From: Deltaproteobacteria bacterium
GTDB lineage: Bacteria > Chloroflexota > Dehalococcoidia > Dehalococcoidales > BS750m-G39
Length of the DNA stretch: 64,000 nt
NCBI GenBank assembly: GCA_030603275.1
Contig: JAUVYB010000005.1
Location: 13,928 to 77,927 of the forward strand
Direction of reading: 5' to 3'
Notes under the pieces: model-generated
What the model saw: only the letters and a program-made list of their open reading frames with translations
The model's database searches: none
What the model was told of the DNA's origin: nothing
Part shown: piece by piece, positions 1 to 64,000 of the stretch
How the letters are laid out: the number at the start of each line of letters is the position of its first letter
Numbering within the stretch: the stretch's first letter is position 1
Translations under genes and position numbers: made by a program

Positions 1-469
1 CACAGTGCTGGAGCTGGGGGCGGAAGCCGGCCATATCTAAAAGGTGCATCTCAAAGTAGCGCAGTATTAAATCGTTATCGCCGTCCTGGCTTAAGCTTTG
101 CAGGGTCTCTACCAGTAGCTGGAACAGGGGGTAGTCTTCCACATTATCGGCGGCGAACTGGTTGACCAGCTCGGTGGCGTAGAGGGCGTAGGAGGTGAGG
201 TCGAGGTCTGTTTTGAGGGGCATAAAGCTGTTGATGGTCTGGGAGCCGATTATGGTATCCAGGTTGCGCCCGCGCGCCAGAGACAGCTGGCTGTGGGTGA
301 GCAGTTCCAGGTGCCCGGCCATCTTGCTGCGGGGGCGCCTGACCCCCTTGGCTACCGCCTGAATCTTGCCCAGGTGGGGGGTATAGAGGGTGAGTATCCT
401 GCCCGCCTCCCCCAGCTTGGTCTTTTTGATTATTACGGCTTCTGTTTGGTAGTTACGTGGTTTAGACAT
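1..469 (-). CDS. recO: DNA repair protein RecO, N-terminal ~156 aa (gene continues past the window start)
   Basis: Absent from the ORF track because it is cut by the window edge. My minus-strand translation from the ATG at 469 gives MSKPRNYQTEAVIIKKTKLGEAGRILTLYTPHLGKIQAVAKGVRRPRSKMAGHLELLTHSQLSLARGRNLDTI..., a typical RecO OB-fold N-terminus. Confidence 0.85.
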   Translation of the reverse strand, partial: MSKPRNYQTEAVIIKKTKLGEAGRILTLYTPHLGKIQAVAKGVRRPRSKMAGHLELLTHSQLSLARGRNLDTIIGSQTINSFMPLKTDLDLTSYALYATELVNQFAADNVEDYPLFQLLVETLQSLSQDGDNDLILRYFEMHLLDMAGFRPQLQHC

Positions 470-478
470 TTTATTGAT

Positions 479-1054
479 CTATTTATTGAAGTTTACTTTA
501 TCTGGTTCTCTATAATCTCTTTTTAACAGGATATCTCTTTCTTTTAAGAGACAGGCTCTATTGTGCGCTATAGCTTTATCAAATTCTTCGCTGTGCCATG
601 CTTCAATACATAAACGTCCCATATCGTGAAATGGGTCATCATAATTCGGTATATCCAGACTCATTCTCGCTGCCGCTTTACTTTCGAATTTAAATTCTTG
701 TAGTTCCCCATCGAAGTTAATTGTTATTCCTATATGATGAAACCAGACACTGCTCTCAAAACCAGTATTGAAGGCATAAAAGGGTCTTTCAAGGCGGTTT
801 AAAATCTGTTCCGTTTGTGATTTTAATTCTTCGATAGCTTCTCTATCTTGGGCGCAGAATATTTGAAGTTCCTTATCATTGATTAGGCCGAAGATTACTT
901 GCTGTAAATTCTCGCATTGTCTTGAATCATTACAGGCGGTATATGACCTGTTTCTGGTAAATTCTCCAATGGTTTCAATATCAATGATTGTGCCTTTGAA
1001 AGAACCGGAGGGAGTAATTTCTTTATGCTCTATTATCACCTTTGTTGTTCCCAA
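479..1054 (-). CDS. Putative DEDDh-type 3'-5' exonuclease / RNase H-like fold protein (function uncertain)
   Basis: 191-aa ORF. Candidate Exo motifs: IIDIETIG (D-x-E), AFNTGFE, HSEEFD (H-x4-D). Its stop lies 10 nt upstream of the recO start. Clearly AT-rich compared with both flanks. Confidence 0.45.
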   Translation of the reverse strand: MGTTKVIIEHKEITPSGSFKGTIIDIETIGEFTRNRSYTACNDSRQCENLQQVIFGLINDKELQIFCAQDREAIEELKSQTEQILNRLERPFYAFNTGFESSVWFHHIGITINFDGELQEFKFESKAAARMSLDIPNYDDPFHDMGRLCIEAWHSEEFDKAIAHNRACLLKERDILLKRDYREPDKVNFNK

Positions 1055-1105
1055 AGTGTTTGAACCTGACTTTCCGTAACCCCTTCCTTAAAGAGTGGGG
1101 GGAGT

Positions 1106-1157
1106 GACCCTTCCACTTAAGGGTGGAGGGTGGGAATAGATATAAAAAGGGGAGGGG
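1106..1157. repeat. G-rich intergenic repeat, family C, copy 1
   Basis: CTTAAGGGTGGAGGGTGGGAATAGATATAAAAAGGGGAGGGG, very similar to the copies at 15253-15319 and 25644-25708. Abuts the stop codon of the minus-strand ORF 1158..1487. Confidence 0.7.
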
Positions 1158-1487
1158 TCATCCCTCCTCGGCAAACCAGCCTTCCTTGGTCAGAATCTCC
1201 CCAACCATCATTGTGCTGGGGACATCTCCCCTGGAGACTTGTACTGCCGCCCTGCCGCCGACGGCGCTGGCCACCCTGGCCGCCGCCTGGTGGGTAAAAC
1301 CGGCGCACAGGTAGATGGACTGGACTCCCTGGTTTTGCACTAGGTCCTTGGCCACCTCGACGGCGGCGTCGAAGTCCATCATCTCGATGACTACTGTAGT
1401 AAACTCCAGCTTGGAGGTCTTGATTGTTGACCGGTACTTGGCGGGGTCGCCGTCGGGCGCCATAACGATAAAGGCCGATTTAAACAT
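1158..1487 (-). CDS. Small conserved protein of unknown function (possibly DUF6506-like; from memory only)
   Basis: 109-aa ORF with composition matching its neighbours, sitting between recR and the exonuclease-like gene. No catalytic motif recognised. Confidence 0.5.
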   Translation of the reverse strand: MFKSAFIVMAPDGDPAKYRSTIKTSKLEFTTVVIEMMDFDAAVEVAKDLVQNQGVQSIYLCAGFTHQAAARVASAVGGRAAVQVSRGDVPSTMMVGEILTKEGWFAEEG

Positions 1488-1500
1488 GATAGTAACTCCT

Positions 1501-2112
1501 TTAAAATTCCTGCCTGCCCTCTATAGCCCGGGTGAGGGTGACATCATCGGCGTATTCCAGCTCGGTGCCGAAGGGAAGCCCCCGCGCCAGGCGGGTGACC
1601 ACGATGCCTAAGGGGGAAATGAGCTTGTTGAGATACATGGCGGTGGTTTCCCCTTCCAGATTGGGGTTGGTGGCCAGTATGACCTCGGTTACCGAGCCGT
1701 CCCGCAGACGGTCCATCAGCTCTTTGATTCTTATATCGTCAGTGCCCACCCCCTCGGTGGGGGAGATGGCGCCGTGGAGGACGTGGTACAGCCCGTTATA
1801 TATCTTGGTATGCTCCAGTGCCAGTATGTCCTGCGGCTGTTCCACGATGCAAATCTTGCTCCGCTCCCGCTGGGAGTTGCGGCAGATGGGGCAGGGGTCG
1901 GTATCGGTGATATTAAAGCAGACCGAGCATAGTTTGGTCTGCTGCTTTACCGAGAGCAGGGCTTCGGCCAGCATCTTGGTCTGCTCTTCCGGCGCCCGGA
2001 GCAGGTTATAGGCCAGACGCTGGGCGCTCTTGGGCCCGATGCCGGGCAGTTTATTTAGTTCCTGTATTAACCTGGCTACCGCACCTGAGGTAGGTGTGAG
2101 ATTTGAGTCCAA
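1501..2112 (-). CDS. recR: Recombination protein RecR
   Basis: 203 aa. Helix-hairpin-helix [18 protein letters not shown]4 zinc finger [16 protein letters not shown], Toprim-like C-terminal half. Confidence 0.95.
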
Positions 2113-2146
2113 TATACGCTCTCCCCTCTAAATATTATTATTAGGT

Positions 2147-2232
2147 AACCCTATCCCCTTTATCCCCTTCCCCTCAACAAGGGGAAGAGGAGGAGAATTC
2201 TAAAAGGGGGACTTTGTCCCTCTTAAACACCC
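2147..2232. repeat. Two-hairpin composite intergenic repeat, family AB, copy 1 (partly degenerate)
   Basis: AACCCTATCCCCTTTATCCCCTTCCCCT...AAGGGGAAG...CCTCTTAAACACCC. Matches the reverse complement of 12039-12128. Confidence 0.75.
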
Positions 2233-2290
2233 TATATTCTTTAGTTCCGCTCCTCTTGACCCCCGATAAAGCGGGAGATTGGGAGCACCA

Positions 2291-2325
2291 GCCCCTTAGG
2301 GCGGGTGGGTATGGGAAGAAAAACC
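2291..2325. repeat. G-rich repeat, family C, short copy 2
   Basis: CCTTAGGGCGGGTGGGTATGGGAAGAAAAA resembles the family C core CTTAAGGGYGGNGGGTGGGAA. Confidence 0.45.
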
Positions 2326-2366
2326 CTTTTTAATCGCCCCTTATTTTTTAATTTTACCCCTTAAAT

Positions 2367-2672
2367 TCAGGTCAGGCCGGGGATATTGAGGCCTCCGGTT
2401 AGTTTGCCCATGCGCTCGGCGGCAAGCTCCTGGGATTTGGAGAGGGCTTCGTTTACCGCCGTCATTACCAGGTCTTCCAGCATTTCAACGTCATCGGGCT
2501 CTATCGCCTCGGGCGATATTTTTACCGATAGCACCTGCTGTTGACCGTTGACGGTGACCTTGACGGCACCTCCTCCCGAGGAGGTTTCAATGATAGCTTC
2601 GGCAAGCTCTGCCTGAGCCTTGGCCAGCTTGGCCTGGAGCTCCTGGGCCTGACGCATAAAAGACCTGTTCAC
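2367..2672 (-). CDS. ybaB: Nucleoid-associated protein YbaB/EbfC
   Basis: 101 aa. QELQAKLAKAQAEL...GGGAVKVTVNGQQQV..V.I.PE... is the typical YbaB pattern. Classic position between dnaX and recR. Confidence 0.9.
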   Translation of the reverse strand: MNRSFMRQAQELQAKLAKAQAELAEAIIETSSGGGAVKVTVNGQQQVLSVKISPEAIEPDDVEMLEDLVMTAVNEALSKSQELAAERMGKLTGGLNIPGLT

Positions 2673-4303
2673 TTTTCCTCCACGCTGATAACCTGGGCGC
2701 CGAGCCTTTTGGCGGCGTCCACCAGGTGGTTGTCTTCTGCCTCATATACGCAGCGCACCTGGCAGGGGCGCCCCAGAAAGTTGCTGATGATTGCCCTGGC
2801 GACCTGCTGATTTTCTATTGTCTCCATCTTGTCCTTGTGAATGGGGTATTTAAAGGCCAGAATCACGGTATCGTCTTCAATGGCTACCGGTTTGACCCCG
2901 GCGCTCCTGAGAATGGCGATGGCCGGGGTTCTCTTAACCTCCTCCGGCGCCTTCTCCATGACATCTTTCCAGTTGACCCTAAGACGCTCGATTTCATTGT
3001 TTATCTCGAGTGGGGTGGTGGGGGTGTCATTGGCCTTTGTTGACTTTGCCTTAGACTCGGCTGGTTTTGCCTTAGGCTCGGCCACTGGTTCGGGTGCCGG
3101 TTCCGGTTTGGCCGCTGGCTTGGTTACCGGCTCGGCCTTGGCTGTTGGGGGTTTGGGTGGATAGGCCTTTGTGACCGGCGGGGGAGGTTCTTGCTTTGCC
3201 TGGGGAGCCGGGCTTTTTATTTGCTCAGCCGGCGGCTGGACGCAGTCTACCAGTGCCAGCTCCAGGGGCAGGGTGGAGTAGTTATCAAAGCCGAGGTCAA
3301 GCTGGCCGAAGAGCTTGATTGATTTTGATATCTGGGCTAAAGAGGTTTTAGCCGCCAGCTGTTTTAGTTCGGCCTTATCTTCGGCGGTGATGTCTACGGC
3401 GTCTTCCGAGCCGGTCTTTACCAGCAGCAGCTGCCGGAGGTACTCTACTACCTCACGGTTGAACTGGCGCAGGTCGAGCCCGTCACTGTTGACACCGTTT
3501 ATGGTTGTCACTCCGCCGGCGATGTCACCGGCTACTATGTGCCTGACTAATTCCTTGGCCCGCTGGTCCCCGGTAATGCCCAGGATAGCCTGGACCTGGT
3601 TGAGGCTGATTTCGGTGCCGTAGTAGGTGGTCATCTGCTCCAGCAGGTTTTCGGCATCGCGCAGGCTGCCGGTGGCGCTCTTGGCGATGAGGTTTAGCCC
3701 CTCCGGTTCCAGCTTGATGCCTTCCGTTTCACAGATGCGGGTTAGCTTGGAGATTACGTCTGGGCGGGAGATGCGCCTGAAGTCGAAGCGCTGGCACCGG
3801 GACAGGATGGTGGCCGGGATTTTATGGGCTTCGGTGGTGGCCAGAATAAAGACGATATAGGGGGGTGGTTCCTCCAGGGTTTTGAGCAGGGCATTGGAGG
3901 CACTATTACTGAGCATATGGACTTCATCGATGATATAGACCTTATAGCGGGCCTGGTTGGGGGCGTAGTTCACCTTCTCGCGCAGGCTACGGATATCGTC
4001 AACTCCGGTGTTGGAGGCGGCATCGACCTCAATTACGTCCAGCGCCCGGCCCTCGGTTATGGCCCGGCACATATCGCAGTTATTGCACGGTTCGCCCTTG
4101 CCGTTGCTGAGGCAGTTGAGCGCCTTGGCCAGAATACGCCCGGTGCTGGTCTTGCCGGTTCCCCGGGGGCCGTAAAAGAGATAAGCATGGGATACACGCC
4201 CGCTACTGAGGGCATTGCTTAATGTTTGAGTCACCTGTTCCTGACCGACTATTTCGGCCAGGGTTTGGGGGCGCCACTTGCGATAAAAGACCTGGGATGT
4301 CAT
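2669..4303 (-). CDS. dnaX: DNA polymerase III subunit gamma/tau
   Basis: 544 aa. Walker A GPRGTGKTS, zinc module CNNCDMC, DEVHML, ILSRCQRF, then a P/A/K-rich linker. Overlaps ybaB by 4 nt. Confidence 0.95.
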   Translation of the reverse strand: MTSQVFYRKWRPQTLAEIVGQEQVTQTLSNALSSGRVSHAYLFYGPRGTGKTSTGRILAKALNCLSNGKGEPCNNCDMCRAITEGRALDVIEVDAASNTGVDDIRSLREKVNYAPNQARYKVYIIDEVHMLSNSASNALLKTLEEPPPYIVFILATTEAHKIPATILSRCQRFDFRRISRPDVISKLTRICETEGIKLEPEGLNLIAKSATGSLRDAENLLEQMTTYYGTEISLNQVQAILGITGDQRAKELVRHIVAGDIAGGVTTINGVNSDGLDLRQFNREVVEYLRQLLLVKTGSEDAVDITAEDKAELKQLAAKTSLAQISKSIKLFGQLDLGFDNYSTLPLELALVDCVQPPAEQIKSPAPQAKQEPPPPVTKAYPPKPPTAKAEPVTKPAAKPEPAPEPVAEPKAKPAESKAKSTKANDTPTTPLEINNEIERLRVNWKDVMEKAPEEVKRTPAIAILRSAGVKPVAIEDDTVILAFKYPIHKDKMETIENQQVARAIISNFLGRPCQVRCVYEAEDNHLVDAAKRLGAQVISVEEK

Positions 4304-4384
4304 ATTCGCTCGCCCTTATTATACCCTAATATGGCCTGATTTCCCAAGAGGCTTTAGCCTTAAATAGACTTTTAGATTTTATTT

Positions 4385-4434
4385 TATTTAAATAAAAGAA
4401 GCCAGCTTTACCGGTTTGCACCAGTAAAGCTGGC
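4385..4434 (-). terminator. Rho-independent terminator downstream of CetZ-like gene A
   Basis: On the minus strand, an 11-bp stem (GCCAGCTTTAC, arms at 4401-4411 and 4424-4434) is followed by TTCTTTTATTTAAAT. It starts 22 nt after the stop at 4457. Confidence 0.6.
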
Positions 4435-4456
4435 TAGATTAGCTACTATCTTGAGT

Positions 4457-5632
4457 TTATAGCAGCGAGGGCAGGTCTTTTGATGCCTCTTCTATTTCCT
4501 TGAGTTTGCCCTCAAACTCCTCCCGTCTTCCCTTAAGTTCGTGGATAACGCCGCTGGCTTTGGTGTAGTAGCCCTTGACCTTTTCCACGGCATTAAGCTC
4601 CGACAGGAGCAGGGTGATGTCGATCAGGCTTTTCTCCCTGGGATAATCGCCATTCCTTATCACTGCCTCCGGACTGATGGTCCTGAGGTAATCTCCCAGC
4701 TCCTTGACTAGGTCCATATTCATTTCCTTGGCTGGAGCCGAGACCAGGTAGATGGCCCTGCCCGAGTCGGCCGGATTGCACTTGAGCGACAGTTCGCTTA
4801 AGGCTTCATCCATGGCTTGGATTCCGCGGTGAGTTTCGGTGCTCTTCTTGACGAAGTTCTTGGATAGGAAGGAGAACCATTTGAAGGCGGGCACCGGTGC
4901 TTTGCCGTAGCCGATTACTGTCCAGCCGGCCAGGCTCTGGATGATGTCACCGGCATCGACTATCTTGGCCCCGATGTGCTTGGGTTTTTTCTCCTCACCG
5001 GCGCAGAGCAGGTTGTAGAATGGCTCAGCGATTAGGGCGTTGATCTTGGTCAGGTTGTTCTTAAGCGAGAAGTCCTTCCTGACATACCTCTGGTTGTCAA
5101 CCAGGAAAACGGCATCTACTGTTGGATACAGGGATTTGAGACAGGTGGCGGTATTATAAACGGTTCTTTCCTCGGTTTCCTCTTCATGGGCGAAGGGGAG
5201 AACGGCCATGGCGTAGATGGGCTTGTCCAGATAGCGCTCTCTTAGCATCTGGGCGATTATAGGGATTGCCCCTGAGCCGGTACCGCCGGCGACGCCGGCG
5301 ATGAGCAGGAAGGCATCGGTCTCGAAGAAGTGCCGTGCCGTCCTGATGGCGTCTACGACCTTGTCGCTGTCCTCTTTGGCCACTTCGGCGCCCAGCTCGT
5401 TTATCTTGCCGACGCCGTGGCCACCGGTCCTCCGACCTCCGATGAGGATTCGGTGCTGGTAGTCACCGCTTATAACTCTTAGTCCGCTTAAGTCGGCGGC
5501 ATCGGTGTTTACGGCGAAAGCGCCGGTAACTATCTCAATGCCGCGCTGACTGCGTGCCCGCTTATTTAACTGGGCGAACTCGTCAGCGATCCTGCCGCCG
5601 CACTGTCCCAGCCCCACAACCACTAGTTTCAT
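4457..5632 (-). CDS. Tubulin/FtsZ-superfamily GTPase, CetZ-like, paralog A
   Basis: 391 aa. MKLVVVGLGQCGG (tubulin-type GQCG), GHGVG, AGGTGSG signature, VLPF, DAVFLVDN, T7-like VDAGDI. Charged C-terminal helix ending in DLPSLL. Confidence 0.75.
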   Translation of the reverse strand: MKLVVVGLGQCGGRIADEFAQLNKRARSQRGIEIVTGAFAVNTDAADLSGLRVISGDYQHRILIGGRRTGGHGVGKINELGAEVAKEDSDKVVDAIRTARHFFETDAFLLIAGVAGGTGSGAIPIIAQMLRERYLDKPIYAMAVLPFAHEEETEERTVYNTATCLKSLYPTVDAVFLVDNQRYVRKDFSLKNNLTKINALIAEPFYNLLCAGEEKKPKHIGAKIVDAGDIIQSLAGWTVIGYGKAPVPAFKWFSFLSKNFVKKSTETHRGIQAMDEALSELSLKCNPADSGRAIYLVSAPAKEMNMDLVKELGDYLRTISPEAVIRNGDYPREKSLIDITLLLSELNAVEKVKGYYTKASGVIHELKGRREEFEGKLKEIEEASKDLPSLL

Positions 5633-5660
5633 ATTTCACCTCTAAGTTCAGAATACTGTC

Positions 5661-5688
5661 ATTTTAGCATGTTATTCAGTCTTGTCAA
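5661..5688 (-). promoter_or_regulatory. Sigma-70-like promoter for paralog A
   Basis: Minus strand: TTGACA (5688-5683), 16-nt spacer, TAAAAT (5666-5661). An AGAGGTGA Shine-Dalgarno precedes the ATG at 5632. Confidence 0.5.
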
Positions 5689-5693
5689 CATAT

Positions 5694-6869
5694 CTAATCC
5701 AGAGTAGGGAGCTCGTCGCCTGTATGATGCATTTCTTTCACTTGCTCCCGGGTTTCTTTATCTATTTCCACCTGCTTGTCAAATAGCTCGGTAGCGTGGC
5801 TGAATAGAGTTTCCACCCGACCTACCCTGGCTAATCCGGAAGCCAATAATGTTAGCGAGACTTCCTTGCCTCTTCGGGGGTAATCACCCATTCTGACTAC
5901 TGCTTTAGGAGCTCGCTCTTGCAACAGAGTCGCCACCTCTTCTATGGCGCTCAGGGTAATAGTTCCTCTGGGGGCGGTGAGCAGGACCAGGATTCTCCTG
6001 GCCTCTGCCAGGTCGATTGATACCGACAGGTTGCTTATTGCCTTGTCCAGGGCTCCGGCTACGGAGCCGTGTTCCCTGGCTTCTTCCCGGAAGTGCGACT
6101 TGTTAAGGCGGTGGAAGGTGCCCATTTCAATCTGCCCCCGGCCGATGGCGGTGATGCCGCCCAGGGTCTGTTTGATATCCCCGGCATCCAGCACCTTGCT
6201 TCCCAGGTATTTCATCCTTTTCTCTTCACCGGCGCAGAAAAGGTCATAGAAATTATTAACGAACTCGTGGTTTATCTGGTGCAGATTTCGGGAGAAGCTG
6301 TTGTCCCGGCGGGCGAAGCGTTCGTTATCCACCAGAAAGACGGCGTCAGCGTACTGGCTGACCGTTTTTAAACAGGTGGCGGTATTGGTTACAGCATAGG
6401 AGGTAAGTCCGTTTTCTTCGTAGCCGAAGGGAAGCACTATGACGGCGTAGACCGGCTTATCCATCCTTTCCTTGAGTGACTTGACCACCCAGCCGATGGA
6501 GCCGGAGCCGGTACCCCCACCGCCGCTGGCTATGGTCAGAACTGCGTCGGTTTCGTGGAATTTTCTGGAGTCCAGGATGTTATCGGTGATGGTCGAGTGG
6601 CTTTCCCGGATAATCTTGGCGGCATCGAAATTCATTTTGCCCACGCCATGGCCGAAGGTTCTCACCCCGCCGATGACAATCCGGTGGTGCCTGTCGGTGG
6701 GGATGTGCTTGAATCCGCCTAAATCGGCTTCATCGGTGTTAACGGCGAAGGCATCGGTTAGGATTTCAATCCGGCGGGTAAAGAGTGACCGGGCGTGAGT
6801 GTTGAGGGCATAAAACTGGTCGGCAATGTTGCAGCCGCACTGTCCAAAACCTACAACGACTATTTTCAT
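5694..6869 (-). CDS. Tubulin/FtsZ-superfamily GTPase, CetZ-like, paralog B
   Basis: 391 aa. MKIVVVGFGQCG, GHGVG, exact tubulin signature GGGTGSG, VLPF, DAVFLVDN, LDAGDI. C-terminal tail DELPTLD. Roughly 45% identical to paralog A by eye. Confidence 0.75.
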   Translation of the reverse strand: MKIVVVGFGQCGCNIADQFYALNTHARSLFTRRIEILTDAFAVNTDEADLGGFKHIPTDRHHRIVIGGVRTFGHGVGKMNFDAAKIIRESHSTITDNILDSRKFHETDAVLTIASGGGGTGSGSIGWVVKSLKERMDKPVYAVIVLPFGYEENGLTSYAVTNTATCLKTVSQYADAVFLVDNERFARRDNSFSRNLHQINHEFVNNFYDLFCAGEEKRMKYLGSKVLDAGDIKQTLGGITAIGRGQIEMGTFHRLNKSHFREEAREHGSVAGALDKAISNLSVSIDLAEARRILVLLTAPRGTITLSAIEEVATLLQERAPKAVVRMGDYPRRGKEVSLTLLASGLARVGRVETLFSHATELFDKQVEIDKETREQVKEMHHTGDELPTLD

Positions 6870-6899
6870 CGTCCACCTCGCAAAGGGGAATAATGTTTT

Positions 6900-6929
6900 A
6901 TTTTAGGCATGGTTAGCCTAAATTGTCAA
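6900..6929 (-). promoter_or_regulatory. Sigma-70-like promoter for paralog B
   Basis: Minus strand: TTGACA (6929-6924), 18-nt spacer, TAAAAT (6905-6900). Same hexamers as the paralog A promoter. Confidence 0.45.
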
Positions 6930-6943
6930 TTACTACCTTGGTA

Positions 6944-7972
<1,029 letters not shown>

Positions 7973-8980
7973 TTAAGCGATTTTTGTCCTTCGCCGACTG
8001 CGATGGAGCATATCGAGGAAGGCTTCGACCCTGGTTTTAAGGTGGTGGGTCAGGGAGAACTCGTCATTGCCTTCCAGTGTCAGGATGGGCAATTTTAACT
8101 TATTTCTAAAGATTATATCACCGATGCCGCGGTAGCAGAAGGCCTGGACATAGTGGATGACGCCGTCCACCCGGCGCTTGTTTAATTCGGCGGTGATGTC
8201 CTTAAGTCTATCATATATGGAGTATGGATATGTATAGTTTGAGTACTGTTCGGCCAGCGAGTTGCCGGGGTGGGGCATGGCGAACTGGCGCTGGATTTCG
8301 TTGAAGACCACCCTGGCCCCCTTTGTCTCCAGATATTTATAGAGGTCCTGGCCGTAGACCGAGGGCACCCCGATATAGGCTATTCTCAGCCAGTCCGGTG
8401 GATATGATGGGCGCTTGAGGCACTTTTCCACTAATTCTTTCAGCTCTTTCTGGTAGTTATGATAGTCCTGATTAAAGTCTGAGGAAGATACCAGCCAGAG
8501 GTGGTTCTCCAGCCCGCTGGCCACCCCCTGTTTCCAGGTAAGCTCGTCCAGCTTTAGCGCCAGCCGGCGGCAGGGCTTTAGTTCTTCTTTGACCTGCCCG
8601 GCGGCGTCCAGGGTGGTGTTTAAGGTTTTTGCCAGCGACTCTAACGCATCTTGCATTTTCTGGCGGTCGGGCCGGTCCGGGTAGGCGAAGGGTATGGTCT
8701 TGATTCCTTTAAGTTTTAGCACCTCCATGAGCATGACGGTATTTGAACAGTCGCCGGTGGTGACGCAGAGGATGGTATCAATTTTATGCTCCAGGCAGGC
8801 CCCGTAGATTCCCTTAATCCAGCTGCAGCAGTTGAGGGGGAAGCCGGCACGTTCGGCGATGTTGATTAATCTTTCCGGGTTGGGGTCGGCGATAAAGACA
8901 TTATTGAGGTCTACCGGCTGGTAGCCGGCGGCTAATAATATTTCTATAGGAACGGTGGTGGTGATGCCTATTTTATTCAC
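7973..8980 (-). CDS. 2-hydroxyacyl-CoA dehydratase family protein (HgdB/BcrC-like, solitary)
   Basis: 335 aa. N-terminal IGITTTVPIEILLAAGY and conserved Cys positions typical of the family, recalled from memory. No partner subunit or activator gene nearby. Confidence 0.6.
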   Translation of the reverse strand: MNKIGITTTVPIEILLAAGYQPVDLNNVFIADPNPERLINIAERAGFPLNCCSWIKGIYGACLEHKIDTILCVTTGDCSNTVMLMEVLKLKGIKTIPFAYPDRPDRQKMQDALESLAKTLNTTLDAAGQVKEELKPCRRLALKLDELTWKQGVASGLENHLWLVSSSDFNQDYHNYQKELKELVEKCLKRPSYPPDWLRIAYIGVPSVYGQDLYKYLETKGARVVFNEIQRQFAMPHPGNSLAEQYSNYTYPYSIYDRLKDITAELNKRRVDGVIHYVQAFCYRGIGDIIFRNKLKLPILTLEGNDEFSLTHHLKTRVEAFLDMLHRSRRRTKIA

Positions 8981-9989
8981 TGGTTTTCGCTTTTTGGGGA
9001 AGGCGGTAGTACAGGATATCCTCCCGGGTGAATTTTTCCAGCTCTCCCTTAACCCTCATCGCTTCCAGGTGGGCCAGTGTTTCCAGTAGGGCCATTCTCT
9101 TGTCCCAGGTGCCCAGCTTATACCAGCCGACGCCGTTGACATCGTGCATCCAGGTTATCCCGGTGGTCAGCTCGAAGGCCGTCTTGGAGTCGTAGCCGAG
9201 GGCGGCCATAATTTCGGCGTTTCTTAAGCTGTGGTGCAGGGTAATGCCCTCAATCCTGTCTTTGAGTCCGGTGAAGGGCTGCTCGTGGCCGGGCAGGACG
9301 AGGTCGACATCCAGCCGTTTAAGGCTATTGATTGAATCCAGGTAATCACCCAGCGGGTTGGAGCCCGACTGCGGGTTCATGCCGACATAGGGGGTAATAG
9401 TTGGCAGTATGTGGTCTCCCGAAAACAATATTTTCTTATCCGGCTCGTAGAGGCAGATATGCCCCGGGGCGTGCCCCGGCGTGGGCAGGACGTTGAAGCT
9501 GAAATCGCCGCAGGTGATGGCCTCGCCGCCGTAGAGGGTGACATCGGGCATGGCGGGGGTAACGAACTTCAGCATCGGCAGGGAGGCTTTTTGGAGTTCG
9601 GCGAGCCGGTCCGGCGGCACCCCGTTGCCCTTTAACCACAGGCTCATCTCCTTGAGAAGCTCGTCCATGTTGACGTATCTTGACTCAATAACGTCCTTTT
9701 CCAGGTGGTGAAAATACAGGGTGGCGCCGAAAAGGTTTTTAAGCTTGCCGGCCATGCCGTAGTGGTCGGGGTGGGCGTGGGTGACAACTATGCGGGAGAT
9801 TTCCCGGCCGTTGATGCCAAGCTCTGCCAGCTGTTTTTTCAGTGAGGCGAAGGCCTCTTCCGTGTTCCAGCCGGTGTCAACCAGCAGATAGCCGTTATCC
9901 CCTTTGACCAGGTAGGTATTGATATGGCTCACGGTGGGGATGGGCAACGGCAGCGGCATACGATATATACCAGGTATGACCTCAATCAT
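8973..9989 (-). CDS. MBL-fold metallo-hydrolase
   Basis: 338 aa. THAHPDHYG metal-binding motif plus downstream H/D ligands. Overlaps the next gene by 8 nt. Confidence 0.85.
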   Translation of the reverse strand: MIEVIPGIYRMPLPLPIPTVSHINTYLVKGDNGYLLVDTGWNTEEAFASLKKQLAELGINGREISRIVVTHAHPDHYGMAGKLKNLFGATLYFHHLEKDVIESRYVNMDELLKEMSLWLKGNGVPPDRLAELQKASLPMLKFVTPAMPDVTLYGGEAITCGDFSFNVLPTPGHAPGHICLYEPDKKILFSGDHILPTITPYVGMNPQSGSNPLGDYLDSINSLKRLDVDLVLPGHEQPFTGLKDRIEGITLHHSLRNAEIMAALGYDSKTAFELTTGITWMHDVNGVGWYKLGTWDKRMALLETLAHLEAMRVKGELEKFTREDILYYRLPQKAKTSE

Positions 9990-10004
9990 GTCTCACCTGC
10001 GGCT

Positions 10005-11775
<1,771 letters not shown>

Positions 11776-11860
11776 GTATAGCGATTATAGCACCTGAAGC
11801 TGGGGTCGGCAAAGGGGGGTTTTTATAGATGGTTGCTGCCCCGCCCAGTTTTAGAAGTCG

Positions 11861-11891
11861 TTTTTCGTCCCACCCTCCCACCCTTCAGAGG
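11861..11891. repeat. G-rich repeat, family C, copy 3 (inverted)
   Basis: The reverse complement reads CCTCTGAAGGGTGGGAGGGTGGGACGAAAAA. It lies in a 369-bp repeat-filled intergenic region. Confidence 0.5.
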
Positions 11892-12038
11892 TTGGAACCT
11901 TTCTCCAACTCGCTTTTATGGGGGTGGGGGGAGAAGGGGAGGAAAGCCGAAGTATTTTTTGGGCGTTTGGTAGAAGCGAAAACTTGTTGAAGGTAGTCAT
12001 TCCTTTTGGGTGGAGGGAGAAGGGGAAGCGACTAATCA

Positions 12039-12128
12039 GGGGTGTTTAAGAGGGGGCGAAGCCCCCTCTTCTTAAAAAATTATTCCCCTTCCCCTTGCCA
12101 AGGGGAAGGGGATAAAGGGGATAGGGTT
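12039..12128. repeat. Two-hairpin composite repeat, family AB, copy 2 (best preserved, inverted relative to copy 1)
   Basis: GGGGTGTTTAAGAGGGGGC-GAA-GCCCCCTCTT...CCCCTTCCCCTT-GCCA-AAGGGGAAGGGGATAAAGGGGATAGGGTT. Has a 10-bp and a 12-bp perfect stem. Confidence 0.8.
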
Positions 12129-12144
12129 CCCTTATAAAAAATAT

Positions 12145-12717
12145 CTAATTAAACTTATTCATGGCCGGGGTCAGCCCCTCAGCGAGCAGGTAGAGGACGG
12201 CTTCGCTCACCCTGGGTATAATCTGGTTGATGGCCTTTTTTTCTTCAGATGTAAAATTGTTGAGCACATAGTCTATAATATCGTCTTCGCCGGGGTTGGC
12301 CTTATCCGGCCGGCCGATGCCCACCCGGATGCGGGTGAACTCCCGGGTGCCCAGCTCCTGGATAATAGAGCTAATGCCCTTGTGCCCCCCGGAGCCGCTG
12401 CCGGAACTTACGCGGATTTTAGCCAGGGGCAGGTCAAGGTCGTCGTGGATGACCAGCATGTCCTGGGGATTGACGCTGAATTTCCGCACCAGGCGGCTTA
12501 CCGACCGGCCGCTATTATTCATGTAGGTCTGGGGCCGGGCCAGCACCAACTTGTTTCCGGCCACCGCCCCCGTGCCGACGCGGGCCAGCCCCTGTTTGCG
12601 GTCGAACTTTATCCCCTGGGTGCGGGCGAAATATCTCAGGCAGATAAAGCCGATATTGTGGCGGTTACCGGCGTAGGACCGCCCCGGGTTACCTAAACCT
12701 ACGATTAGTTTCGTCAT
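12145..12717 (-). CDS. pth: Peptidyl-tRNA hydrolase
   Basis: 190 aa. LIVGLGNPG..Y...RHNIGF, bacterial Pth type. Confidence 0.95.
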   Translation of the reverse strand: MTKLIVGLGNPGRSYAGNRHNIGFICLRYFARTQGIKFDRKQGLARVGTGAVAGNKLVLARPQTYMNNSGRSVSRLVRKFSVNPQDMLVIHDDLDLPLAKIRVSSGSGSGGHKGISSIIQELGTREFTRIRVGIGRPDKANPGEDDIIDYVLNNFTSEEKKAINQIIPRVSEAVLYLLAEGLTPAMNKFN

Positions 12718-12744
12718 AAAGCATAATCTCCGGGAGGGGTATAG

Positions 12745-13116
12745 CTATTTTACCTTGCCCAGGCTGTAATCGGCATACGGCTGGTCGGTTTCCGGGTCCC
12801 AGTACCAGATGTCGCCGTCAATGATGGTTGTACAATCTACTATATATGTCTCTGTATATGAATCGTAGTAGTAGGCGGCCGAGACGATATAGCCGTCCCT
12901 GAGGGCATCCTCCTGTACCTCCAGGGCCTTGTTATACCACTCGCTGGCATAGTCGCAGATTGGCTTTTCGGAGACATCGTTGGCCTGCAGCCACTGCGTA
13001 AGCTCCTCATATGAGGAGAAGTCCCGGAGCTGACAGTTTGCGCCGCATCCCGCCAGCGTAATGGCTATCAGGCAGAAAGCCACCAGACCTGTTAATAACC
13101 AGCTGAAACGTTTCAT
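12745..13116 (-). CDS. Lipoprotein of unknown function
   Basis: 123 aa. Signal peptide with lipobox LAGC. The domain starting LRDFSSYEEL resembles the C-terminal domain of 17102..17764. Confidence 0.6.
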   Translation of the reverse strand: MKRFSWLLTGLVAFCLIAITLAGCGANCQLRDFSSYEELTQWLQANDVSEKPICDYASEWYNKALEVQEDALRDGYIVSAAYYYDSYTETYIVDCTTIIDGDIWYWDPETDQPYADYSLGKVK

Positions 13117-13131
13117 CTTTACCTCTTTCTG

Positions 13132-15186
<2,055 letters not shown>

Positions 15187-15227
15187 CTATTATATTACAT
15201 TTGGGCGGGTCTAACTACTATGGCTTA

Positions 15228-15255
15228 AGTATAGCAAAGCCGGTGGCTGGGTAAA
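15228..15255 (-). promoter_or_regulatory. Putative promoter of ligA (inside a 32-nt duplicated module)
   Basis: Minus strand: TTTACC, 16 nt, TATACT. The module 15225-15256 recurs at 17023-17054 with 2 mismatches. Confidence 0.4.
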
Positions 15256-15319
15256 AAGGGCTTTAGCCCGCTTACCTTAAAGGGTGGTGGGTGGGAAAAG
15301 ATTTAAAACGGGGGTGGGG
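15253..15319. repeat. G-rich repeat, family C, copy 4
   Basis: AAAAGGGCTTTAGCCCGCTTACCTTAAAGGGTGGTGGGTGGGAAAAGATTTAAAACGGGGGTGGGG. Overlaps the last codons of 15303..17003. Confidence 0.7.
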
Positions 15320-17003
15320 CCTTTCTTTCCGTTGATAGCTCATAGGGCCAGGAGGCGATGCTGCCGTCCATGAACTTGACATCCTTAAAGCCGGCGCCGT
15401 CCAGTATCCGCTGGGCCTGATAGGCGCGCACGCTGGTATGGCAGAAGATGACTATCTCGGCGTCTCCGGGCAGCTTATCAAGCTTCTGCCGTAGCTCACT
15501 GAGGGGTAAAAGTCTGGCCTGCGGAGCTTCTATGCGGTAGGCTTCCCACTCACCCGGCGAGCGTACGTCCAGGAAGATAAAGTCGTCCCCGCTTTTAAGT
15601 TTACTCTCTACCTCCATAGGGGTCAGCGCTCTGGCCAGGCCCGACTGCTTGTTGCGGATGACGTTGGCGGCGTTGTGCAGCGGGTCCAGGGCGCTGTTAT
15701 AGGGCGGGGCGTAGGCCAGGTCGGTATTGGCCAGGTCGTCAACGGTGGCGGAAAAGCTGAGGGCGGTGGCCAGCACGTCAATGCGTTTGGCCGTTTCGCC
15801 CGGTCCCACCACCTGACCGCCCAGCAGCTTGCCGCTGGATTTTTCCGCCACCAGCTTCACCAGAATCTCTTTGCCTTTGGGATAATATGTTGCGTGTTCG
15901 TAGCCGGGGACAAGGGAGGTTACTACGTCGTAGCCGGCGGCTTGCGCCTGCGACTGGCTGAGGCCGACCCGGCCTACATTATATTCAAAGACCTTGGCGA
16001 TGGACGTGCCGAGCACGCCGGGGAAGGTCTCATCACCGCCGGCGATATTGGTGCCGATGACACGGCCGTGTTTGTTGGCGGTGGAGCCCAGCGGCGCCAG
16101 TATCTTCTGCCCGGTGACCAGATGGATGTTCTCCACACAGTCCCCGCCGGCGTAGATATCGGGGTCGCTGGTCTGGAGGTGAGAGTTGACGGCGATGCCT
16201 CCGGTGGCGCCGATTTCAAGGCCGACATCTTTAGCCAGGCTGGTGTTGGGCCTGACGCCGATGGCCAGCAGCGCCAGGTCGGCTGCCAGTTCCGCCTTTT
16301 CGGTTATGACCCTGTTTACCCTGCCTTCTTTATCGCCCTCAAAGCCGGTTAAACTCTGCCCGAGCAGGAGCTTTACCCCCTTTTCCCGCAGGTGTTTTTC
16401 CACATAGGCGGCTGATTCGAAGTCGAGGAGGGCGGGCAGGACCCGGTCCAGGGCCTCGATCACACTGACCTCCAGCCCCTGGGAGACAAGCGCCTCCGCC
16501 ATCTCCAGGCCGATGAGGCCGGCGCCGATAATGACCGCCTTCTTGATTTTGCGCGGTGAGACTAAATTGCGGATGGCATGCGCCTCCTCTATCTTGGAGA
16601 GGGTGAAGATTCCGCTCAGGTTCTTTCCCTTTAAGTCCGGCACCATCGGCGTGCTGCCCGTGGCCAGCACCAGCTTATCGTATTCAATATTTGAAGCCCG
16701 GTCTGTTTCCAGGTTGAGAACCTCGACCCGGTGATTTTTACGGTCTATGGCCACAGCCCTGGTCCGGGTGAGCACGTCTATATTCATTACCTCTTTGAAG
16801 AAAGCGGGGCCGCGTGCTACCAGCTCCCGCCGGCTGTCAATTACTCCCGAAACATAGTAGGGGAGGCCGCAGGTTGCCACCGACAGGTTTTCTCCCTGCT
16901 CGACCATGGTTACTTGAGCCTGCTGGTCACAGCGGCGGGCCCTGGCGGCGGCTTTGGGGCCGCAGGCGGTACCACCGATGATAACTATATTATTCTTAGC
17001 CAT
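15303..17003 (-). CDS. CoA-disulfide reductase/NADH oxidase-family flavoprotein with C-terminal rhodanese domain
   Basis: GGTACGPKAA FAD motif, redox Cys in SVATCGLPYY, second Rossmann GAGLIGLE, rhodanese active site FCHTSVRA. I prefer the start at MAKNNIVIIGG (17003, preceded by AAGGGG) over the ORF-track start at 17021. Confidence 0.8.
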   Translation of the reverse strand: MAKNNIVIIGGTACGPKAAARARRCDQQAQVTMVEQGENLSVATCGLPYYVSGVIDSRRELVARGPAFFKEVMNIDVLTRTRAVAIDRKNHRVEVLNLETDRASNIEYDKLVLATGSTPMVPDLKGKNLSGIFTLSKIEEAHAIRNLVSPRKIKKAVIIGAGLIGLEMAEALVSQGLEVSVIEALDRVLPALLDFESAAYVEKHLREKGVKLLLGQSLTGFEGDKEGRVNRVITEKAELAADLALLAIGVRPNTSLAKDVGLEIGATGGIAVNSHLQTSDPDIYAGGDCVENIHLVTGQKILAPLGSTANKHGRVIGTNIAGGDETFPGVLGTSIAKVFEYNVGRVGLSQSQAQAAGYDVVTSLVPGYEHATYYPKGKEILVKLVAEKSSGKLLGGQVVGPGETAKRIDVLATALSFSATVDDLANTDLAYAPPYNSALDPLHNAANVIRNKQSGLARALTPMEVESKLKSGDDFIFLDVRSPGEWEAYRIEAPQARLLPLSELRQKLDKLPGDAEIVIFCHTSVRAYQAQRILDGAGFKDVKFMDGSIASWPYELSTERKAPPPF

Positions 17004-17025
17004 TTTTACACCCCTTTGCATTTTA

Positions 17026-17053
17026 AGTATAGCAAAGCTGGTGGCTGGGTGAA
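17026..17053 (-). promoter_or_regulatory. Putative promoter of the CoADR-rhodanese gene (second copy of the 32-nt module)
   Basis: Minus strand: TTCACC, 16 nt, TATACT, then AAGGGG and the ATG at 17003. Confidence 0.4.
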
Positions 17054-17101
17054 AGATAAAGCGTTATAATGTACCTTGATAACAATAGGGGGGTTGGTAA
17101 A

Positions 17102-17764
17102 ATGAGCTGGATAAAGTGGGCTCTCGTATCACTGGCTATATTAGTTTTTGTAAGTGCCGGCGGTTACGGCGTTTACTACGTGGCCTACGCTATGGGCGAC
17201 ACAGAGGGATATGGCCGGGGGTATTCAACGGGTCAGGATATTGGCTATAGCGCGGGGGAGCAGGTGGGCTACGATGATGGCTATATTTCCGGCAAAGCCG
17301 AGGGTTACGACGAAGGCTATGACCTGGGCCAGGCCGACGGCTACGACGAAGGCTATGACCAGGGTCTGGAAGCTGGCTTTGGCCACGGTTATGTTTTAAG
17401 AGATCCAACCTATGAAGAGGCGGTTGCCTTCCTCAAGAGGGACAAGACCAGTGATAATGAATATAATGATGATGACTACGGGGTTTATGTCTGCACCCAC
17501 TTTTCCCGGGATGTATGCAATAACGCCGAGGCCGAGGGGCTGCGCTGTGCTCTGGTTCATCTGCTATATCAAGGGGCGGGGCATGCCATAATAGCCTTTG
17601 ATACCGTCGATGAAGGGTTGGTCTACTTCGACGCCATAACCGATGAGGTAGTCATACCGGAAGTGGGCAAACGTTATTACAAGTGTATAGAGCCCAGGGA
17701 GGGTTACTATTACCTGCCACCTGATTTTGATGACACCATACTGGATATTCTGGTTATCTGGTAG
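17102..17764 (+). CDS. Membrane-anchored protein with a long GxxxG (GY) repeat and a C-terminal Cys/His-containing domain
   Basis: Start chosen at MSWIKWALVSLAILVFV (TM helix; AGGGGGG upstream). Contains 63 aa of (E/D)GYxxGY repeats, then a domain with VCTHFS and GHAIIAFDT. Confidence 0.6.
   Translation: MSWIKWALVSLAILVFVSAGGYGVYYVAYAMGDTEGYGRGYSTGQDIGYSAGEQVGYDDGYISGKAEGYDEGYDLGQADGYDEGYDQGLEAGFGHGYVLRDPTYEEAVAFLKRDKTSDNEYNDDDYGVYVCTHFSRDVCNNAEAEGLRCALVHLLYQGAGHAIIAFDTVDEGLVYFDAITDEVVIPEVGKRYYKCIEPREGYYYLPPDFDDTILDILVIW
17204..17392 (+). repeat. Coding repeat: 16 glycines at exact 4-residue spacing
   Basis: EGYGRGYSTGQDIGYSAGEQVGYDDGYISGKAEGYDEGYDLGQADGYDEGYDQGLEAGFGHGY. Confidence 0.85.
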
Positions 17765-17837
17765 CGGGCTTGTGTCCTGGGCGCGGTATACGGTAAACTT
17801 AGGTTAGCCGAATTTCCCTATATAGAAAGAGGAGACC

Positions 17838-19151
17838 TTGGCTGAAATCCGTCCCTTCCGGGGAGTGCGTTATAACTGGGAACTGGCCGGAGGGCTGGCC
17901 GACATTATCTGCCCCCCGTATGATGTTATTACCCCACAGCTGCAGCAGGAGTTGTATCACCGCAGCCCCTATAATTTTGTCCGCATAGAGGCCGGGCGGG
18001 AGCTGGCGCAGGACACCAATACGGATAATAAATATACGCGTTCCGCGGCTACACTGGAGCAGTGGCTGGCGGAGGGCGTCCTGGCGGCTGACCCGGCGCC
18101 GGCTGTATATATCCACGACCACTATTTCAGCTACGAGGGCAAGGAATTGCGGCGCCGCAATATAATCGCCGGGGTCAGGCTGGAGGAGTGGGATAAGAAA
18201 GTAGTCCGACCCCATGAGGGAATACTGGCCGAATACAAGGGCGACCGCTTTAGCCTGCTCTGGGCGCTCCAGGCCAATACCAGCCCCATTCTGGCCCTGT
18301 TCGAGGACCGGGGGCAGCAGGTGGCTTCATTACTGGCGAAAGCCGGGGAGAGCCGGCCGGTAGTTAATTTCAGCGAATCCAACGGCGAGAGGCACGAGCT
18401 GCGGGCTATCACCCAGCCCGATATAATCAGCCGGCTTGCCGGATATTTGGCCGATTCGCCCCTGTATATTGCCGACGGGCACCACCGCTACGAGAGCGCG
18501 CTGGCTTTCCAGCGGGAGAGGCGCTCCGATGTTTCGTCAACGGGGGATAAGGCCTACGATTGCGTCATGATGGCGCTGGTGGATTTTGCCGACCCCGGTG
18601 TCCTGATTCTGCCGCCGCACCGGCTGGTGGGGGGGATACCCAGAGCCGCTTTGAGCCAGTTATCAACCAAGCTAAAGTCTTTATTTGATATTGAGGAGTT
18701 GCCGCTTGATGCGCCCGATGTCTGGGGTAGAGTCGACCAGCTGCTTGCCGCCGGAGGCAAGGACGAGGTTAGATTTGCCCTTTTCGGCCTGGCCGAAGAC
18801 CGCCTGCTGATACTAAAGCTGCGCGATTTTGCCGCCGCCAGCCAGATGATGCCCTATTTCCATTCCGCGCTCTATAAGAAGCTGGATGTAAGCGTGCTTG
18901 AACACGTGCTACTGGAAGAGCTGCTGGGGCTGGGCAGCGGTGGGGAGGGGGCTGTGCTTGCCTTCAGCTACGAGGGACGGGATGCCGTTAACCGGGTGCT
19001 GGAGCAGGAATACCAGCTTGCCTTTTTGTTAAGGCCGATTAAGCCGGAGGTAATCAGGGCGGTTGCCGACGCCGACGACCGGATGCCGAGAAAGTCCACC
19101 TATTTTTACCCCAAAGCCCCGGCGGGACTGGTCTTGCACCGGCTGGTGTAA
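17838..19151 (+). CDS. DUF1015 domain-containing protein
   Basis: 437 aa. N-terminus IRPFRGVRYN, internal IADGHHRYESA, C-terminal MPRKSTYFYPK, all typical of DUF1015 as I recall it. Confidence 0.8.
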   Translation: MAEIRPFRGVRYNWELAGGLADIICPPYDVITPQLQQELYHRSPYNFVRIEAGRELAQDTNTDNKYTRSAATLEQWLAEGVLAADPAPAVYIHDHYFSYEGKELRRRNIIAGVRLEEWDKKVVRPHEGILAEYKGDRFSLLWALQANTSPILALFEDRGQQVASLLAKAGESRPVVNFSESNGERHELRAITQPDIISRLAGYLADSPLYIADGHHRYESALAFQRERRSDVSSTGDKAYDCVMMALVDFADPGVLILPPHRLVGGIPRAALSQLSTKLKSLFDIEELPLDAPDVWGRVDQLLAAGGKDEVRFALFGLAEDRLLILKLRDFAAASQMMPYFHSALYKKLDVSVLEHVLLEELLGLGSGGEGAVLAFSYEGRDAVNRVLEQEYQLAFLLRPIKPEVIRAVADADDRMPRKSTYFYPKAPAGLVLHRLV

Positions 19152-19165
19152 GGGGGGGGGTAGCG

Positions 19166-19591
19166 ATGAACAAAAAGTGGATGCCGATAACAGCCGGGGT
19201 TCTGGATATTTTATACGGGGCGTGGTATGCCTTTATATTGTTGTTCACTATTATAAAGATCCTAACTTCACCTTGGCCAGATTTAAATGTTGTTTGGACG
19301 TCAGATATAATATTTTGGGCAATAATGACTGCTTTTGCAGTGCCGGCGATAGTCGGCGGCGTTTACGCTTTCAAAAGAAAAAGATTTTGGTTGGCATTAG
19401 CTGGGGCAATTGTTGCCGCTATTATCCCGGTAGCATTTATGGTTGACTATTGGATTCGGTTTGATCCTAGTGATTTAGCCTCTTTATATAGACTTCAGGG
19501 CGGTGCGGGATTTCCCGCTTTTTTGTGGATTCCGGCCATAGTTGCTATCATTCTAATAGTCCTATCACGGAAGCAGTTTGCGGGGAGGTAG
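19166..19591 (+). CDS. Small integral membrane protein (about 4 TM helices), unknown function
   Basis: 141 aa with hydrophobic segments. More AT-rich than its neighbours. Confidence 0.55.
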   Translation: MNKKWMPITAGVLDILYGAWYAFILLFTIIKILTSPWPDLNVVWTSDIIFWAIMTAFAVPAIVGGVYAFKRKRFWLALAGAIVAAIIPVAFMVDYWIRFDPSDLASLYRLQGGAGFPAFLWIPAIVAIILIVLSRKQFAGR

Positions 19592-19617
19592 GGTGGGATA
19601 GCATTATCTAGCCGGCG

Positions 19618-20793
19618 CTAAGTAGACTTTATATAACGTCTCTTGCCCGCTCTTATAATATCATCTTTTTGAACGATATAATTCACGTCTTTCTCTCTTT
19701 TATCATTAATATATACACCACCCTGATCAATAAGACGCCTGGCTTCGCTCTTACTTTTAGCCAGCTGGTTTTCCACGAGATAATCCTGAAGACTCTTGCC
19801 TGACTTGGTACCCAGGGCTATCTTCTCCGGCACCTCTTTCCTCTGCACCGTCCTTTCAAAGTGCCCTTCGGCTTCGGCGGCTGCTTTCCGGTCATAGAGC
19901 TGGGCAATGATTTCCCGTGCCAGCCGTTTTTTGAGCGTCATGGGGTTGGCGGTGGTGTTATCCAGTCCCTTTTTGAACTGCTCCAGCTCCTCGTCGGGGA
20001 CATCGGTCAACAGCTCAAAGTAGTTTATAATCAGGCTATCGGGGACGGACATCACCTTGCCGTATATCTGCTCCGGCGTTTCAGCGACGCCGATATAGTT
20101 ACCCAGGCTCTTGCTCATCTTCTGGCTGCCGTCCGTGCCCACCAGCAGGGGGACCATAAAGCACTGCTGGGGGGGTTGGCCGACCATGGACTGGAGCTCC
20201 CGGCCTACCAGGAAGTTGAATTTCTGGTCGGTGCCGCCGAACTCTACATCGGCCTTAATCGCCACCGAGTCGTAGGCCACGAGGAGGGGGTAGAGCAGCT
20301 CGGTGATGGCGATGGGTTTCTCGGCTTTATAGCGGGCGCTGAAGTCGTCCCGCGCCAGGAACTGGGCCACGGTGAACTTGCTGGTGAGCTGGATAATATC
20401 AGTCAGCGTGAACTTGCCGAACCATTCGCTCTGCCACCTGATTTCGGTCTTTTTCTTATCGACTATCTTGAAGAACTGCTGCATGTAGGTTTGGGCGTTG
20501 GCCTTGACCTGCTCCAGGGTCAGCATGGGGCGGGTGACCGACATGCCGCTGGGGTCGCCGATCTGGGCCGTCCAGTCGGCGACGATGAGGACAATCTGGT
20601 GCCCCAGCTCCTGGAACTGCCGCAGCTTGCGCAGGGCTACCATATGACCTAAATGGATATCGGGGAAGCTGGGGTCAAAGCCCTCCTTCAAGCGCAGTTT
20701 TTTGCCCGAGCGCAAAAGCGCCCTCATCTCTTCTTCGACGATGATTTCCGCCACCCCGCGTTTCAGCACATAATCGATGTCTAGATTTGTCAT
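19618..20793 (-). CDS. tyrS: Tyrosine--tRNA ligase
   Basis: 391 aa. HLGH (as DIHLGHMV), KMSKS, C-terminal S4 domain (ARRLIDQGGVYINDKR). Confidence 0.95.
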   Translation of the reverse strand: MTNLDIDYVLKRGVAEIIVEEEMRALLRSGKKLRLKEGFDPSFPDIHLGHMVALRKLRQFQELGHQIVLIVADWTAQIGDPSGMSVTRPMLTLEQVKANAQTYMQQFFKIVDKKKTEIRWQSEWFGKFTLTDIIQLTSKFTVAQFLARDDFSARYKAEKPIAITELLYPLLVAYDSVAIKADVEFGGTDQKFNFLVGRELQSMVGQPPQQCFMVPLLVGTDGSQKMSKSLGNYIGVAETPEQIYGKVMSVPDSLIINYFELLTDVPDEELEQFKKGLDNTTANPMTLKKRLAREIIAQLYDRKAAAEAEGHFERTVQRKEVPEKIALGTKSGKSLQDYLVENQLAKSKSEARRLIDQGGVYINDKREKDVNYIVQKDDIIRAGKRRYIKST

Positions 20794-20796
20794 AGC

Positions 20797-21729
20797 TTAA
20801 CTTCCACCTCTGGTTTTTAACATGTCTTTGCCCTGTATTATATCCTCGGCTATCTGCTCTTTTAGCTGCTCCGGGGTATCAAACTTTTTTTCGTCACGGA
20901 GGCGCCCGATGATATCTATTGCCAGCTCCCGCCCGTAGAGGTCGCCGTTATAGTCAAGGAGGTAGACTTCGACCAACCGCTGGCCGCCGCCGAAAGTAGG
21001 ACGGTGGCCGATGTTGGTCATGGCGGAGTAGGTCTGGCCGTCAATATGAGCCCGGCAGGCATAGACGCCCCCGGCGGGGAGGGCCTGCCCCGGCTCTACG
21101 TCCAGATTGGCGGTGGGGAAACCCAATTCTTTGCCGCGCTTATCCCCAGTAACTACCCGTCCCTGAAGTCTAAAAGGACGTCCCAGCAGCTTTTGCGCCC
21201 GTTTCATATCGCCTTCGGCCAGTGCTTTTCTGATAGCGGTGCTGCTTACCACCTGGCCGTCTATGGTCAGCGGGGGCACCACCGTTACGCTGAAACCCAT
21301 CTCCTGTCCCAGCCGGCGCAGGGCATCAATATCGCCCTGACGATCTTTACCCAGGGCGAAGTCGGGCCCGATGACCAGCCCCTTCATTTTGAGGTATTCT
21401 TTGAGTAACTCTAGAAATTGTTTCGGGCTTAAGGAGGCTAACTGGGGGGTGAAGGGGAGGGGGAGAACGATATCGACGCCTTCGTTTTTGAGCAGGGCTA
21501 TTCTCTGTTCAAGGCCGGTAAGGGAGGGCAGTTTGGTTTGGGGTGAAAGCACCTCCCGGGGGTGCTGGCTGAAGGTTATCACACCGCTTAAACTTCCCTG
21601 CTTGCGGGCAAGCTCCTTCAGTTGAGCGATAAGGTGTTTGTGGCCCAGGTGTACCCCGTCAAAGACGCCGATGGTCAGCAACATCTCCTTCTGGGGGGAA
21701 AATTTGCCCAGCCCTTGTTCTACCGACAT
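20797..21729 (-). CDS. ribF: Bifunctional riboflavin kinase / FMN adenylyltransferase
   Basis: 310 aa. IGVFDGVHLGH, ...GFPTANL..., E.YLLD..GDLYG. Confidence 0.95.
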   Translation of the reverse strand: MSVEQGLGKFSPQKEMLLTIGVFDGVHLGHKHLIAQLKELARKQGSLSGVITFSQHPREVLSPQTKLPSLTGLEQRIALLKNEGVDIVLPLPFTPQLASLSPKQFLELLKEYLKMKGLVIGPDFALGKDRQGDIDALRRLGQEMGFSVTVVPPLTIDGQVVSSTAIRKALAEGDMKRAQKLLGRPFRLQGRVVTGDKRGKELGFPTANLDVEPGQALPAGGVYACRAHIDGQTYSAMTNIGHRPTFGGGQRLVEVYLLDYNGDLYGRELAIDIIGRLRDEKKFDTPEQLKEQIAEDIIQGKDMLKTRGGS

Positions 21730-21781
21730 AGCTTTTTATACTAGCATACCCCTATATTAGCGTCAATAAAATATAATTTTT

Positions 21782-21866
21782 GGGGTGTTTAAGAGGGGCG
21801 CCAGCCCTTCTTTTTAAAAACTATTTCCCCCTCCCTTACAAGGGAGGGGGATTAAGGGGGTGGGTT
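21782..21866. repeat. Two-hairpin composite repeat, family AB, copy 3 (inverted)
   Basis: GGGGTGTTTAAGAGGGGC-GCCA-GCCCTTCTT...CCCCCTCCC-TTACAA-GGGAGGGGGATTAAGGGGGTGGGTT. Confidence 0.8.
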
Positions 21867-21929
21867 GCTGAGCAAATAACTAAGCGGGTTAGGTTAATAA
21901 ATAACTTTCTTGTGCTATACTTGGCTTGA

Positions 21930-22001
21930 GCCAGCGTAGCTCAGGGGTAGAGCAGCGGTTTCGTAAACCGCCGGTCGTCAGTTCGAATCTGACCGCTGGC
22001 T
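21930..22001 (+). tRNA. tRNA-Thr (anticodon CGT)
   Basis: Hand-folded cloverleaf: acceptor GCCAGCG/CGCTGGC, D arm GCTC/GAGC, anticodon stem GCGGT/ACCGC with loop TTCGTAA, T arm GTCAG-TTCGAAT-CTGAC. No encoded CCA. Confidence 0.93.
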
Positions 22002-22097
22002 GTCTTTGTTTGGGGTTCTGTTGCCGACATTTTGCCGACAAACTGTCTAGCACCCGGGGGAACCCGCGAGTACAGCCAGATACAAAATTGGGCTTAT

Positions 22098-22169
22098 GCC
22101 AGCGTAGCTCAGGGGTAGAGCAGCGGTTTTGTAAACCGCCGGTCGTCAGTTCGAATCTGACCGCTGGCT
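22098..22169 (+). tRNA. tRNA-Thr (anticodon TGT)
   Basis: Identical to the previous tRNA except for one base, C34 to T34 (anticodon loop TTTGTAA). Confidence 0.93.
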
Positions 22170-23222
22170 GTCTTTGTTTTCGTAGACCTTTATTCTTCTC
22201 AGCTTGAGTATCAGGAAGACCTCTTTACCCACCGCCAGGCTCATATCCTCAAAGATGTGGTGGGGCATGCCCGCCAGCAGGTTAAGCGCCCCCGCCTTGA
22301 GCCCGATTCTGACCGTCTCGTTGGTGGGGTTGATGCTGGTTACAAGCGCCTTAAAGCGGTTTACCTCCGGCCCCGGTGGGTGGGTTTCCGAGATGTGTAT
22401 ATCGCTGGGGAGGAGGGCAATGCGGTGAACCGCCTCTCCGTCATGGGGGACGATTATGGGCAGGCCGCCGCAGCCGACCTCCATAACCCCTTTGCCTAAG
22501 CTGCGGCAGTAGTCGCAGTCCAGAATATTGGGCGCCCCGATGAAATCGGAGACCTTTTCGTTCTGGGGGTAGAAAAACACCCTTTCCGGCTTATCCACCT
22601 GCTCCAGGCAGCCGTTCTGGATAACGGCTATGCGGTCGGCCATCTCCTCGGCCTCCTGAAGGTCGTGGGTTACGTAGGCGGTGGTGATTCCCAGCCTCTG
22701 CTGGAGCTGCTTGAGCTCAGTCCTGAGGTACTTGGCGGTGGGCACATCCAGGCTGGATAAAGGTTCATCAAGGAGCAGTACTTTAGGGGATGGCGCCAGC
22801 GCCCTTGCCAGAGCCACCCGCTGTTTTTCCCCGCCGCTCAAGTTTTTGGGGTAGCGCGAGGCCAGGTGCTCTATCTTCATCATCTGGAGGAGTTGTTTTA
22901 CCCGGCTTTCAGCCTGTTGCGGCGTTTGTTTTTTGGCGGTCAGGCCGTAGGCGATATTGGCGGCGACATCAAGGTGGGGGAACAAGACTAAATCCTGAAA
23001 GAGGTAGCCCACCTCTCGCTTATTGGCGGGGAGCTTGTCCACCGCCACCCCGTCAAAGAGCACCGAGCCCCGGTAGTCGGTCAGGCCGGCGATAATGTTG
23101 ACCACGGTGGTCTTGCCGGCACCGTTGGGCCCCAGCAGCACCATTAATTCTTTGTCCCGTATCTTGAGGTTGACATCGCGGCAGATGTACTGGCATATAT
23201 TCTTTAGCTCTATAGCGGGCAT
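22146..23222 (-). CDS. ABC transporter ATP-binding protein with C-terminal TOBE-like domain
   Basis: 358 aa. Walker A GPNGAGKT, signature LSGGEKQR, Walker B LLLDEP. The roughly 120-aa C-terminal extension looks like those of ModC/CysA/WtpC. The last 24 nt are antisense to tRNA-Thr(TGT). Confidence 0.88.
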   Translation of the reverse strand: MPAIELKNICQYICRDVNLKIRDKELMVLLGPNGAGKTTVVNIIAGLTDYRGSVLFDGVAVDKLPANKREVGYLFQDLVLFPHLDVAANIAYGLTAKKQTPQQAESRVKQLLQMMKIEHLASRYPKNLSGGEKQRVALARALAPSPKVLLLDEPLSSLDVPTAKYLRTELKQLQQRLGITTAYVTHDLQEAEEMADRIAVIQNGCLEQVDKPERVFFYPQNEKVSDFIGAPNILDCDYCRSLGKGVMEVGCGGLPIIVPHDGEAVHRIALLPSDIHISETHPPGPEVNRFKALVTSINPTNETVRIGLKAGALNLLAGMPHHIFEDMSLAVGKEVFLILKLRRIKVYENKDSQRSDSN

Positions 23223-23223
23223 A

Positions 23224-23979
23224 TCATCTCCACCTGGTGGTCATTCTGGCTTCCAGGTACTGGAAAAACCTCTCGAAGGCGAGGCACATCACGGCTAATA
23301 CTATCAGGCAGACAATAATGATGTCTATGCGGATGAGGCTTTCCGCCCTCATCATCAGGGCGCCGATGCCGGTGGGTATTGCCACCATCTCGGCGGCGAT
23401 TATTACCCGCCAGGCCATACCGGCATTTAGCCTTAAGCCGGTGAAGATATTGGGCAGGGCCAGTGGCATGACCACGGTGGCTAAAATCCTGGTGTCGGAG
23501 GCCCCCAGCGTCCTGGCTACCTGTATGTATTGCTTATCCACGTTTCTGATGCCGGTGACGGTATTGTAGAGGACGGGGAAGAAGGAGCTGATAAAGATTA
23601 TGGCGATGGGAAGCATCTCGTTGATACCAACCCAGAGCATGAGCAGCGGCAGCCAGCCCAGTGCGGGGATGGGGTAAAACAGGCTGATTATGGGGTGCAA
23701 CGTCTTGTTGGCATTCTCCACCCAGCCCATCACCGTGCCCACGGCGATACCGGCTATGGAGCCGGCGCAGAAGCCGATTAGCACCCTGCCCAGGCTGGTC
23801 AGAAAATTATCACCCAGCACCCCGCTGGCGGTTAGATGGTAGAATTCCAGTACCACCACCGAGAAGGGGGGAAAAGATAGCTCGCCGGGGACTAAATTCA
23901 ATCTGGCCACCAGTTCCCAGACAGCCAGAAAGATGACTACTGGTAGCAGCCCCCACCCCGGCCTGATTTTCTTAAGCAC
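23224..23979 (-). CDS. ABC transporter permease (NitT/TauT-like)
   Basis: 251 aa, multi-pass, with an EAA-like loop (ARTLGAS..RILATVVMPLALP). Confidence 0.85.
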   Translation of the reverse strand: MLKKIRPGWGLLPVVIFLAVWELVARLNLVPGELSFPPFSVVVLEFYHLTASGVLGDNFLTSLGRVLIGFCAGSIAGIAVGTVMGWVENANKTLHPIISLFYPIPALGWLPLLMLWVGINEMLPIAIIFISSFFPVLYNTVTGIRNVDKQYIQVARTLGASDTRILATVVMPLALPNIFTGLRLNAGMAWRVIIAAEMVAIPTGIGALMMRAESLIRIDIIIVCLIVLAVMCLAFERFFQYLEARMTTRWR

Positions 23980-24986
23980 TATTGAGCCTCCAGGAAGGTC
24001 AAGTCCAGAATATCTGCGGTGTTAAAGCTGTTCTTGATGTAGCCGAGACTGGCGATGTAGTCTATGGTATCCTGGACTATCTCCGGGTCGATATCGGTGG
24101 TATATTCCAGCCTTTCCATAGACCGCAGCATCACTTCGGGGGTGATTTCCAGCCCGCTGGCGACCTCTCCTGCCTCGTTCGGGAAAACCTCACCGCCGGC
24201 GGCTTGCATCTGCCCGGCCACGACCCCGGCGGCTTCATCTGGGTGCTCATTTATCCAGTCCGTCGCCCTTTGCGATACATTGACCAACTTCTGGACGACC
24301 TCGGGGTTATTATCTATCAGCTCCTGCTTGACCACCAGCACACTGCCCTGCATATCAGGCCAGACATCCTGGCTGGTGAGCAGCATGGTAAAGCCGAGCT
24401 CTTCGGTCATGGTCGCCCACTGCTCGGGGAGAAAAGCGGCGTCCAGCTGTCCCGTCTTGATGGCCAGCACCAGTTTGGGCGGGTTCATGCGCCGGGTATT
24501 GTTTAATATTTTGTCTTCATCAAGGTTATAGTTATCTATCGTCCTGTGCATGAGCACGTCGACGGCGCCGCCTTCCCGGACGCAGCCGAGGCGGGTGCCG
24601 GGATTTTCCAGGTCCCTGACCGTTTTTATTTTGGCGGGGTCTACCACAAGTCCGTAGCCGTACTTGTGCGTACCGGCGACTATTTTTATGGGCACGCCGC
24701 CGTTGGCGTAGACATTTATCGCCGGCACCAGGCATATATAGGCAACCTCAATTTCATCCCGGGCCAGGGCTGAAGCCAGCGCCATGCCGGTTACATAGCT
24801 CTCGTAGGCGGTGAGATTTAATCCTGCCTCCTCGAACCAGCCCTTGTCCTGGCTGATGTAGGCGCCGGCGGCGTGGTCCATAAACTCCACCGCCATGCCG
24901 ATGGGTGCTTCATCCGGAGCGGGACAGCCGGCAACCGGGATTAGAGCCAGTATTCCCGCCAGAAGTGCAATAAGTAGCTTTTTCAT
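23979..24986 (-). CDS. ABC transporter substrate-binding lipoprotein (NMT1/SsuA-like)
   Basis: 335 aa. Lipobox VAGC. The overall pattern matches NMT1/THI5-like periplasmic binding proteins, recalled from memory. Confidence 0.75.
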   Translation of the reverse strand: MKKLLIALLAGILALIPVAGCPAPDEAPIGMAVEFMDHAAGAYISQDKGWFEEAGLNLTAYESYVTGMALASALARDEIEVAYICLVPAINVYANGGVPIKIVAGTHKYGYGLVVDPAKIKTVRDLENPGTRLGCVREGGAVDVLMHRTIDNYNLDEDKILNNTRRMNPPKLVLAIKTGQLDAAFLPEQWATMTEELGFTMLLTSQDVWPDMQGSVLVVKQELIDNNPEVVQKLVNVSQRATDWINEHPDEAAGVVAGQMQAAGGEVFPNEAGEVASGLEITPEVMLRSMERLEYTTDIDPEIVQDTIDYIASLGYIKNSFNTADILDLTFLEAQ

Positions 24987-25051
24987 TTTTCTCTTTCTAG
25001 ATTAAACGGTTATATTGCGTTAGATATAGCGCTGGCTAAAAAATTATTACA

Positions 25052-25435
25052 CTACTCTTCCACCTCCTTCACAAACTGTTGGAACCTGGCCTGCAACTGC
25101 CTGTACCGTTCCACTACCTTACGTCCCTCATCGGTTAACCTGGTGCGGCCTCCCCCCGGCCCGCCGGCGACCTTCTCCACCAAGGGTGACGGCGCCAGGC
25201 GGTTGGCCGCCTCCACCCAGAGCCAGGCGTTGCGGTAGCCCAGCTTCATCGAGCGGGCGGCGGCGGCGATTGAGCCGAACCTGTCAATGCGCTCCAGCAG
25301 CATCTCCCTGCCCCCTCCCATGTAAAGCTCGCCGTCTTTTTCCAGCCATATCCGCCCCCTTACCGAGTAGCCCGGCCGGGGGTGGCGGGAGAGGTGAGGC
25401 GGTTTTTTGACGGTGAATTTGGGTATCTCGGTCAT
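25052..25435 (-). CDS. ModE N-terminal-domain-like winged-helix regulator (no Mop/TOBE domain)
   Basis: 127 aa. GSIAAAARSMKLGYRNAWLWVEAANRLAPSPLVEKVAGGPGGGRTRLT parallels the ModE HTH segment. Confidence 0.7.
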   Translation of the reverse strand: MTEIPKFTVKKPPHLSRHPRPGYSVRGRIWLEKDGELYMGGGREMLLERIDRFGSIAAAARSMKLGYRNAWLWVEAANRLAPSPLVEKVAGGPGGGRTRLTDEGRKVVERYRQLQARFQQFVKEVEE

Positions 25436-25522
25436 TTTTTGGCTCTTATGAAGCGGTCAGTGTTATATTACAGGCGATATAGCCCTTTTGTCAAATGGGA
25501 TTGTGACACCACAAATTTTATC

Positions 25523-25606
25523 AACCCACCCCCTTAATCCCCCTCCCTTACAAGGGAGGGGGAAAGTATTTATAAAAGAGGGGCGTCAGCCCCTCTTAAA
25601 CACCCC
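25523..25606. repeat. Two-hairpin composite repeat, family AB, copy 4
   Basis: AACCCACCCCCTTAATCCCCCTCCC-TTACAA-GGGAGGGGG...AAGAGGGGC-GTCA-GCCCCTCTTAAACACCCC. Confidence 0.8.
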
Positions 25607-25643
25607 ACTGGGTTAACATTTTTTTTAAAAAAAGGGGGGGATG

Positions 25644-25708
25644 AAAAGGGCGTCAGCCCTTTTACCTTAAAGGGCGGCGGGTGGGAATAGATAAAAATGG
25701 GGGTGGGG
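25644..25708. repeat. G-rich repeat, family C, copy 5
   Basis: AAAAGGGC-GTCA-GCCCTTTT hairpin followed by ACCTTAAAGGGCGGCGGGTGGGAATAGATAAAAATGGGGGTGGGG. Abuts the stop of 25709..26287. Confidence 0.75.
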
Positions 25709-26287
25709 TTAGCTTATTTGAGACTGGTAATCGTCTCTGGTATTAATATCAGAGATAACGCTTGCCGAATCAACTGCCACCTTAAGGACATCATCGGGGT
25801 GCTGCCGGATTATCTCCCTCCCGCCGATATCGCCCTCCAGCTCCAGCAGCTCCGCTTTGTATTTAATGTCAAAGATAATGGGGTGGCCTCTTTTGCCCCG
25901 GTGGGTGGGGACGGCAATGCCTTTATCGTGGCTATTAAATGCGTCTATCAGCTGGTTGATAGTCCGGCTTTCCACCAGAGGCTGGTCGCCCAAAGCCAGC
26001 ATGACCGCCTGTGACTTGGGGTCAACCAGAATGAGCCCGGCAACTATGGAGGTGCTCATCCCCTGGCTGTAGTTGTGATTGAGCATTATTTTGACCGGTT
26101 TGGTGGCTATGGCCCTGGTTATTTCCTCCGCTTTATGCCCCACCACCACGATAGTCTCGTCAACCGATGAATTTAGCAGGTTGTCAATGGTCTGCTCCAG
26201 CAGGGTATGTTTGCCCAGGGGCATTAGTTGCTTGGGCTCACCCATCCGCTTTGATTCGCCGGCGGCCAGAAGTATTGCTGATAGCAT
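25709..26287 (-). CDS. MobA/MocA-like nucleotidyltransferase (molybdenum cofactor cytidylyl/guanylyl-transferase family)
   Basis: Start chosen at MLSAILLAAGESKRMG (26287), which removes the overlap with the upstream XRE gene. Typical NTP_transf_3 N-terminus. Confidence 0.75.
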   Translation of the reverse strand: MLSAILLAAGESKRMGEPKQLMPLGKHTLLEQTIDNLLNSSVDETIVVVGHKAEEITRAIATKPVKIMLNHNYSQGMSTSIVAGLILVDPKSQAVMLALGDQPLVESRTINQLIDAFNSHDKGIAVPTHRGKRGHPIIFDIKYKAELLELEGDIGGREIIRQHPDDVLKVAVDSASVISDINTRDDYQSQIS

Positions 26288-26300
26288 TGGCTGCTTTCTA

Positions 26301-26684
26301 TCAGGACGGCTCTTTTTGGCTACTGTTCTGGGCAATGCTCTTAAGAATGCTCAAGATGCCGATGATAGCGCGCTGGGTTTCTATCGGTTCTCTTGACAGC
26401 ATCTTGGCCACGTAAGGGTCCAGCCCCTCCTGGCTCTCGCTCCCGAGAGGGGTGCCGGGTGAGAGATAGCCAGCCAGCATGAACAGCTCGTCCTCGTCAA
26501 AACCGAGGGGTCTGGCTATCTTGCGCAGGATACTGGCCGAGGGGAAACGCTCTCCCCGTTCGATTCTGCCCAGGTGTGATGCCGATACGCCGGCCCTGGC
26601 GGCGAGCTCCCGCAGGGTCAACGGCACCATAACCCTCTGCCTCTTGATTATGGTACTAAGGTTAGTTCCAGTAGTAGTATCCAT
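26301..26684 (-). CDS. XRE-family helix-turn-helix transcriptional regulator
   Basis: 127 aa. LTLRELAARAGVSASHLGRIERGERFPS. Confidence 0.8.
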   Translation of the reverse strand: MDTTTGTNLSTIIKRQRVMVPLTLRELAARAGVSASHLGRIERGERFPSASILRKIARPLGFDEDELFMLAGYLSPGTPLGSESQEGLDPYVAKMLSREPIETQRAIIGILSILKSIAQNSSQKEPS

Positions 26685-26744
26685 GGCTTAGATTGTGCTT
26701 CGCCTGGTGACAAAAGTCAAGCCCTTTTCCTATTTTGTTCATAA

Positions 26745-27770
26745 CTAATCTATTTTTAAGACGGCCGCACCCTGGATTTTGCCTTTTTTGAGCAAAATTA
26801 GTGCCTCGTTGGCCTCTTCCAGCTTGAATTCCTGTACCTCGGGGATAATGGGAATCCGGGCGGCCAGGGGCAGAAACTCCAGAACGTCACGCCGGGTGAT
26901 ATTGGCCACGCTTTTTATCTCTTTTTCGCACCAGAGATGGCCTGAGTAATCTAATCCCAAAAGGGATTCTTTATCCTTTTCTTCCTTGCTGATGGCGTTT
27001 ATGACCAGCCTGCCCCCGTTTTCCAGAGCCTTTAAGGCGGCCACTACCGGGCTCCAGGCCGGGGTAAAGTCAATGGCGCAGTTGAGGCTGGCGGGTGGGG
27101 TCTCCCCGGTGGCCCCGGTCCAATCGGCGCCCAGTTTTTTGGCCAGAGCCTGGTGCTCTTTCTGCCCCGGCCGGGTAAAGACAAAGACCTTGCCGTTGGG
27201 ATATTTATATTTGGCCAACTGGATAACGATGTGGGCTGAAGCCCCGAAGCCGAACAGCCCCAGAACCTGGCCGTCTTCCAGGGTGGTCAGCCTTAACGCC
27301 CGGTAGCCGATGGCCCCGGCGCAGAGGAGGGGGGCCGCCTGGGAATCGGTGAAACGAGCGGGAACTGGATAGGCGAAGTCCTCCGGCACCACCGTGTACT
27401 GGGCGTAGCCGCCATTGGCCTGACAGCCGGTGCCCTGAAAGTCGGGGCATAGGTTTTCCTCGCCTCCCCGGCAGAAGTGGCATTTGCCGCAGGCGGAGTG
27501 AATCCAGGCGATGCCCGCCCGGTCTCCAATGTTGAATTTGGTCGCCCCCGGCCCCGGCTTTTCCATCCGGCCGACGATTTCGTGGCCTAAGATTATGGGT
27601 AGTTTGGGCTGGAGCCTGCCTTCGATTTCGTCCAGCTCGGTGTGGCAGACGCCGCAGGCGGCGATTTTGACCAGTATTTCCCCTGCTTTGGGCTGTGGGG
27701 TGGGCAGCTCCACCAGCTCCAGGGGTCTGCTATCAATGGGGGCTGTGCGCTTTAGAATCTGCGCTTTCAT
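26745..27770 (-). CDS. Zinc-dependent alcohol dehydrogenase family protein
   Basis: 341 aa. GVCHTELDE, GHEIVG, structural Zn cysteines C..C..C.......C, Rossmann GFGASAH. Confidence 0.88.
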   Translation of the reverse strand: MKAQILKRTAPIDSRPLELVELPTPQPKAGEILVKIAACGVCHTELDEIEGRLQPKLPIILGHEIVGRMEKPGPGATKFNIGDRAGIAWIHSACGKCHFCRGGEENLCPDFQGTGCQANGGYAQYTVVPEDFAYPVPARFTDSQAAPLLCAGAIGYRALRLTTLEDGQVLGLFGFGASAHIVIQLAKYKYPNGKVFVFTRPGQKEHQALAKKLGADWTGATGETPPASLNCAIDFTPAWSPVVAALKALENGGRLVINAISKEEKDKESLLGLDYSGHLWCEKEIKSVANITRRDVLEFLPLAARIPIIPEVQEFKLEEANEALILLKKGKIQGAAVLKID

Positions 27771-27951
27771 CTTGGCCTGTTCTCCACCGCATTATACCGC
27801 TTGCGACCTGTCAATGCGAGGGGGCATTGATGTTTTTTTGATGTAAATTTGACGTTTTGCTGATGCCGTTTCTAGGCTTTTTTGATTGCTATGGTGCTAT
27901 GTTATTGGTAAGCCCGATTACGCTTCGAGGCGGGCAGAACAGGAGGTAAGC

Positions 27952-29328
27952 ATGAAAAGGAAAATTTTGGGCATGATAACCATTGTGGCAGTGATTCTGG
28001 GGGTGGTAATAGCCGTCCCGGCGGTCGCGGCGGATGTTACGGTGAGTATAGACGCCCCGGCGCAGGTATCCCCCGCCAGCGATTTCACCGTTAATATTAA
28101 TATCACGGAGGTGACCGACTTTGACGCCTGTAACTATGATGTTTCTTTTGACGCCTCGGTGCTGAGGCTGGATAACGTCACCTCCGGGCTGATAGGCTCA
28201 ACCGCGATACCGGTTGATGTCTATAACGAGATTAGCGCCGGCACCTACCGGGTTATTCAGAATGTCCCCGGTATCTCAGGGGTATCCGGTACCGGCTACC
28301 TGGGGGTGCTGAGCTTTCATGTCCTTGGCGCTGAGGGCGACAGCAGCACCATAACTTTCTCCAACGGCGTGATTGCCAGCAGCCTGGCCGAGGAGATAAC
28401 GGCCACCTGGGTGGGCGGCTCGGTGGAGGTGACGGTGACGCCGGTGGCGGTTAGTATAGACGCCCCGGCTGAAGTCAGCCCCGCCAGCGATTTCACCGTT
28501 AACGTCAATATCGGCGATATTACCGACTTCGATGCCGTTAGCTTTGACGTCTCCTTTGATACCCTGGTGCTGCGGCTGGATGATGTAACCGCCGGGCTGA
28601 TAGGCGCAACCGCGATACCGGTGGATATCTATAGCGAGGTTGAGGTGGGGACATGGCGGGTTGTCCAGAACGTGCCCGGTGTAACCGGCGTGACCGGCTC
28701 CGGGTATCTGGCGGTTTTGCACTTCCATGTTATCGGCGCTGACGGCGACGGCAGCGCTATAAGCCTGTCCAACGGCGTGCTTTCCAATAACCTGGCCGAG
28801 GAGATAACGGCCACCTGGACCGGTGATTCGGTGACTATTGCCGATAACACCGCGCCGGTGGTGACCATAACGCCGTTTACCCCCGACCCGACCGATAACA
28901 CCACCCCGACCTTAACCGGCACCGCCACCGATGAATCTAATATAAGCACGGTGGAGTACAAGGTTGATGACGGCATCTGGACGGCGGCGACGGCCAGTGA
29001 CGGCGCCTTTGACAGCCCCAGCGAGAGTTATACCTTTACCACGGCCGCCCTTTCCGAGGCAGAGCATACGGTATACGTCCGGGCTACCGATTCGGCGGGT
29101 AACACTACCGCCGAGGTCGATTACGCCAGTGACAGCTTTACCGTGCAGACGGTGGCACCTGGAGACGCCAACGGTGACGGCACCGTTAATGTCCTTGATA
29201 TCACCAGGGTGGAGAGGGCGATAGCCGCCCTTGATCCTGAAACCCCCGGCTCTGATGCCAATCAGGACGGCGTGATTAACGTGCTGGATATTACCCGGAT
29301 AGAGAGGATGATTGCTGGCCTGGGTTAG
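27952..29328 (+). CDS. Secreted/anchored protein: 2 cohesin-like domains + Ig-like domain + C-terminal dockerin
   Basis: Start at MKRKILGMITIVAVILG (AGGAGG lies 6 nt upstream). Two ~136-aa repeats follow the cohesin pattern (F.VN.NI...TDFDA..(Y/F)DVSFD..VLRLD.VT.G). C-terminal duplicated DANGDGTVNVLDITRVERAIA / DANQDGVINVLDITRIERMIA. Confidence 0.75.
   Translation: MKRKILGMITIVAVILGVVIAVPAVAADVTVSIDAPAQVSPASDFTVNINITEVTDFDACNYDVSFDASVLRLDNVTSGLIGSTAIPVDVYNEISAGTYRVIQNVPGISGVSGTGYLGVLSFHVLGAEGDSSTITFSNGVIASSLAEEITATWVGGSVEVTVTPVAVSIDAPAEVSPASDFTVNVNIGDITDFDAVSFDVSFDTLVLRLDDVTAGLIGATAIPVDIYSEVEVGTWRVVQNVPGVTGVTGSGYLAVLHFHVIGADGDGSAISLSNGVLSNNLAEEITATWTGDSVTIADNTAPVVTITPFTPDPTDNTTPTLTGTATDESNISTVEYKVDDGIWTAATASDGAFDSPSESYTFTTAALSEAEHTVYVRATDSAGNTTAEVDYASDSFTVQTVAPGDANGDGTVNVLDITRVERAIAALDPETPGSDANQDGVINVLDITRIERMIAGLG
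28036..28839 (+). repeat. Tandem ~408-nt duplication encoding the two cohesin-like domains
   Basis: The units start at 28036 and 28444. About 80% nucleotide identity by eye over the aligned stretches. Confidence 0.8.
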
Positions 29329-29699
29329 TCGTCATCCTTTTCTAGCTGGTGCAGCCGGGCATCGCTGATGCCGAAGTGGTGGGCTATTTCGTGCTTGACC
29401 ACCCGCTGGACCTCGGCGCTGATATTGCCCCCGTAGCGGCATTTGGTCTCGATTGACCGCTGGAATATGGTTATCTTGTCCGGCGGCACCAGCCCGTAGT
29501 GCCAGCCCCGCTCGGTCTGAGGTACCCCCTCGTAGAGGCCGAGCAGTGTTTCACTCCGCTCCAGCCCCAGATGGAGCAGCTGGTCGGGCGTGGGCTGGTC
29601 TTCCACCACGATATCTATGTTCTCCAGCCTATCGAGAAACTCCTCAGGCAAATCATCCACCGCCCTGGCCACCAGCCGTTCGAAACTGCCTCTATCCAT
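29325..29699 (-). CDS. Minimal zincin metallopeptidase-family protein (DUF1025-like)
   Basis: 124 aa. HEIAHHFG zinc-binding motif near the C-terminus. Confidence 0.7.
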   Translation of the reverse strand: MDRGSFERLVARAVDDLPEEFLDRLENIDIVVEDQPTPDQLLHLGLERSETLLGLYEGVPQTERGWHYGLVPPDKITIFQRSIETKCRYGGNISAEVQRVVKHEIAHHFGISDARLHQLEKDDD

Positions 29700-29784
29700 A
29701 ATCTAAGCCATTTTAGCTTAATTATATCATTGTGGTATAATTTGGGGCAGTGTTAACTAGGTCACATCGTGCTAGAGGTAGAGA

Positions 29785-30591
29785 ATGAGCGCTGAACTAA
29801 GCCGCTTAATCGTCCTTATAAAGGGGGGTGGGGAGGTGGCCAGTGGGGTGGCCCATAAGCTGGCCCGTGCCCGCTTCCGCGTCTGCCTGACCGAAACTGC
29901 TGAGCCCCTGGCCGTCAGCCGGGGGGTCGCCTTCTGCGAGGCAATCTATGACGGGGAGAAGGAGGTTGAGGGGATAGTTGCCCGGCGGGCTGAATCGGCC
30001 GTTGAGATTCATAAGCTGTGGCGGGAGGGACGTGTAGCTATCATCGTTGACCCCAAAACATCGGTCAGGAAAACGTTTAAACCCCAGGTGCTGGTTGACG
30101 CTATAATGGCCAAGAAGAACCTGGGGACAAAAATTAACCATGCCCCGCTGGTTATCGGGCTGGGGCCTGGCTTTGGGGCGGGCAAGGATGTCCATATGGT
30201 GGTGGAGACCAACAACAGCGAGAGGCTGGGGAGGGTAATTCTTGAGGGGGAGGCCGAGAAGGATACCGGAATCCCGGTCGCTATCGGCGGCCTGACCCAT
30301 GAGCGGGCGCTGCACGCTGCCGGAGACGGCCTTTTCCTGACCGACCGATATATAGGTGACCCGGCCAGCGCCGGCGAGGTGGTGGCTACGGTGGCTGGAA
30401 AGCCGGTCAGGGCGGAGATAGACGGTATAGTCCGGGCCATGCTGCGGGACGGGACAACGGTTAAAAAGGGGACGAAGCTGGGGGAGATAGACCCTTCCGG
30501 GGATAAAGAGGACTGTTATACCATTCGCCCCAGGGTGAGGGCGATTGCCGGCGGGGTTTTAGAGGCGATAATGATGCGCTACAATGCTTAG
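29785..30591 (+). CDS. yqeB: YqeB/EF2563-family selenium-dependent molybdenum hydroxylase system protein
   Basis: 268 aa. IKGGGEVASGVAHKLARARF.V...E...PLAVSRGVAF.EAIYDG matches my recollection of the YqeB family. Adjacent to xdhC. Confidence 0.7.
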   Translation: MSAELSRLIVLIKGGGEVASGVAHKLARARFRVCLTETAEPLAVSRGVAFCEAIYDGEKEVEGIVARRAESAVEIHKLWREGRVAIIVDPKTSVRKTFKPQVLVDAIMAKKNLGTKINHAPLVIGLGPGFGAGKDVHMVVETNNSERLGRVILEGEAEKDTGIPVAIGGLTHERALHAAGDGLFLTDRYIGDPASAGEVVATVAGKPVRAEIDGIVRAMLRDGTTVKKGTKLGEIDPSGDKEDCYTIRPRVRAIAGGVLEAIMMRYNA

Positions 30592-30608
30592 GTTTAGAGG
30601 TTCTAGAG

Positions 30609-31382
30609 ATGAATGATATTTACCAGGAGATAGTAAGGGTTAAGGCGGAGGGGGAGGAGGCGGCGCTGGTCACGGTTGTTTCGGCCAGCGGCTCCACGCC
30701 CAGAGAGGAAGGGGCCAAGATGCTGGTCAGCCCCGACGGCAGCATTTTGGGAACAATCGGCGGCGGTAGCCTGGAAGTCCAGGTAATCAAGGAGGCGGTT
30801 AAGGTGATAAAGCAGGCCAAGCCAAAGCGTCTCTACATGAGCTTGACCGCTGAGGAAGCCGGGGAGATGGGGATGATATGCGGTGGGGAGCTGGAGGTGT
30901 TTATCGAGCCTATCCTGACCACGCCTGCCTTATATATATTCGGCGGTGGGCATATCGCGCTGTCGCTGGCCAGGATGGGCAAGCTGGTCGGCTTTAATAT
31001 TACTGTCATCGACGACCGGGCTGATTTCGCCAGTGCCGAGAGGTTCCCCGAAGCCGATGTTATCCTGGCCGAGGACTTTACCAAATCATTCCCTAAGCTA
31101 AAGATAGATAAATCGAGCTACATCGTGATTGTTACCCATGGTCACCAGCATGACGAGGTGGTGCTGGAGTGGGCGGTGGGCACCCCGGCTAAGTATATCG
31201 GCATGATAGGCAGCAAAACCAAAAACGAGACTATATTCTCCCACCTGCTGGCCAGGGGAATATCCCGGGAGCAGATGGACAGGGCCCATGCCCCGATTGG
31301 CCTGGAAATAGAGGCGCAGACGCCGGAGGAGATAGCCGTCAGCATCCTGGCGGAGGTAATAAAAGTCCGGCGGTCTTCTTAA
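30609..31382 (+). CDS. xdhC: XdhC/CoxI-family molybdenum hydroxylase accessory protein
   Basis: 257 aa. N-terminal XdhC_CoxI-like segment (ALVTVVSASGSTPRE.GAKMLV) and a Rossmann-like half (IFGGGHIA). Confidence 0.82.
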   Translation: MNDIYQEIVRVKAEGEEAALVTVVSASGSTPREEGAKMLVSPDGSILGTIGGGSLEVQVIKEAVKVIKQAKPKRLYMSLTAEEAGEMGMICGGELEVFIEPILTTPALYIFGGGHIALSLARMGKLVGFNITVIDDRADFASAERFPEADVILAEDFTKSFPKLKIDKSSYIVIVTHGHQHDEVVLEWAVGTPAKYIGMIGSKTKNETIFSHLLARGISREQMDRAHAPIGLEIEAQTPEEIAVSILAEVIKVRRSS

Positions 31383-31414
31383 GCAGGCGCGGTGGTTTAA
31401 TAAGGGGGAAAGGC

Positions 31415-31888
31415 ATGGTAAGACCGATGGGCAATCGGCCGAAGTGGCTGGCCGGTTTGATGATACTGGTTTTAGCCGTCCTTGTTATCAGTGGTTGTCC
31501 CCCGGTTGAGCCGCCGCCGATTAACCAACCCCCCGCTGAGCAACCGCCGACTGACCAGCCGCTGACCGGGCAACCGCCGGTTGATGAACCGCCGGCTAAT
31601 CAGCCCCCGGTTATAAACAGGCTGTTTTCGGAGTACCGTCAAGTTAAAAGGTCTACGGCCACTCCTGTTGAATGTTCTGCCTCAGACCCGGATGGGGACG
31701 AACTGAGCTATGTCTGGTCAGCCACCGGCGGGACTATCACCGGTGAGGGAGCGGCGGTTAGCTGGGCAGCTCCTGAGAAGTCGGGCACCTATACCATTAC
31801 CGTCACGGTAGCTGATGGCCGGGATGGTCAGGCCGCAGAAACTATAGATATTAAAGCTGCCTGCTGCCCGATAAAGGCAGACGAGTAA
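31415..31888 (+). CDS. Lipoprotein with proline-rich repeats and a PKD/Ig-like domain
   Basis: 157 aa. Lipobox ISGC. Repeats PPINQPPAEQPPTDQPLTGQPPVDEPPANQPP, then SASDPDGDELSYVWSATGG. Confidence 0.6.
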   Translation: MVRPMGNRPKWLAGLMILVLAVLVISGCPPVEPPPINQPPAEQPPTDQPLTGQPPVDEPPANQPPVINRLFSEYRQVKRSTATPVECSASDPDGDELSYVWSATGGTITGEGAAVSWAAPEKSGTYTITVTVADGRDGQAAETIDIKAACCPIKADE

Positions 31889-31897
31889 CCTTTAGCA

Positions 31898-32461
31898 CTA
31901 GAACAGGGGTTTGCAGAGGACTTCCTTGACCTTGAGGTCGAAAAAGTCCTCGGAGTTGACTGGCCGCAGTACCACCGCCGTATCCACCCCACGGCCGGTG
32001 CCGCCGATAACGATGATATCCTCGTCGGTGCGCACCAGGCCGGCGTCAGCCGCCATAAGGGCGATTTCACAGACTACCTTCATGCCCTGTCCGAATATAC
32101 GCAGGGTGTTAGCCACCGTTTCCTCGAAGAGGTACATATTGAACTTCTTGCGCATCGCCCGGCCCAGTCCCGAGAAAAGGTGGGTGGCGGTGAGCAGGGG
32201 GACGCCGGCGCTAACTAGCTTCTGCCGGTTCTCTTCGGTGAACTCCTGGAAATTTGGCTCTCTCATACCAGTAAAGTGGCTGACCGCCACTATTCTGGCT
32301 CCCTTAAAGACCTCCACCGCCTTTAACGCGGTATCCCCGCTGGTAGAGGCTACCAGAATGCTCTTTATGCCCAACTCTTCCGCCCTGATCCCGACCAGGC
32401 GCAGCACTTCATCGGTGTTCTGCTTCCCGGGCTCGGGAAAATAGGTTATCTTTGCTTCCAT
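31898..32461 (-). CDS. Stand-alone pyruvate kinase C-terminal (alpha/beta) domain-like protein
   Basis: 187 aa. ILVASTSGDTALK...RIVAV pattern as in the PK C domain. Last gene of the fdhD-Ubl-E1 operon. Confidence 0.6.
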   Translation of the reverse strand: MEAKITYFPEPGKQNTDEVLRLVGIRAEELGIKSILVASTSGDTALKAVEVFKGARIVAVSHFTGMREPNFQEFTEENRQKLVSAGVPLLTATHLFSGLGRAMRKKFNMYLFEETVANTLRIFGQGMKVVCEIALMAADAGLVRTDEDIIVIGGTGRGVDTAVVLRPVNSEDFFDLKVKEVLCKPLF

Positions 32462-32509
32462 TATTTCTGACTCCTCCCTGTGATTTACCCCCCGGCAATA
32501 CGTTTACAC

Positions 32510-33268
32510 TTATTTCCTGTCTTTTGCCGGCTTTCCGCAGTGCGGGCAATCGGGGTCTTTTTTAACCTTGAACTCGGTAAATTTCATGTTAAGCCCGTCG
32601 TAGACTAAAAGTCTATTGGCCAGCATCTGCCCTATCCCCACCAAGTATTTTATCACCTCTGTCGCCTGGATGCAGCCGATAACCGCCGGCGTTACCCCTA
32701 TGACCGGGAATTCCTCCTCGGCGATGGTTCCCCGGTAGACGCATCTAAGGCAGGCGGTCTGGCCCGGTATTACGGTCATGGCCCTGCCCTCAAAGCCGTA
32801 GACCGCACCGTGAAAGAAGGGGATATTTTTTTCTATGGCGGTTTTATTGAGCAGATAGCGGGTGGGCAGGTTGTCCATGGCATCGACGATGAGGTCACAG
32901 CCTTCCACCAGCCGGGAGACATTGGCTTTGGTTATTCTTTTCTCGACGGCTTCTATTTTTACCTGCGGGTTCAGTTGTTTTAGCTTGCCCTTAGCTGAAC
33001 TGACTTTTTTTTGGCCGATGTCCTCCGGCCAGTGCAGGATCTGCCGGTTAAGGTTGCTCAGTTCTACCTTATCGTGGTCAACGATGCGCAGTGTGCCCAC
33101 TCCGGCAGCGGCCAGATAGGTGGCTGAGGAAGAGCCAAGGCCGCCGGCGCCGGCAATAAAGACCGTGGCCCTTTTTAGCTTTTCCTGCCCTTTTTGCCCG
33201 AAGCCTTTAAGCATTATCTGGCGGGCATATTTTTCCTGCTCGTCTTGGTTGAGCATTTTGCCGGTCAC
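32510..33268 (-). CDS. ThiF/MoeB/HesA-family E1-like adenylyltransferase
   Basis: 252 aa. YARQI...GQ.KL....V.I.GAGGLGS, D.D.VE.SNLNRQ, zinc cysteines CLRC and CPHC. No rhodanese domain. Confidence 0.85.
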   Translation of the reverse strand: MTGKMLNQDEQEKYARQIMLKGFGQKGQEKLKRATVFIAGAGGLGSSSATYLAAAGVGTLRIVDHDKVELSNLNRQILHWPEDIGQKKVSSAKGKLKQLNPQVKIEAVEKRITKANVSRLVEGCDLIVDAMDNLPTRYLLNKTAIEKNIPFFHGAVYGFEGRAMTVIPGQTACLRCVYRGTIAEEEFPVIGVTPAVIGCIQATEVIKYLVGIGQMLANRLLVYDGLNMKFTEFKVKKDPDCPHCGKPAKDRK

Positions 33269-33282
33269 CCCCTCTTAATAGG

Positions 33283-33498
33283 CTAGCCGCCGCCGATTAT
33301 CGTGTCCAGAACAGTGATTTCGGCCACATCCGGGTCTATCCGGTAGATGACCTCGCCGGTTTTGCTGTTGGCTACCAGACCGCCCAGAGGGTCAGCGTAG
33401 GTTTCGTCCAGGATTTTTCTGGCTTCCTCAACCGTCAACTCTTTTTCTCCTCCCGACGCGAAACGGACCTTGATTTTTGGTTCCATAATAGTAAACAA
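33283..33498 (-). CDS. Ubiquitin-like (MoaD/ThiS-type) small protein ending in GGG
   Basis: 71 aa (67 if it starts at MEPKIKV). C-terminus DPDVAEITVLDTIIGGG fits the beta-grasp sulfur-carrier pattern. Lies 14 nt upstream of the E1 gene. Confidence 0.55.
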   Translation of the reverse strand: MFTIMEPKIKVRFASGGEKELTVEEARKILDETYADPLGGLVANSKTGEVIYRIDPDVAEITVLDTIIGGG

Positions 33499-33530
33499 CT
33501 CCCCCGGTTAAGGCAAGCCTTGAGGGCGGT

Positions 33531-34259
33531 TTATTCTACCTCCTGTCCCTTCACTCTCCACTCGCTGGCGTAGAGGTTCATCTTTTTATCCCGGGCAAAG
33601 CCGACCAGGGTCACCCCCAGATTTTGGGCCAGCCTCACCCCCAGGTTAGTGGGAGCGGCTCTGGAGATAAGCAGGGGAACGTTTCTCTTAGCCACCTTGA
33701 GCAGTATCTCCGATGAGACCCGCCCGCTGGTGATTAGCAAGCGCCCGGTGGTGGCTATATCTTTGAGCAGACATTCCCCGAAGACCTTGTCTATGGCATT
33801 GTACCGGCCGATGTCATCGCTGAAGACCAGAATGTTTTCAGTATCGGCCAGGGCGGCGCTGTGTACCCCGCCGGTGTCTTTGAATAGTTGAGAGCTCTGT
33901 ACAAAATCGTCCATCAGGGCGAAGACCTGGGGGGCTGATATTGCAATATCGGAATCTACTTTTTTGGCCTGGGTGTGGGGGGTGGGCTTGATATCTTTTT
34001 TGGTTTTCACCCGCACCGTGCCCTTCTTCCGGTCGACGGTTATCTTTGTGATATCATCGTGGCTGTTGATTAAGCCTTCGGAGGCGAGGAAGCCGACCGC
34101 CAGGTAGTTAAGCTTCTGGGGGGAGCAGGGCAGAGTGGCCACCTCTTTGTTATTGAGGGTGATGGTAAGGGGAAACTCCATGACTACTATGTCGGTATCG
34201 ATACTCCGACCGGTCCCGGTAACGCGCCATATGGGGAACTGCTCCATAGTATCTGCCAT
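33531..34259 (-). CDS. fdhD: FdhD/NarQ-family formate dehydrogenase accessory sulfurtransferase (without the Cys loop)
   Basis: 242 aa. FKDTGGVHSAAL, DDIGRYNAIDK, SGRVSSEILLKVA...PLLISRAAPT, GVTLVGFAR. The loop that carries CxxC in E. coli FdhD has no cysteine here. Confidence 0.82.
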   Translation of the reverse strand: MADTMEQFPIWRVTGTGRSIDTDIVVMEFPLTITLNNKEVATLPCSPQKLNYLAVGFLASEGLINSHDDITKITVDRKKGTVRVKTKKDIKPTPHTQAKKVDSDIAISAPQVFALMDDFVQSSQLFKDTGGVHSAALADTENILVFSDDIGRYNAIDKVFGECLLKDIATTGRLLITSGRVSSEILLKVAKRNVPLLISRAAPTNLGVRLAQNLGVTLVGFARDKKMNLYASEWRVKGQEVE

Positions 34260-34393
34260 TGCTACCTCTATATTATATACATTTTCACCCTTTGCGCCTA
34301 TACCCGCATATTTTGTCTTGGCGCACTGCCTATTTAATGTTACAATAGTGGCTGTTTAATCCCCTTCTAAAAAAGCGGGTCCAGCAGGCGGGT

Positions 34394-34420
34394 GTAATCT
34401 GGCAAAAACAGGGAATTGAC
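34394..34420 (+). promoter_or_regulatory. 11-bp-periodic pentamer repeats (GlnR-box-like) overlapping the -35 element
   Basis: GTAAT-ctggca-AAAAC-agggaa-TTGAC. The 16-mer GTAATCTGGCAAAAAC shares 12/16 positions with GTAATCTGTTGGAAAC upstream of amt. Confidence 0.4.
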
Positions 34421-34444
34421 AAAGAATATTGTATCTGATATGAT
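34416..34444 (+). promoter_or_regulatory. Sigma-70-like promoter of the long plus-strand operon
   Basis: TTGACA (34416-34421), 17-nt spacer, TATGAT (34439-34444). Confidence 0.6.
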
Positions 34445-34446
34445 GT

Positions 34447-34474
34447 GGTATACGGCAACCGTTGGCCGTATACC
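34447..34474 (+). promoter_or_regulatory. Perfect 10-bp inverted repeat at the predicted transcript start (operator or 5' hairpin)
   Basis: GGTATACGGC-aaccgttg-GCCGTATACC, immediately followed by the AGGAG Shine-Dalgarno of the GTG-initiated ferredoxin gene. Confidence 0.45.
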
Positions 34475-34484
34475 AGGAGTCTAA

Positions 34485-34952
34485 GTGAAAAAGGTCTACG
34501 TTAAGGAAGAGTTCTGTATCGGCTGCCGCCTCTGCGAGGTGTACTGCCAGCTTAAGCACGCCCGGTCAAAAGACCTGGTCAAGGCGTTCAACAGGGAATA
34601 CCCGCCGCCACTACCCAGAATCCGGGTGGACGAGAAGGGGGTGGTATCGCTATCGGTGCGATGCCAGCAGTGTGACGATGCCCCCTGTGTACAGGCCTGC
34701 CTTACCGGCGCACTCAGCCGCGACCCGGAGAGCCGGCTGGTCAATGTGGATGAGGATAGGTGCATCGGCTGCTGGACCTGCCTGCTGGTCTGCCCGCTGG
34801 CGGCGATAAAGCCGGATACGGAGCAGAAGAGGGCGCTCAAATGCGACCTCTGCCAGGGGGAGGAAGTCCCGGTCTGCGTGGCTAATTGCCCCAATGAGGC
34901 GCTGGTCTATGTTGAGGTGCCGGATGGGACTCCCGTGGCGGAAAACGGTTGA
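34485..34952 (+). CDS. 4Fe-4S dicluster ferredoxin-like protein
   Basis: 155 aa with four Cys clusters: CIGCRLCEVYC, CQQCDDAPC, CIGCWTCLLVC, CDLC......C..C. Confidence 0.85.
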   Translation: MKKVYVKEEFCIGCRLCEVYCQLKHARSKDLVKAFNREYPPPLPRIRVDEKGVVSLSVRCQQCDDAPCVQACLTGALSRDPESRLVNVDEDRCIGCWTCLLVCPLAAIKPDTEQKRALKCDLCQGEEVPVCVANCPNEALVYVEVPDGTPVAENG

Positions 34953-34973
34953 CCGAATAAAAGAGGGGGTGTT

Positions 34974-35345
34974 TTGATGTCACATAACTGGGGACCGCAT
35001 TATATTGTTCCTTCAGAGGTGATGAAGAAATATTCGGGGAATGTTTTATTGCGGGAGGAGCTTGACGAGGAGCTGCTGGGCAAGGAGCTGGCGGAGATGG
35101 GTCTCACCGGGCCTATCGTGCGGATAACCAACCCCTGGTACTACCGCCCGAAGAGCGCCAGTACCTGGATTAAGATAGGGGAGTCCCGGGACAAGCAGGA
35201 TAACTTTTCGGTGCGCTGGGATACCAACGGCCTGGCGAACGGGCAGTACGAGATACTGGGGTTGATGCATGTTTTTGTCAAGAAGAACGGTGAGGAGACA
35301 GCTATCGCCCGGGAAAACGTGGTGGAAATTACCGTCGAGAATTGA
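34974..35345 (+). CDS. Hypothetical protein (C-terminal Ig-like beta-sandwich suspected)
   Basis: 123-aa ORF in operon context. No motif recognised. Confidence 0.45.
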   Translation: MMSHNWGPHYIVPSEVMKKYSGNVLLREELDEELLGKELAEMGLTGPIVRITNPWYYRPKSASTWIKIGESRDKQDNFSVRWDTNGLANGQYEILGLMHVFVKKNGEETAIARENVVEITVEN

Positions 35346-35374
35346 ACTCGGGTGGACAGAGGGAAGGATTTTAG

Positions 35375-36001
35375 ATGATTGCCATAATAGATTATGGCGC
35401 CGGCAACCTGCGCAGCGTGGTTAACGCCGTCAGCCGCCTGGGCTATGAGGCCAAGGTTGTTAACCGCCCTGAAGAGGTTATTAGCGCCCGGGTGGTTATA
35501 CTGCCCGGGGTGGGGGCGGCGGCTGATACCATGGCTAACCTGCAGAAAACGGGGTTGGACAGCGCGGTTAAGCGCTATGTCGCTGAGGGGTGGCCATTCC
35601 TGGGGGTCTGCATCGGGATGCAGGTGCTGTTCGGCGGCACCGAAGAGGGCGGCTGGCATGAGTGCCTGGGCGTTATCCCCGGCGCGGTGCGCAGGTTTGC
35701 ACCGGGCTTAAAGGTTCCCCACATGGGCTGGAACCAGGTAAAGCAAAAGATTGCTCACCCCATCTTCGAGGGCATACCCGATGAAGCTAACTTTTATTTT
35801 GTCCACAGCTACTATGTTAAGCCGGAGGACGGGTCGCTGGTGGCCGGCGAGACCGAGTACGGCATCCCGTTCTGCAGTGTTGTAACTAAAGATAACCTGG
35901 TGGCCACCCAGTTTCACCCGGAGAAGAGTGGGGAGGTGGGGCTAAAAATTTACGATAATTTTATCAGGGTTGCCCTGGGAGCCAAAGCGGGCAGGCGGTA
36001 A
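35375..36001 (+). CDS. hisH: Imidazole glycerol phosphate synthase, glutaminase subunit
   Basis: 208 aa. IAIIDYGAGNLRSV, LGVCIGMQVLF (catalytic Cys), HMGWN, FYFVHSY, QFHPEKS. Confidence 0.93.
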   Translation: MIAIIDYGAGNLRSVVNAVSRLGYEAKVVNRPEEVISARVVILPGVGAAADTMANLQKTGLDSAVKRYVAEGWPFLGVCIGMQVLFGGTEEGGWHECLGVIPGAVRRFAPGLKVPHMGWNQVKQKIAHPIFEGIPDEANFYFVHSYYVKPEDGSLVAGETEYGIPFCSVVTKDNLVATQFHPEKSGEVGLKIYDNFIRVALGAKAGRR

Positions 36002-36004
36002 GAA

Positions 36005-37351
36005 ATGGCGATAGCAGAGAAAATAAAGTATTTGATTATCGGCAACTCGGCGGGTGGCATCGGCGCCGCCGAGGCCATCCGCGGGGTGGATAAGGCGGGG
36101 ACACTGGCTATCGTCTCCGACGAGCCCTACCCGGCCTACTCGCGGCCGCTTATCTCCGAGCACCTTTCCGAGGGGCGTTCTCTGGAGAGGATGCTCTACC
36201 GCCCGGCCGATTTCTACGAGCAGAATAAAATAAAAACCGTCTTCGGTGATACAGTGGCGCGAATTGATTTCGGTGGGCGTACCCTTGAGCTGGAAAGCGG
36301 CCGAACTATTGCCTGGCAGAAGCTGCTGCTGGCTACCGGCGGCTCACCTATCGTGCCCGGGATGGAGGGTAAAGATTTAAAGGGGGTTTTCACCTTTACC
36401 ACCCTTGATGATGCTAAAGCAATAGATAAGTTCCTGAAGCAGCGCCAGGGCAGGATAAAAGCGGTGGTCATCGGCGGGGGGCTTATCGGGGTGAGCGCCA
36501 CCGAAGCCCTGTTAAAGAGGGGGGTGGAGATCAGCATCGTCGAGATGAAGGACTGGGTTTTGAACACCATCCTTGATGAGGAGGCGGCGGCCCTGGAAGC
36601 GGCGGCTCTGAGCGGGGCTGGTGTTGACATAATAACCGGACATACCGTGGCTAAAATAAACAGCAGTCTGCTGGATGAGGTCAACGGCGTCAGCCTGGAT
36701 GATGGGCGGTCTATACGATGCGATATGGTTGTCGTCGCCATCGGAGTTACGCCGCGCCTTGACCTGGTGGCTGATAACGGGGTTAAGACCAACCGGGGCA
36801 TAATCGTTGACCGCCGTATGGCTACATCCGTACCCGGTGTCTATGCCTGCGGTGATGTTGCCGAGGCCTATGATTTCGTCTACGGGGAGAACCGGGTAAC
36901 GCCGGTCTGGCCCAACGCCTATACCGGCGGCCGGGTCGCCGGCCTGAATATGGCCGGTAAGAAGGCGGAATACGGGGGCGGGACGGCCATGAACGCCCTA
37001 AAGTACTTCGGGGTGAATATCCTTTCGGCGGGGATGGTGAACCCGCCCGATGACAGCTACGAAGTTATCAGCCAGAGGGGCGATGGTATCTATAAAAAAG
37101 TGATAATTAAAGACGGGAAGATACTGGGCATGGTCTTTGTCGGCGATATCGAGAAAGCGGGCATTATCTATAATCTAATGAAGGACGGGGTAAAGGTGGG
37201 GTCTTTTAAAGAAACGCTGGTTGCCGACGACTTCGGCCTTGCCTCTCTGCCGGAGAAAATCTGGCGTGCCCGGCTGGATATACCGGCTTCCGAGGAGGCT
37301 TCCATAGTGCCCCCGGTTGAGCCAGCCGAAGAAGAGGTCGTTGATGAATAG
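36005..37351 (+). CDS. FAD/NAD(P)-dependent pyridine nucleotide-disulfide-family oxidoreductase
   Basis: 448 aa. IIGNSAGGIGAAEA, second dinucleotide fold VIGGGLIGVSA, ACGDVAE. Confidence 0.8.
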   Translation: MAIAEKIKYLIIGNSAGGIGAAEAIRGVDKAGTLAIVSDEPYPAYSRPLISEHLSEGRSLERMLYRPADFYEQNKIKTVFGDTVARIDFGGRTLELESGRTIAWQKLLLATGGSPIVPGMEGKDLKGVFTFTTLDDAKAIDKFLKQRQGRIKAVVIGGGLIGVSATEALLKRGVEISIVEMKDWVLNTILDEEAAALEAAALSGAGVDIITGHTVAKINSSLLDEVNGVSLDDGRSIRCDMVVVAIGVTPRLDLVADNGVKTNRGIIVDRRMATSVPGVYACGDVAEAYDFVYGENRVTPVWPNAYTGGRVAGLNMAGKKAEYGGGTAMNALKYFGVNILSAGMVNPPDDSYEVISQRGDGIYKKVIIKDGKILGMVFVGDIEKAGIIYNLMKDGVKVGSFKETLVADDFGLASLPEKIWRARLDIPASEEASIVPPVEPAEEEVVDE

Positions 37352-37376
37352 CCTTGCTTTTAAGGAGAAGCTTTAA

Positions 37377-38512
37377 GTGAGAGATATCGGGCGGATAAAT
37401 AACCCTAACCAGGATAACAAGATAATCGACGCCTGCTCTATATTCGGGGCGATGGATACCACCGGTAAACGGTTTTCCGGCGAGGGCGTCATCAGGGCTA
37501 TCGCCAACATGCACGACCGTGGCAACGGGCTGGGCGGCGGCTTTGCCGTCTACGGCCTCTACCCCGATTACGCCAACCAGTACGCCTTTCACGTGATGTT
37601 CCTGAGCCAGCAGGGCAGGCAGGAGACGGAGGCGTTTTTAAAGGATAACTTTGACCTTATCGAGCAGCAGGAGGTGCCCACCCGGCTGGCGCCGCCGATT
37701 AAGCACCCGCCGCTGGTACGGCGCTATTTTCTTGACATAAATAAAAATAAGCCAGGCAAGCAGTCCGGGGATGACTATGTATTAGAAAAGGTTATGACCA
37801 TAAATACCAAATTATCCGACAGCTTTGTCTTTTCCAGCGGTAAGAACATGGGGGTATTTAAGGGGGTGGGCTACCCCGAGGAGATAGCCGATTACTTCTG
37901 TTTGGAGCAGTACCAGGGCTACCTCTGGACGGCTCACGGGCGGTTCCCCACCAATTCCCCCGGCTGGTGGGGTGGTGCGCACCCGTTCTGTATCCTGGAC
38001 TGGACGGTTATTCACAACGGTGAGATTTCGTCCTACGGTATTAATCGCAGGTATTTGGAGCAGTTCGGCTACCAGTGTACCATGCAGACCGATACCGAGG
38101 TGGTGGCCTACGCCGTCGACCTGCTGATGCGCCAGCACCACCTGCCGCTGGAGGTAGTGGCCAAAATCCTGGCACCGCCTTTCTGGAATACTATCGGGCG
38201 CCTGCCGAAAGAGGAGCAGAAGCTGATGCTGGCTCTGCGCCAGGTGTACGGCAGCCTGCTCCTGAACGGGCCCTTCGCCGTAATTATCGCCCACCACGGT
38301 GAGATGATTGGGCTGACCGATCGTATACGCTTAAGGCCGCTGACGGTGGGGGAGAAGGGTGATATGCTCTATCTATCTTCTGAGGAATCGGCAATCCGCC
38401 TGATAGCCCCGGAGCTGGATAAGGCCTGGATACCGATGGGTGGCCAGCCGGTAGTCGGCAGGCTGAAGGTGGGGGCTAAAAATAGAGTAACCGCCGGGGG
38501 GGGCGAAATAAG

Positions 38513-38519
<7 letters not shown>
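37377..38519 (+). CDS. Glutamate synthase, class II (Ntn) glutamine amidotransferase domain protein (archaeal-type split GltS)
   Basis: 380 aa. Catalytic Cys in [10 protein letters not shown] follows a short propeptide. HGRFPTNS and HNGEISSYG-type motifs. GTG start. Confidence 0.82.
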
Positions 38520-39289
<770 letters not shown>

Positions 39290-39293
39290 GACG

Positions 39294-40799
39294 ATGAAGA
39301 CCTATATAGCACCCAAGTTTTTAGTAAAGCGAGACCCGGAGCGCTGTATCCAGTGCCAGGTTTGTGTTAACCAGTGCAGCTTTGACGCTAATTACTATGA
39401 TGCCGAGGACAACGAGGTCAGGAGCCGCGAGGAGAACTGCGTCGGCTGCCACCGCTGCGAGGTATTTTGCCCCACCCAGGCGCTGACCATCAGCCGCAAC
39501 CCGCAGGAATATCGCGAGAACTATAACTGGCGCCCAGAGGTTATCGAAGATATCTTAAGGCAGGCCGAGACCGGCGGGGTGCTGCTGACCGGCATGGGTG
39601 ACGACAAGGGACAGAAGATTTACTGGGACCACCTGCTGCTCAATGCCAGCCAGGTGACCAACCCTTCTATAGACCCCCTCCGTGAGCCGATGGAGCTTGT
39701 TACCTGGCTGGGGCGGAAACCCGACCGGCTGGAGCTTGATGATAAATCACGGAATCTGAAAACGGAGCTGGCTCCCCAGGTGAGGCTGGAGGTGCCGGTG
39801 ATGTTTGCCGCCATGTCCTACGGGGCGGTGAGTCTTAATGTGCACCGGTCTCTGGCCCGGGCGGCTACCGAGATGGGTACCCTCTGGAACACCGGTGAGG
39901 GGGGACTGCACCCCAGCCTGTATAAATACGGCGATAACACCATTGTCCAGGTGGCTTCCGGGCGCTTCGGCGTGCAGGCCGACTACCTGAACGCGGGAAG
40001 GGTGGTCGAGATAAAAATCGGGCAGGGAGCCAAGCCGGGAATCGGCGGGCATTTGCCCGGGGAGAAGGTAAGCGCCGAGGTATCGTTAACCAGGATGATT
40101 CCCCAGGGCACCGACGCTATATCGCCGGCGCCGCAGCATGATATTTACTCTATTGAGGACCTGGCGCAGCTTATATACGCTTTGAAAGAGGCGACCAACT
40201 ACACCAAGCTGATATCGGTCAAGATTGCCGCCGTCCATAACGCGGCGGCTATCGCCAGCGGCATGGTGCGGGGCGGCGCCGATATTATCGTCCTTGACGG
40301 GCTCCGGGGCTCTACCGGTGCGGCGCCAAAGGTTATCCGTGACAATGTGGGCATTCCCATCGAGCTGGCGTTGGCCGCGGTTGACAGCCGTTTACGTCAG
40401 GAGGGCATACGCAACCAGGCCTCTATAGTGGTCTCCGGCGGCATCAGAAACAGCGGCGACGTGGCCAAGGCCATCGCCCTGGGGGCTGACGCCGTCTATA
40501 TCGGCACGGCGGCCCTCATTGCCCTGGGCTGCCATGTCTGCCAGCAGTGCCATACCGGCAAGTGCGCCTGGGGGCTCTGCACCACCGACCTCCGCCTGAC
40601 CAAGCGGGTCAATCCCGACATCGGCGCCCGAAGGCTGGCTAATTTGCTGCGGGGCTGGAGCATCGAGCTAAAAGATATACTGGGTGGGCTGGGGGTCAAC
40701 GCCATCGAGAGCCTGCGGGGCAACCGCCTGCACCTGAGAGGTGTTGGCTTAAGCGATACCGAGCTGGAAATTCTGGGAGTAGGGATGGCAGGGAGCTAG
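39294..40799 (+). CDS. Glutamate synthase FMN-binding/catalytic domain protein with N-terminal 2x[4Fe-4S] motif
   Basis: 501 aa. CIQCQVCVNQC and CVGCHRCEVFC. QGAKPG.GG.LPG.KV, GG.GA.P, CHTGKC-type 3Fe-4S region. Confidence 0.9.
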   Translation: MKTYIAPKFLVKRDPERCIQCQVCVNQCSFDANYYDAEDNEVRSREENCVGCHRCEVFCPTQALTISRNPQEYRENYNWRPEVIEDILRQAETGGVLLTGMGDDKGQKIYWDHLLLNASQVTNPSIDPLREPMELVTWLGRKPDRLELDDKSRNLKTELAPQVRLEVPVMFAAMSYGAVSLNVHRSLARAATEMGTLWNTGEGGLHPSLYKYGDNTIVQVASGRFGVQADYLNAGRVVEIKIGQGAKPGIGGHLPGEKVSAEVSLTRMIPQGTDAISPAPQHDIYSIEDLAQLIYALKEATNYTKLISVKIAAVHNAAAIASGMVRGGADIIVLDGLRGSTGAAPKVIRDNVGIPIELALAAVDSRLRQEGIRNQASIVVSGGIRNSGDVAKAIALGADAVYIGTAALIALGCHVCQQCHTGKCAWGLCTTDLRLTKRVNPDIGARRLANLLRGWSIELKDILGGLGVNAIESLRGNRLHLRGVGLSDTELEILGVGMAGS

Positions 40800-40801
40800 C
40801 A

Positions 40802-41560
40802 ATGGCGAGCAGAAAGAACTCAGTGGTTAAGATGGATGCCGGCGGCGTTTACTACCGGGAGCTTAACGCTAACTTAAGAAAAGCCGTTACCAACAGCACC
40901 CGCCGCATCGAGCTCCGCAACGTCTACGGGCAGAGGTACATCGGCACCGATTTGAATAAGCCGGTGGAGATTGAGATATTCGGCACTCCCGGTAACGACC
41001 TGGGGGCCTTTATGAACGGGCCCAGGATTATCGTCTGGGGCAACGCCCAGGACGGCTGCGGCAATACCATGAACGAGGGCGAAATAGTAATCCACGGCCA
41101 CGCCGGAGATATTATCGGGCTATCGGCGCGGGGTGGCAAAATCTTTGTCCGCGATGACGTGGGCTACCGGGCGGGCATCCATATGAAGGAGTACCGGGAT
41201 CGTAAGCCGGCGCTGGTTATCGGGGGCACCGCCCAGGACTTTGTCGGCGAGTATATGGCCGGCGGTGTGCTGATCCTGCTGGGCCTGAATTTAAAAGAGG
41301 GCGAGAGTCATAAAGCCAATTTTATCGGCACAGGCATGCACGGCGGCGTTATCTACCTGAGGGGAAGCGTCGAGGAGTACCAGCTGGGTAAGGAGGTAGG
41401 CGTCGCCCAGCTGGAGGACGCCGACCGTCAGGTTCTTAAGCAGCTGGTCGGCGAGTTCGCCGCCCACTTCGGCTACGATGCTGGCGAGATACTGAAGCAT
41501 AAGTTTATAAAGCTGTTTCCCCGCTGGCTGCGGCCTTACGGCCGGCTCTACGCCTATTGA
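40802..41560 (+). CDS. Glutamate synthase GXGXG-motif domain protein (GltB domain 3-like)
   Basis: 252 aa. Repetitive beta-helix pattern: G.AG...G..M.GG.I.V.G.AGD..G. Confidence 0.85.
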   Translation: MASRKNSVVKMDAGGVYYRELNANLRKAVTNSTRRIELRNVYGQRYIGTDLNKPVEIEIFGTPGNDLGAFMNGPRIIVWGNAQDGCGNTMNEGEIVIHGHAGDIIGLSARGGKIFVRDDVGYRAGIHMKEYRDRKPALVIGGTAQDFVGEYMAGGVLILLGLNLKEGESHKANFIGTGMHGGVIYLRGSVEEYQLGKEVGVAQLEDADRQVLKQLVGEFAAHFGYDAGEILKHKFIKLFPRWLRPYGRLYAY

Positions 41561-41575
41561 TGGGGGTGGACAATA

Positions 41576-42241
41576 TTGCGGCTGCTGATGATAGCTCAAG
41601 AAACCGGGGCGTTGGCCGAGTTGCGTTCCGAAATCGCTCGTAACGGCTTTGCCTGTGACATAGTTCCCCATGGTGAGGGGGTGCTTGAGGAGATAACCGT
41701 CCAACGCCCTGATTTAGTCCTGGTTGAGATGGGCGGTAACCTGCCCGCTGACGAGGTAGGGGAGCTCGTCCGGAGGCTGAAAGGGGAAAGGCGCCTGCCG
41801 GTTATAGCCCTGCTCCCCGGAGATACGCTGGACAGCCTTAACGGCAGTCTTGATGTTGATGATTTTATCACCAGCCCCTGCGATGCGCATGAGCTGGTCT
41901 TGAGAGCCAGGCGAGTTTTAAGCCGGGCCCGGAACATTGACGGCGGCGAGCTAATCAAGTGTGACGGCTTGTTGATAGACCTGGCCAAGTGTGAGGTGAT
42001 CCTGGAGGGCGAAATAATTGAGCTTACCTTTAAAGAGTATGAGATGCTAAAGTTCCTGGCCAGCCACCGGGGCCGTGTCTATAGTCGTGAAGCCCTGCTT
42101 AACAAGGTCTGGGGCTATGACTACTACGGTGGCGACAGGACGGTGGATGTGCATGTGCGGAGACTGAGAAGCAAGATTGAGGACGCAAAGCACACCTTCA
42201 TCGAGACGGTGAGAAATATCGGCTACCGCTTTAAGGTGTAA
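41576..42241 (+). CDS. OmpR/PhoB-family DNA-binding regulator with a degenerate (pseudo-)receiver domain; GlnR-like
   Basis: 221 aa, TTG start. The winged-helix half is conventional (LTFKEYEMLKFL...VWGYDYYGGDRTVDVHVRRLRSKI...VRNIGYRF). In the receiver half, QE replaces the acidic DD pair, Glu51 sits where the phospho-Asp should be (DLVLVEMGG), no Thr/Ser is seen, and DDFITSP replaces DDY.TKP. Confidence 0.8.
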   Translation: MRLLMIAQETGALAELRSEIARNGFACDIVPHGEGVLEEITVQRPDLVLVEMGGNLPADEVGELVRRLKGERRLPVIALLPGDTLDSLNGSLDVDDFITSPCDAHELVLRARRVLSRARNIDGGELIKCDGLLIDLAKCEVILEGEIIELTFKEYEMLKFLASHRGRVYSREALLNKVWGYDYYGGDRTVDVHVRRLRSKIEDAKHTFIETVRNIGYRFKV

Positions 42242-42282
42242 ATAAAGGTTATTGAATTAGCTTTTAGAGAGGTGAGATTTAA

Positions 42283-43872
42283 ATGTGCGGAATTGCTGGT
42301 TGTTACGGAGCTAAGGATGTTGAGACGGTAAACCGTATGCTCGATGCCATGGAGCACCGGGGGCCCGATGACCGTGGCGTCTATAACTTCAGTGGTGCTG
42401 TTTTAGGCCATACCAGGCTGTCCATCGTTGATGTGGCTGGCGGTCACCAGCCGATACTGACCGCCGACGGCCAAACAGGCATAATCTGCAACGGCGAAAT
42501 CTATAACTTTCGCCAGATTAGAGAGGGCCTTCCCCCCAGCTATGAGTTCACCACCGACTCCGACACCGAGGTCATACTGCACCTTTATCGGGAGAAGGGG
42601 CCGGAGTGCGTAAAAGAGCTGGACGGCATGTTTGCCTTCGCCATCATGGACGGCGGCAAATTATTGCTGGCCCGCGACTCAATCGGCATCAAGCCCCTAT
42701 ATTACGGCTATGCCGACGGCCGGTTTTATTTCTCCTCCGAGTTGGGTGCCATGACCCTGGCCGGAGTAGATGAGGTTCATGAGTTTCCGGCCGGCTCTTA
42801 CTACACGCCAGAGAGCGGCTTCGTTGAGTATTATAAGCTACCGGAGATTCGGGAGCACCTTCTGGCCGATTTTGATGAAGCCAGCCGCCTAATTAGGGAG
42901 ACCTTTATAGCAGCGGTTAAGAAGCGGCTGCTTTCCGATAAGCTGATTCACGTTGGCTCCTTCTGCAGCGGTGGCTTGGACAGCAGCCTGGTGGCGGCTA
43001 TCGCCGCCGAGGAAATCCCCAACCTGCACACCTTTGTCGTGGGCATGATAGACGCCGACGGTAACGAGAGTGACGACCTCAAGGCGTCCCGGATTGCCGC
43101 CGAACATATAGGCTCGACGCACCACGAGCTGATTTTCACCGAGGACGAGTACTACGAGGCACTGCCAATAGTTATCAAGAAGCTGGAGAGCTACGACCCG
43201 TCGCTGGTACGCTGTGCCGTACCCTGCTACTTCACCTGCAAGCTGGCCGCCGACTATGTCACCGTAGTGCTCACCGGTGAAGGCGCCGACGAAATCTTCA
43301 CCGGCTATCACTATATGAAGCACTATCCCACCGATGAGCTTAATGAGGAGGCGATGCGCTGTATCGGCAACCTGCATAACATCAACCTCCAGCGCGCCGA
43401 CCGCATGGGCATGCTCTTTAGCCTGGAGCTGAGAGTGCCTTTCCTGGATACGGCCATGATTGACCTGGCCACGAAGATTCCGCCCGAGCTTAAGATAAGG
43501 CAGTCCGAGGACGGCGAGAGCATGATTGAGAAGTGGATCCTGCGCAAGGCCTTCGAGGGGACGGGCTATCTGCCCGAAGAAATACTCTGGCGTTACAAGG
43601 TCCAGTACACCCAGGGGGCCGGATGCGAGAGCCTGGGGGAGAAGCTGGCCGAGTCGGAAGTGAGCGAGGATGAGTACCAGCGCATCAAAGCGGAGAACCC
43701 CGATGCCGTAATTAACAGCCGCGAGGCGGCCTACTACTTTAAGATATTCCGCGAGTTTCATCCGCAGGATTCGGTGCTCGGTTCTATCGGTATCTGGACC
43801 GGCTTTGACTTCGCTGAGGAAAGGGAGCAGGTGCAGGGAACAGTCGACGGTGACCTCAAACACGTGCGATAG
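42283..43872 (+). CDS. asnB: Asparagine synthase (glutamine-hydrolysing)
   Basis: 529 aa. N-terminal MCGIAG nucleophile, SGGLDSS PP-loop. Confidence 0.93.
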   Translation: MCGIAGCYGAKDVETVNRMLDAMEHRGPDDRGVYNFSGAVLGHTRLSIVDVAGGHQPILTADGQTGIICNGEIYNFRQIREGLPPSYEFTTDSDTEVILHLYREKGPECVKELDGMFAFAIMDGGKLLLARDSIGIKPLYYGYADGRFYFSSELGAMTLAGVDEVHEFPAGSYYTPESGFVEYYKLPEIREHLLADFDEASRLIRETFIAAVKKRLLSDKLIHVGSFCSGGLDSSLVAAIAAEEIPNLHTFVVGMIDADGNESDDLKASRIAAEHIGSTHHELIFTEDEYYEALPIVIKKLESYDPSLVRCAVPCYFTCKLAADYVTVVLTGEGADEIFTGYHYMKHYPTDELNEEAMRCIGNLHNINLQRADRMGMLFSLELRVPFLDTAMIDLATKIPPELKIRQSEDGESMIEKWILRKAFEGTGYLPEEILWRYKVQYTQGAGCESLGEKLAESEVSEDEYQRIKAENPDAVINSREAAYYFKIFREFHPQDSVLGSIGIWTGFDFAEEREQVQGTVDGDLKHVR

Positions 43873-43902
43873 TCCAACCGCCGCCCCCACCTCTATCCAT
43901 CT

Positions 43903-43940
43903 GTAACATAAATTTAACCCCCCTGTAATCTGTTGGAAAC
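43903..43940 (+). promoter_or_regulatory. Four pentamer direct repeats at 11-bp periodicity upstream of amt (GlnR-box-like a-n6-b-n6-a-n6-b)
   Basis: GTAAC-ataaat-TTAAC-ccccct-GTAAT-ctgttg-GAAAC. Ends 47 nt upstream of the amt ATG. Confidence 0.45.
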
Positions 43941-43986
43941 AATCGCCTGTTAAGCTGGAGATAGTTGAAGCATTGGGGAGTTAAAG

Positions 43987-45393
43987 ATGACTATGGACTT
44001 GAGAAGCAAAGTGATGAGGATAACAATAAGAGGGGTGTTAACTTTTAGCCTTGTCTGTCTGTTGTGGCTGGCATGGGCGGCAATGAAAGGTAGTATAGCT
44101 TTGGCTGCTGATCCCACCGGACTAGGAGGCACGGCAGATGCGGCGATAGACTATGTGTGGATATTAGTCTGTGCCTTCCTGGTGATGTTTATGCAGCCAG
44201 GGTTTGCTATGGTCGGGGCCGGATTCACCCGGGCTAAGAATGCCGGGAACTTTATGACTAAAAACTTGATGGATTTTGTGATTGGCTCACTAACTTTCTT
44301 CTTCGTGGGTTATGCCCTGATGATGGGCGGCGACTGGCACGGTCTCTGGGGCACAGAAGGCTGGTTCATGCTTGGTGAGTATTATGATGTTGATGCTTAT
44401 CTCAATATGTTCTGGATGCTGGTCTTCTGTGCTACTGCTGCTACCATTGTCGCCGGTGCTGTCGCCGAGCGGCTGAAGTTTAAGGCTTATCTTATCTATA
44501 GTGTAGTAGTCAGTGCCATTATTTATCCCATCTATGGTCACTGGGTGTGGGGAGGAGGCTGGCTTTCCAGTCTGCCGCTCGGGCTAGGCGCTCTGGACTT
44601 TGCCGGTTCGGGGGTAGTTCATGCCGTTGGTGGTCTCGTTGGCTTAGCTGGAGCAATCGTTCTCGGTCCGAGGTTTGGCAGATATGATAAGAGCGGAAAG
44701 CCACGGGCAATCCCCGGGCATAGCATAACGCTGGCTACCCTGGGAGTCTTTATCCTGTGGTTTGGCTGGTTTGGCTTTAACCCGGGCAGTACTTGTGATG
44801 CGCACCATCTGAGAATATCGGTTATCGCCGTCAACACCAATCTGGCAGCGGCTGCCGGTGGACTGGCCGCACTCCTTGTAGCCTACTGGAAGACAAGGAA
44901 ATGGGATATAGGTATGCTTATCAATGGCATATTAGCCGGACTTGTCGCCATTACTGCCCCCTGCGCCTGGGTAGAGGGTTGGGCAGCAATTGTGATTGGT
45001 CTTATCGGTGGTGTGCTAATGTATGCCAGTGTCAAGTTCCTTGAAGCTAAGAGGATAGATGACCCGGTGGGGGCAGTGAGTGTGCACGGTGCTTGTGGTC
45101 TGTGGGGTCTGCTTAGCGTCGGTTTCTTTGCCGATGGAACCTATGGTAATTACTCAGTTGACGCACCATATGTCACCGGTCTATTTTACGGGGGGGGAGG
45201 TGAGCAGTTACTCGCCCAGCTTATCAGTGTAGTAGTGGTTGCCGTTTGGGCATTCGGTATGGGCTACCTAACTTTTAAGCTAATGAATAAGGCTTTTGGC
45301 ATTCGTGTATCCCCTGAAGAGGAGCTGCAGGGATTGGATATCCCCGAGCATGGCGCACCAGCTTATCCCGACTTTATTACTAAGCAAAGTTAG
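43987..45393 (+). CDS. amt: Ammonium transporter
   Basis: 468 aa. FMQPGFAMV, D.AG..VVH..GG, W.GW.GFN, multiple TM helices. Confidence 0.95.
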   Translation: MTMDLRSKVMRITIRGVLTFSLVCLLWLAWAAMKGSIALAADPTGLGGTADAAIDYVWILVCAFLVMFMQPGFAMVGAGFTRAKNAGNFMTKNLMDFVIGSLTFFFVGYALMMGGDWHGLWGTEGWFMLGEYYDVDAYLNMFWMLVFCATAATIVAGAVAERLKFKAYLIYSVVVSAIIYPIYGHWVWGGGWLSSLPLGLGALDFAGSGVVHAVGGLVGLAGAIVLGPRFGRYDKSGKPRAIPGHSITLATLGVFILWFGWFGFNPGSTCDAHHLRISVIAVNTNLAAAAGGLAALLVAYWKTRKWDIGMLINGILAGLVAITAPCAWVEGWAAIVIGLIGGVLMYASVKFLEAKRIDDPVGAVSVHGACGLWGLLSVGFFADGTYGNYSVDAPYVTGLFYGGGGEQLLAQLISVVVVAVWAFGMGYLTFKLMNKAFGIRVSPEEELQGLDIPEHGAPAYPDFITKQS

Positions 45394-45429
45394 GTCAGCG
45401 GCAATATGGAATAAGGGGGCGTGAAGAAA

Positions 45430-45768
45430 ATGAAGAAGATAGAGGCGATAATTAGGGTAGAGAAATTTGAGGAGGTGAAGGAAGCTTTGAAGGAATTGGG
45501 CTACCCTGGAATGACCAAGACCCTCGTTGAGGGTCATGGCAAGCAGAAAGGGCTTAAGCAACAGTTTCGCGGTACAACATTTGAAGTAGAAATGGTGCCC
45601 AAGTTAAAACTGGAAATTGTAGTGCTTGACGAAGATGTATCTAGGACACTCGCGGCTATCGTCAGAGGTGCTAGGACTGATGATGTCGGTGACGGCAAGA
45701 TTTTTGTCCTGCCGGTGGAGCATGCGGTGCGCGTCCGCACCGGTGATATAGACGAAAATGCCGTCTAG
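45430..45768 (+). CDS. glnB: P-II family nitrogen regulatory protein
   Basis: Start at MKKIEAIIR gives the canonical 112 aa. GDGKIFV. The T-loop reads GHGKQKGLKQQFRGTTF, so Phe sits where enterobacterial P-II has the uridylylated Tyr51. Confidence 0.93.
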   Translation: MKKIEAIIRVEKFEEVKEALKELGYPGMTKTLVEGHGKQKGLKQQFRGTTFEVEMVPKLKLEIVVLDEDVSRTLAAIVRGARTDDVGDGKIFVLPVEHAVRVRTGDIDENAV

Positions 45769-45880
45769 GCAGGTTGCGAGGTGTAGCAGTATGTAGTACA
45801 TTGATGATAATAAGTACATTGATTGTAAAATAGCTAAATTCTATAAATAAAAATAAGTATTACCAAAGGAGGTGGTAACA

Positions 45881-47224
45881 ATGGCCAACAGGAGCAGGGA
45901 AGAGGCTAATGATTATATTTTAAAGATGGCCAAGGAGCATGATGTTAAGTTTATCCGGCTGTGGTTTACCGATATACAGGGTATACTAAAGAGCTTTGCC
46001 ATCACCGTGGAAGAGCTGGAAGGAGCCATGACCGAAGGGATGGGCTTTGACGGGTCGTCAATTCAGGGATTTGCCCGGATTGATGAGAGTGATATGGTGG
46101 CCCTGCCTGACCCGGATACCTTTCAGCTGCTGCCCTGGAGGCCGCGTGAGCACAATGCCGTGGCCCGCATGTTCTGTGATGTCTTAAGGCCGGGGGGCGA
46201 GCCTTTTGAGGGTGACCCCAGATTTGTCCTTAAGAGGAACCTGAAGCGGGCGGCCGACCTGGGCTATACTTTTTATGTGGGACCGGAACTGGAGTTCTTC
46301 TATTTTCAGGATTCCGAGAGCACCGTGCTGCTGGACCAGGGAGGCTACTTTGATTTGACTCCGCGGGATGCCGCTATCGAGATGAGGAAGGATACCGTTC
46401 TGGACCTGGAGGATATGGGTATCGGCGTTGAGTATTCCCACCACGAAGTCGCCCCCAGCCAGCATGAAATAGACATGAGGTATACCGATGCCCTGACCAT
46501 GGCCGATAACGTGATGACCTATCGCCTTGTTGTCAAAGAGGTAGCCTTCAGGCATGGCGTCTATGCCACCTTTATGCCCAAGCCCGTCTTCGGCATCAAC
46601 GGCAGCGGCATGCACGTTCACCAGTCGCTTTTCAATGGCGACCGGAACGCCTTCTTTGATAAAGCTGATGAATACCATCTGTCCAAGATAGCCAGGAGCT
46701 ATATAGCCGGACTGCTGGCACACGCTCCCGAGATTACGGCGGTGACCAACCAGTGGGTCAACTCTTACAAGCGGCTGGTTCCCGGTTACGAGGCGCCGGT
46801 ATACCTGTCTTGGGCGCGGCGCAACCGCTCTGACCTTATCCGAGTCCCGGAGTACCGGCCGGGCAGGGAAAAGGCGACCAGACTTGAATACCGCTCTCCC
46901 GACCCGGCCTGCAACCCCTATCTGGCCTTCAGTGTCATGCTGGCCGCCGGGCTGGAGGGAATTGAGAAGGGCCTGGAGCCGCCTCCGCCGGTAGAAGAGA
47001 ATGTCTATGAGATGTCCGTAGAGGAAAGGCAGAAGCGGGGCATAGGCACCCTGCCGGCCAGCCTGCTGGAAGCCATACTGTTAGCCGAGAAGAGTGAGCT
47101 AGTGCGCAAGGCTCTTGGCGACCATGTTTTTGAGGCTTTCATCCAGAACAAGAAGATAGAGTGGGGAAATTACCGCGCTCAGGTAACCGAATACGAGCTG
47201 AAGAAGTACCTGCCCATATTATAA
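45881..47224 (+). CDS. glnA: Glutamine synthetase, type I
   Basis: Start at MANRSREE (AAGGAGG lies 8 nt upstream). FTD..G, GFDGSS, GPE.EFF, HHEVA..Q.E, NGSGMH.H.S. Confidence 0.95.
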   Translation: MANRSREEANDYILKMAKEHDVKFIRLWFTDIQGILKSFAITVEELEGAMTEGMGFDGSSIQGFARIDESDMVALPDPDTFQLLPWRPREHNAVARMFCDVLRPGGEPFEGDPRFVLKRNLKRAADLGYTFYVGPELEFFYFQDSESTVLLDQGGYFDLTPRDAAIEMRKDTVLDLEDMGIGVEYSHHEVAPSQHEIDMRYTDALTMADNVMTYRLVVKEVAFRHGVYATFMPKPVFGINGSGMHVHQSLFNGDRNAFFDKADEYHLSKIARSYIAGLLAHAPEITAVTNQWVNSYKRLVPGYEAPVYLSWARRNRSDLIRVPEYRPGREKATRLEYRSPDPACNPYLAFSVMLAAGLEGIEKGLEPPPPVEENVYEMSVEERQKRGIGTLPASLLEAILLAEKSELVRKALGDHVFEAFIQNKKIEWGNYRAQVTEYELKKYLPIL

Positions 47225-47244
47225 AGTCTGAGAGGGGGGCCGCT

Positions 47245-48999
47245 ATGCCGCAGTTGGGTGATGCCCGCAGGCTGCGCATCGGGATGGCTCAGCTCAACGC
47301 TACCGTGGGTGATTTTGCCGGCAACCGGCGGAAAATCCTGAGTGCCATTAAAGAAGCCAGGTCTCTGGGAGTGGATTTGCTCGCTCTTCCCGAACTGGCT
47401 ACATGCGGCTATCCCCCCGAAGACCTGCTTTTTAAGCCCAAGTTTATCGCCGAAAACCTGCGTTCGCTGGAAAAGGTGGTCGAGGCTTCATCGGGGTTAG
47501 CTGTCGTCGTCGGCTTTGTTGATGCCAGAGAGGACATCTATAACGCGGCGGCCGTAATTCACGACGGCAGGCTAGCCGGCGTCTATCACAAGATATTTCT
47601 GCCCAACTACGGCGTCTTTGATGAGAACCGCTACTTCCGCGCCGGCAACCAATGCCCGGTCTATACTATCGGCGGCATCGGGCTGGGCATCAACATCTGT
47701 GAGGACATCTGGTACGAGGATGGGCCGGCTACCGCCCAGGCCAATGCTGGAGCCGAGGTTATCGTTACCATAAGCGCTTCGCCCTATCACTTCGGCAAGG
47801 TGGATTTGCGGGAAAGGATGATAGTATCCCGCGCCGTGGACAACGTGGCTATCTTCACTCACACCAACCTGGTGGGAGGGCAGGATGAGCTGGTCTTCGA
47901 CGGCAACAGTATAGCCGTGGATGAGAAGGGGCAGCTGCTGGCCCGGGGCAGGCAGTTTGAGGAGGACCTGATAGTGGCCGACCTGGATGTTGAATCCGTC
48001 TTCCGGGCGCGTCTTCACGACCCCAGGTGGCGCAAAGAGCCACCGCCTGCCGGGGAGCCAGGGTGTCCCACCCCCAAAATAGTGGTATCCGAGGCGCCGT
48101 TCGAGCTGAAGAAACCGGCCTTACCCCCCAGACAGGTTGAGCTGCGGGGGTCGCCCGGCGAGGTCTATGATGCGCTGGTGCTGGGCACCGGTGACTATGT
48201 GCACAAGAACGGCTTTGAGAAGGTATTAATTGGTCTTTCCGGGGGGTTGGACTCGAGCCTGGTGGCGGCTATTGCCGTTGACGCCTTGGGCAAGTCCAAC
48301 GTGGTGGGGGTGGCTATGCCTTCCCGGTACTCTTCCCCCGGCAGCCTTTCCGACGCCGGGTTGCTGGCCAAAAACCTGGGCATAAAGCTGCTGACCATTC
48401 CAATCGAGAAGATTTTTAAAGCCTATCTGGATACGCTGGCCGGGGCTTTTAAGGAGACGGAACCCAATGTAGCCGAGGAGAATATCCAGGCCCGCATCAG
48501 GGGCAATATACTGATGGCGCTGTCCAATAAGTTCGGCTGGCTGGTGCTGCCCACCGGTAACAAAAGCGAGATGGCCACCGGCTACACCACGCTGTACGGG
48601 GACATGGCCGGCGGCTTTGCCGTGATAAAGGATGTGCCCAAGACAATGGTCTATGAGCTGGCCGGATACCGTAACCGGCTTTCCGGTTATGAGCTGATAC
48701 CGGCTACTATTATGGATAAGCCTCCTTCGGCGGAGCTGAAGCCGGAGCAAAAGGATATTGACACCCTACCTCCATATGAGCTGCTTGACCCGGTGCTGAC
48801 GGCATATGTCGAGGAGGATAAGAGCGTGGAGCAGATAATCGCCCTGGGCAACGATGAAAAAGTGGTAAAGCGAGCGGCCCGGCTGGTGGACGCCAGCGAG
48901 TACAAGCGCCGCCAGGCGCCGCCGGGGGTTAAGATAACCCCCAGAGCATTTGGCAGGGACAGGCGGCTGCCCATTACCAACCGCTTCAAGGGTTCATAA
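47245..48999 (+). CDS. nadE: Glutamine-dependent NAD+ synthetase (nitrilase-type glutaminase + NAD synthetase domains)
   Basis: Start at MPQLGDARRLRIGMAQLN, just after the glnA stop. CN-hydrolase half (ELATCGYPPEDL, ICED). Synthetase half with SGGLDSS. Confidence 0.92.
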   Translation: MPQLGDARRLRIGMAQLNATVGDFAGNRRKILSAIKEARSLGVDLLALPELATCGYPPEDLLFKPKFIAENLRSLEKVVEASSGLAVVVGFVDAREDIYNAAAVIHDGRLAGVYHKIFLPNYGVFDENRYFRAGNQCPVYTIGGIGLGINICEDIWYEDGPATAQANAGAEVIVTISASPYHFGKVDLRERMIVSRAVDNVAIFTHTNLVGGQDELVFDGNSIAVDEKGQLLARGRQFEEDLIVADLDVESVFRARLHDPRWRKEPPPAGEPGCPTPKIVVSEAPFELKKPALPPRQVELRGSPGEVYDALVLGTGDYVHKNGFEKVLIGLSGGLDSSLVAAIAVDALGKSNVVGVAMPSRYSSPGSLSDAGLLAKNLGIKLLTIPIEKIFKAYLDTLAGAFKETEPNVAEENIQARIRGNILMALSNKFGWLVLPTGNKSEMATGYTTLYGDMAGGFAVIKDVPKTMVYELAGYRNRLSGYELIPATIMDKPPSAELKPEQKDIDTLPPYELLDPVLTAYVEEDKSVEQIIALGNDEKVVKRAARLVDASEYKRRQAPPGVKITPRAFGRDRRLPITNRFKGS

Positions 49000-49024
49000 G
49001 GCGGAAGGCAATGCCGGAGGGCTA

Positions 49025-49053
49025 TTCGTTTTCTTGGTTGTGCGTGTTATAAT
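49025..49053 (+). promoter_or_regulatory. Sigma-70-like promoter upstream of nrpR
   Basis: TTCGTT, 17 nt (ending in TG-T), TATAAT (49048-49053). Confidence 0.45.
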
Positions 49054-49075
49054 ACTGGGAAATCTTTAGCAGGGA

Positions 49076-50086
49076 ATGGAGAAACTGATGGCGGAACAGG
49101 TTGTCGGCTCCGATGCCGAAGGTAAGCTAATATCCATCCTTAAAATCTTAAGCGAGTCATCAGAAACACTGGGGTCAATCACTATCGCCCGGCGGCTTGC
49201 GGGCGAGGGGGTTTTCTTGAGTGAGAGGGCGGTGAGGTATCACCTGAGGATAGCCGACGAGCGCGGCTATACCCAGCCGGCAGGCCGGGACGGGCGGATG
49301 ATTACTCCCAAAGGGCGGCAGGAGGTTAAGGAGGCCTTAGCCCCGCAGCACCTGGGTTTCGTGCGCGAGAAGCTGGAGATGCTGGCCTACCAGACCACCT
49401 TCGACCCGGTAAAACGCAGCGGCCAGTTGCCCATAAATACGTCACTTGTTGATAAGGATAAGTTCAAAAAGGCGCTTTCGGCGATGAAGGACGCCTTTAA
49501 GGCCGGGATTTGCGTAAGCGAGCTGGTGGCCACGGCGTCAGAGGGAGAGAAGCTGGGGGCGGCGGTTGTGCCCGCTGGTAAAATTGGTTTTGCCACCGTT
49601 TGCAGCGTGGTGACCAACGGTGTGCTGCTAAAGTCTGGTGTCCCTATGGAATTCAGGTTTGGCGGCGTGCTCGAAATCAGAAATTCCAAGCTGAGGCGAT
49701 TTGTGGCCATAATTGACTATGCCGGTACCTCCGTCGACCCCTCCGAGCAGTTTGTCCGGGCTAAGATGACCAGCGTTGGCGAAGCCTCCCGGACGGGGAG
49801 TGGCAAGATACTGGGCGTTTTCAGGACGATACTGGCGCCGGCCAGGGAAATCTTCGAGGAGAAGGTAGCCCTGCTTAAAGAGGTGGGCATCGGCGGTGTC
49901 TATGCCGTGGGCGATACCAGTGAGCCGCTCTGCCAGATTCCGGTAGTCCTGAACCGGATTGGCATTGTTCAGTTGGGTGGTCTTAATCCGGTGGCGGCCG
50001 CCGTTGAGGCTGGAATCGAGATTGAAAACGTGGCCGAGAACGGTTTGATTGATTTCCAGGAGCTGCATAGTTTCTGGGAGCTTTAG
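49076..50086 (+). CDS. nrpR: NrpR-type nitrogen regulator (winged HTH + one NRD/DUF128 domain)
   Basis: 336 aa. LISILKILSES...LGSITIARRL...LSERAVRYHLRIADERGY....GR.GR.ITPKG..E, then LGFV..K.E.L.Y.TTFD, matching my recollection of methanogen NrpR. Confidence 0.72.
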   Translation: MEKLMAEQVVGSDAEGKLISILKILSESSETLGSITIARRLAGEGVFLSERAVRYHLRIADERGYTQPAGRDGRMITPKGRQEVKEALAPQHLGFVREKLEMLAYQTTFDPVKRSGQLPINTSLVDKDKFKKALSAMKDAFKAGICVSELVATASEGEKLGAAVVPAGKIGFATVCSVVTNGVLLKSGVPMEFRFGGVLEIRNSKLRRFVAIIDYAGTSVDPSEQFVRAKMTSVGEASRTGSGKILGVFRTILAPAREIFEEKVALLKEVGIGGVYAVGDTSEPLCQIPVVLNRIGIVQLGGLNPVAAAVEAGIEIENVAENGLIDFQELHSFWEL

Positions 50087-50098
50087 TTACGGCGTTAT

Positions 50099-51190
50099 TT
50101 AGCCGGGTATATTTACTACCAGAGTTGTCCCTTTGCCTGGTGTTGACTTTACTTCAAGAGTGCCACCCAACAGCCGAGCCCGCTCCCGCATTCCAGCCAG
50201 TCCCAGCTTCCCGCTGCGGGGGAGGTCGTCAACGCCTCCCCGCAGTTCAAAGCCCTGGCCGTTGTCGGTTATGGTCACCTTGACTTCGTCTCCGCCGAAC
50301 TCCATTGCCACCTGCGCCTCAGAGGCGTGGGCATGCCGCCTGATATTGTTGAGCGCCTCCTGAACTATGCGGAAGAGCAGTAGCTCAACTTCAGGCGTGA
50401 AACGCCTTTCTCCGCCGAGTATCTTTAGTTCGGCATCTATTCCGTCGGACTCTTGCAAGCCCTTGACCAATGACCTAACTGCCGGGATTAAGCCTAAATC
50501 GTCCAGCAGGGACGGGCGCAGGTCTTGAACGAAGCGCTGCATACTCTGCAGCCCGCGATTGAGCTGGGTCTGCAGGTCTTTGAGGAACAGGACCTCATTG
50601 GAAGCGAAGCCATGCTTCTTCCTGATGAAGTTATCCAGTTGACGCGAAAGAGAACTCAGCACCTGAGCCGTATCATCATGAAGCTCCCGGGCAATACGTT
50701 TCCGCTCCTCCTCCTGAGCCTTGGTTATCTGCTGTAGATGGTGGCGCAGGTTTTCTTCGGCACGCTTTCGCTCGGTGGCGTCTTCCAGGGTCTCGATGGC
50801 GCCGATTATCTTTCCGGCTTTATCTCTGATGGGGCTGGCGGTAAAGTGAAGCCACCTTCCGTTTTTGCCGAGGTCTAGGAAGAAGTCTTCGGCTTCATAG
50901 GCGCCGTCAAGCAACCGGGATTTTTTACACATGCCTTGATAATATGTCTCAATTTCGTTTTCCCGGGCTCCGTCCACCATTAAATCGGCCATAGTCGGCC
51001 TTTTTTCGCTGTAGAATGCCCGCCACTGCTCATCGGTGTCGATTATCTTGTCCCTTTTTAAACCGGTAAGGGCTTCAATGGCTATGTTCCAGTAGATAAC
51101 CCGGTGCTGATTATTGATGACAAACGAGGGAATAGAAGAGCCATCAATAATCTTAGCCAGCATTTCCGAGCCCAGTAGACTTTGAGCCAT
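50099..51190 (-). CDS. Sensor histidine kinase (PAS + HisKA_3 + HATPase_c), cytoplasmic
   Basis: 363 aa. H-box ARELHDDTAQ, N-box EALNNIRRHA, G-boxes DNGQGF and GLAGMRERA. Confidence 0.85.
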   Translation of the reverse strand: MAQSLLGSEMLAKIIDGSSIPSFVINNQHRVIYWNIAIEALTGLKRDKIIDTDEQWRAFYSEKRPTMADLMVDGARENEIETYYQGMCKKSRLLDGAYEAEDFFLDLGKNGRWLHFTASPIRDKAGKIIGAIETLEDATERKRAEENLRHHLQQITKAQEEERKRIARELHDDTAQVLSSLSRQLDNFIRKKHGFASNEVLFLKDLQTQLNRGLQSMQRFVQDLRPSLLDDLGLIPAVRSLVKGLQESDGIDAELKILGGERRFTPEVELLLFRIVQEALNNIRRHAHASEAQVAMEFGGDEVKVTITDNGQGFELRGGVDDLPRSGKLGLAGMRERARLLGGTLEVKSTPGKGTTLVVNIPG

Positions 51191-51227
51191 AGATATTACC
51201 CCGCTATCTCAACTCAATAAAGGGGAT

Positions 51228-51893
51228 TCAAGGCAGCTCTTCCAGAGTGAACCAGCCTTTTCTCAGGCCGTACAGCACTGCCTCGGTGCGGGAGCCGACT
51301 CCCAGTTTATTGAAGATAGTCCTCAGGTGACCCTCAACGGTGCGGTTGCTCAGGTGAAGTTTATCGGCGATGTTCTTATTGGTCATACCCTTGGCGGCCA
51401 GCTTGAGGATGTCTGCCTCACGGTTGCTGAGGTGATCGGAGGGTCTTTCCAGACCCCGCGTCTTGCCCGGCAGTTTAAAGTAATTCATGACCTTGCGGGC
51501 GACTATGGGGTCGAGGACGGGCTCACCCTTATAGACCGCCCGGATGGCGCGGATGAGTTCATCTCCGCTGACATTCTTTAACAGGTAACCGGCGGCGCCA
51601 ACCTTGAGCAGGGCGAAGACGTATTCGTCATCGTCGTAGGCGCTTAAGATGAGCACTGCTGTGCGGGGACTTATTAGCTTGATTTGCCGGGTGGCTTCGA
51701 TACCATTGAGCTTGGGCATGGCGATGTCCATGATGATAATATCGGGTTTCAGGTCGGTGGTCATCTGTACCGCTTCCTCGCCATCGCTGGCTTCGCCTAT
51801 AACCTTAACACCCTTCTCGTCTTCTATAAGACGGCGGATACCCTGCCGTGTTATCACATGGTCTTCAGCCAGAAGTACGTTTATACTGCTCAT
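51228..51893 (-). CDS. NarL/LuxR-family response regulator (canonical receiver)
   Basis: 221 aa. LAEDH, IIIMDIAMP (phospho-Asp), ILSAY, YLLKN. C-terminal HTH LSNREADILKLAAKGMTNKNIADKL. Confidence 0.9.
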   Translation of the reverse strand: MSSINVLLAEDHVITRQGIRRLIEDEKGVKVIGEASDGEEAVQMTTDLKPDIIIMDIAMPKLNGIEATRQIKLISPRTAVLILSAYDDDEYVFALLKVGAAGYLLKNVSGDELIRAIRAVYKGEPVLDPIVARKVMNYFKLPGKTRGLERPSDHLSNREADILKLAAKGMTNKNIADKLHLSNRTVEGHLRTIFNKLGVGSRTEAVLYGLRKGWFTLEELP

Positions 51894-52154
51894 AAACCTA
51901 TCTCCCCTTATGTAATCATATCAGAGCCGGGTATATCTATTCAAGCGTGGAAACAGCTGAACCCTTCACCTTTGGTTGGGTATTACTACCTGAGTTATAT
52001 CACCTAGTACTTCGCTGTTAATAAGTGATGCTGGCGCTGGGAAATACCTGCTTAAACAGAGCAATACCACTGGAGAAAACGGGCGTGATAACGGATGGAG
52101 ACGGGCTTTAAAAGTATTAACATAAAATTAGCGGATGGTGAAGGAGGTTAGCTG

Positions 52155-52652
52155 ATGGACCTTACCCTTGATTTCCCCAAAGTTAAGGCTATTGTAGAGA
52201 GCTATACGGAGAAGGTTGATTCCCTTATTGAAAGCTACGCCGGTAACAAGGAGCAGCTGATATCTCTACTGCAGGATATCCAGGCCGAATTTAACTACCT
52301 GCCGCAGGATGTGCTGGTTAAAATCAGCCAGAAGCTGGATATTCCCTTGAGCCAGGTTTTTAGCGTGGTTACCTTTTTCCGCGCTTTTACCTTGAAGCCG
52401 AGAGGACGTCATCTGGTGACCGTTTGTCTGGGCACTGCCTGTCATGTCAAGGGGGGGCAGAGGATGGTGGACAAGATGGAAAGGGATTACGGAATAAAGC
52501 CCGGCGAGACCACCGAGGATATGAGATTCAGTCTGGAGACAGTTAACTGCCTGGGTTGCTGTGCTCTGGGGCCGGTAGTGGTTGTCGACGGGAAATACGA
52601 AAGCAAGATGAACCCCGATAAGCTCGACCGCGTCTTGAGGGGATACAAATAA
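52155..52652 (+). CDS. NuoE/HndA-like [2Fe-2S] thioredoxin-fold subunit
   Basis: 165 aa. VCLGTACHVKG...C.GCC. Confidence 0.85.
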   Translation: MDLTLDFPKVKAIVESYTEKVDSLIESYAGNKEQLISLLQDIQAEFNYLPQDVLVKISQKLDIPLSQVFSVVTFFRAFTLKPRGRHLVTVCLGTACHVKGGQRMVDKMERDYGIKPGETTEDMRFSLETVNCLGCCALGPVVVVDGKYESKMNPDKLDRVLRGYK

Positions 52653-52671
52653 ACTCTTGAGGGGGCGTGAC

Positions 52672-54552
52672 ATGGTAGAGCAAGTGCGAAAGCTGTTAGA
52701 AAAAAGAGTAGAGAGTGCCGCCGAGTTGGAGAAGCTGCGGCAGTCAATACTTGACAAAAAAGACTCCAGCCGGACCTGCGTATCCGTGTGCGGGGGCACC
52801 GCCTGCCGTGCCGCCGGAGCTGAGGCGGTGGTAGATGCTTTTGTTGATGAAATCGAGAGACGGGAGCTCCAGATACAGGTGGAGCTAAAGGAAACGGGGT
52901 GTCACGGTTTCTGTGAACGGGGGCCTTTGGTGGTCATTCAACCCAAGAAGATTTTCTACCAGCAGGTAAAACCCGAGGATGTTCCCGAGATTATCGCTGA
53001 AACCGTATTGGGCGGCAAGGTTGTTGAGCGGCTGCTCTATGTAGACCCATCCACCCAAGAAAAAGTTATTTATGAACCTGATGTGCCGTTCTATAAGAAG
53101 CAAACACGAACTATTTTCGGTGCTAACGGAGAAATTGACCCGACAAATATTGAAGATTACATTGCCAGCGGCGGTTACTCCGCCCTGAGCAAGGTTCTTA
53201 CCGGCATGAAGCCCCAGGAGATTATTGACGAGGTTAAGAAGTCGGGCTTAAGGGGGCGGGGTGGTGGTGGCTTCCCCACCGGCCGGAAGTGGCAGTCCTG
53301 CCGTGATGCCGAGGCTGATATTAAATATGTAATCTGCAATGCTGATGAGGGTGACCCTGGTGCCTATCAGGATAGGGCCATCCTCGAAGGTAACCCCCAC
53401 AGCATCCTGGAGGGGATGATTATCGGCGCTTATGCCATCGGCTCCCACCAGGGCTATATCTATGTCCGCAACGAATATCCTTTAGCCGTAAGACATGCCC
53501 GGATAGCTATTGAGCAGGCCATGGATTACGGGCTGCTGGGGGAGAACATACTGGGCTCCGGCTTCGATTTCAAGGTGATGATAAATAAGGGGGGTGGCGC
53601 CTTCGTCTGCGGCGAGTCCAGCGCCCTGATGGCTTCTCTTGAAGGCAAGATAGGCGAGCCGAAGGCTAAATATGTCCACATGTCGGAGAAGGGGCTGTGG
53701 GATAGCCCCAGCCTGCTGAATAATGTCAAGACCTGGGCTAACGTGCCCCTGATAATTAACAAGGGGGCGGATTGGTTTTCTAAGATTGGCACCGCCGGCA
53801 GTAAGGGAACGATGATATTCTCCCTGGTGGGGAATATAAATAACACCGGCCTGGTGGAAGTGCCCATGGGGATAACGCTTAGGGAGATGATTTTCGACAT
53901 CGGGGGAGGCATCCCCAACGGCAAGAAGTTCAAGGCGGTGCAGACGGGTGGTCCTTCCGGCGGGTGTATTCCCGAGCAGTTCCTGGATACGCAGGTGGAT
54001 TTTGACGAGCTTACCAAGCTCGGCTCGATGATGGGCTCCGGCGGCATGATAGTCATAGATGAGGACACCTGCATGGTTGATGTCGCCAAGTACTTCGTTG
54101 AGTTCCTAAAAGGGGAGTCATGCGGCAAGTGCACCCCCTGCCGTGAGGGGATAAACCGGATGAGCGAAATCCTGAACGGCATTACCCATGGGAAGGGTAA
54201 GCAGGAAGACCTTGATACGCTGGAGGACCTGGCGGGGATTTTAAGCGCCGGCGCACTCTGTGCTCTGGGTCAAACGGCGGCCAATCCCGTGCTGAGCACC
54301 CTCCGTTACTTCCGTGATGAGTATCTTGCCCATATTGAGCAGAAGAAGTGCCCGGCCGGTGTCTGCCGGGAGTTAATCCAGTATTCTATTGACCCTGAGA
54401 CGTGCGAAGGTTGTCTCAGGTGTTTGAGGGCCTGTCCTACGGGCGCCATCACTGGCGGGAAGAGAGAGGTCCACACCCTGAATCAGGGGCTGTGTATCAA
54501 GTGCGGCGCCTGCTATGACGTTTGTAAATTCAATGCCGTAATAAGGCAGTGA
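52672..54552 (+). CDS. NuoF/HndC/HydB-like NAD(P)H-binding flavoprotein with N-terminal [2Fe-2S] and C-terminal 2x[4Fe-4S] domains
   Basis: Start at MVEQVRK. GRGGGGFPTG.KW, CNADEGDPGA, ESCGKCTPCREG, C-terminal CEGCLRCLRAC / CIKCGACYDVC. Confidence 0.9.
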   Translation: MVEQVRKLLEKRVESAAELEKLRQSILDKKDSSRTCVSVCGGTACRAAGAEAVVDAFVDEIERRELQIQVELKETGCHGFCERGPLVVIQPKKIFYQQVKPEDVPEIIAETVLGGKVVERLLYVDPSTQEKVIYEPDVPFYKKQTRTIFGANGEIDPTNIEDYIASGGYSALSKVLTGMKPQEIIDEVKKSGLRGRGGGGFPTGRKWQSCRDAEADIKYVICNADEGDPGAYQDRAILEGNPHSILEGMIIGAYAIGSHQGYIYVRNEYPLAVRHARIAIEQAMDYGLLGENILGSGFDFKVMINKGGGAFVCGESSALMASLEGKIGEPKAKYVHMSEKGLWDSPSLLNNVKTWANVPLIINKGADWFSKIGTAGSKGTMIFSLVGNINNTGLVEVPMGITLREMIFDIGGGIPNGKKFKAVQTGGPSGGCIPEQFLDTQVDFDELTKLGSMMGSGGMIVIDEDTCMVDVAKYFVEFLKGESCGKCTPCREGINRMSEILNGITHGKGKQEDLDTLEDLAGILSAGALCALGQTAANPVLSTLRYFRDEYLAHIEQKKCPAGVCRELIQYSIDPETCEGCLRCLRACPTGAITGGKREVHTLNQGLCIKCGACYDVCKFNAVIRQ

Positions 54553-54564
54553 AGGAGGTGTGTT

Positions 54565-55281
54565 ATGGCTAAGGTATGGATTGATGGTGAGACATCTATA
54601 GAGGTGGAGGACGCCGACGGGGTTAACGCGGTTAGCCTTACCGTCGACGACAAGGAGATTATTGTTTCGGCCGGCCAGACGATTCTGGAGGCGGTGCAGC
54701 GTGTGAATGGAATCGGCAATATCCCGGCTCTCTGTAATCACCCGGCCGTAAAACCCTATGGGGCTTGCCGGATATGCACCGTTGAGGTGAGCGAGGACGG
54801 GGGCTCTAAATTTAAATTCGTCGCCGCCTGCCTTTACCCGGTGAAAGAGGGCCTGGTGGTAAAGACCAACACGGAGAAAATCAGGACGCTGCGCAAGGGG
54901 ATAATAGAACTGATGCTGGCCCGGTGCCCTAACGTGAAGAGGATACAGGAGCTGGCTGATGAGTACGGGGTTGAGGAGCCGAGGTTTGTCCTGGGGGACC
55001 AGGACTGTATTCTCTGCGGCCTGTGCGTCAGGGCCTGCCAGGAGATAATAGGCAAGTCGGCGATAAGCCTGGTCAACCGGGGTATCTACCGGGAGGTGGC
55101 CGCCCCCTTCTACGCTTATGAGCTGACTGAGGAGTGCATAGGCTGTGGCGATTGTGCCTTTGTCTGCCCTACCGGCGCTATCGAGATGGGAGACGACGGA
55201 AAACCGATACTGCCCAAGGTAAAGATACCCTATGCCGAAATTGAGGCGCTGATGAAGAAGGAGGCGGTAACCCCTTCTTAA
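54565..55281 (+). CDS. Short NuoG/HydA N-terminal-like Fe-S protein ([2Fe-2S] + [4Fe-4S] clusters, no catalytic domain)
   Basis: 238 aa. C.....C..C plant-type 2Fe-2S, then CILCGLCVRAC and CIGCGDCAFVC. Ends where a hydrogenase or formate dehydrogenase catalytic domain would begin. Confidence 0.8.
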   Translation: MAKVWIDGETSIEVEDADGVNAVSLTVDDKEIIVSAGQTILEAVQRVNGIGNIPALCNHPAVKPYGACRICTVEVSEDGGSKFKFVAACLYPVKEGLVVKTNTEKIRTLRKGIIELMLARCPNVKRIQELADEYGVEEPRFVLGDQDCILCGLCVRACQEIIGKSAISLVNRGIYREVAAPFYAYELTEECIGCGDCAFVCPTGAIEMGDDGKPILPKVKIPYAEIEALMKKEAVTPS

Positions 55282-55303
55282 AGGCTGAATATTAATATAA
55301 GCA

Positions 55304-55335
55304 GAGGCACAGCCTTTTGGCTGTGCCTTTTTTGT
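55304..55335 (+). terminator. Rho-independent terminator (possibly bidirectional)
   Basis: AGGCACAGCC-tttt-GGCTGTGCCT followed by TTTTTGTT. Lies between convergent genes. Confidence 0.75.
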
Positions 55336-55383
55336 TGCCTTCTAACCTGAATCTTTTGGGCTTTAAGCGAATTGCTGGATTGC

Positions 55384-56718
55384 CTATATTATACCGGCCC
55401 CTTTGAGCTTCTTTAGCTTGGATGGTCCAAAGCCCAAGTATTTTAGGTAGGTGGGTGTATTATCGTAGCCCGCCGGGCGGCACACCCATTTTGTTCTTAC
55501 GGGCGTTTCTGACATTTTGTGCTGCGCCTGAGCAACAACGAGCTTTCCATAGATAGGGTCTTTGACCGGCGTAAAAATCCCCCTGTCCAACCAGTTGACG
55601 TCTTTCATGGTTTCTTCGGGAGAACAGACTGGCGCCACCACCGGAGTGATAGGGGCCAGGCGGCCATTCTGGGCATATTCTATAGACATGTTTACCAGTT
55701 CTTCGTTGGTGTATTTGCGTGTCTCAGCAAAGACCAGCGGCGCCCATTTCAATTGCTGCTCCTTTTCTGTAAAGACTGTCAGGTTCGTCCAATCGGCGGC
55801 TCCCCACTCGTCCCATTTTCCCACCATGTCGGCAAATGCCTGCCACATCTCCAGCCTTAAGCCGCCCAGGAAAACGGCGCCGTCCCTGGTCGGGGCGAAG
55901 CAGTAGAGCCAGGCGGCGGTATCCATGCTGCCGAAGCGCTCAGCAACGACACCGGCTCCCTCATACCACAATGCAGCGTAGTCGTCAAAGCGGGCGTAAG
56001 CTTCGGCAGTGGCCACATCCAGCGCTTGTCCTTCTCCAGTTATCCACCGCCAGTGCAGGGCGGCCATAATGCCAACTGCCGTAAAGGTTGCCGGCTGGGC
56101 CCAGCCTATCCAGGGGCCGGCCTTGGTGGGGACTGCCCAGGGACATTCATCATAGCCCTTGCCCTCGGGCAGAACCTCTCCTGTACCCGACTGTATCCCT
56201 GACCTGGCCTGAGCTATATTATCGTAGTCTGGCATTCGGCTCTGACTCATGGGGCCGAACTGACCGTAAGCCGTTATAGAGGCAAATATCAGCTTTGGGT
56301 TAATCTCTTTCAATTGCTCGTAGCCGATACCCCACCCGTCCATGACGCCGGGCTTGTAGGTCTCTATGAGTACATCAGCCTGCTTTACCAGGCTTTTAAG
56401 TATTTCTCTCCCCTCCGGCTTTTTGAGGTCCAGGGTAATATGAAACTTGTTTCTGCCCTCGGTAAGGTAGTTGAGGCCTTCACCTTTATAGAGCATGCCG
56501 TACGGTGTGCAGGTTCTAATGAAATCACCCTCCGGGGGTTCTATTCTTAAGACCTCAGCACCAAACTCGGCCAAGAGCGAGGAGCAATAGCATCCGGCGA
56601 AGCTTTTATAGCTCAAGTCCAGCACGGTTATATCGTCCAGAGCTTCAGGCCTGGTGTGGGCAATTCTGGGGTCATCCCTCTCTTTTATCCAGTCTGACCA
56701 GGATTGTTCCTTGTCCAT
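55384..56718 (-). CDS. Family III CoA-transferase (CaiB/BaiF family), subunit 2
   Basis: 444 aa. GAEVLRIEPPEGDFIR. Its start overlaps the stop of the upstream paralog (TAATG). Confidence 0.85.
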   Translation of the reverse strand: MDKEQSWSDWIKERDDPRIAHTRPEALDDITVLDLSYKSFAGCYCSSLLAEFGAEVLRIEPPEGDFIRTCTPYGMLYKGEGLNYLTEGRNKFHITLDLKKPEGREILKSLVKQADVLIETYKPGVMDGWGIGYEQLKEINPKLIFASITAYGQFGPMSQSRMPDYDNIAQARSGIQSGTGEVLPEGKGYDECPWAVPTKAGPWIGWAQPATFTAVGIMAALHWRWITGEGQALDVATAEAYARFDDYAALWYEGAGVVAERFGSMDTAAWLYCFAPTRDGAVFLGGLRLEMWQAFADMVGKWDEWGAADWTNLTVFTEKEQQLKWAPLVFAETRKYTNEELVNMSIEYAQNGRLAPITPVVAPVCSPEETMKDVNWLDRGIFTPVKDPIYGKLVVAQAQHKMSETPVRTKWVCRPAGYDNTPTYLKYLGFGPSKLKKLKGAGII

Positions 56719-58073
56719 TACCTTTGTTCCTTTTCTTTGCCGTCTTCCGCCACGATAAGCCCGGTCTTACCATCCCAGCCAGCCGGCGGCTGGCGTCCCG
56801 GCACATCAGCCCACTTGCCCAGGGCGCCGCATTCGTATAGCTGCTTGATTTCGTCCTCGCTTTTGCCCAGGTGGTGCGCCATTATATATTCGTTGTCAAA
56901 GCCTACCGCCCTGACTGACCGCTTGACCTTTGGCGGCGTCCTGGACATCATTACCGGAAATTCATAGTCGTGGTATTGACCGAGGAGAGGGTCATCGACA
57001 TCGGTGATGAAGCCTCGCTCCTGGAAATGCCTATCCTCCGCCACATCCTTGACGGTGTACACGCGGGACGCGGCGAAGCCGTGCTTTTCCGCCATCTCTT
57101 CAATCTCTCCGGCGGTCCTGGCTCTGGCCCAATCGGCGACGATTTTTAGAATTTGAGTGGCATTATCTTCCTTAAGCCGAGTGAGGTGGTCTTTAAATCT
57201 GGGGTCGCTGGCCAGCTCCGGCCTGCCCATAGCTGTGCACAGGCCTCCGAATTCCTCCGGGGCGGGGGCGGCTATAGCCACAAAAGCACCGTCGGCGCAG
57301 TAGAACGTGTCGGCGGGGCATATAGATACGTCCCTGTTACCGGCTGGCATGGCTGTCTTGCCCGTAATCTGCTGGTAAGGCCAGACCCAGGACATTGCCC
57401 GCATGATGTTTTCGCTCTGTGACAGCTCTATATACTGTCCCTTGCCCGTCCTCTCCCGATAGTGGAGGGCAGCCAGTACCGCCATCTCACCCATCAGTCC
57501 GCCGTAGTCGTCGCAGGGGTATATACTGCTCTTAAGCGGCGGCTGACCGGGGAAGCTGGACACCCAGGCATATCCGGAAAATCCCTGGGAGGCGCCGTCG
57601 TTGGAAGGCCTGTTTTCGGCGGCGTATTTTCCCCACTGGCCAAAGCCGTTCTTGGCGATGTAAATAATGCTGGGGTTAACCTCTTTGATTTGTCGGTAGC
57701 CAACGTCCCAGCCTTCCATCACCCCCGGCCGGAGGTTTTCTTCAATAATGTCAGACTTGGCGGCGAGTTCCAGAAACACCTTCTTCGCTTCAGCATTATG
57801 CAGGTCCAGGCCCAGCCAGTATTTGTTGGGGTTGTTGTGGGTAAATACCGGCCCGTAACCCTTGAATAAATAGCCAAAGGGAGTCATGTCACGACAGGTA
57901 TCCCCCATGGGTGGTAGCTCACACTTTATGACTTCGGCGCCCATCATTGCCAGAAAGCCTGGCCCCGAAGGACCCAGAATGAGAGTGCATACCTCAAGTA
58001 CCCTGATACCTTTTAACGGTGCTGGTTTAGAATTTTTATTTTCTTTATAGTTCTGCCAAGTCTTTTCTGCCAT
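56718..58073 (-). CDS. Family III CoA-transferase (CaiB/BaiF family), subunit 1
   Basis: 451 aa. GIRVLEV......P....LA.MGAEVIKCELPPMGDTCR. Confidence 0.85.
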   Translation of the reverse strand: MAEKTWQNYKENKNSKPAPLKGIRVLEVCTLILGPSGPGFLAMMGAEVIKCELPPMGDTCRDMTPFGYLFKGYGPVFTHNNPNKYWLGLDLHNAEAKKVFLELAAKSDIIEENLRPGVMEGWDVGYRQIKEVNPSIIYIAKNGFGQWGKYAAENRPSNDGASQGFSGYAWVSSFPGQPPLKSSIYPCDDYGGLMGEMAVLAALHYRERTGKGQYIELSQSENIMRAMSWVWPYQQITGKTAMPAGNRDVSICPADTFYCADGAFVAIAAPAPEEFGGLCTAMGRPELASDPRFKDHLTRLKEDNATQILKIVADWARARTAGEIEEMAEKHGFAASRVYTVKDVAEDRHFQERGFITDVDDPLLGQYHDYEFPVMMSRTPPKVKRSVRAVGFDNEYIMAHHLGKSEDEIKQLYECGALGKWADVPGRQPPAGWDGKTGLIVAEDGKEKEQR

Positions 58074-58376
58074 AAAAAGAAGCTGCTCTCCTCGCTCTAC
58101 GGGGCAAGAGCGATCTTTATCAGACTCTTCGTTGCCGCGAGCCTTTCAAACCCTTTCTCCACAATACTTTATCTTGATACCTCGCCGGTGGCGGCCTCTG
58201 GTTTTGGCCGTTCCTGTAACCTGATGGATCTTACTCCTTCACACACTGCGACTTTCATGGTACCCTACTATAATATGTTGTTGCTTTATCAAATATTTCA
58301 TAAGTTCCGGGTGGTGCAGATATATATTCGGCGGCAATAGTTTTGCTCAACAACCAAGAGGTCGGACACAGACCTC

Positions 58377-58722
58377 CTAGCTTCGTGGTGGGTGGTACAG
58401 TACAATAGGCAGAACTTTTAAGCTCGCCTTCACCCTGACCGTATAGTAGTATAACCTACAAACCTGTCGGAGGTAAAGTTGCCGAAGAAGTCGGTCAGGC
58501 TGCTCCTTTTCCGTCTCCTGCTGTCTGGCGCGGTCTTTAGCCGCTTCCTCAAGCTGGTCATAGAGGGAAAGACCCAGGATATCGCCCAGCACCTCCTTGT
58601 GCCTGGTGGGGGGGGGGGTGGTTGGTGCACTCGTCGGCGTGTCCCTGCCTGAGGAAGGCGCTGTTAATGAAGGTGGCGTAGTCCATGTGGAGGGTATTGA
58701 TAATCTTCTGCTGGGTCCGGGT
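58377..58722 (-). pseudogene. Relic of an SbcC/Rad50-like ATPase gene (internal ~75-aa fragment, frameshifted at a homopolymer)
   Basis: Minus-strand translation gives TRTQQKIINTLHMDYATFINSAFLRQGHADE. After a 1-nt frame change inside the 11-nt G run (58608-58618) it continues RHKEVLGDILGLSLYDQLEEAAKDRARQQ. A stop lies 2 codons upstream of the first block. No P-loop N-terminus or C-terminal domain is present. Confidence 0.5.
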
Positions 58723-58733
58723 TATTTATCTAT

Positions 58734-58762
58734 TTGTAAAGCTGGTCGCTTTGGTGTATAAT
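58734..58762 (+). promoter_or_regulatory. Sigma-70-like promoter of the zinc-ribbon / RNA-binding gene set
   Basis: TTGTAA, 17 nt (ending in TG-G-TG), TATAAT (58757-58762). Confidence 0.5.
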
Positions 58763-58828
58763 ATATTTAATAGTTTAGGTTTAGGTTATTACTAGCTTTT
58801 TAGAGTCCGCTCATATTTGTATTAAGTA

Positions 58829-58880
58829 TTGGATGACCCGAACTCCAACTAAAATTCCGGAGAGGGGAGGTCATCCAATG
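58829..58880 (+). promoter_or_regulatory. 5'-leader hairpin sequestering the Shine-Dalgarno sequence and start codon of zinc-ribbon gene 1
   Basis: TTGGATGACC (58829-58838) pairs perfectly with GGTCATCCAA (58869-58878). The 3' arm contains the last 2 nt of GGAGG and the A of the ATG at 58878. Confidence 0.55.
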
Positions 58881-59123
58881 TGCTTTCAGGACAAGTCGCT
58901 CCAATGTTCCGATTGTGGGGCCACATTTACTTTCAGCGCTGAGGAACAAGAGTTTTTCCAGTCTAAAGGCTTTACTAATGAGCCAAAGCGCTGTCCCTCG
59001 TGCCATACAGCAAGGAAGACAAAGCGTTACGGAGATGGTGACTACAGCTACAGATCCAGATCCTGGCAGCAGATGTTCCGTTTAAATTTCTATCAAGTGT
59101 TGGATGACCCCAACTCTAACTAA
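58878..59123 (+). CDS. Small zinc-ribbon protein (CxxC...CxxC, zf-trcl-like), paralog 1 with C-terminal extension
   Basis: Start at MCFQDKSLQCSDCG (GGAGG lies 7 nt upstream). CSDC...CPSC. 81 aa. Its stop lies inside the leader of paralog 2. Confidence 0.7.
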   Translation: MCFQDKSLQCSDCGATFTFSAEEQEFFQSKGFTNEPKRCPSCHTARKTKRYGDGDYSYRSRSWQQMFRLNFYQVLDDPNSN

Positions 59124-59147
59124 TAGAAGAGAGGAGGTCATCCAATG
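59100..59147 (+). promoter_or_regulatory. Second copy of the SD/AUG-sequestering hairpin (leader of zinc-ribbon gene 2)
   Basis: TTGGATGACC (59100-59109) pairs with GGTCATCCAA (59136-59145). ATG at 59145. Confidence 0.55.
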
Positions 59148-59333
59148 AGCTTTCAGGACAAAGAGATCCAATGTTCCGATTGTGGGACTACATTCACTTT
59201 CAGCGCTGGGGAACAAGAGTTCTTCCAGTCTAAAGGCTTTACCAATGAGCCTAAGCGCTGTCCCTCATGCCGTCGAGCCAACAAAGCGCAGCGTTCCGAT
59301 AGCGGAAACTATAGCCAAAGTTCCAAGTGGTGA
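59145..59333 (+). CDS. Small zinc-ribbon protein (zf-trcl-like), paralog 2
   Basis: 62 aa: MSFQDKEIQCSDCGTTFTFSAGEQEFFQSKGFTNEPKRCPSCRRANK. Confidence 0.72.
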   Translation: MSFQDKEIQCSDCGTTFTFSAGEQEFFQSKGFTNEPKRCPSCRRANKAQRSDSGNYSQSSKW

Positions 59334-59459
59334 ATGCTTTGTGCCTTCTACGTGAGCAGCTAATGCTGGTTTGCTTTTGAAGACATGCACAGGTCAGGAG
59401 TACCTGGCCTGTGTGCCACTAGAACAAGGATTACACAATGTAACAAGGAGGGTTCTAAT

Positions 59460-59813
59460 ATGAGAATCTATGTAGGTAACTTATCCTATGACGTGACTGA
59501 AGAGGAGTTAAGGGAAGATTTCGCCTCTTTTGGAAAGGTAGAGTCTATAGCTATTCCAACCGACAAATATAGCGGTAGAGCCAGAGGATTTGCCTTTGTC
59601 GAGATGCCTTCGGTGTCCGAGGGTCAGGCGGCAATCGCAGCTCTCAATGGCAAGACGGTAAAAGACCGGACTCTCACCGTGAATGCCGCACGCCCCCGTT
59701 CTGACAGCGGAGGCGGTGGATCCTATGGCGACAGAAGAGGTGGTGGGGGTGGTGGATTTGGTGGCGGTGGTAGAGGTGGTAGATCCGGGGGAGGAAGACA
59801 GCAAAGATATTAA
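59460..59813 (+). CDS. RRM-domain RNA-binding protein with glycine/arginine-rich tail
   Basis: Start at MRIYVGNLSY (RNP2; AAGGAGGG upstream). RNP1 RGFAFVEM. C-terminal GGGGSYGDRRGGGGGGFGGGGRGGRSGGGR. Confidence 0.87.
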   Translation: MRIYVGNLSYDVTEEELREDFASFGKVESIAIPTDKYSGRARGFAFVEMPSVSEGQAAIAALNGKTVKDRTLTVNAARPRSDSGGGGSYGDRRGGGGGGFGGGGRGGRSGGGRQQRY

Positions 59814-59933
59814 GTTATCTGGTGGCTGTCTAAGATTAAAGGTCGTGCTGGTATTTACATGAATCCAGAAACTGTTGCTGACACACTCGTGACAGATCGG
59901 CGTAGGGAAACCCGTTTCATAAAAGGGGGTAAC

Positions 59934-60269
59934 ATGAATATATATGTGGGTAACTTACCGCTTGAGGTGACTGAGGATGAACTGCGACAAGAATTCACGG
60001 CTTTCGGAGAAGTGATATCTGCAATCATTATGAATGATAAGTATATTGGTAGCGGCCAACAGCGCGGATATGGCTTTGTTCAAATGCCATCATCGTCTGA
60101 AGGTAACGCCGCAATTACTGCTCTCAATGACAAAACACTGGGGCATATGACTATTAGTGTTGTTGAGGCCCTCCCTCTTTCTGACAAAAAAGGCAATGGC
60201 TATTTTGTTGCCAGGAAACGTGGCTGGTCCAGTAGCAGAGTAAGACAAAGAAGATACAAAATCAGTTGA
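59934..60269 (+). CDS. RRM-domain RNA-binding protein with basic tail
   Basis: Start at MNIYVGNLPL (RNP2). RNP1 RGYGFVQM. C-terminal KRGWSSSRVRQRRYK. Confidence 0.85.
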   Translation: MNIYVGNLPLEVTEDELRQEFTAFGEVISAIIMNDKYIGSGQQRGYGFVQMPSSSEGNAAITALNDKTLGHMTISVVEALPLSDKKGNGYFVARKRGWSSSRVRQRRYKIS

Positions 60270-60323
60270 GTTGCCTGCCGTTTTTTAGGCGCAGGTGACT
60301 CTAAATTTTAACAAGGAGTTTTA

Positions 60324-61505
60324 ATGAGTTTCGAAACCTTCAATTTTGATCCGAGCATCATGGCCGGTGTACGTGCGCTCGGTTACATCACACCCACACC
60401 AATCCAGGATAAATCCATCCCGCCAATTATGCAGGGGCGTGATATCATTGGCATAGCCCAGACCGGAACCGGCAAGACTGCCGCTTTTGTGCTGCCGATT
60501 CTGCAGCGTCTACTGCCGGGCCCACGGGGCCGTGTCCGGGCTTTAATAGTATCGCCCACGCGTGAACTGGCCGAGCAAATAGGCGAGGCCATAAATGATT
60601 TGGGGGAACAAACCGGATTGCAGGGTCTAGCCATCTATGGTGGAGTGAGTATGGAGCAGCAAGTCCGGAAACTACGCAGCGGGGTTGACATAGTTGTTGG
60701 TTGTCCCGGCCGGCTGCTCGATCACCTTTGGAAGGGTACAGTTGATTTATCCCATCTGGAGGTTCTCGTAATCGATGAGGCGGACCGGATGTTTGATATG
60801 GGCTTTCTACCCAGCGTCAGGGGTATTCTGGAGTGTATATTAAACCGGCGGCAGACACTCCTTTTTTCGGCTACCATGCCCGGTGATATCCGGCGTCTGG
60901 TGCAAGAAATCCTGCACGACCCGGTCACAGTACAAATTGGCCGCTCGGCACCGGCAACCACCGTGTCACACTCACTGTATCCGGTAAAGCAGCACCTCAA
61001 GACGGCTCTGCTGAAGGAGCTATTAAACAAAACCAGAACAGAGTCGGTCCTTATCTTTACGCGTACCAAGCACCGCGCCGACCGCGTAGCGCAACAATTG
61101 ATAAGGGCAGGATATCGGGCGACCGCACTGCAGGGTAATATGCCTCAGTACCAGCGTAACGCCGCGCTTGCTGGCTTCCGCGATGGCTCATATAAGATCC
61201 TGGTGGCGACTGATATTGCCGCCCGAGGCATCGATGTTTTGGAAATTTCACACGTCGTCAACTACGATATGCCCGACAGTACGGACGCCTACACTCATCG
61301 CATCGGCCGTACCGGACGAGTTGGCAAAGCCGGTGATGCATTCACTTTAGTGACGGGTGAAGACACGGCCATGGTGCGCTCTCTTGAGCGCCTTCTTGAC
61401 CGACCGTTGGAGCACCGTACGCTAAAAAGCTTTGATTACACAAAGTCTGCACCAGCCAGAGAATACATCCGCACTACGCGTCAATTAGGACGACGTGCAG
61501 TATGA
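60324..61505 (+). CDS. DEAD-box ATP-dependent RNA helicase (RhlE/CshA-like)
   Basis: 393 aa. Q motif TPIQ, AQTGTGKT, PTRELA, DEAD, SAT, HRIGRTGR. Confidence 0.93.
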   Translation: MSFETFNFDPSIMAGVRALGYITPTPIQDKSIPPIMQGRDIIGIAQTGTGKTAAFVLPILQRLLPGPRGRVRALIVSPTRELAEQIGEAINDLGEQTGLQGLAIYGGVSMEQQVRKLRSGVDIVVGCPGRLLDHLWKGTVDLSHLEVLVIDEADRMFDMGFLPSVRGILECILNRRQTLLFSATMPGDIRRLVQEILHDPVTVQIGRSAPATTVSHSLYPVKQHLKTALLKELLNKTRTESVLIFTRTKHRADRVAQQLIRAGYRATALQGNMPQYQRNAALAGFRDGSYKILVATDIAARGIDVLEISHVVNYDMPDSTDAYTHRIGRTGRVGKAGDAFTLVTGEDTAMVRSLERLLDRPLEHRTLKSFDYTKSAPAREYIRTTRQLGRRAV

Positions 61506-61972
61506 CGGGTCTTGGCCTTTCTGAGAGTAAGGTGCAGGTAGACCCCCTCATAGCATGCTTCCGTTGCGGCGTGTGTTGCACTGAGTACCAGGTCAATCTT
61601 AGTCTGACAGAAGGGCAGCGTATTGCCGATAGGCTGGGGCTTGCCTGGGGGGAATTCCTGAACAGATACGTAGATAAGAATTGGCCTGGCATTAAGAACT
61701 TTCTCCTACGCAAGCGTAACGGGGCATGCGTCTTCCTTGAACGGATGGAGGGTAGCAAAGTGACCCGTTGCCGAATTCATGCTTTTAGACCATCATCTTG
61801 CATGGACTGGGTACCCAGCTTGTATCGGAGGGAGTGTCAGGGGGGACTTGCCAAATATTGGGGGCTGGCGGTCAGCCCCCCAGGTCAACTCAAGGGCTCT
61901 ACTGAAAATGTCCGGGAATTCTGTGATTTACTGGAATCATTAGTGACCTGTAATCCTCAAGACCTCAATTGA
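61502..61972 (+). CDS. YkgJ-family cysteine-cluster protein
   Basis: 156 aa. CFRCGVCC...C.FL....C.IH..RP..C. Overlaps the helicase stop by 4 nt. Confidence 0.72.
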   Translation: MTGLGLSESKVQVDPLIACFRCGVCCTEYQVNLSLTEGQRIADRLGLAWGEFLNRYVDKNWPGIKNFLLRKRNGACVFLERMEGSKVTRCRIHAFRPSSCMDWVPSLYRRECQGGLAKYWGLAVSPPGQLKGSTENVREFCDLLESLVTCNPQDLN

Positions 61973-62124
61973 TTTCCCCTTACGGCAAATTCCAACAAGA
62001 TGCCCCCGATTTAAGCCCGTTCGCTAGTTCGTATATTTGCCAACTTTGTCACGCAATAAATCATATTGTGCAGTACACGTTTCTACATAATTGCGTATTT
62101 TTTGATATGTTATAATAGTTGACG

Positions 62125-63282
62125 ATGAACAAAACCGCAACGAAACGCCACGTAAAGATAGTATGCACACTGGGTCCCGCCAGCAGCTCTCCCCGAGTTA
62201 TTGAAAATATGCTAAAAGGCGGCATGGACGTCGTACGCCTTAACCTAGCCCACGGGACACTTCAGGAGCACAGCCAGCTCATTTCTGAAGTTCGGTCGCT
62301 CAGTCAAAAGCTTAAACTTCCTGTAGGCATCCTCCTTGATCTTCCTGGTCTTAAACTTGGCCACGGGGATATCAAGGCCGTTTTCGGTCAGCATCTAGAT
62401 TTTGCTCTTACCGAGGACGCTGACTTCATTGCCCTATCTTTCATCTCCTCAGTGCGACAGGTACGAGAGGTCAAGCAGCTGCTTAGAAAAATGAAGGCTG
62501 ACATACCTGTCATTGTCAAGATAGAGGAAGCGCGGGCTTTGGAAGAGAGCGAAATCATACTTGAGGCTGGGGAAGGTATCATGGTGGCCAGAGGAGACCT
62601 GGCCCTGGACATAAGCATCGAGAAAGTGCCAATGGCCCAGAAAAGGCTGATAAAGGAGGCCAATCGTCAGGGAAAGCCGGTAATTACCGCCACCCAAATG
62701 CTTGAGTCTATGGTACGGTCAGCTACACCGACGAGGGCAGAGGCCACCGACGTAGCCAATGCTGTCCTTGATGGCAGTGACGCTCTGATGCTCTCTGAGG
62801 AAACGGCCATTGGTAGTTATCCCGTCGAAGCTATGGAGACAATGGTAAAAATAGCCCTGGAAGCTGAGGTAATGTTCCCCTATGAGGAGATACTCCACAG
62901 CCGTTGGCAGGATATCTTGCCTGAGGTTAATGATGCGGCTGCCAGAGCCGCCTGCCAGATGGCTCACCAGGTGCAAGCCAAGGCCATCGTCGCCTTTACC
63001 ACCGCTGGGACTACGGCCTTAAGGGTATCGAAATATAGACCGTATCATCCTATTCTGGCGATAACCCCATCGGCATCAGTGGTGAGACGTCTTTCGTTAG
63101 TCTGGGGAGTACTACCACTTGAAGAACCTGAGCCTGCAAATCTGGAGGAGGTCTTCGAGCTGGCAAGCCAAGCGGCATTGGAGACGAACCTCGCTAAGAG
63201 GGGCGACCTGATAGTGATTATTGCCGGAATTCCCCTGGCTGTTCCGGGAAGCACCAACTTAGTCAAAATACACTGTATCTAA
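62125..63282 (+). CDS. Pyruvate kinase-like protein lacking the B (lid) domain
   Basis: A-domain motifs are present (KIVCTLGP, VVRLNLAHG, VKIEE, MVARGDLA, ATQMLESM, MLSEETA) and the C domain is present. The sequence runs from LLDLPGLKLGHG directly into DIKAVFG...ADFIALSFI, where about 100 aa of B domain are expected. Confidence 0.72.
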   Translation: MNKTATKRHVKIVCTLGPASSSPRVIENMLKGGMDVVRLNLAHGTLQEHSQLISEVRSLSQKLKLPVGILLDLPGLKLGHGDIKAVFGQHLDFALTEDADFIALSFISSVRQVREVKQLLRKMKADIPVIVKIEEARALEESEIILEAGEGIMVARGDLALDISIEKVPMAQKRLIKEANRQGKPVITATQMLESMVRSATPTRAEATDVANAVLDGSDALMLSEETAIGSYPVEAMETMVKIALEAEVMFPYEEILHSRWQDILPEVNDAAARAACQMAHQVQAKAIVAFTTAGTTALRVSKYRPYHPILAITPSASVVRRLSLVWGVLPLEEPEPANLEEVFELASQAALETNLAKRGDLIVIIAGIPLAVPGSTNLVKIHCI

Positions 63283-63521
63283 TTTACACCTGGTCTAATC
63301 AGTTAACAGTTCTTGGCGGGAGCCGATTACCCCAATTCTTAACCGGATTTTAGCATTTGGCTATTGAATGCAGATCCTTCATCCGGGTTACCGATAAGCT
63401 TAGACATCGAATTGGCCCCGTTAGGGAAGGGGGATGTTATTATACTAGAACAATCGTTCCATTGTCAAGGGGTTTTAGTGGCCGTTTATAGGGAGTATAA
63501 TTGTATTTCAGAGTGAAAGAG

Positions 63522-64000
63522 ATGCCTGATGATGCCAGGATTTACGTCGGTACCTCTGGCTGGTCCTACCCGAAAGGGGAAGGCACCTGGAAAGGCTATT
63601 TCTACCCGTCAGGCAAGATAAATGAACTGGAGTACTACAGCCAGTTCTTCAACACGGTGGAAATCAACAGCTCGTTCTACAGACCGCCCAATCCCGGATA
63701 TGTGTATAACTGGGTTGAGCGAGTTCCAGAAGATTTTCTATTTACTGTCAAGCTCTGGCAGAAGTTCACCCACCCGAAGATGTATGAAGAGGCTACCGGT
63801 GAAGTGGCTGCAATATCCCAGGAAGACGTTGACCTGTTCAAGCATAGCATCGAGCCGCTGGCTAACTCAGGGAAGCTCGGTGCTCTGTTGGCGCAATTCC
63901 CGCCGAGTTTCAAAAATGACGGTTTTGGGAAGCAAATAATGGAAGCAGTTATCAGGACCTTTAGCGAGTACAGGCTGGCAGTTGAACTAAGACACCGGAG
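63522..64000 (+). CDS. DUF72 (YecE-like) family protein, N-terminal part (runs off the window end)
   Basis: Absent from the ORF track because it has no stop in the window. My translation: MPDDARIYVGTSGWSYPKGEGTWKGYFYPSGKINELEYYSQFFNTVEINSSFYRPP..., the typical DUF72 N-terminus. Confidence 0.85.
   Translation, partial: MPDDARIYVGTSGWSYPKGEGTWKGYFYPSGKINELEYYSQFFNTVEINSSFYRPPNPGYVYNWVERVPEDFLFTVKLWQKFTHPKMYEEATGEVAAISQEDVDLFKHSIEPLANSGKLGALLAQFPPSFKNDGFGKQIMEAVIRTFSEYRLAVELRHR

Follow-up and report, generated by a model that had tools for sequence, protein, structure and literature searches.

The closest described relatives of the two genes reported here are the archaeal CetZ proteins, represented by CetZ1 and CetZ2 of Haloferax volcanii (PDB 4B46 and 4B45) and by CetZ of Methanosaeta thermophila (3ZID). 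These proteins combine a Tubulin GTPase domain with a CetZ_C domain and a C-terminal helix, and they end in a short peptide of acidic and hydrophobic character. A genome has several paralogs, which differ in their tails, and the hosts lack peptidoglycan and have S-layer-type walls. Recent work has shown that the terminal LESLF of Haloferax CetZ1 is needed for its function (bioRxiv 10.1101/2024.04.08.588506). Where papers of 2023–2024 (including PMC9856176) introduce the family, they still call CetZ archaea-specific in the passages concerned. Santana-Molina et al. 2023 (PMC9871819) did list CetZ-like proteins in Chloroflexota-Dehalococcoidia, which their CetZ C-terminal HMM matches, gave them one sentence and called the groups sparse and paraphyletic. 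Those are very probably the same proteins as the ones described below, and the name "Tubulin-like protein CetZ" is already attached to some entries in databases. To call the bacterial system undescribed, as the original prediction did tentatively, was an overstatement: the presence of the proteins had been listed, and no functional or genomic description of Dehalococcoidia CetZ-like proteins was found in the literature. What is new beyond PMC9871819 is the division into paralog subfamilies, the conserved locus, the C-terminal tail, the coiled-coil-like neighbours, the linkage to ftsZ and the spread over thousands of sequences.

The locus lies in a 64-kb window, by which is meant the whole stretch of 64,000 nucleotides that was analysed. 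Its features are the following, in window coordinates.

5694..6869, minus strand: CetZ-like paralog A, complete ORF of 391 aa, A-type subfamily
4457..5632, minus strand: CetZ-like paralog B, complete ORF of 391 aa, widespread dnaX-linked subfamily
6900..6929, minus strand: sigma-70-type promoter of A (TTGACA, 18 nt, TAAAAT; 11/12 positions match)
6874..6879, minus strand: ribosome-binding site (RBS) GAGGTG of A, shortly upstream of the ATG at 6869
5661..5688, minus strand: sigma-70-type promoter of B (TTGACA, 16 nt, TG-n-TAAAAT; 11/12), within the A-B spacer
5637..5642, minus strand: RBS GAGGTG of B, upstream of the ATG at 5632
4400..4435, minus strand: intrinsic terminator after B (16-bp stem, 4-nt loop, T-run; sequence scan)
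2..4303, minus strand: downstream syntenic frame (from Pfam, ORFs and tblastn), comprising the next five lines
2669-4303, minus strand: dnaX
2367-2672, minus strand: ybaB
1501-2112, minus strand: recR
minus strand, listed between recR and recO: two small ORFs
2-469, minus strand: recO, partial (tblastn)
6944..15174, minus strand: upstream syntenic frame (from Pfam; order conserved in relatives), comprising the next seven lines
6944-7960, minus strand: gapdh
7973-8980, minus strand: HGD-D-like gene
8973-9989, minus strand: metallo-beta-lactamase gene
10005-11279, minus strand: enolase
11281-11775, minus strand: SLOG/LOG-like gene
12145-12717, minus strand: pth
13132-15174, minus strand: NAD-dependent ligA

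Two adjacent same-strand paralogs of exactly 391 aa had been predicted, and the two complete ORFs bear this out; they form a tandem whose strand, left unstated in the prediction, is the minus strand, with a 61-bp spacer between them. The encoded proteins are 44% identical over their full length (BLASTP E 7e-104). A third 391-aa ORF of the window (19618..20793) encodes TyrRS, so that its equal length is a coincidence. The bacterial character of the flanks had also been noted, and recO (partial), recR, ybaB, dnaX, gapdh, enolase, pth and NAD-dependent ligA are all present. As neighbours, these DNA-repair and glycolysis genes are uninformative on function, and no ftsZ occurs within the 64-kb window.

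Domain models place both proteins in the CetZ family. Pfam Tubulin (PF00091) matches B with 121 bits and A with 88 bits (gathering score 33), and CetZ_C (PF21011) matches nearly over its whole model, with 56.5 bits in B and 72.1 bits in A (gathering score 21.6). FtsZ_C reaches 14 bits in A only, under its gathering score of 27, Pfam gives no Tubulin_C match in either protein, and the NCBIfam ftsZ model TIGR00065 scores 70.9 and 49.6 bits for the two proteins against a cut-off of 295.2. In phmmer searches of the PDB, 4b46 (CetZ1), 4b45 (CetZ2) and 3zid (Methanosaeta CetZ) came first for both, ahead of any FtsZ, with 4b46 the best match of B (E 4.5e-44, residues 1-380) and of A (E 1e-39). Identity to the archaeal proteins is 28-32%. 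Fold comparison agrees: when an AlphaFold model of A (pLDDT 88.5) was submitted to Foldseek, CetZ1 and CetZ2 headed the results (E 4e-34 and 7e-32; target-normalised TM 0.90-0.91; rmsd 2.6 A), and the best FtsZ reached only E 7e-24. The suggestion that the pair is closer to CetZ than to FtsZ is therefore confirmed by the CetZ_C scores, by the distance from the ftsZ cut-off and by the best sequence and fold matches. CetZ has been defined in part by an archaeal host, and here the flanking genes, the promoters and the MAG labels all identify the host as Dehalococcoidales, an order of the Chloroflexota. Since an archaeal host reflects the known distribution of the family and not a molecular property, A and B are best filed as a bacterial branch of CetZ.

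The motifs quoted in the original prediction were each found in the two sequences. The T1 loop reads GLGQCGG in B and GFGQCGC in A, not the GGGGxN of FtsZ; the T4 signature is AGGTGSG in B and GGGGTGSG in A; and the T7 loop, VDAGDI in B and LDAGDI in A, keeps both acidic residues. GHGVG, VLPF and DAVFLVDN are present in both, together with R-x-GDYPR in A and RNGDYPR in B. In our alignment, GQxGG, GHGVG, NELGAE, LVDN and RxGDYP are common to A, B, CetZ1 and CetZ2 and differ from the FtsZ of the same hosts. This comparison is our own, distinct from the published one of CetZ-specific residues at the GTP pocket (Brown and Duggin 2023), and it is consistent with a CetZ identity. With bacterial FtsZ the two proteins share the superfamily, the GTPase fold (target-normalised TM ~0.85) and the T7 D-x-x-D spacing, but they carry the GQCG T1 loop, CetZ_C and the GDYP block, fail TIGR00065 and Pfam FtsZ_C, and the CetZ-like proteins show only 27% identity to a Dehalococcoidales FtsZ (L020 8686-9816). 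There are differences from archaeal CetZ as well. In the T1 loop, Cys (GQCG) takes the place of the archaeal Ala (GQAG); CetZ1 has the longer M-loop, and no clear amphipathic tip like the membrane-binding one of the CetZ1 M-loop was seen in A or B.

The C-terminal tail is a second distinguishing feature. Paralog A has a long C-terminal helix, and the chain ends in DELPTLD in A and KDLPSLL in B. Over 116 copies the tail is near-invariant and subfamily-specific, with the consensus KD(I/L)P(S/T)LL in B and in a third paralog, C2, and (D/N)(E/L)LP(S/T)L(D/E) in A. MAFFT aligns it to the DVPSFL of FtsZ, and the co-resident FtsZ has a conserved peptide ending in (D/S)(V/I)P(S/A)F(L/M)R. Archaeal CetZ representatives end in DI(D/E)SL(L/F) or ETLF; the bacterial tails (of DIPSLL type) differ from these and from LESLF in having Pro, as does the D(I/V)P-x-(F/L)-L type peptide of FtsZ. 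By sequence, then, the tail is similar to that of CetZ1 and likewise to the C-terminal peptide of FtsZ, the likeness to FtsZ spanning about six residues. It may also simply be inherited from the CetZ ancestor and have another partner.

In about 80 species-level genomes the genes occupy the same slot. These 80 loci, which come from MAGs of Dehalococcoidales, Dehalococcoidaceae or Dehalococcoidia and include the closed chromosome CP070810.1, share the syntenic frame eno-(mbl)-hgdD-gapdh-[CetZ]-dnaX-(ybaB)-recR. The downstream order is the same in L082-L086 and in most of the 80 loci. Because this gene order recurs in so many Dehalococcoidales genomes, the contig is neither archaeal nor a chimera nor the product of a recent transfer, and the bacterial host that the flanking genes had suggested is upheld. 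Homologues of B number over 6000 at E<=1e-10, and at >=56% identity the A-type takes in over 120 clusters. Of the 45 gapdh..dnaX intervals that are complete, 18 have B only, 20 have C2, an insert and B, 4 have A and B, and 3 have A, C2, the insert and B; where C2 is present, two coiled-coil-like genes stand between it and B. The A-B tandem of the window is a reduced form of this larger locus of its relatives, which holds A, C2, the two coiled-coil-like genes and B.

Both genes are under purifying selection, with dN/dS against orthologues of 0.07-0.16 for A and 0.08-0.10 for B; because these values are low and homologues run to thousands, the two are more than chance ORFs. A neighbour-joining tree of 85 sequences, rooted on FtsZ and drawn from a sample without labelled Thermococcales CetZ, the sequences by which Brown and Duggin 2023 bound the family, grouped A with P0135 and P0140 (bootstrap 97-98) and separated the bacterial proteins from the group containing HvCetZ1/2 with a bootstrap of only 5-25%, a value compatible with a place either within canonical archaeal CetZ or beside it. 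Any transfer from archaea must be ancient, since the gene has been inherited vertically across the order. A and B are real, conserved members of the CetZ family, belonging to anciently diverged subfamilies within the vertically inherited core genome of Dehalococcoidales.

Each gene had been credited with its own TTGACA/TAAAAT promoter, and a scan found both, each with conserved hexamers in relatives. In an alignment of genomes with the same layout, both hexamers of the A promoter are invariant in 5 genomes amid variable flanks. The B promoter, in which the TG forms an extended -10, has an invariant TTGACA in 6 genomes with TAAAAT 16-18 nt downstream, and both GAGGTG ribosome-binding sites are invariant in the same-layout alignment. 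Given these separate promoters and the terminator after B, the CetZ-like genes form their own transcription units.

The host differs from those of archaeal CetZ in being bacterial and in possessing FtsA and a canonical bacterial FtsZ, and the genes differ in having bacterial neighbours (dnaX, gapdh, sometimes ftsZ) and, in relatives, the coiled-coil-like genes. Dehalococcoidales lack the peptidoglycan genes of the dcw cluster and have an S-layer-like wall (PMC10608941). Canonical FtsA and FtsZ are retained, and a related genome encodes a true FtsZ that has both the Tubulin and the FtsZ_C domain (L020 8686-9816); the CetZ-like proteins are present in addition to FtsZ, not instead of it. An expression hint comes from Dehalococcoides mccartyi BTF08, where an "FtsZ/Tubulin GTPase" distinct from FtsZ, a putative orthologue of the CetZ-like proteins, was abundant in disc-shaped and not in barrel-shaped cells, as was a neighbouring hypothetical protein (PMC8163811).

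The explanation that we hold to be on balance probable is that A and B represent ancient CetZ subfamilies whose GTP-dependent filaments would form an accessory membrane cytoskeleton for shape and/or division beside FtsZ. Such a cytoskeleton is proposed because these cells have lost peptidoglycan synthesis, have an archaeal-style S-layer-like wall and have kept FtsA and FtsZ. Judged from sequence, GTP-driven filaments acting in the shape or division of such peptidoglycan-less, S-layer-walled cells are the likely role. By homology, A and B would each bind GTP through complete T1-T6 loops and polymerise head-to-tail, with the T7 loop (D-A-G-D) of one subunit completing the GTPase site of the next; dynamic protofilaments would result, as with Haloferax CetZ1 and CetZ2. 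Through the terminal peptide at the end of the long C-terminal helix, the proteins most likely dock onto a partner or a membrane tether, and the (D/S)(V/I)P(S/A)F(L/M)R ending of the co-resident FtsZ makes FtsA a candidate partner. At the membrane, the filaments may then shape the cells into disc-shaped cocci and/or assist division without replacing FtsZ. Separately transcribed and with distinct tails, A and B would have separate or cooperating roles like those of CetZ1 and CetZ2, with no obligate heterodimer.

A bolder form of the same idea, which we put forward tentatively and would not expect to hold in full, is that Dehalococcoidales run a dedicated CetZ cytoskeleton of up to three subfamilies (A, C2 and B) with two conserved coiled-coil partners, docked through an FtsZ-like peptide on FtsA, the tether of FtsZ itself, and setting the disc shape and/or division. 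If this were true, CetZ-type filaments would be a general way to shape wall-less, S-layer-bounded cells in both prokaryotic domains, and the gain or retention of CetZ would have accompanied cell-wall loss in the ancestor of Dehalococcoidales.

Another way to read the same evidence is that the proteins are extra division proteins, that is, additional FtsZs (cf. archaeal FtsZ1/FtsZ2) that join the Z-ring through FtsA and offset the loss of septal peptidoglycan, with no role in shape. Some gene arrangements fit this. In L020 and L024 the genes run mraZ-rsmH-ftsA-ftsZ-CetZ-nrdR; L072 and L078 have ftsZ and CetZ converging, and L084 has an A-type copy that diverges from mraZ-rsmH-ftsA. The ftsZ-linked copies come from two different B subclades, and at least two independent relocations are implied. 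The likeness of the tail to the FtsZ peptide would also suit such a role, as would the observation that the abundance of the D. mccartyi tubulin-like protein shifted together with that of FtsZ (PMC8163811). However, linkage to ftsZ/ftsA occurs in only 5 of ~86 loci, and most genomes, that of the window included, place the genes away from division genes, here between gapdh and dnaX. Sequence and fold are those of CetZ and not of FtsZ, and, according to published accounts, characterised CetZs are dispensable for division and CetZ1 is needed for rod-shape development and motility. A role confined to division is therefore rather unlikely, if still the strongest competitor of an accessory cytoskeleton.

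It is also conceivable that A and B can assemble only together, as an obligate heterodimer or heteropolymer, which would explain the tandem; the original prediction had called the pair heterodimer-like and likened it to alpha/beta-tubulin and BtubA/B. The two genes are neighbours on one strand and equal in length, the terminator scan found none between them, their adjacency recurs in L001, L003, L009, L016 and L086, and their subfamily-specific tails differ; like BtubA/BtubB of Prosthecobacter they are bacterial tandem genes of the tubulin superfamily, and paralog A even has the GGGTGSG of tubulins. Yet B occurs without A in 38 of the 45 complete intervals, L081 and L084 carry solitary A-type copies at unrelated loci, and in L082 and L085 the gene after A is C2 and not B. 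Each gene has its own conserved promoter, and the GTP-binding and T7 motifs are all conserved across the A, B and C2 groups; because A and B both keep the T7 D-x-x-D and the GTP loops, the pair lacks the catalytic asymmetry that alpha/beta-tubulin shows. The pair also differs from those systems in lacking Tubulin_C and a kinesin-light-chain-like bklc, in matching their PDB structures over the N-terminal domain only (E 1e-6 to 1e-4) and in not being obligately co-inherited. An obligate pair is thus improbable, and the comparison with alpha/beta-tubulin and BtubA/B is not supported.

Less probable again, to the point of being very unlikely, are filament scaffolds that organise metabolism or DNA transactions and not the envelope. 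The place of the genes between gapdh/eno and dnaX-ybaB-recR hardly varies, with glycolysis genes to one side and clamp-loader and recombination genes to the other. For archaea, Brown and Duggin 2023 (PMC9856176) describe a conserved linkage of cetZ to genes of nucleotide, coenzyme or sugar metabolism and speculate on a role in localising biosynthesis. Against this, the CetZ-like genes are transcribed as units of their own, a conserved order of housekeeping genes says little about functional coupling where genomes are small and streamlined, and the extra copies relocate beside ftsZ/ftsA and not beside metabolic genes.

Finally, an origin in a mobile element (a plasmid or phage system of TubZ/PhuZ-like segregation), a recent insertion from archaea or a chimeric assembly, for which a weak partial Tubulin_2 match (30 bits, B residues 108-207) and the otherwise archaeal distribution of CetZ might be cited, has a negligible likelihood: it is effectively refuted by the synteny of slot and flanks in ~80 species-level genomes including a closed chromosome, and no integrase, TubR-like, centromere-repeat or phage genes lie near A and B in the window, the GC content of the region is unremarkable and matches its surroundings, the Tubulin_2 match is overlapped by a far stronger Tubulin match, and the genes show purifying selection and conserved bacterial promoters. 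The TubZ/PhuZ and Tubulin_2 "FtsZ-like" families are likewise divergent prokaryotic tubulin-superfamily GTPases whose C-terminal tails mediate interactions, but A and B differ in being chromosomal, core and syntenic, in lacking TubR or a centromere, and in being far closer to CetZ.

The two CetZ-like genes of the window, here called A and B, lie in tandem on the minus strand with a 61-bp spacer, each with its own expression signals:

5694..6869, minus strand: A, CetZ-like, complete ORF of 391 aa, the upstream gene
4457..5632, minus strand: B, CetZ-like, complete ORF of 391 aa
6929..6900, minus strand: sigma-70 promoter of A, consensus-like TTGACA-18-TAAAAT
5688..5661, minus strand: sigma-70 promoter of B, consensus-like TTGACA-16-TAAAAT with a TG extension
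4435..4400, minus strand: terminator after B, with a 16-bp stem

The two same-strand 391-aa paralogs of the original prediction were thus recovered as complete ORFs containing every quoted sequence block, and pairwise comparison showed 44% identity between them from end to end (E 7e-104). The prediction of a separate TTGACA/TAAAAT promoter for each gene also held, since both were located and their hexamers, together with the ribosome-binding site GAGGTG ahead of the ATG of A and of B, are kept in other genomes of the same layout; the adjacent bases vary. A scan of the region revealed no terminator between A and B. The dN/dS values against orthologues (0.07-0.16 for A and 0.08-0.10 for B) confirm that A and B are real genes under purifying selection. 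A further 391-aa ORF in the window (19618-20793) was considered as a third paralog and rejected, as it encodes TyrRS.

CetZ is the third major cytoskeleton of the tubulin superfamily, alongside tubulin and FtsZ. Both proteins passed the Pfam Tubulin/FtsZ GTPase domain (B 121 bits, A 88 bits) and CetZ_C (B 56.5 bits, A 72.1 bits; gathering score 21.6), and in the same scan of A and B FtsZ_C fell below threshold and Tubulin_C was absent. Scores for the NCBIfam ftsZ equivalog were 71 and 50 bits, far below the cut-off of 295. When all PDB sequences were searched, the top three matches for A and B, all spanning the full length, were 4B46, 4B45 and 3ZID (E 4.5e-44 to 1e-10), which outranked all FtsZ and tubulin entries and which the fold search identifies as Haloferax volcanii CetZ1, CetZ2 and Methanosaeta thermophila CetZ. 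Direct alignment showed the blocks GQxGG, GHGVG, NELGAE, LVDN and RxGDYP to be common to A, B, CetZ1 and CetZ2, whereas an FtsZ of the same bacterial lineage differs in these blocks. The assignment to CetZ rather than FtsZ is therefore upheld by domain content and by the closest known structures.

Structural modeling agreed. The alignment used for B was shallow and its model mediocre (pLDDT 66), and the model of A, built from a deeper alignment of 57 sequences, reached a pLDDT of 88.5 and a pTM of 0.88. The latter is a two-domain tubulin fold in which the M-loop (251-263) is disordered and a long C-terminal helix (350-386) leads into a terminal peptide. Foldseek placed CetZ1 and CetZ2 at the top (E 4e-34 and 7e-32, target-normalised TM 0.90-0.91, rmsd 2.6 A), and the best FtsZ scored 7e-24. 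GTP-binding loops T1-T6 are intact, and T7 retains both acidic residues, in A, in B and in C2, a third paralog group found in relatives. An amphipathic, membrane-binding M-loop like that of CetZ1 was considered and rejected, as a hydrophobic-moment scan was unremarkable and the loop is merely disordered in the model.

The genes flanking the pair are recO (partial), recR, ybaB and dnaX on one side and gapdh, an HGD-D-like gene, a metallo-beta-lactamase gene, enolase, a SLOG/LOG-like gene, pth and NAD-dependent ligA on the other. A scan at one genome per species returned 135 relatives of B, from which 80 loci were kept, almost all from Dehalococcoidales, Dehalococcoidaceae or Dehalococcoidia MAGs and including the closed 1.03-Mb chromosome CP070810.1. 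The frame eno-(mbl)-hgdD-gapdh-[CetZ]-dnaX-(ybaB)-recR recurs in nearly all of them. Given this shared frame and the even GC content across the region, a chimeric contig, an archaeal contig and a recent insertion are ruled out, and the predicted bacterial neighbourhood is genuine, its housekeeping flanks being bacterial. The CetZ-like gene is a vertically inherited core component of Dehalococcoidales, and there is very little doubt that the family is CetZ-like and its host bacterial.

Four of the loci (L001, L002, L075 and L080) are labelled Deltaproteobacteria, Acidobacteriaceae or Chloroflexia, yet carry the Dehalococcoidales-type locus, with a B gene 72-97% identical and, on contigs that reach far enough, gapdh and/or dnaX beside it; mis-binning or mislabelling is the probable reason. 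In the window, minus-strand ORFs of 191 aa (479-1054; no Pfam match) and 109 aa (1158-1487) separate recR from recO. Locus L086 has ORFs of 103 and 208 aa at the same position, so that by size and position the slot looks conserved.

The 116 full-length copies taken from these loci and the window fall into three groups. The B group (80 copies) adjoins dnaX and shows about 76% mutual identity, while the C2 group (31 copies) adjoins gapdh and is 62-66% identical to B. Group A is about 43% identical to B and to C2 alike, and in a neighbour-joining tree it joins P0135 and P0140, which are separate representatives at the 50%-identity level, with bootstrap 97-98. Its own family, drawn from Dehalococcoidales and Chloroflexota, runs to more than 120 clusters at 56-100% identity, and its orthologues are 58-62% identical in genomes where those of B are 67% identical. 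The low identity to both other groups, the robust separate grouping and the possession of its own orthologues reject the notion that A arose by recent tandem duplication of B or is a C2 copy that evolves fast. Across the 45 complete gapdh..dnaX intervals, the layouts were as follows:

B alone: 18 of 45
C2-insert-B: 20 of 45
A-B adjacent, the layout of the window: 4 of 45
A-C2-insert-B: 3 of 45

Of the 31 C2-B loci examined, 30 have an insert of two opposite-strand genes between C2 and B, a short one (about 160-190 aa) and a long one (about 400-850 aa), the exception being L025 with one 711-aa ORF. Three examples are:

L035, 6586-7098 and 7305-9776, minus strand: the two insert genes
L057, 7744-8295 and 8409-9803: the two insert genes
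L082, 10421-10984 and 11051-12235: the two insert genes

The insert proteins match no Pfam family and have no homologue anywhere in the 64-kb window. Their sequences are repetitive and helical-looking (coiled-coil-like), with a high content of Ala, Glu, Ser, Arg and Lys and, in the long one, a conserved C-terminal RL(E/D)xLARMY motif, and the proteins may be partners of CetZ-like filaments. Lone A-type genes also occur elsewhere, beside sucCD (L081) or divergent from mraZ-rsmH-ftsA (L084). From these genes and the layout counts, it follows that the A-B tandem is a smaller form of a locus that in full holds A, C2, two coiled-coil-like genes and B, and that the pairing of A and B is not obligate.

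Canonical division genes coexist with the family. No ftsZ lies within the 64-kb window, though both ftsA and ftsZ, raised by the original prediction as a point to check, were found in related Dehalococcoidales. In L020 and L024, mraZ-rsmH-ftsA-ftsZ is directly followed by a B-type CetZ-like gene and nrdR, and the FtsZ is canonical (Tubulin plus FtsZ_C, 45% identical to E. coli FtsZ); in L072 and L078, ftsZ and the CetZ-like gene are convergent:

L020, 5811-11986: division cluster plus CetZ-like gene
L072, 359-4309: ftsZ/CetZ-like pair

Three of these four genomes also have a dnaX-linked copy. The ftsZ-linked copies are nearest to dnaX-linked B genes from two different subclades, which would imply two independent relocations beside ftsZ. 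Previous work reports that the peptidoglycan dcw genes are gone from Dehalococcoidales and SAR202, that mraZ-mraW-ftsA-ftsZ stay adjacent, and that the wall resembles an archaeal S-layer (Wiegand et al. 2023, PMC10608941). Unlike this arrangement, L084 (3976-8176, A-type gene and mraZ-rsmH-ftsA), a marine-metagenome contig, has no ftsZ after ftsA within the 15 kb examined.

A near-invariant terminal peptide is common to all 116 copies; it reads KD(I/L)P(S/T)LL in B and C2, and in A it reads (D/N)(E/L)LP(S/T)L(D/E). It resembles the C-terminal peptide of FtsZ from the same organisms (EELDVPSFLRK or EELSIPSFMRQ), with which MAFFT aligned it, as well as the tails of archaeal CetZ representatives (DI(D/E)SL(L/F) or ETLF) and of Haloferax CetZ1 (LESLF). 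A preprint reports that mutation of the CetZ1 tail abolishes rod development in Haloferax (bioRxiv 10.1101/2024.04.08.588506). The peptide would be a partner-docking motif inherited from an FtsZ/CetZ ancestor, with FtsA as a candidate receptor.

By homology, A, B and C2 proteins would polymerise head-to-tail into protofilaments in a GTP-dependent manner; the CetZ2 crystal is, by the title of its PDB entry, a GTPgammaS-bound protofilament, and CetZ1 polymerisation is described as GTP-dependent in the same preprint. Genomic context suggests that they could form an accessory membrane-associated cytoskeleton beside FtsA and FtsZ, serving the shape and/or division of peptidoglycan-less, S-layer-walled cells. 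As a whole, this picture is judged probable by a modest degree. A hint in its favor comes from D. mccartyi BTF08, where an "FtsZ/Tubulin GTPase" (btf_0551), distinct from FtsZ (btf_0595) and a putative orthologue, and a nearby hypothetical protein (btf_0548) are abundant in normal disc-shaped cells, and barrel-shaped cells from co-culture have less of them or none (PMC8163811). Among the best 120 matches to a low-GC Dehalococcoidaceae query, none was a named D. mccartyi protein.

It is possible that the CetZ-like proteins act purely in division, as an extra FtsZ, a role that overlaps the accessory cytoskeleton. A scaffold for metabolism or DNA transactions is suggested by the neighbour genes but is a weak proposal, as the CetZ-like genes are separate transcription units and extra copies relocate beside ftsZ instead. 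The heterodimer-like pair originally envisaged is contradicted in its obligate form by the gene distribution, with A and B occurring apart, and by their symmetric catalytic loops. A mobile element, TubZ-type system or chimera is excluded by synteny.

A broad representative search returned 2951 relatives at E<=1e-3, forming a continuum in which closer relatives bearing names are Dehalococcoidia or Chloroflexota, and the remainder of the tree is archaeal so far as its members bear names (Haloplanus and Halogeometricum CetZ, Nitrososphaerales); the range beyond Dehalococcoidia/Chloroflexota rests on cluster names for a minority of divergent representatives. Deep neighbour-joining nodes between the bacterial clade and archaeal CetZ (bootstrap 5-25) are too weak for placement. 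One archaeal CetZ-like protein near the base of the tree, the 403-aa P0186 from a Bathyarchaeia MAG, ends in KDIPPLL, a Pro-containing tail otherwise typical of the bacterial branch, and may hint at how that branch arose.

CetZ was termed archaea-specific in papers of 2023-2024, later papers speak of archaeal proteins, and one survey covered archaea alone (Brown and Duggin 2023, PMC9856176). The existence of Dehalococcoidia CetZ-like proteins was, however, noted in another 2023 survey (Santana-Molina et al. 2023, PMC9871819), which limits the novelty; the system is undescribed in the functional sense, in that a literature search turned up no publication on the function, paralogs or locus of bacterial CetZ. 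Since most of the entries at NCBI and JGI carry the label "cell division GTPase FtsZ", and some "Tubulin-like protein CetZ", database annotation is also corrected here. What emerges is a large, vertically inherited bacterial CetZ branch under purifying selection, with several old paralog subfamilies, occurring where the envelope has converged on the archaeal type (no peptidoglycan, S-layer-like wall). This makes it testable whether CetZ function tracks envelope type rather than domain of life, and bears on shape and division in the disc-shaped, organohalide-respiring and environmentally important Dehalococcoidia. The proteins are open to biochemical study, and Dehalococcoides mccartyi is cultivable.

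Elsewhere in the window, a plus-strand gene (27886-29328) encodes a 480-aa protein with cohesin, bacterial Ig-like (Big_13) and dockerin type I domains, a cellulosome-style module unexpected for a Dehalococcoidales genome. Two adjoining paralogous CoA-transferase family III genes (444 and 451 aa) occupy 55384-58073 on the minus strand, with a one-base overlap at 56718. A plus-strand nitrogen-assimilation block (39294-48999) comprises a glutamate-synthase-like protein with 4Fe-4S domains, asparagine synthase, an ammonium transporter, glutamine synthetase and glutamine-dependent NAD synthetase, and two tRNA-Thr genes with anticodons CGT and TGT lie about 100 bp apart at 21929-22169 on the plus strand.

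Follow-up and report, generated by a model that had tools for sequence, protein, structure and literature searches.

The 64-kb window, by which we mean the whole stretch of DNA analysed, carries the pth gene (12145-12717, Pfam assignment), and 17 nt past its stop codon begins a complete copy of a short composite repeat (copy 2; 12039..12127, with the C-rich strand on the minus strand; 95.2 bits, E 2.6e-20). Three further copies were found. Copy 1 (2148..2233, plus strand; 86.9 bits) is partly degraded and lies between ybaB and recR, antisense to both. Copy 3 (21782..21866, minus strand; 72.4 bits) is located between the divergent ribF and tRNA-Thr genes and has promoter-like sites on either side (21766-21738 on the minus strand, 21894-21921 on the plus strand). 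Copy 4 (25523..25606, plus strand; 74.9 bits) lies between a MobA-like gene and a 127-aa ORF, again antisense to both. All four copies are intergenic, and both orientations are represented. The 15-mer CCCTCTTAAACACCC occurs exactly four times in the window, and a covariance model built from window and non-window copies recovered exactly four full copies there (72-95 bits, E 6e-15 to 2.6e-20), in agreement with the sites, orientations and intergenic positions given in an earlier note on this DNA. When up to three mismatches were allowed, the 15-mer gave eight matches compared to a shuffle mean of 2.3, and none of 100 shuffles reached eight.

Anatomy of the two-unit element

The window copies are 85-95 nt long and consist of two units joined by an A/T-rich spacer. 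Unit 1 is composed of a head, a 3-nt linker, a homopyrimidine arm, a loop and a homopurine arm, the two arms forming hairpin H2. Unit 2 consists of a homopurine arm, a loop and a homopyrimidine arm (hairpin H1), followed by an AAA linker and a tail. Head and tail each repeat the adjoining arm in mirror image and not as a complement. The element starts with this conserved C-rich head about 12-15 nt upstream of H2; the earlier description captured the four copies but left the head only implicit. The hairpin feet in the consensus fall between TTA and TCCCC and between AAA and AAGAGG. The ends of the element, CAACCCACCCCC... and ...AAACACCCC, are not inverted, and the sequence shared by copies 3 and 4 starts at CAACCC and stops at CACCCCA.

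On the minus strand of copy 2, the head ACCCTATCCCCT (12116..12127) mirrors the H2 5' arm, and its plus-strand counterpart AGGGGATAGGGT represents the putative reverse-Hoogsteen (RH) domain, for which the G.G-C / A.A-T / T.A-T rule allows 11 of 12 levels. The linker TTA (12113-12115) leads into the homopyrimidine H2 5' arm TCCCCTTCCCCT (12101..12112), which forms 12/12 Watson-Crick pairs with 12084-12095; the loop TGGCA (12096-12100) and the homopurine 3' arm AGGGGAAGGGGA (12084..12095) complete the hairpin. The following A/T-rich spacer ATAATTTTTTAAG (12071..12083), a family-variable segment, supplies the T-run that gives H2 the appearance of a terminator. Hairpin H1 (12048..12070) is built from AAGAGGGGGC (12061-12070), the loop TTC and GCCCCCTCTT (12048-12057). 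After the AAA linker (12045-12047), the tail CACCCC (12039..12044) mirrors the H1 3' arm, and the plus strand GGGGTG(TT) provides the candidate RH domain of class I with 8/8 triplet levels allowed.

The other copies follow the same plan. In copy 1 (head 2148-2159, pyrimidine arm 2163-2174, purine arm 2180-2191, H1 2204-2224, tail 2228-2233), H2 contains one C.A mismatch with the purine arm AGGGGAAGAGGA, H1 is AAGGGGGAC/GTCCCTCTT with one G.T pair, and the tail reads CACCCT. Copy 3 (head 21855-21866, pyrimidine arm 21840-21851, purine arm 21826-21837, H1 21791-21812, tail 21782-21787) has an A.C mismatch in H1 (AAGAAGGGC), and every Watson-Crick pair is intact in copy 4 (head 25523-25534, pyrimidine arm 25538-25549, purine arm 25552-25563, H1 25576-25597, tail 25601-25606); both show triplet levels of 12/12 and 8/8. 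The two versions of the H2 stem, in which both arms change together, were present as described before. The proposed parallel subfamilies of H1 did not hold, since the 10-bp H1 occurs in copy 2 only. Folding as DNA with ViennaRNA, which models the hairpins only and leaves head and tail unpaired, resulted in z values of -3.5 to -6.6 for copies 2-4 (copy 4: -6.6) and of only -1.5 to -1.9 for copy 1.

Distribution and turnover

Whole-element MAFFT alignments staggered the arms because loop lengths differ, and they were replaced by a small seed alignment, a covariance model and model-based realignment. A scan of other genomes with the 15-mer revealed at least 117 loci; by a hand count from record titles, about 78 loci among the matches listed belonged to Dehalococcoid- records, from about 55 assemblies. 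The covariance model displayed 83 matches with E < 1e-9 in 96 loci, covering about 55 Dehalococcoidia MAGs, and base pairing was preserved throughout the family. The density reached 6-8 copies per 7-8 kb contig. Several subfamilies coexist within one genome and recur across genomes. Several copies sit at contig ends. The Rfam search of the window returned only two tRNAs above the gathering threshold and no match to the element itself; at a permissive threshold, the best sub-threshold scores were 27.7 bits (threshold 55) and 24.1 (threshold 80.4), and nothing relevant appeared. In the literature on Dehalococcoidia repeats, REPs and small RNAs, we found no description of the element. The Pth protein encoded in the window had no exact match among recorded proteins.

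Position and orientation relative to genes, a comparison suggested in the earlier note, could be tabulated for 63 copies on the basis of crude ORF calls: 21 (33%) were located between divergent genes, 33 were co-directional (12 in sense and 21 in antisense) and nine lay between convergent genes. These 63 classifiable copies showed no preference for an orientation or a gene end. The spacers themselves turn over. Relatives with 90-97% RecR identity lack copy 1 in the corresponding spacer, the coding flanks of which are nearly identical, and a second pair of locus groups likewise differs in carrying a copy (L122/L123) or not (L118/L120). Spacers around copies are patchworks of several modules, hypervariable among close relatives, and a 'type B' head can stand in place of unit 1. 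The element is a dispersed, mosaic and insertion-polymorphic intergenic repeat with REP/BIME-like or MITE-like behaviour. Two nearly identical copies at L040 were uninformative about the element boundaries because both lie within a wider duplication that extends over more than 214 nt. A replication-oriented signal of the KOPS or Chi-like kind was rejected, as both orientations occur despite a constant GC skew across the window.

For genome annotation, the repeats are markers of hypervariable intergenic stretches in MAGs of Dehalococcoidia, where they may add to assembly breaks. They can pass wrongly for terminators or small RNAs, and they serve as a lineage marker that reveals mislabelled bins.

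Covariation of arms, head and tail

The alignment of 83 members (A6) had been fitted to the hairpins of the model; over both hairpins, 97.9% of its cells were paired, and changes on both sides were displayed by 16 of 21 pairs. None of 500 shuffles attained this, and slid registers gave 49-77%. Selection on structure, as postulated from the four window copies, is real. Arm changes were almost exclusively exchanges between C-G and T-A, so that the arms remain homopyrimidine and homopurine. One-sided changes in H2 comprised 17 TG versus 7 CA, which means that G.T is favoured on the C-rich strand; over both hairpins, G.T outnumbered C.A by 26 to 16. The excess in H2 fits a hairpin of the C-rich strand better than one of the G-rich strand, and a deamination bias could mimic the pattern.

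Conservation is not confined to the hairpins. The head carries 1.4-1.5 bits of information per position and the tail 1.2-1.3, compared to 1.5-1.6 in the arms and only 0.1-0.8 in linkers, loops, spacer (0.6) and flanks. It falls sharply exactly at the outer edges of the putative third strands. With the 3-nt linker, the head matched the mirror image of the H2 arm in 0.861 of cells, whereas other registers gave 0.41-0.57 and a reading as direct repeat at most 0.65; none of 1000 permutations matched the observed value. Heads fitted the arm of their own copy better (0.91) than the arms of other copies (0.77), and at least six arm variants were each accompanied by a matching head. For the tail, the mirror fit to the H1 arm was 0.907 at register 0 and 0.39-0.60 when slid. 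Of the 21 changed H1 arm positions, 17 were mirrored in the tail; such counts are inflated by related subfamilies and correspond to about 6-9 independent events for the head and about three for the tail. T-variants exist in the tail (CTCCCC, CTCTCC) as well as in the head (AACCCTCCCCCT). Mismatched pairs were uninformative as to which arm the head tracks because the head mostly retains the ancestral C. The mirror repeats of head and tail and their covariation with the arms were missed in the earlier reading. They place the element with the intrastrand triplex motifs BoxC, PIT and TMECO.

Putative triplex fold and known systems

Read on the G-rich strand, all four window copies have the domain order RH-R-Y, spacer, Y-R-RH. 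The order RH-R-Y is defined as class I and Y-R-RH as class II (PMC4666352); the ITxF criteria are a stem length of 6-15 nt, a loop length of 1-6 nt and no more than one mismatch. By its sequence, the G-rich strand carries two predicted fold-back purine-type intrastrand triplex motifs, one of class I with 6-8 triplets and one of class II with 12 triplets. The class I stems are short (6-8 nt). The triplets fitted were G.G-C, A.A-T and T.A-T with the third strand antiparallel to the purine arm, and 11-12 of 12 levels in unit 1 and 8/8 in unit 2 were allowed in the window copies. A blind ITxF-like scan of the window (9-nt stems, at most one Watson-Crick and at most one Hoogsteen mismatch, first loop up to 8 nt) picked out copies 2-4 as the only sites with strong motifs, and 30 shuffles yielded none. 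Class II was found at copies 2, 3 and 4, and class I at copies 2 and 4, the spans in copy 2 being 12090-12124 (class II, plus strand) and 12038-12070 (class I). Copy 1, with one Watson-Crick and one Hoogsteen defect, falls outside the strict motif definition.

We consider it rather likely that the element is a two-unit intrastrand-triplex repeat acting as DNA, whose ability to fold is under selection. From these patterns we infer that the triplex would form in the cell, that the G-rich strand would be the folding strand and that the fold would have a role. Replication, or negative supercoiling driven by transcription, would open the duplex, and the released G-rich strand would adopt two hairpins with a third strand capping each of them. 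Selection would maintain foldability either because the element needs it for its spread or because the host uses it, and rapid local turnover of intergenic regions with these modules would be a side effect. A bolder proposal, which we put forward tentatively and hold to be somewhat doubtful, is that the mirror covariation in at least 55 species-level MAGs is the evolutionary sign of in-cell selection on a three-stranded DNA fold, the double unit being a functional device and not a by-product of G/C-rich repeats. If so, the double unit could be the recognition and propagation structure of some single-strand-DNA enzyme, or a supercoil-responsive structure in promoter-proximal spacers.

Several other explanations were weighed against this one. 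Chance similarity or the residue of a single local segmental duplication is hardly conceivable: nothing beyond the low copy number in the window (four) points that way, and the shuffles, the E-values of the model and the presence in dozens of genomes (about 55 MAGs), at unrelated loci and with compensatory changes, rule it out. A G-quadruplex in the type A element was rejected too, as its four G-runs are widely separated, in competition with the hairpins, and the mirrored A/T interruptions would be unneeded. More weight is due to the idea that the hairpins function at the transcript level, serving as intrinsic terminators or blocking 3'-exonucleases in the manner of REP/BIME punctuation, with head and tail accessory or unstructured. 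Hairpin stability is very high, the excess of G.T over C.A fits, copy 2 follows pth in sense orientation, and a consensus scan flagged terminator-like H2 hairpins (sense) in copies 2, 3 and 4, that is in three of the four window copies, and H1 (antisense) in copy 3. Against these observations, a T-run accompanies H2 (sense) in only 31 of 83 copies and H1 (antisense) in 29 of 83, about one third of the family; the 21 of 63 copies between divergent genes have no transcript end there; and the wobble type is independent of the transcribed strand, although cases are few. Arm-level conservation and mirroring of head and tail would be left unexplained. A transcript-level function appears unlikely, and the structured RNA family suggested in the earlier note did not stand in view of the missing Rfam match, the two orientations relative to transcription and the third of copies between divergent genes. 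The element probably acts as DNA rather than RNA.

A non-autonomous mobile element of the MITE or REPIN type, moved by a HUH/Y1-type single-strand-DNA transposase that recognizes the hairpins and their flanks, is compatible with the triplex fold and would account for the presence/absence differences among close relatives and the coexisting, recurrent subfamilies. A possible 5-bp duplication (ATATT) beside copy 1, doubtful in itself, was all that the comparison of filled and empty sites yielded; copies 3 and 4 have no target-site duplication, and terminal inverted repeats are lacking; what stands at the ends are C-rich segments in mirror or direct arrangement. By Pfam, none of the 68 ORFs of the window encodes a transposase, integrase or Y1_Tnp domain, so that the window lacks the REP-associated or IS200/IS605-type transposase envisaged earlier, and the 2.9 million viral contigs of IMG/VR contained a single match. 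Moreover, arms are identical while loops and spacers differ between copies, which indicates long-term constraint and not recent copying. We regard mobility of this kind as rather unlikely, if less so than a function in transcripts. The proposal that the C-rich strand is the working strand, as DNA or RNA, through pyrimidine-motif triplexes of classes IV and III (C+.G-C, T.A-T) is very improbable. The domain order would fit these classes too, RNA can form pyrimidine-type intrastrand triplexes (PMC4666352), and both the H2 wobble bias and the T-variants of head and tail agree with it. However, at 11 or more of 12 levels the pyrimidine-motif rule fitted 3 of 68 copies and the purine-motif rule 45 of 68, and where the arm has a T, the third strand carried A versus T in 108 versus 115 cases in unit 1 and in 184 versus 38 in unit 2. 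It would also require 4-5 adjacent protonated cytosines, which are disfavoured at neutral pH according to established triplex chemistry. The same problem has been noted for TMECO (PMC4666352).

Among known repeats, MITEs such as Correia, RUP, ERIC and BOX resemble the element in being about 90 nt long, dispersed, insertion-polymorphic, modular and foldable. The earlier comparison with miniature mobile elements is borne out in these respects but not in the terminal inverted repeats or a consistent target-site duplication. E. coli REPs are found mainly at gene 3' ends. With REP, BIME and REPIN sequences the element shares its short length, abundance, intergenic location, hairpins and mosaic association with other modules; this part of the earlier comparison holds, whereas a gene 3'-end bias, a RAYT among the 68 window ORFs and a GTAG or CGTC tag at the hairpin feet are lacking, and its homopurine/homopyrimidine arms have mirror flanks. 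In the account of PMC3733652, the REP palindrome carries a conserved tetranucleotide, GTAG or CGTC, at one of its ends. As in H-DNA, head, linker and arm constitute a homopyrimidine mirror repeat around a centre of 3 nt, which is the sequence requirement for H-DNA. In contrast to H-DNA, the arm has its complement within its own strand, so that one strand would supply all three and the predicted triplex is intrastrand.

The closest counterparts are BoxC, PIT and TMECO, which were recognized in E. coli decades ago; to our knowledge, neither a function nor evidence of folding in vivo has been reported. Holder et al. 2015 (PMC4666352), citing Hoyne et al. 2000, place PIT/BoxC/TMECO in Proteobacteria including E. 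coli, and intrastrand triplex motifs rich in G/C in Cyanobacteria. The isolated TMECO strand folds as a triplex in vitro, as judged by CD, NMR and melting, while in vivo DMS footprinting at a TMECO site in E. coli did not reveal the protection expected for a triplex, and earlier work had seen no in vivo effect (PMC4666352). TMECO has a TTA second loop, is intergenic without strand bias and more often upstream of ORFs, has no link to mobile elements and lies in hypervariable surroundings (PMC4666352). The element described here is built alike: one strand carries a C-rich stem, a 3-6 nt loop, a G-rich stem, a 3-nt loop and a mirroring second G-rich stem, with the same triplets and the common core GAGAGGG ... 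GGGTGAGG. Both kinds are multi-copy, strictly intergenic, free of strand bias, more often beside gene starts and without transposon or phage link, and in both the loops are less conserved than the stems and the surrounding DNA is hypervariable. The second loop is TTA in E. coli and TAA/TAAA here, and the stems are 12 nt long compared to 9 in TMECO. The TMECO pattern CCCTCNCCC N3-6 GGGNGAGGG N3 GGGNGAGGG had no match in the window, so that the kinship is structural and not one of sequence; it would concern the structural kind only and does not imply common descent. The host belongs to the Chloroflexota, class Dehalococcoidia, a phylum absent from PMC4666352. Here, sequence is conserved over at least 55 species-level MAGs and covariation backs the third strand: in many diverged subfamilies, of which the E. 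coli elements have no equivalent, it changes along with the duplex that it would bind. This comparative evidence points to selection on a three-stranded design and makes the question testable with a few oligonucleotides and existing Dehalococcoidia metagenomes. Whereas the E. coli motifs are single or arranged as inverted pairs on opposite strands, every copy described here joins a class II to a class I unit through an A/T spacer within one strand. The element is a double-module form of an already known kind of repeat, and the double-module form itself is new.

Four window copies and covariation of their hairpins

The two-hairpin repeat described in an earlier note was present at all four sites, each of them intergenic: copy 1 at 2148–2233 (plus strand), copy 2 at 12039–12127 (minus), copy 3 at 21782–21866 (minus) and copy 4 at 25523–25606 (plus). 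On the C-rich strand, the element consists of a head, a 3-nt linker, hairpin H2, an A/T-rich spacer, hairpin H1, an AAA linker and a tail. The 15-mer CCCTCTTAAACACCC occurs exactly four times in the 64-kb window. A scan of the window with covariance model R1 (six family members as seed, five of them from other genomes; filters off) returned exactly these four full copies with 72–95 bits and E-values of 6e-15 to 2.6e-20. Copy 1 is slightly decayed (C.A mismatch in H2, G.T in H1, tail CACCCT). H1 contains an A.C mismatch in copy 3 and is 10 bp long in copy 2 alone of the four. Folding as single-stranded DNA gave z values of −3.5 to −6.6 against shuffles for copies 2–4; copy 1 folded only marginally better than its shuffles. 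The identity between copies 3 and 4 begins at the head and ends at the tail, and their loops differ.

The claim that both hairpin arms change together held true across the family. In a model-based alignment of 83 copies, standard pairs accounted for 97.9% of cells, and two-sided changes were found at 16 of 21 pairs (136 cells). None of 500 shuffles matched the observed value on any of five measures, and slid registers gave 49–77% pairing. The H2 changes were nearly all exchanges between C-G and T-A (645 CG, 295 TA and 4 reversed pairs), preserving a homopyrimidine 5′ arm and a homopurine 3′ arm.

The window is a typical stretch of bacterial chromosome with a G+C content of about 55% and carries housekeeping genes (dnaX-ybaB-recR, eno, gap, pth, ligA, tyrS and ribF), two tRNA-Thr genes and a nitrogen-assimilation cluster. 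Together with their flanks, the tRNA-Thr genes (21923–22011 and 22091–22179; anticodons CGT and TGT) show 97% identity, which points to a recent tandem duplication and a change of anticodon. Adjoining the amtB-glnB-glnA-nadE cluster (43987–48999) is an NrpR-type nitrogen repressor (PF01995; 49076–50086), a type typical of Euryarchaeota. Two neighbouring 391-aa paralogues on the minus strand (4457–5632 and 5694–6869) have tubulin/FtsZ GTPase and CetZ C-terminal domains, CetZ being a tubulin-like protein of archaeal type; the pair is conserved in relatives, and the genome belongs to the Dehalococcoidia. A cohesin and dockerin protein (27886–29328) contains an internal 300-nt repeat (28040–28339 and 28448–28747, 76% identical). 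At 58833–60269, a 198-nt direct repeat (58861–59058 and 59128–59325, 82% identical) surrounds a treble-clef zinc-finger ORF, which is followed by two tandem RRM-domain proteins and a DEAD-box helicase. Finally, the window and L118, a locus of another genome, have a G-rich block in common, GAAGGGTGGGAGGGTGGGACGAAAAACG (11850–11890, minus strand), upstream of the LDcluster4 gene's promoter-like site; the block is conserved and the DNA around it variable.

Mirror flanks and the probable folding strand

By design, a fold-back triplex combines a homopurine-homopyrimidine hairpin with a further segment in mirror image to one of its arms. The head preceding H2 has no complementary partner anywhere in the element; its sequence instead mirrors that of the adjoining H2 5′ arm, with A or T opposite an arm T. 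Head and arm variants were ACCTCACCCCCT with TCCCCCTCTCCT, AACCCACCCCCT with TCCCCCTCCCTT, (A)CCCCATCCCCT with TCCCCTTCCCCT, ATCTCTCCCCCT with TCCCCCTCTCTT, CCCCATCCCCCT with TCCCCCTTCCCC and AAATCCCCCT with TCCCCCTTT. In the alignment used for both mirror tests, which had been fitted to the hairpins, 86.1% of cells fit the mirror rule across the fixed 3-nt linker, compared with 41–57% in other registers and at most 65% for a direct-repeat reading. Permuting the heads among copies never reached the observed fit (0 of 1000; mean 77%, maximum 81%). At the opposite end, the H1 3′ arm GCCCCTCTT is accompanied by the tail C(A/T)CCCC, GCCTCTCTT by CTCTCC and GTCCCTCTT by C(A/T)CCCT. Here the share of fitting cells is 90.7% in register and drops to 39–60% when slid, and 17 of 21 changed H1 arm positions had a matching tail change; as the subfamilies are related, independent events lie far below these cell counts, at an estimated 6–9 for the head and about three for the tail. 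Information content was 1.4–1.5 bits per position in the head, 1.5–1.6 in the arms and 1.2–1.3 in the tail, and 0.7 in the linkers, 0.5–0.8 in the loops and 0.6 in the spacer. It was 0.1–0.35 in the 10 nt beyond either end.

The mirror relation can also be read as a pyrimidine-motif triplex of the C-rich strand. We keep this alternative, and one-sided changes show a slight excess in favour of the hairpin of that strand. For the C-rich strand, however, the third-strand segment would need C+.G-C and T.A-T, and its frequent A would be mismatched. The G-rich strand offers a permitted purine-motif triplet (G.G-C, A.A-T or T.A-T) at every level. At least 11 of 12 levels were allowed in 45 of 68 copies under the purine rule, but in only 3 of 68 under the pyrimidine rule. 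The window copies have 11–12 of 12 allowed levels in unit 1 (head and H2) and 8 of 8 in unit 2 (H1 and tail). A blind scan of the window for Y-R-RH and RH-R-Y motifs (homopyrimidine arm, homopurine arm and reverse-Hoogsteen third strand), performed without the known positions, detected strong motifs at copies 2–4 only, and 30 dinucleotide shuffles contained none. These data demonstrate a two-unit anatomy, selection on six segments and a triplet-compatible mirror relation favouring the G-rich strand.

We infer that the element acts as DNA. Upon strand separation, during replication or under negative supercoiling behind or between polymerases, the G-rich strand would fold into two third-strand-capped hairpins. 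This foldability may be kept because of the spread of the element or a host role, and would bring local instability as a by-product, an idea already put forward for the TMECO repeats of E. coli. The ribF and tRNA-Thr genes diverge from either side of copy 3, and their promoter-like sites flank it.

Distribution, modules and turnover

A 15-mer scan of one genome per GTDB species yielded at least 117 loci. Among the matches listed, about 78 came from Dehalococcoidia, Dehalococcoidales or Dehalococcoidaceae MAGs (about 55 assemblies, counted by record titles), and nearly all Dehalococcoidia matches read AAGAGGGGC-N3-4-GCCCCTCTTAAACACCC; those listed from other phyla had no hairpin around them and look like chance matches. 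Upstream of this unit lies either the H2 unit (type A, as in the four window copies) or a C-rich module, CCCCACCCC..TTTTATCTATTCCCGCCCGCCGCCCTTTAAGG (type B). The R1 search identified 83 copies (E < 1e-9) across 96 loci; the exact 15-mer is lacking in many of these copies, and some contigs of 7–8 kb carried 6–8 copies each. In another genome, two segments longer than 214 nt (L040, 2935–3148 and 6094–6307), 98% identical and in opposite orientation, each hold one type A copy and further modules as part of a larger repeat unit. The RecR protein of the window is 83–97% identical to many metagenomic proteins, of which the named ones are from Dehalococcoidia. Its nearest NCBI record belongs to a MAG labelled 'Deltaproteobacteria bacterium'. 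The MAG 'Deltaproteobacteria bacterium bin.571' (L129/L041, GCA_013202445.1, JABMRW01) shares 97% RecR identity, gene order and the repeat family with the window, and its label or bin is probably wrong; L019, L074 and L086 bear similarly doubtful labels.

Type B is a second, separate repeat family, CCCCACCCC..TTTTATCTATTCCC(A/G)CCC(A/G)CC(A/G)CCCTTTAAGG, found in the window at 1088–1157, 15249–15318 and 25639–25708 with the C-rich strand on the minus strand; a similar stretch lies at 2234–2327. The window copies start at or directly past the stop codon of a minus-strand gene, in the orientation of that gene, and are followed by a hairpin and a T-run. In other genomes, type B is joined to the H1 and tail unit in place of H2, and its position directly after aspS is conserved in three relatives (L118, L120 and L122). 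Its G-rich strand contains five runs of at least three G and could possibly form a G-quadruplex.

The ybaB-recR spacer is hypervariable between the window and its relatives (L118–L129). In the window (2113–2366) it measures 254 nt and holds copy 1 and the type-B-like module. Relatives with 97% identical RecR have nearly identical coding flanks and a 262-nt spacer of unlike content, with type B modules and without a type A copy. At 90–95% RecR identity the spacer measures 16, 26 or 56 nt, the longest holding a plain GC hairpin with a T-run. The pth spacer contains copy 2 in the window versus a different filler in L118, and a copy adjoining aspS in L122 and L123 is missing from L118 and L120.

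Two further explanations are kept. The hairpins might work at the RNA level, as terminator or stabiliser. Copies 2–4 appear terminator-like in the window because the spacer is T-rich, but T-runs on either side occur in only about one third of family members. According to crude ORF calls, the 63 copies with callable neighbours lie between divergent genes (21), co-directional genes (33; 12 sense, 21 antisense) or convergent genes (9). The element might also be mobilised by a transposase, which would be compatible with a triplex design. No transposase or integrase domain was found in the 68 window ORFs, and viral contigs essentially lack the element. Neither terminal inverted repeats nor a consistent target-site duplication was found, and a MITE was rejected on these grounds. 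The data demonstrate that the element is widely distributed, turns over and follows no orientation rules. Of the earlier interpretation, a selected structure and a dispersed mosaic repeat stand; assignment to REP elements, MITEs or a described RNA does not. Searches of Rfam and of the searchable literature found no description of the element for Dehalococcoidia.

Comparison with the BoxC/PIT/TMECO repeats of E. coli

The closest counterpart was described in E. coli as BoxC, rediscovered as PIT (potential intrastrand triplex) elements and later named TMECO (PMC4666352). Its pattern, 5′-CCCTCNCCC N3-6 GGGNGAGGG N3 GGGNGAGGG, is a class II purine-motif intrastrand triplex whose folding was observed in vitro by CD and NMR (PMC4666352). 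TMECO repeats are intergenic without strand bias, lie more often upstream than downstream of ORFs, have stems more conserved than their loops and show no association with transposons, phages or plasmids; their surroundings are rearranged among strains more than control sites (PMC4666352). The paper also states that RNA does not form purine-motif triplexes. No in vivo footprint or phenotype was found in E. coli (PMC4666352), which counts against the proposed action as folded DNA. The main value of the Dehalococcoidia family is its third-strand covariation, which makes testable the old open question whether triplex designs matter in cells.

An E. coli example reads CCCTCTCCC-TGA-GGGAGAGGG-TTA-GGGTGAGGG, and the commonest Dehalococcoidia form TCCCCCTCTCCT-loop-AGGAGAGGGGGA-TAA-AGGGGGTGAGGT. 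The window contains no match to the TMECO pattern itself. The host of the Dehalococcoidia element belongs to a different phylum from the TMECO hosts, one unmentioned in PMC4666352, and the stem comprises 12 nt rather than 9. Unlike TMECO, each copy has a class II unit linked to one of class I, both on the same strand, and the type A element is best filed as a double-module version of intrastrand-triplex-motif repeats.

Follow-up and report, generated by a model that had tools for sequence, protein, structure and literature searches.

The genes of the locus described here are best read as a modular island rather than as a dedicated new relay. Four genes that run in the same direction on the minus strand encode an FdhD-family chaperone, a GG-terminated ubiquitin-like protein (Ubl), a MoeB/ThiF-type E1 enzyme and an MTH1675-like PK_C protein, and the chances seem to us evenly balanced that they make up one transcription unit within an island for sulfur-carrier and molybdenum-cofactor maturation, in a Dehalococcoidia-type lineage. 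The initial annotation of the window (the whole 64-kb stretch of DNA analysed) was right in its observation that a Cys-less FdhD stands in an operon with a Ubl, an E1 and a PK_C-domain protein: all four minus-strand open reading frames are present where it placed them, with gaps of 32, 14 and 48 nt. No internal terminator was found in the four-gene operon, and dN/dS ratios of 0.1-0.3 across all genes indicate that the genes are real and under constraint. The consensus cluster that emerges from related loci appears to be new and undescribed.

An FdhD whose inter-domain loop is deleted

The FdhD of the window (33531..34259, minus strand, 242 aa) matches PF02634 over both domains (E=3.9e-68, 230 bits for a cutoff of 27.2) and TIGR00129 (197 bits, above the 140.9 cutoff), and its core motifs are intact, as annotated. 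It thus shares its family with the E. coli FdhD of the FdhD-IscS system (4pde), with which both its N- and its C-terminal domain can be aligned, the GGVHSAA-type motif included. Unlike the E. coli protein, it lacks the C121/C124 loop, and the 64 kb contain neither a cysteine desulfurase nor an open reading frame of molybdopterin-oxidoreductase size that could encode a formate dehydrogenase (FDH) catalytic subunit. An FDH gene was likewise absent from the Pfam-annotated contexts of relatives.

The protein has two cysteines only, C45 and C163, which do not vary within the clade; with none between residues 46 and 162, no alignment is able to put a cysteine in the inter-domain segment. In local alignments, residues 74-112 face residues 86-153 of E. 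coli 4pde, a segment that carries C121 and C124, and are 29 residues shorter; residues 77-108 face residues 83-131 of 2pw9 and are 17 residues shorter. Family alignments show that the loop is deleted and not substituted, with about 24 residues absent compared with relatives. In close relatives the loop reads KRLITSG-C-GRGASFYS, and in others TSG-G-GRG. The Cys-less loop proposed from the sequence is therefore confirmed by the solved FdhDs and by the family alignments, with the difference that the loop is gone outright, and the stretch previously taken as the corresponding loop (VKTKKDIKPTPHTQ) is what remains after the deletion. With dN/dS values of 0.22-0.27 against close relatives (omega about 0.25), the window FdhD is under purifying selection and, judged by this, still functional. 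Its dN is 1.5-2 times that of the neighbouring genes.

The idea that FdhD requires its loop cysteines is out of date. Across the family the CXXC cysteines are not conserved, natural members with no cysteine are known, Cys-to-Ala variants still give active FDH, and a loop cysteine equivalent to E. coli C121/C124 defines groups I and II only, not all FdhDs (PMC6239281). The window FdhD resembles in this respect R. capsulatus FdsC and the group III FdhDs, in which the loop cysteines are either not required or missing by nature and which still bind sulfurated bis-MGD (PMC6239281). It differs from them in that the whole loop is deleted, not the cysteine alone, and in that it is a second paralogue lying among E1 and Ubl genes, an arrangement for which we found no description in the literature.

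The putative carrier, its E1 and the neighbouring Moco genes

The Ubl, here named Ubl67 (33283..33486, minus strand), is a 67-aa protein. An alternative TTG start at 33498 would give 71 aa, the length first annotated; translation probably begins at ATG 33486 (MEPKIKV), which matches all 27 homologues, while the annotated IIGGG ending stands. Ubl67 matched nothing in Pfam and NCBIfam, even at E<=10, and nothing among PDB sequences; its family profile finds no PDB carrier, and it falls outside PF02597 and the moaD, thiS and SAMP models. HHalign gives a probability of 4% for a relationship to ThiS90, the neighbouring carrier family of related loci. Its close homologues form 28 clusters, every one of 67 aa, and at 50% identity the family comprises 67 clusters, nearly all with a C-terminal GG; dN/dS is 0.2-0.3. 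The AF2 model (pLDDT 84.3) predicts a bb-a-b...b topology with a disordered GGG tail, and the top 25 Foldseek matches in the PDB are all ubiquitin-fold proteins (UBX, NEDD8, ubiquitin, ISG15), with weak scores (E 0.02-0.1, TM 0.4-0.57). In every checkable locus the gene lies directly upstream of the E1 gene. The conserved GG, this position and the predicted beta-grasp-like fold support the view that Ubl67 would behave like an E1 substrate. Ubl67 founds a new, unannotated family of GG-terminal Ubls that invariably precede this E1, and annotation pipelines at present leave it nameless. It is also the only local carrier, since no second GG-terminated small open reading frame occurs within 64 kb; we counted this against the best explanation of the locus given below.

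The E1 (32510..33256, minus strand) is a MoeB/ThiF-family adenylyltransferase (PF00899, E=1.5e-80, 270 bits) with a probable start at ATG 33256, giving 248 aa, and an alternative GTG at 33268. It carries the nucleotide-binding GxGxxG motif as GAGGLGS and both Zn-binding CxxC motifs (CLRC and CPHC, aligned to the MoeB cysteines), and no rhodanese domain. None of the NCBIfam equivalog cutoffs (MoeB, UbaA, ThiF, MoeZ) is reached, the nearest model being PRK05690 MoeB (252.5 against a cutoff of 266), and the closest solved structures, E. coli MoeB 1jw9 (3.5e-47) and ThiF (4e-44), score almost equally. A small E1 with these motifs next to a GG protein recalls the ThiS-ThiF, MoaD-MoeB and CysO-MoeZ pairs. 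Unlike those pairs, Ubl67 matches no ThiS or MoaD model, and no acceptor enzyme (MoaE, ThiG, a CysM-specific protein, TtuA) is clustered with it. The annotated absence of an adjacent moaE was borne out, no moaE-sized candidate existing within the 64-kb window; Thi4, NifS, NifU, MOSC and CysK are also missing from the window.

Several other genes of the window belong to molybdenum-cofactor (Moco) metabolism. Convergent with the operon on the plus strand lies a gene for an XdhC-family Moco chaperone (30609..31382; PF13478, PF02625; 328.7 bits against NF045664, below the 350 cutoff), whose position adjoining the E1 is conserved in the closest clades. On the same strand, 29785..30591 encodes YqeB, an accessory protein that serves as a marker for selenium-dependent molybdenum hydroxylases (SDMH; TIGR03309, 319 bits, above 220) and is genetically required for selenium-dependent purine catabolism (PMC2276186, PMC11448449). 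A MocA/YgfJ molybdenum cofactor cytidylyltransferase (25709..26335, minus strand; TIGR03310, 194.9 bits, above 186.45) is syntenic in L001, L002, L091, L099 and L102. Beyond it lie a regulator with a ModE N-terminal domain (25052..25435, minus strand; TIGR00637, 77 bits, below cutoff) and, next to this, an SsuA-type ABC transporter (22146-24986), whose substrate-binding protein reaches 133 bits against TIGR01728, below cutoff. No yqeC was identified in the window. XdhC, YqeB and MocA/YgfJ recall the XdhC-NifS4 and YqeB/YgfJ sets. Those systems use a cysteine desulfurase or SelD, whereas here the neighbour that stays constant is an E1 accompanied by at least one Ubl, and, unlike in SDMH accessory sets, the window contains no local hydroxylase or selD.

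Gene content of related loci

We compared about 100 related loci and counted the association between FdhD cysteines and the E1 on those that were deduplicated and testable. An orthologous E1 lies at most 2.6 kb downstream of 18 of the 22 Cys-less FdhDs and of 3 of the 48 Cys-type FdhDs (Fisher p=3e-10, from a handful of clades). The co-occurrence predicted by the initial annotation thus exists for the E1; Ubl67 is absent from many Cys-less loci. Exceptions occur on both sides: four testable Cys-less FdhDs have no E1 within 2.6 kb downstream (L040, L046, L056, L067), an E1 accompanies a Cys-type FdhD in L034 and L060, and L086 has a syntenic cluster with a Cys-containing FdhD. Cys-type copies occupy NifS-(AIR-synthase-like)-MOSC-FdhD-NadA-CutA arrangements. 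Both types are found together in two genomes (CP070673.1, L041/L042; CAZQXA01, L013/L073), where the Cys-type FdhD sits with NifS and the Cys-less one with the E1. Cys loss and loop deletion are seen in several separate branches.

Every FdhD adjacent to Ubl67 with a readable loop is Cys-less. However, about half of the E1-linked FdhD loci are without Ubl67, among them L001, L004, L013, L081 and L104 with Cys-less FdhD and E1, indicating that the Cys-less FdhD is independent of Ubl67. Many Cys-less loci of this kind carry CutA1 and, behind the E1, a canonical CysO/MoaD-like ThiS. Conversely, L088 has Ubl67-E1 beside XdhC-YqeB, L099/L100 are fully syntenic for Ubl67-E1-PK_C and XdhC-YqeB, and L102/L103 for E1-PK_C and XdhC-YqeB, all with neither FdhD nor a remnant of it, and L102 lacks Ubl67 as well. 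The function of the Ubl/E1 pair would then be independent of FdhD. The most constant trait of the window's clades is the E1 adjoining XdhC-YqeB, with or without FdhD, Ubl67, ThiS90 and PK_C.

In most relatives the E1 is followed by ThiS90, a CysO/SAMP1/MoaD-like protein that best matches CysO-type carriers (4n6e_B, 1.1e-17; 3dwg_C, 5e-17), then MoaD-related proteins and SAMP1, suggesting that the E1 works with a conventional partner in a conventional role. In some relatives two different carriers flank a single E1. This resembles systems in which one E1 serves many Ubls, such as Thermus TtuC with TtuB, ThiS and MoaD, and Haloferax UbaA with SAMP1-3. Within 10 kb, none of the Pfam-annotated contexts of relatives contains moaE, moaA, moaC or moeA, so that a role of the E1 and its carriers in molybdopterin (MPT) synthesis is assumed.

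Possible sinks for the carrier sulfur and the PK_C-like protein

The relatives suggest a consensus cluster of the form (CysK / IscS-NifU-DsrE-TusA, divergent)-FdhD-CutA1-Ubl67-E1-ThiS90-PK_C-like, convergent with XdhC-YqeB and with MocA/YgfJ and a ModE-type regulator nearby, of which the window would be a pared-down form, CutA1 and ThiS90 having been lost. From what is known of its family, the E1 would adenylate the glycine at the C-terminus of Ubl67, and that of ThiS90 in loci that have it, a persulfide donor would turn the adenylate into a thiocarboxylate, and the carrier would pass its sulfur into cofactor biosynthesis, most likely to the molybdopterin dithiolene or to another thiolation. 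The window FdhD would be a second, Cys-independent paralogue, still able to bind Mo/W-bisPGD and hand it on. It may have arisen when a copy of the FdhD-CutA-E1-ThiS segment left the NifS-MOSC-NadA context; the loop cysteine, documented in E. coli FdhD mainly as a stimulator of IscS, would have become dispensable once the segment was separated, and FdhD may have decayed repeatedly, from Cys to Gly, to loop deletion and, in some relatives, to loss of the whole gene. Besides the single local carrier, three points count against this explanation: moaE, moaA, moaC and moeA are absent from the annotated contexts; two different Ubls flanking one E1 suggest that the sink of Ubl67 is distinct from that of ThiS90; and a purely historical account does not predict the strength of the association between Cys loss and E1.

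This association favours the relay first suggested for the locus, here in a generalised form in which the E1 loads Ubl67 or ThiS90 and the flexible tail of the carrier hands sulfur directly to Mo/W-bisPGD in the Cys-less FdhD dimer, replacing the route from a cysteine desulfurase to a loop cysteine. Cys loss tracks both the immediately downstream E1 and the loss of the same-strand NifS/MOSC/NadA context; the two-paralogue genomes, the Cys-less state of Ubl67-adjacent FdhDs, the disordered GGG tail and the short operon gaps without an internal terminator fit as well, and a different sulfur route where CXXC is absent has been speculated upon (PMC6239281). Nevertheless, we consider this relay unlikely. 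Ubl67 is not tied specifically to FdhD, as shown by the loci that keep Ubl67-E1 without FdhD; E1-PK_C persists in L102 with neither of them, and about half of the E1-linked FdhD loci have no Ubl67; Cys-type FdhDs coexist with an E1, in L086 within a syntenic cluster, and Cys loss also occurs with no adjacent E1. In L104, IscS-NifU-DsrE-TusA divergently adjoins a Cys-less FdhD, the FdhD cysteines are experimentally dispensable (PMC6239281), and a link between FdhD and thiocarboxylates is absent from the literature.

The constancy of the E1 beside XdhC-YqeB, together with the above-cutoff YqeB and YgfJ of the window and the genetic requirement for YqeB, would suit a Ubl/E1 pair that serves XdhC-YqeB(-MocA/YgfJ) in providing the labile terminal sulfido ligand, or given YqeB perhaps a selenido ligand, of an MCD-type cofactor of the xanthine oxidase family, with FdhD as an optional passenger. 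We hold this to be very improbable: XdhC-YqeB lies on the other strand and is not part of the operon's transcript, neither the window nor the sampled contexts yielded a Mo hydroxylase or a selD gene, and the AIR-synthase-like gene of relatives is not SelD (43 bits against a cutoff of 125). Moreover, a deltaproteobacterial-labelled clade (L032, L042, L066, L080) has FdhD-CutA-E1-ThiS without XdhC-YqeB nearby, and the SDMH literature makes no mention of an E1 or Ubl (PMC2276186, PMC11448449). Sinks outside Moco, with the FdhD/XdhC clustering reflecting a general sulfur island, could be CysO/CysM-type cysteine synthesis, Thi4- or ThiG-type thiazole synthesis, TtuB/SAMP2-type tRNA 2-thiolation or SAMP-like protein conjugation. 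CysO carriers are the best solved relatives of ThiS90, CysK lies divergently upstream in L005, L081, L082, L096, L104 and L105, Thi4 is present in L084, the E1 is as close to MoeB as to ThiF and gives a score with UbaA too, and the fold of Ubl67 matches, with weak scores, ubiquitin/NEDD8-like proteins. Its size of 67 aa and its GG terminus resemble those of TtuB and SAMP2, which we counted in the same direction. Published sulfur islands, in which ThiF, ThiS, NifS, NifU, CysK, MOSC and FdhD recur, hold the same genes (bioRxiv 10.1101/2025.09.23.678117), and the Thi4 relay islands described there share ThiF, ThiS, NifS, NifU, CysK, MOSC/YiiM and FdhD with our relatives; the window differs from them in having Ubl67 and the PK_C-like protein, neither of which is mentioned there. 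Against sinks of this kind, which we regard as decidedly unlikely, the annotated relative contexts contain no CysM-specific gene, Mec/JAMM protease, TtuA/NcsA or ThiG, and the surroundings of the window are Moco-specific (XdhC, YqeB, MocA, ModE-like).

The broader proposal that an E1-made thiocarboxylate on Ubl67 and/or ThiS90 is the direct donor of the Mo/W terminal sulfido ligand (selenido with YqeB), on the Cys-less FdhD and/or XdhC-YqeB, in a desulfurase-free last step with the PK_C protein as a further component, seems to us distinctly doubtful. A direct relay, if true, would be a new use of ubiquitin-like thiocarboxylates and might be relevant to the unsolved question of how selenium-dependent molybdenum hydroxylases mature. 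The delivery of the terminal sulfido ligand, which is essential for catalysis, to Mo/W cofactors is settled for few model systems only, and there is dispute over what the FdhD cysteines do. The E1 with two kinds of GG carriers is a testable candidate sulfur donor, and the locus with its roughly 100 relatives constitutes a natural experiment, in which FdhD paralogues that have the Cys loop and others that lack it stand in different sulfur-donor contexts.

Besides the Ubl67 family, which has no database model, the locus brings in a second uncharacterised player, an abundant MTH1675-like PK_C protein conserved at 80-90%. This stand-alone protein (31898..32461, minus strand, 187 aa) belongs to the MTH1675/AF0103 family, for whose function nothing was found in the literature. 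Its annotation is confirmed by PF02887 (E=8.6e-12) and by full-length alignment (residues 1-185) to the structural-genomics proteins MTH1675 (1t57, E=5.9e-50) and AF0103 (1vp8, E=1.4e-45). It has 5557 homologues, the best 120 of which are 78-91% identical and are called hypothetical protein or nameless, and its gene follows the E1 or ThiS in L001, L002, L005, L086, L091, L092, L094-96, L099 and L102.

The FdhD operon and its shortened loop

The four minus-strand genes lie as the initial annotation had described them: FdhD (33531-34259), a small GG-terminated ubiquitin-like protein (33283-33498), a MoeB/ThiF-type adenylyltransferase, hereafter E1 (32510-33268), and a stand-alone pyruvate-kinase-C-domain-like protein, PK_C-like (31898-32461). 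They are separated by gaps of 32, 14 and 48 nt, and no terminator-like site was found between them on the minus strand. FdhD is recognised by PF02634 (E=3.9e-68) and scores 197 bits against TIGR00129, for which the cutoff is 140.9. The E1 carries a ThiF domain (PF00899, E=1.5e-80) and stays under every NCBIfam equivalog cutoff (MoeB, UbaA, ThiF, MoeZ). It lies about as close to E. coli MoeB (3.5e-47) as to ThiF (4e-44), and its two Zn CxxC motifs align with theirs. The PK_C-like protein matches PK_C (E=8.6e-12) and is related over its full length to the structural-genomics proteins MTH1675 (1t57, E=5.9e-50) and AF0103 (1vp8, E=1.4e-45), for which we found no functional literature under either protein or structure name; among the best 120 matches listed in its homology search, only close Dehalococcoidia-type relatives appear. 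Judged by agreement with homologues, the true start of the ubiquitin-like protein is most likely the ATG at 33486 (MEPKIKV, 67 aa, hence Ubl67), and that of the E1 the ATG at 33256 (248 aa).

The only cysteines of the window FdhD are C45 and C163, which rules out a hidden loop cysteine, and both are invariant across the clade whether a loop cysteine is present or not. In HMMER alignments to solved FdhDs, both domains are aligned, with query residues 74-112 opposite 86-153 of the E. coli protein (4pde) and 77-108 opposite 83-131 of 2pw9, indicating that the linker is 17-29 residues shorter and bearing out the proposal of a loop without cysteine. An alignment of 120 homologues separates three loop classes: one with Cys (reading 'ITSG-C-GRGASFYS'), one that keeps the loop with Gly instead ('TSG-G-GRG'), and a deleted class to which the window FdhD belongs. 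The Cys class aligns with GCGVCG of E. coli; the loop conclusion is independent of the E. coli sequence used there because it relies on the 4pde/2pw9 alignment ranges and the cysteine inventory.

Cys-less FdhD as such is already known, since the group III FdhDs of Schwanhold et al. 2018 (PMC6239281) include 'no cysteine' members, and therefore cysteine loss alone demands no replacement relay. When these cysteines of FdsC and FdhD are replaced by alanine, bis-MGD is still bound and active FDH still obtained, the chief effect of C121 being to stimulate E. coli IscS; for proteins without the motif, the authors remark that the path of sulfur 'might differ' (PMC6239281). Our literature search found no paper tying FdhD to a thiocarboxylate donor.

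Pairwise Nei-Gojobori omega values between the window and its relatives were 0.17-0.34 for FdhD (0.22-0.27 for the closest pairs), 0.12-0.30 for Ubl67, 0.06-0.29 for E1, 0.13-0.25 for PK_C, 0.11-0.20 for XdhC and 0.13-0.23 for YqeB, the last two being neighbours of the operon. Going by these values, all six genes are functional. Non-synonymous change is 1.5-2 times faster in FdhD than in the neighbour genes; the possibility that it is a decaying pseudogene was ruled out by its intact ORF and the omega of 0.22-0.27.

The small putative carriers around the E1

Pfam and NCBIfam domain searches returned no match for the small ORF, annotated as 71 aa. Among 5.8 billion proteins, a word-indexed search recovered only 28 clusters of the Ubl67 family, nearly all of 67 aa and either unnamed or named 'hypothetical protein'. 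When a profile was run exhaustively against 1.84 billion representatives, 67 clusters were recovered (30 at E<=1e-10), mostly of 64-72 aa, with a Gly-Gly end in nearly all. The AlphaFold2 model (pLDDT 84.3) contains strands 4-9 and 14-18, helix 19-31 and strands 36-40 and 56-61, followed by a disordered tail (64-67). Its best Foldseek matches in the PDB are ubiquitin folds only (UBX, NEDD8, ubiquitin, ISG15), all weak (E 0.02-0.1, TM 0.4-0.57). The idea that it is a divergent ThiS/MoaD found no support in Pfam, NCBIfam, a profile search of the PDB or HHalign; no sequence kinship was found to Pfam ThiS, any NCBIfam model, PDB sequences or ThiS90, the 90-aa ThiS-family protein encoded directly after the E1 in most relatives. 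In the Ubl-anchored loci, Ubl67 is always directly upstream of the E1, this metagenome scan having confirmed only 9 loci because back-translated patterns are weak. We therefore regard Ubl67 as a new family, so far unannotated, of GG-terminal ubiquitin-like proteins associated with an E1. Both this family and the consensus cluster, with its very conserved MTH1675-like protein, are solid new findings.

ThiS90 has its best profile matches in CysO-type 4n6e_B (1.1e-17) and M. tuberculosis CysO (3dwg_C, 5e-17), followed by MoaD-related proteins and SAMP1, and falls just under the SAMP1 and archaeal-MoaD cutoffs. The window has lost it: no ThiS remnant was found in the 48-nt E1-PK_C gap, and no second MoaD/ThiS, CutA or orf51 elsewhere in the window. 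The loci L094 (2316-2975) and L095 (4547-5206) carry two tandem ThiS-family genes (86 and 90 aa) after the E1, split by a short E1 fragment, which with Ubl67 makes three GG carriers per E1. CutA1 (PF03091; L081 10722-11054, L082 10791-11123, L086 10782-11114, L099 6653-6982) is a very constant member of the island that is lost in the window; most relatives have it between FdhD and E1 (or Ubl67), and in the Cys-type order it also follows NadA. In many relatives, FdhD or CutA1 is closely preceded by a conserved 51-aa Cys-rich ORF (MKMVKLCREGTCCPAVKV...) without Pfam match or homologue in the window (L099 6411-6566, L081 9815-9970, L086 9751-9906, L105 9815-9970).

FdhD neighbourhoods and the route of sulfur

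FdhD neighbourhoods were compared in 80 genome loci, mostly Dehalococcoidia MAGs, and in long metagenome contigs, with neighbours scored by phmmer. The majority order is (CysK...) NifS - AIR-synthase-like - MOSC - FdhD(Cys) - NadA - CutA1, sometimes with E1-ThiS after CutA1 (L034) or before MOSC (L026, L037, L043, L051); the NifS matches TIGR03402 (595 bits). The AIR-synthase-like gene was rejected as SelD (43 bits, where 125 are required); HypE, the model it matches best, is also missed by a wide margin. The derived order is FdhD - CutA1 - (Ubl67) - E1 - ThiS90 - (PK_C), convergent with XdhC - YqeB. At deduplicated, testable loci, an orthologous E1 lies at most 2.6 kb downstream of 18/22 Cys-less vs 3/48 Cys-type FdhDs (Fisher p=3e-10), NadA directly downstream of 1/24 vs 48/59 (p=3.1e-11) and MOSC directly upstream of 5/23 vs 44/60 (p=3.5e-05). 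The predicted co-occurrence of Cys-less FdhD with the E1 is thus real, and the unbiased genome set gives about 11/15 vs 2/46. Two genomes, CP070673.1 (L041/L042) and CAZQXA01 (L013/L073), contain both FdhD paralogues.

This co-occurrence and the operon anatomy speak for the relay put forward in the initial annotation, in which sulfur would arrive as a thiocarboxylate on the Ubl instead of through an FdhD persulfide. Nevertheless, we consider a direct chalcogen transfer from a thiocarboxylate to FdhD (or to XdhC/YqeB) unlikely. The Ubl is not a constant partner of Cys-less FdhD: between FdhD and E1, relatives may have CutA1 (L004, L032, L042, L066, L080, L081, L104, L105) or nothing (L013, L018), the closest genome relative, L001, retains Ubl67 only as a C-terminal remnant ('...ILDTIIGGG*'), and across loci Ubl67 comes and goes independently of FdhD, CutA1, ThiS90 and PK_C. 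Moreover, the E1 in relatives usually has a conventional partner, ThiS90. The L086 cluster, FdhD(Cys) - CutA1 - E1 - PK_C / XdhC - YqeB - zincin - cohesin/dockerin - ADH, is syntenic with the window, yet its FdhD keeps the loop cysteine. Conversely, L099/L100 and L102/L103, whose two flanks both share the gene order of the window (GltS, HisF, HisH and Fer4 on one; PKD, XdhC, YqeB, zincin, ADH, HTH and MocA on the other), keep CutA1 - (Ubl67) - E1 - PK_C without FdhD, of which no remnant was found there, and L088 has Ubl67 - E1 beside XdhC - YqeB, also without FdhD.

The cysteine has also been lost at loci where no E1 is adjacent (L040, L046, L056, L067). In a neighbour-joining tree, Cys-less FdhDs fall into several groups, the loop was deleted at least twice, and the Cys-type L086 is basal to the window's clade, a pattern suggesting that the loop was repeatedly released from constraint; as the E. 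coli C121 column was wrongly placed in the local-pair alignment behind the tree, Cys state was taken from other alignments and a motif regex. At L104, IscS - NifU - DsrE - TusA and CysK divergently adjoin a Cys-less FdhD, so a missing persulfide source is not a rule for such proteins, and the 'NifS upstream' statistic, which counted same-strand genes only, overstates the separation. We prefer, with roughly even confidence, to see here a modular sulfur-carrier and Moco-maturation island, where the E1 would serve one or two small GG carriers and FdhD would be an optional paralogue that works without the cysteine, its loop having decayed once the gene had left the NifS/MOSC context.

Long FdhD ORFs are present at L023 (9527-10774), L046 (6893-8101) and L087 (1798-3048, P0059), the last encoding a 416-aa MOSC-FdhD fusion with a Cys-less loop. 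This fusion and the separate MOSC directly upstream at most Cys-type loci suggest a functional partnership, of which we found no description.

The wider molybdenum-cofactor island and other genes

The window also encodes XdhC (by Pfam), YqeB (TIGR03309, 319 bits > 220) and MocA/YgfJ (TIGR03310, 195 > 186). YqeB and YgfJ serve in bioinformatics as the markers for maturation of selenium-dependent molybdenum hydroxylases, and in C. difficile the yqeB deletion phenocopies that of selD (PMC2276186, PMC11448449). No Mo/W enzyme, moaA/C/E, moeA or selD was found in the window or any Pfam-annotated context, the one exception being an AOR gene, in fragments, on the upstream side of L086. The contexts of the relatives match the sulfur-relay islands of a recent preprint, in which ThiF, ThiS, NifS, NifU, CysK, MOSC and FdhD recur together (bioRxiv 10.1101/2025.09.23.678117). 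Adjoining MocA, a regulator with a ModE N-domain and an SsuA/NMT1-type ABC transporter (22146-25435) may take up molybdate or tungstate by a non-canonical route; the ATPase of the syntenic L086 transporter has a faint TOBE match. Two genes inside the island are kept in synteny in L086, L099 and L102: one for a surface protein of cohesin/dockerin type that contains two internal repeats (27886-29328), the other for a PKD/Big_9 lipoprotein whose linker is rich in proline (31415-31888).

Elsewhere, hisH and hisF are interleaved with archaeal-type split glutamate synthase genes (35375-41560; GATase_2, FMN/Glu_synthase and GXGXG subunits, plus a Pyr_redox_2 flavoprotein and a 4Fe-4S protein), an order common to L001, L099 and L102. 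Tandem 391-aa paralogues (4457-5632 and 5694-6869) have tubulin/FtsZ-like N-termini (MK[LI]VVVG[LF]GQCG...). Next to an MBL-fold gene, 7973-8980 has a weak match, well short of the cutoff, to the model for a double-cubane-cluster anaerobic reductase (NF040772, 54 bits). Finally, a CoA-disulfide-reductase-like flavoprotein (15303-17021; TIGR03385, 436 bits, below cutoff) extends about 120 aa past the C-terminal end of the model, and this extension could be a candidate rhodanese-type sulfur-transfer domain.
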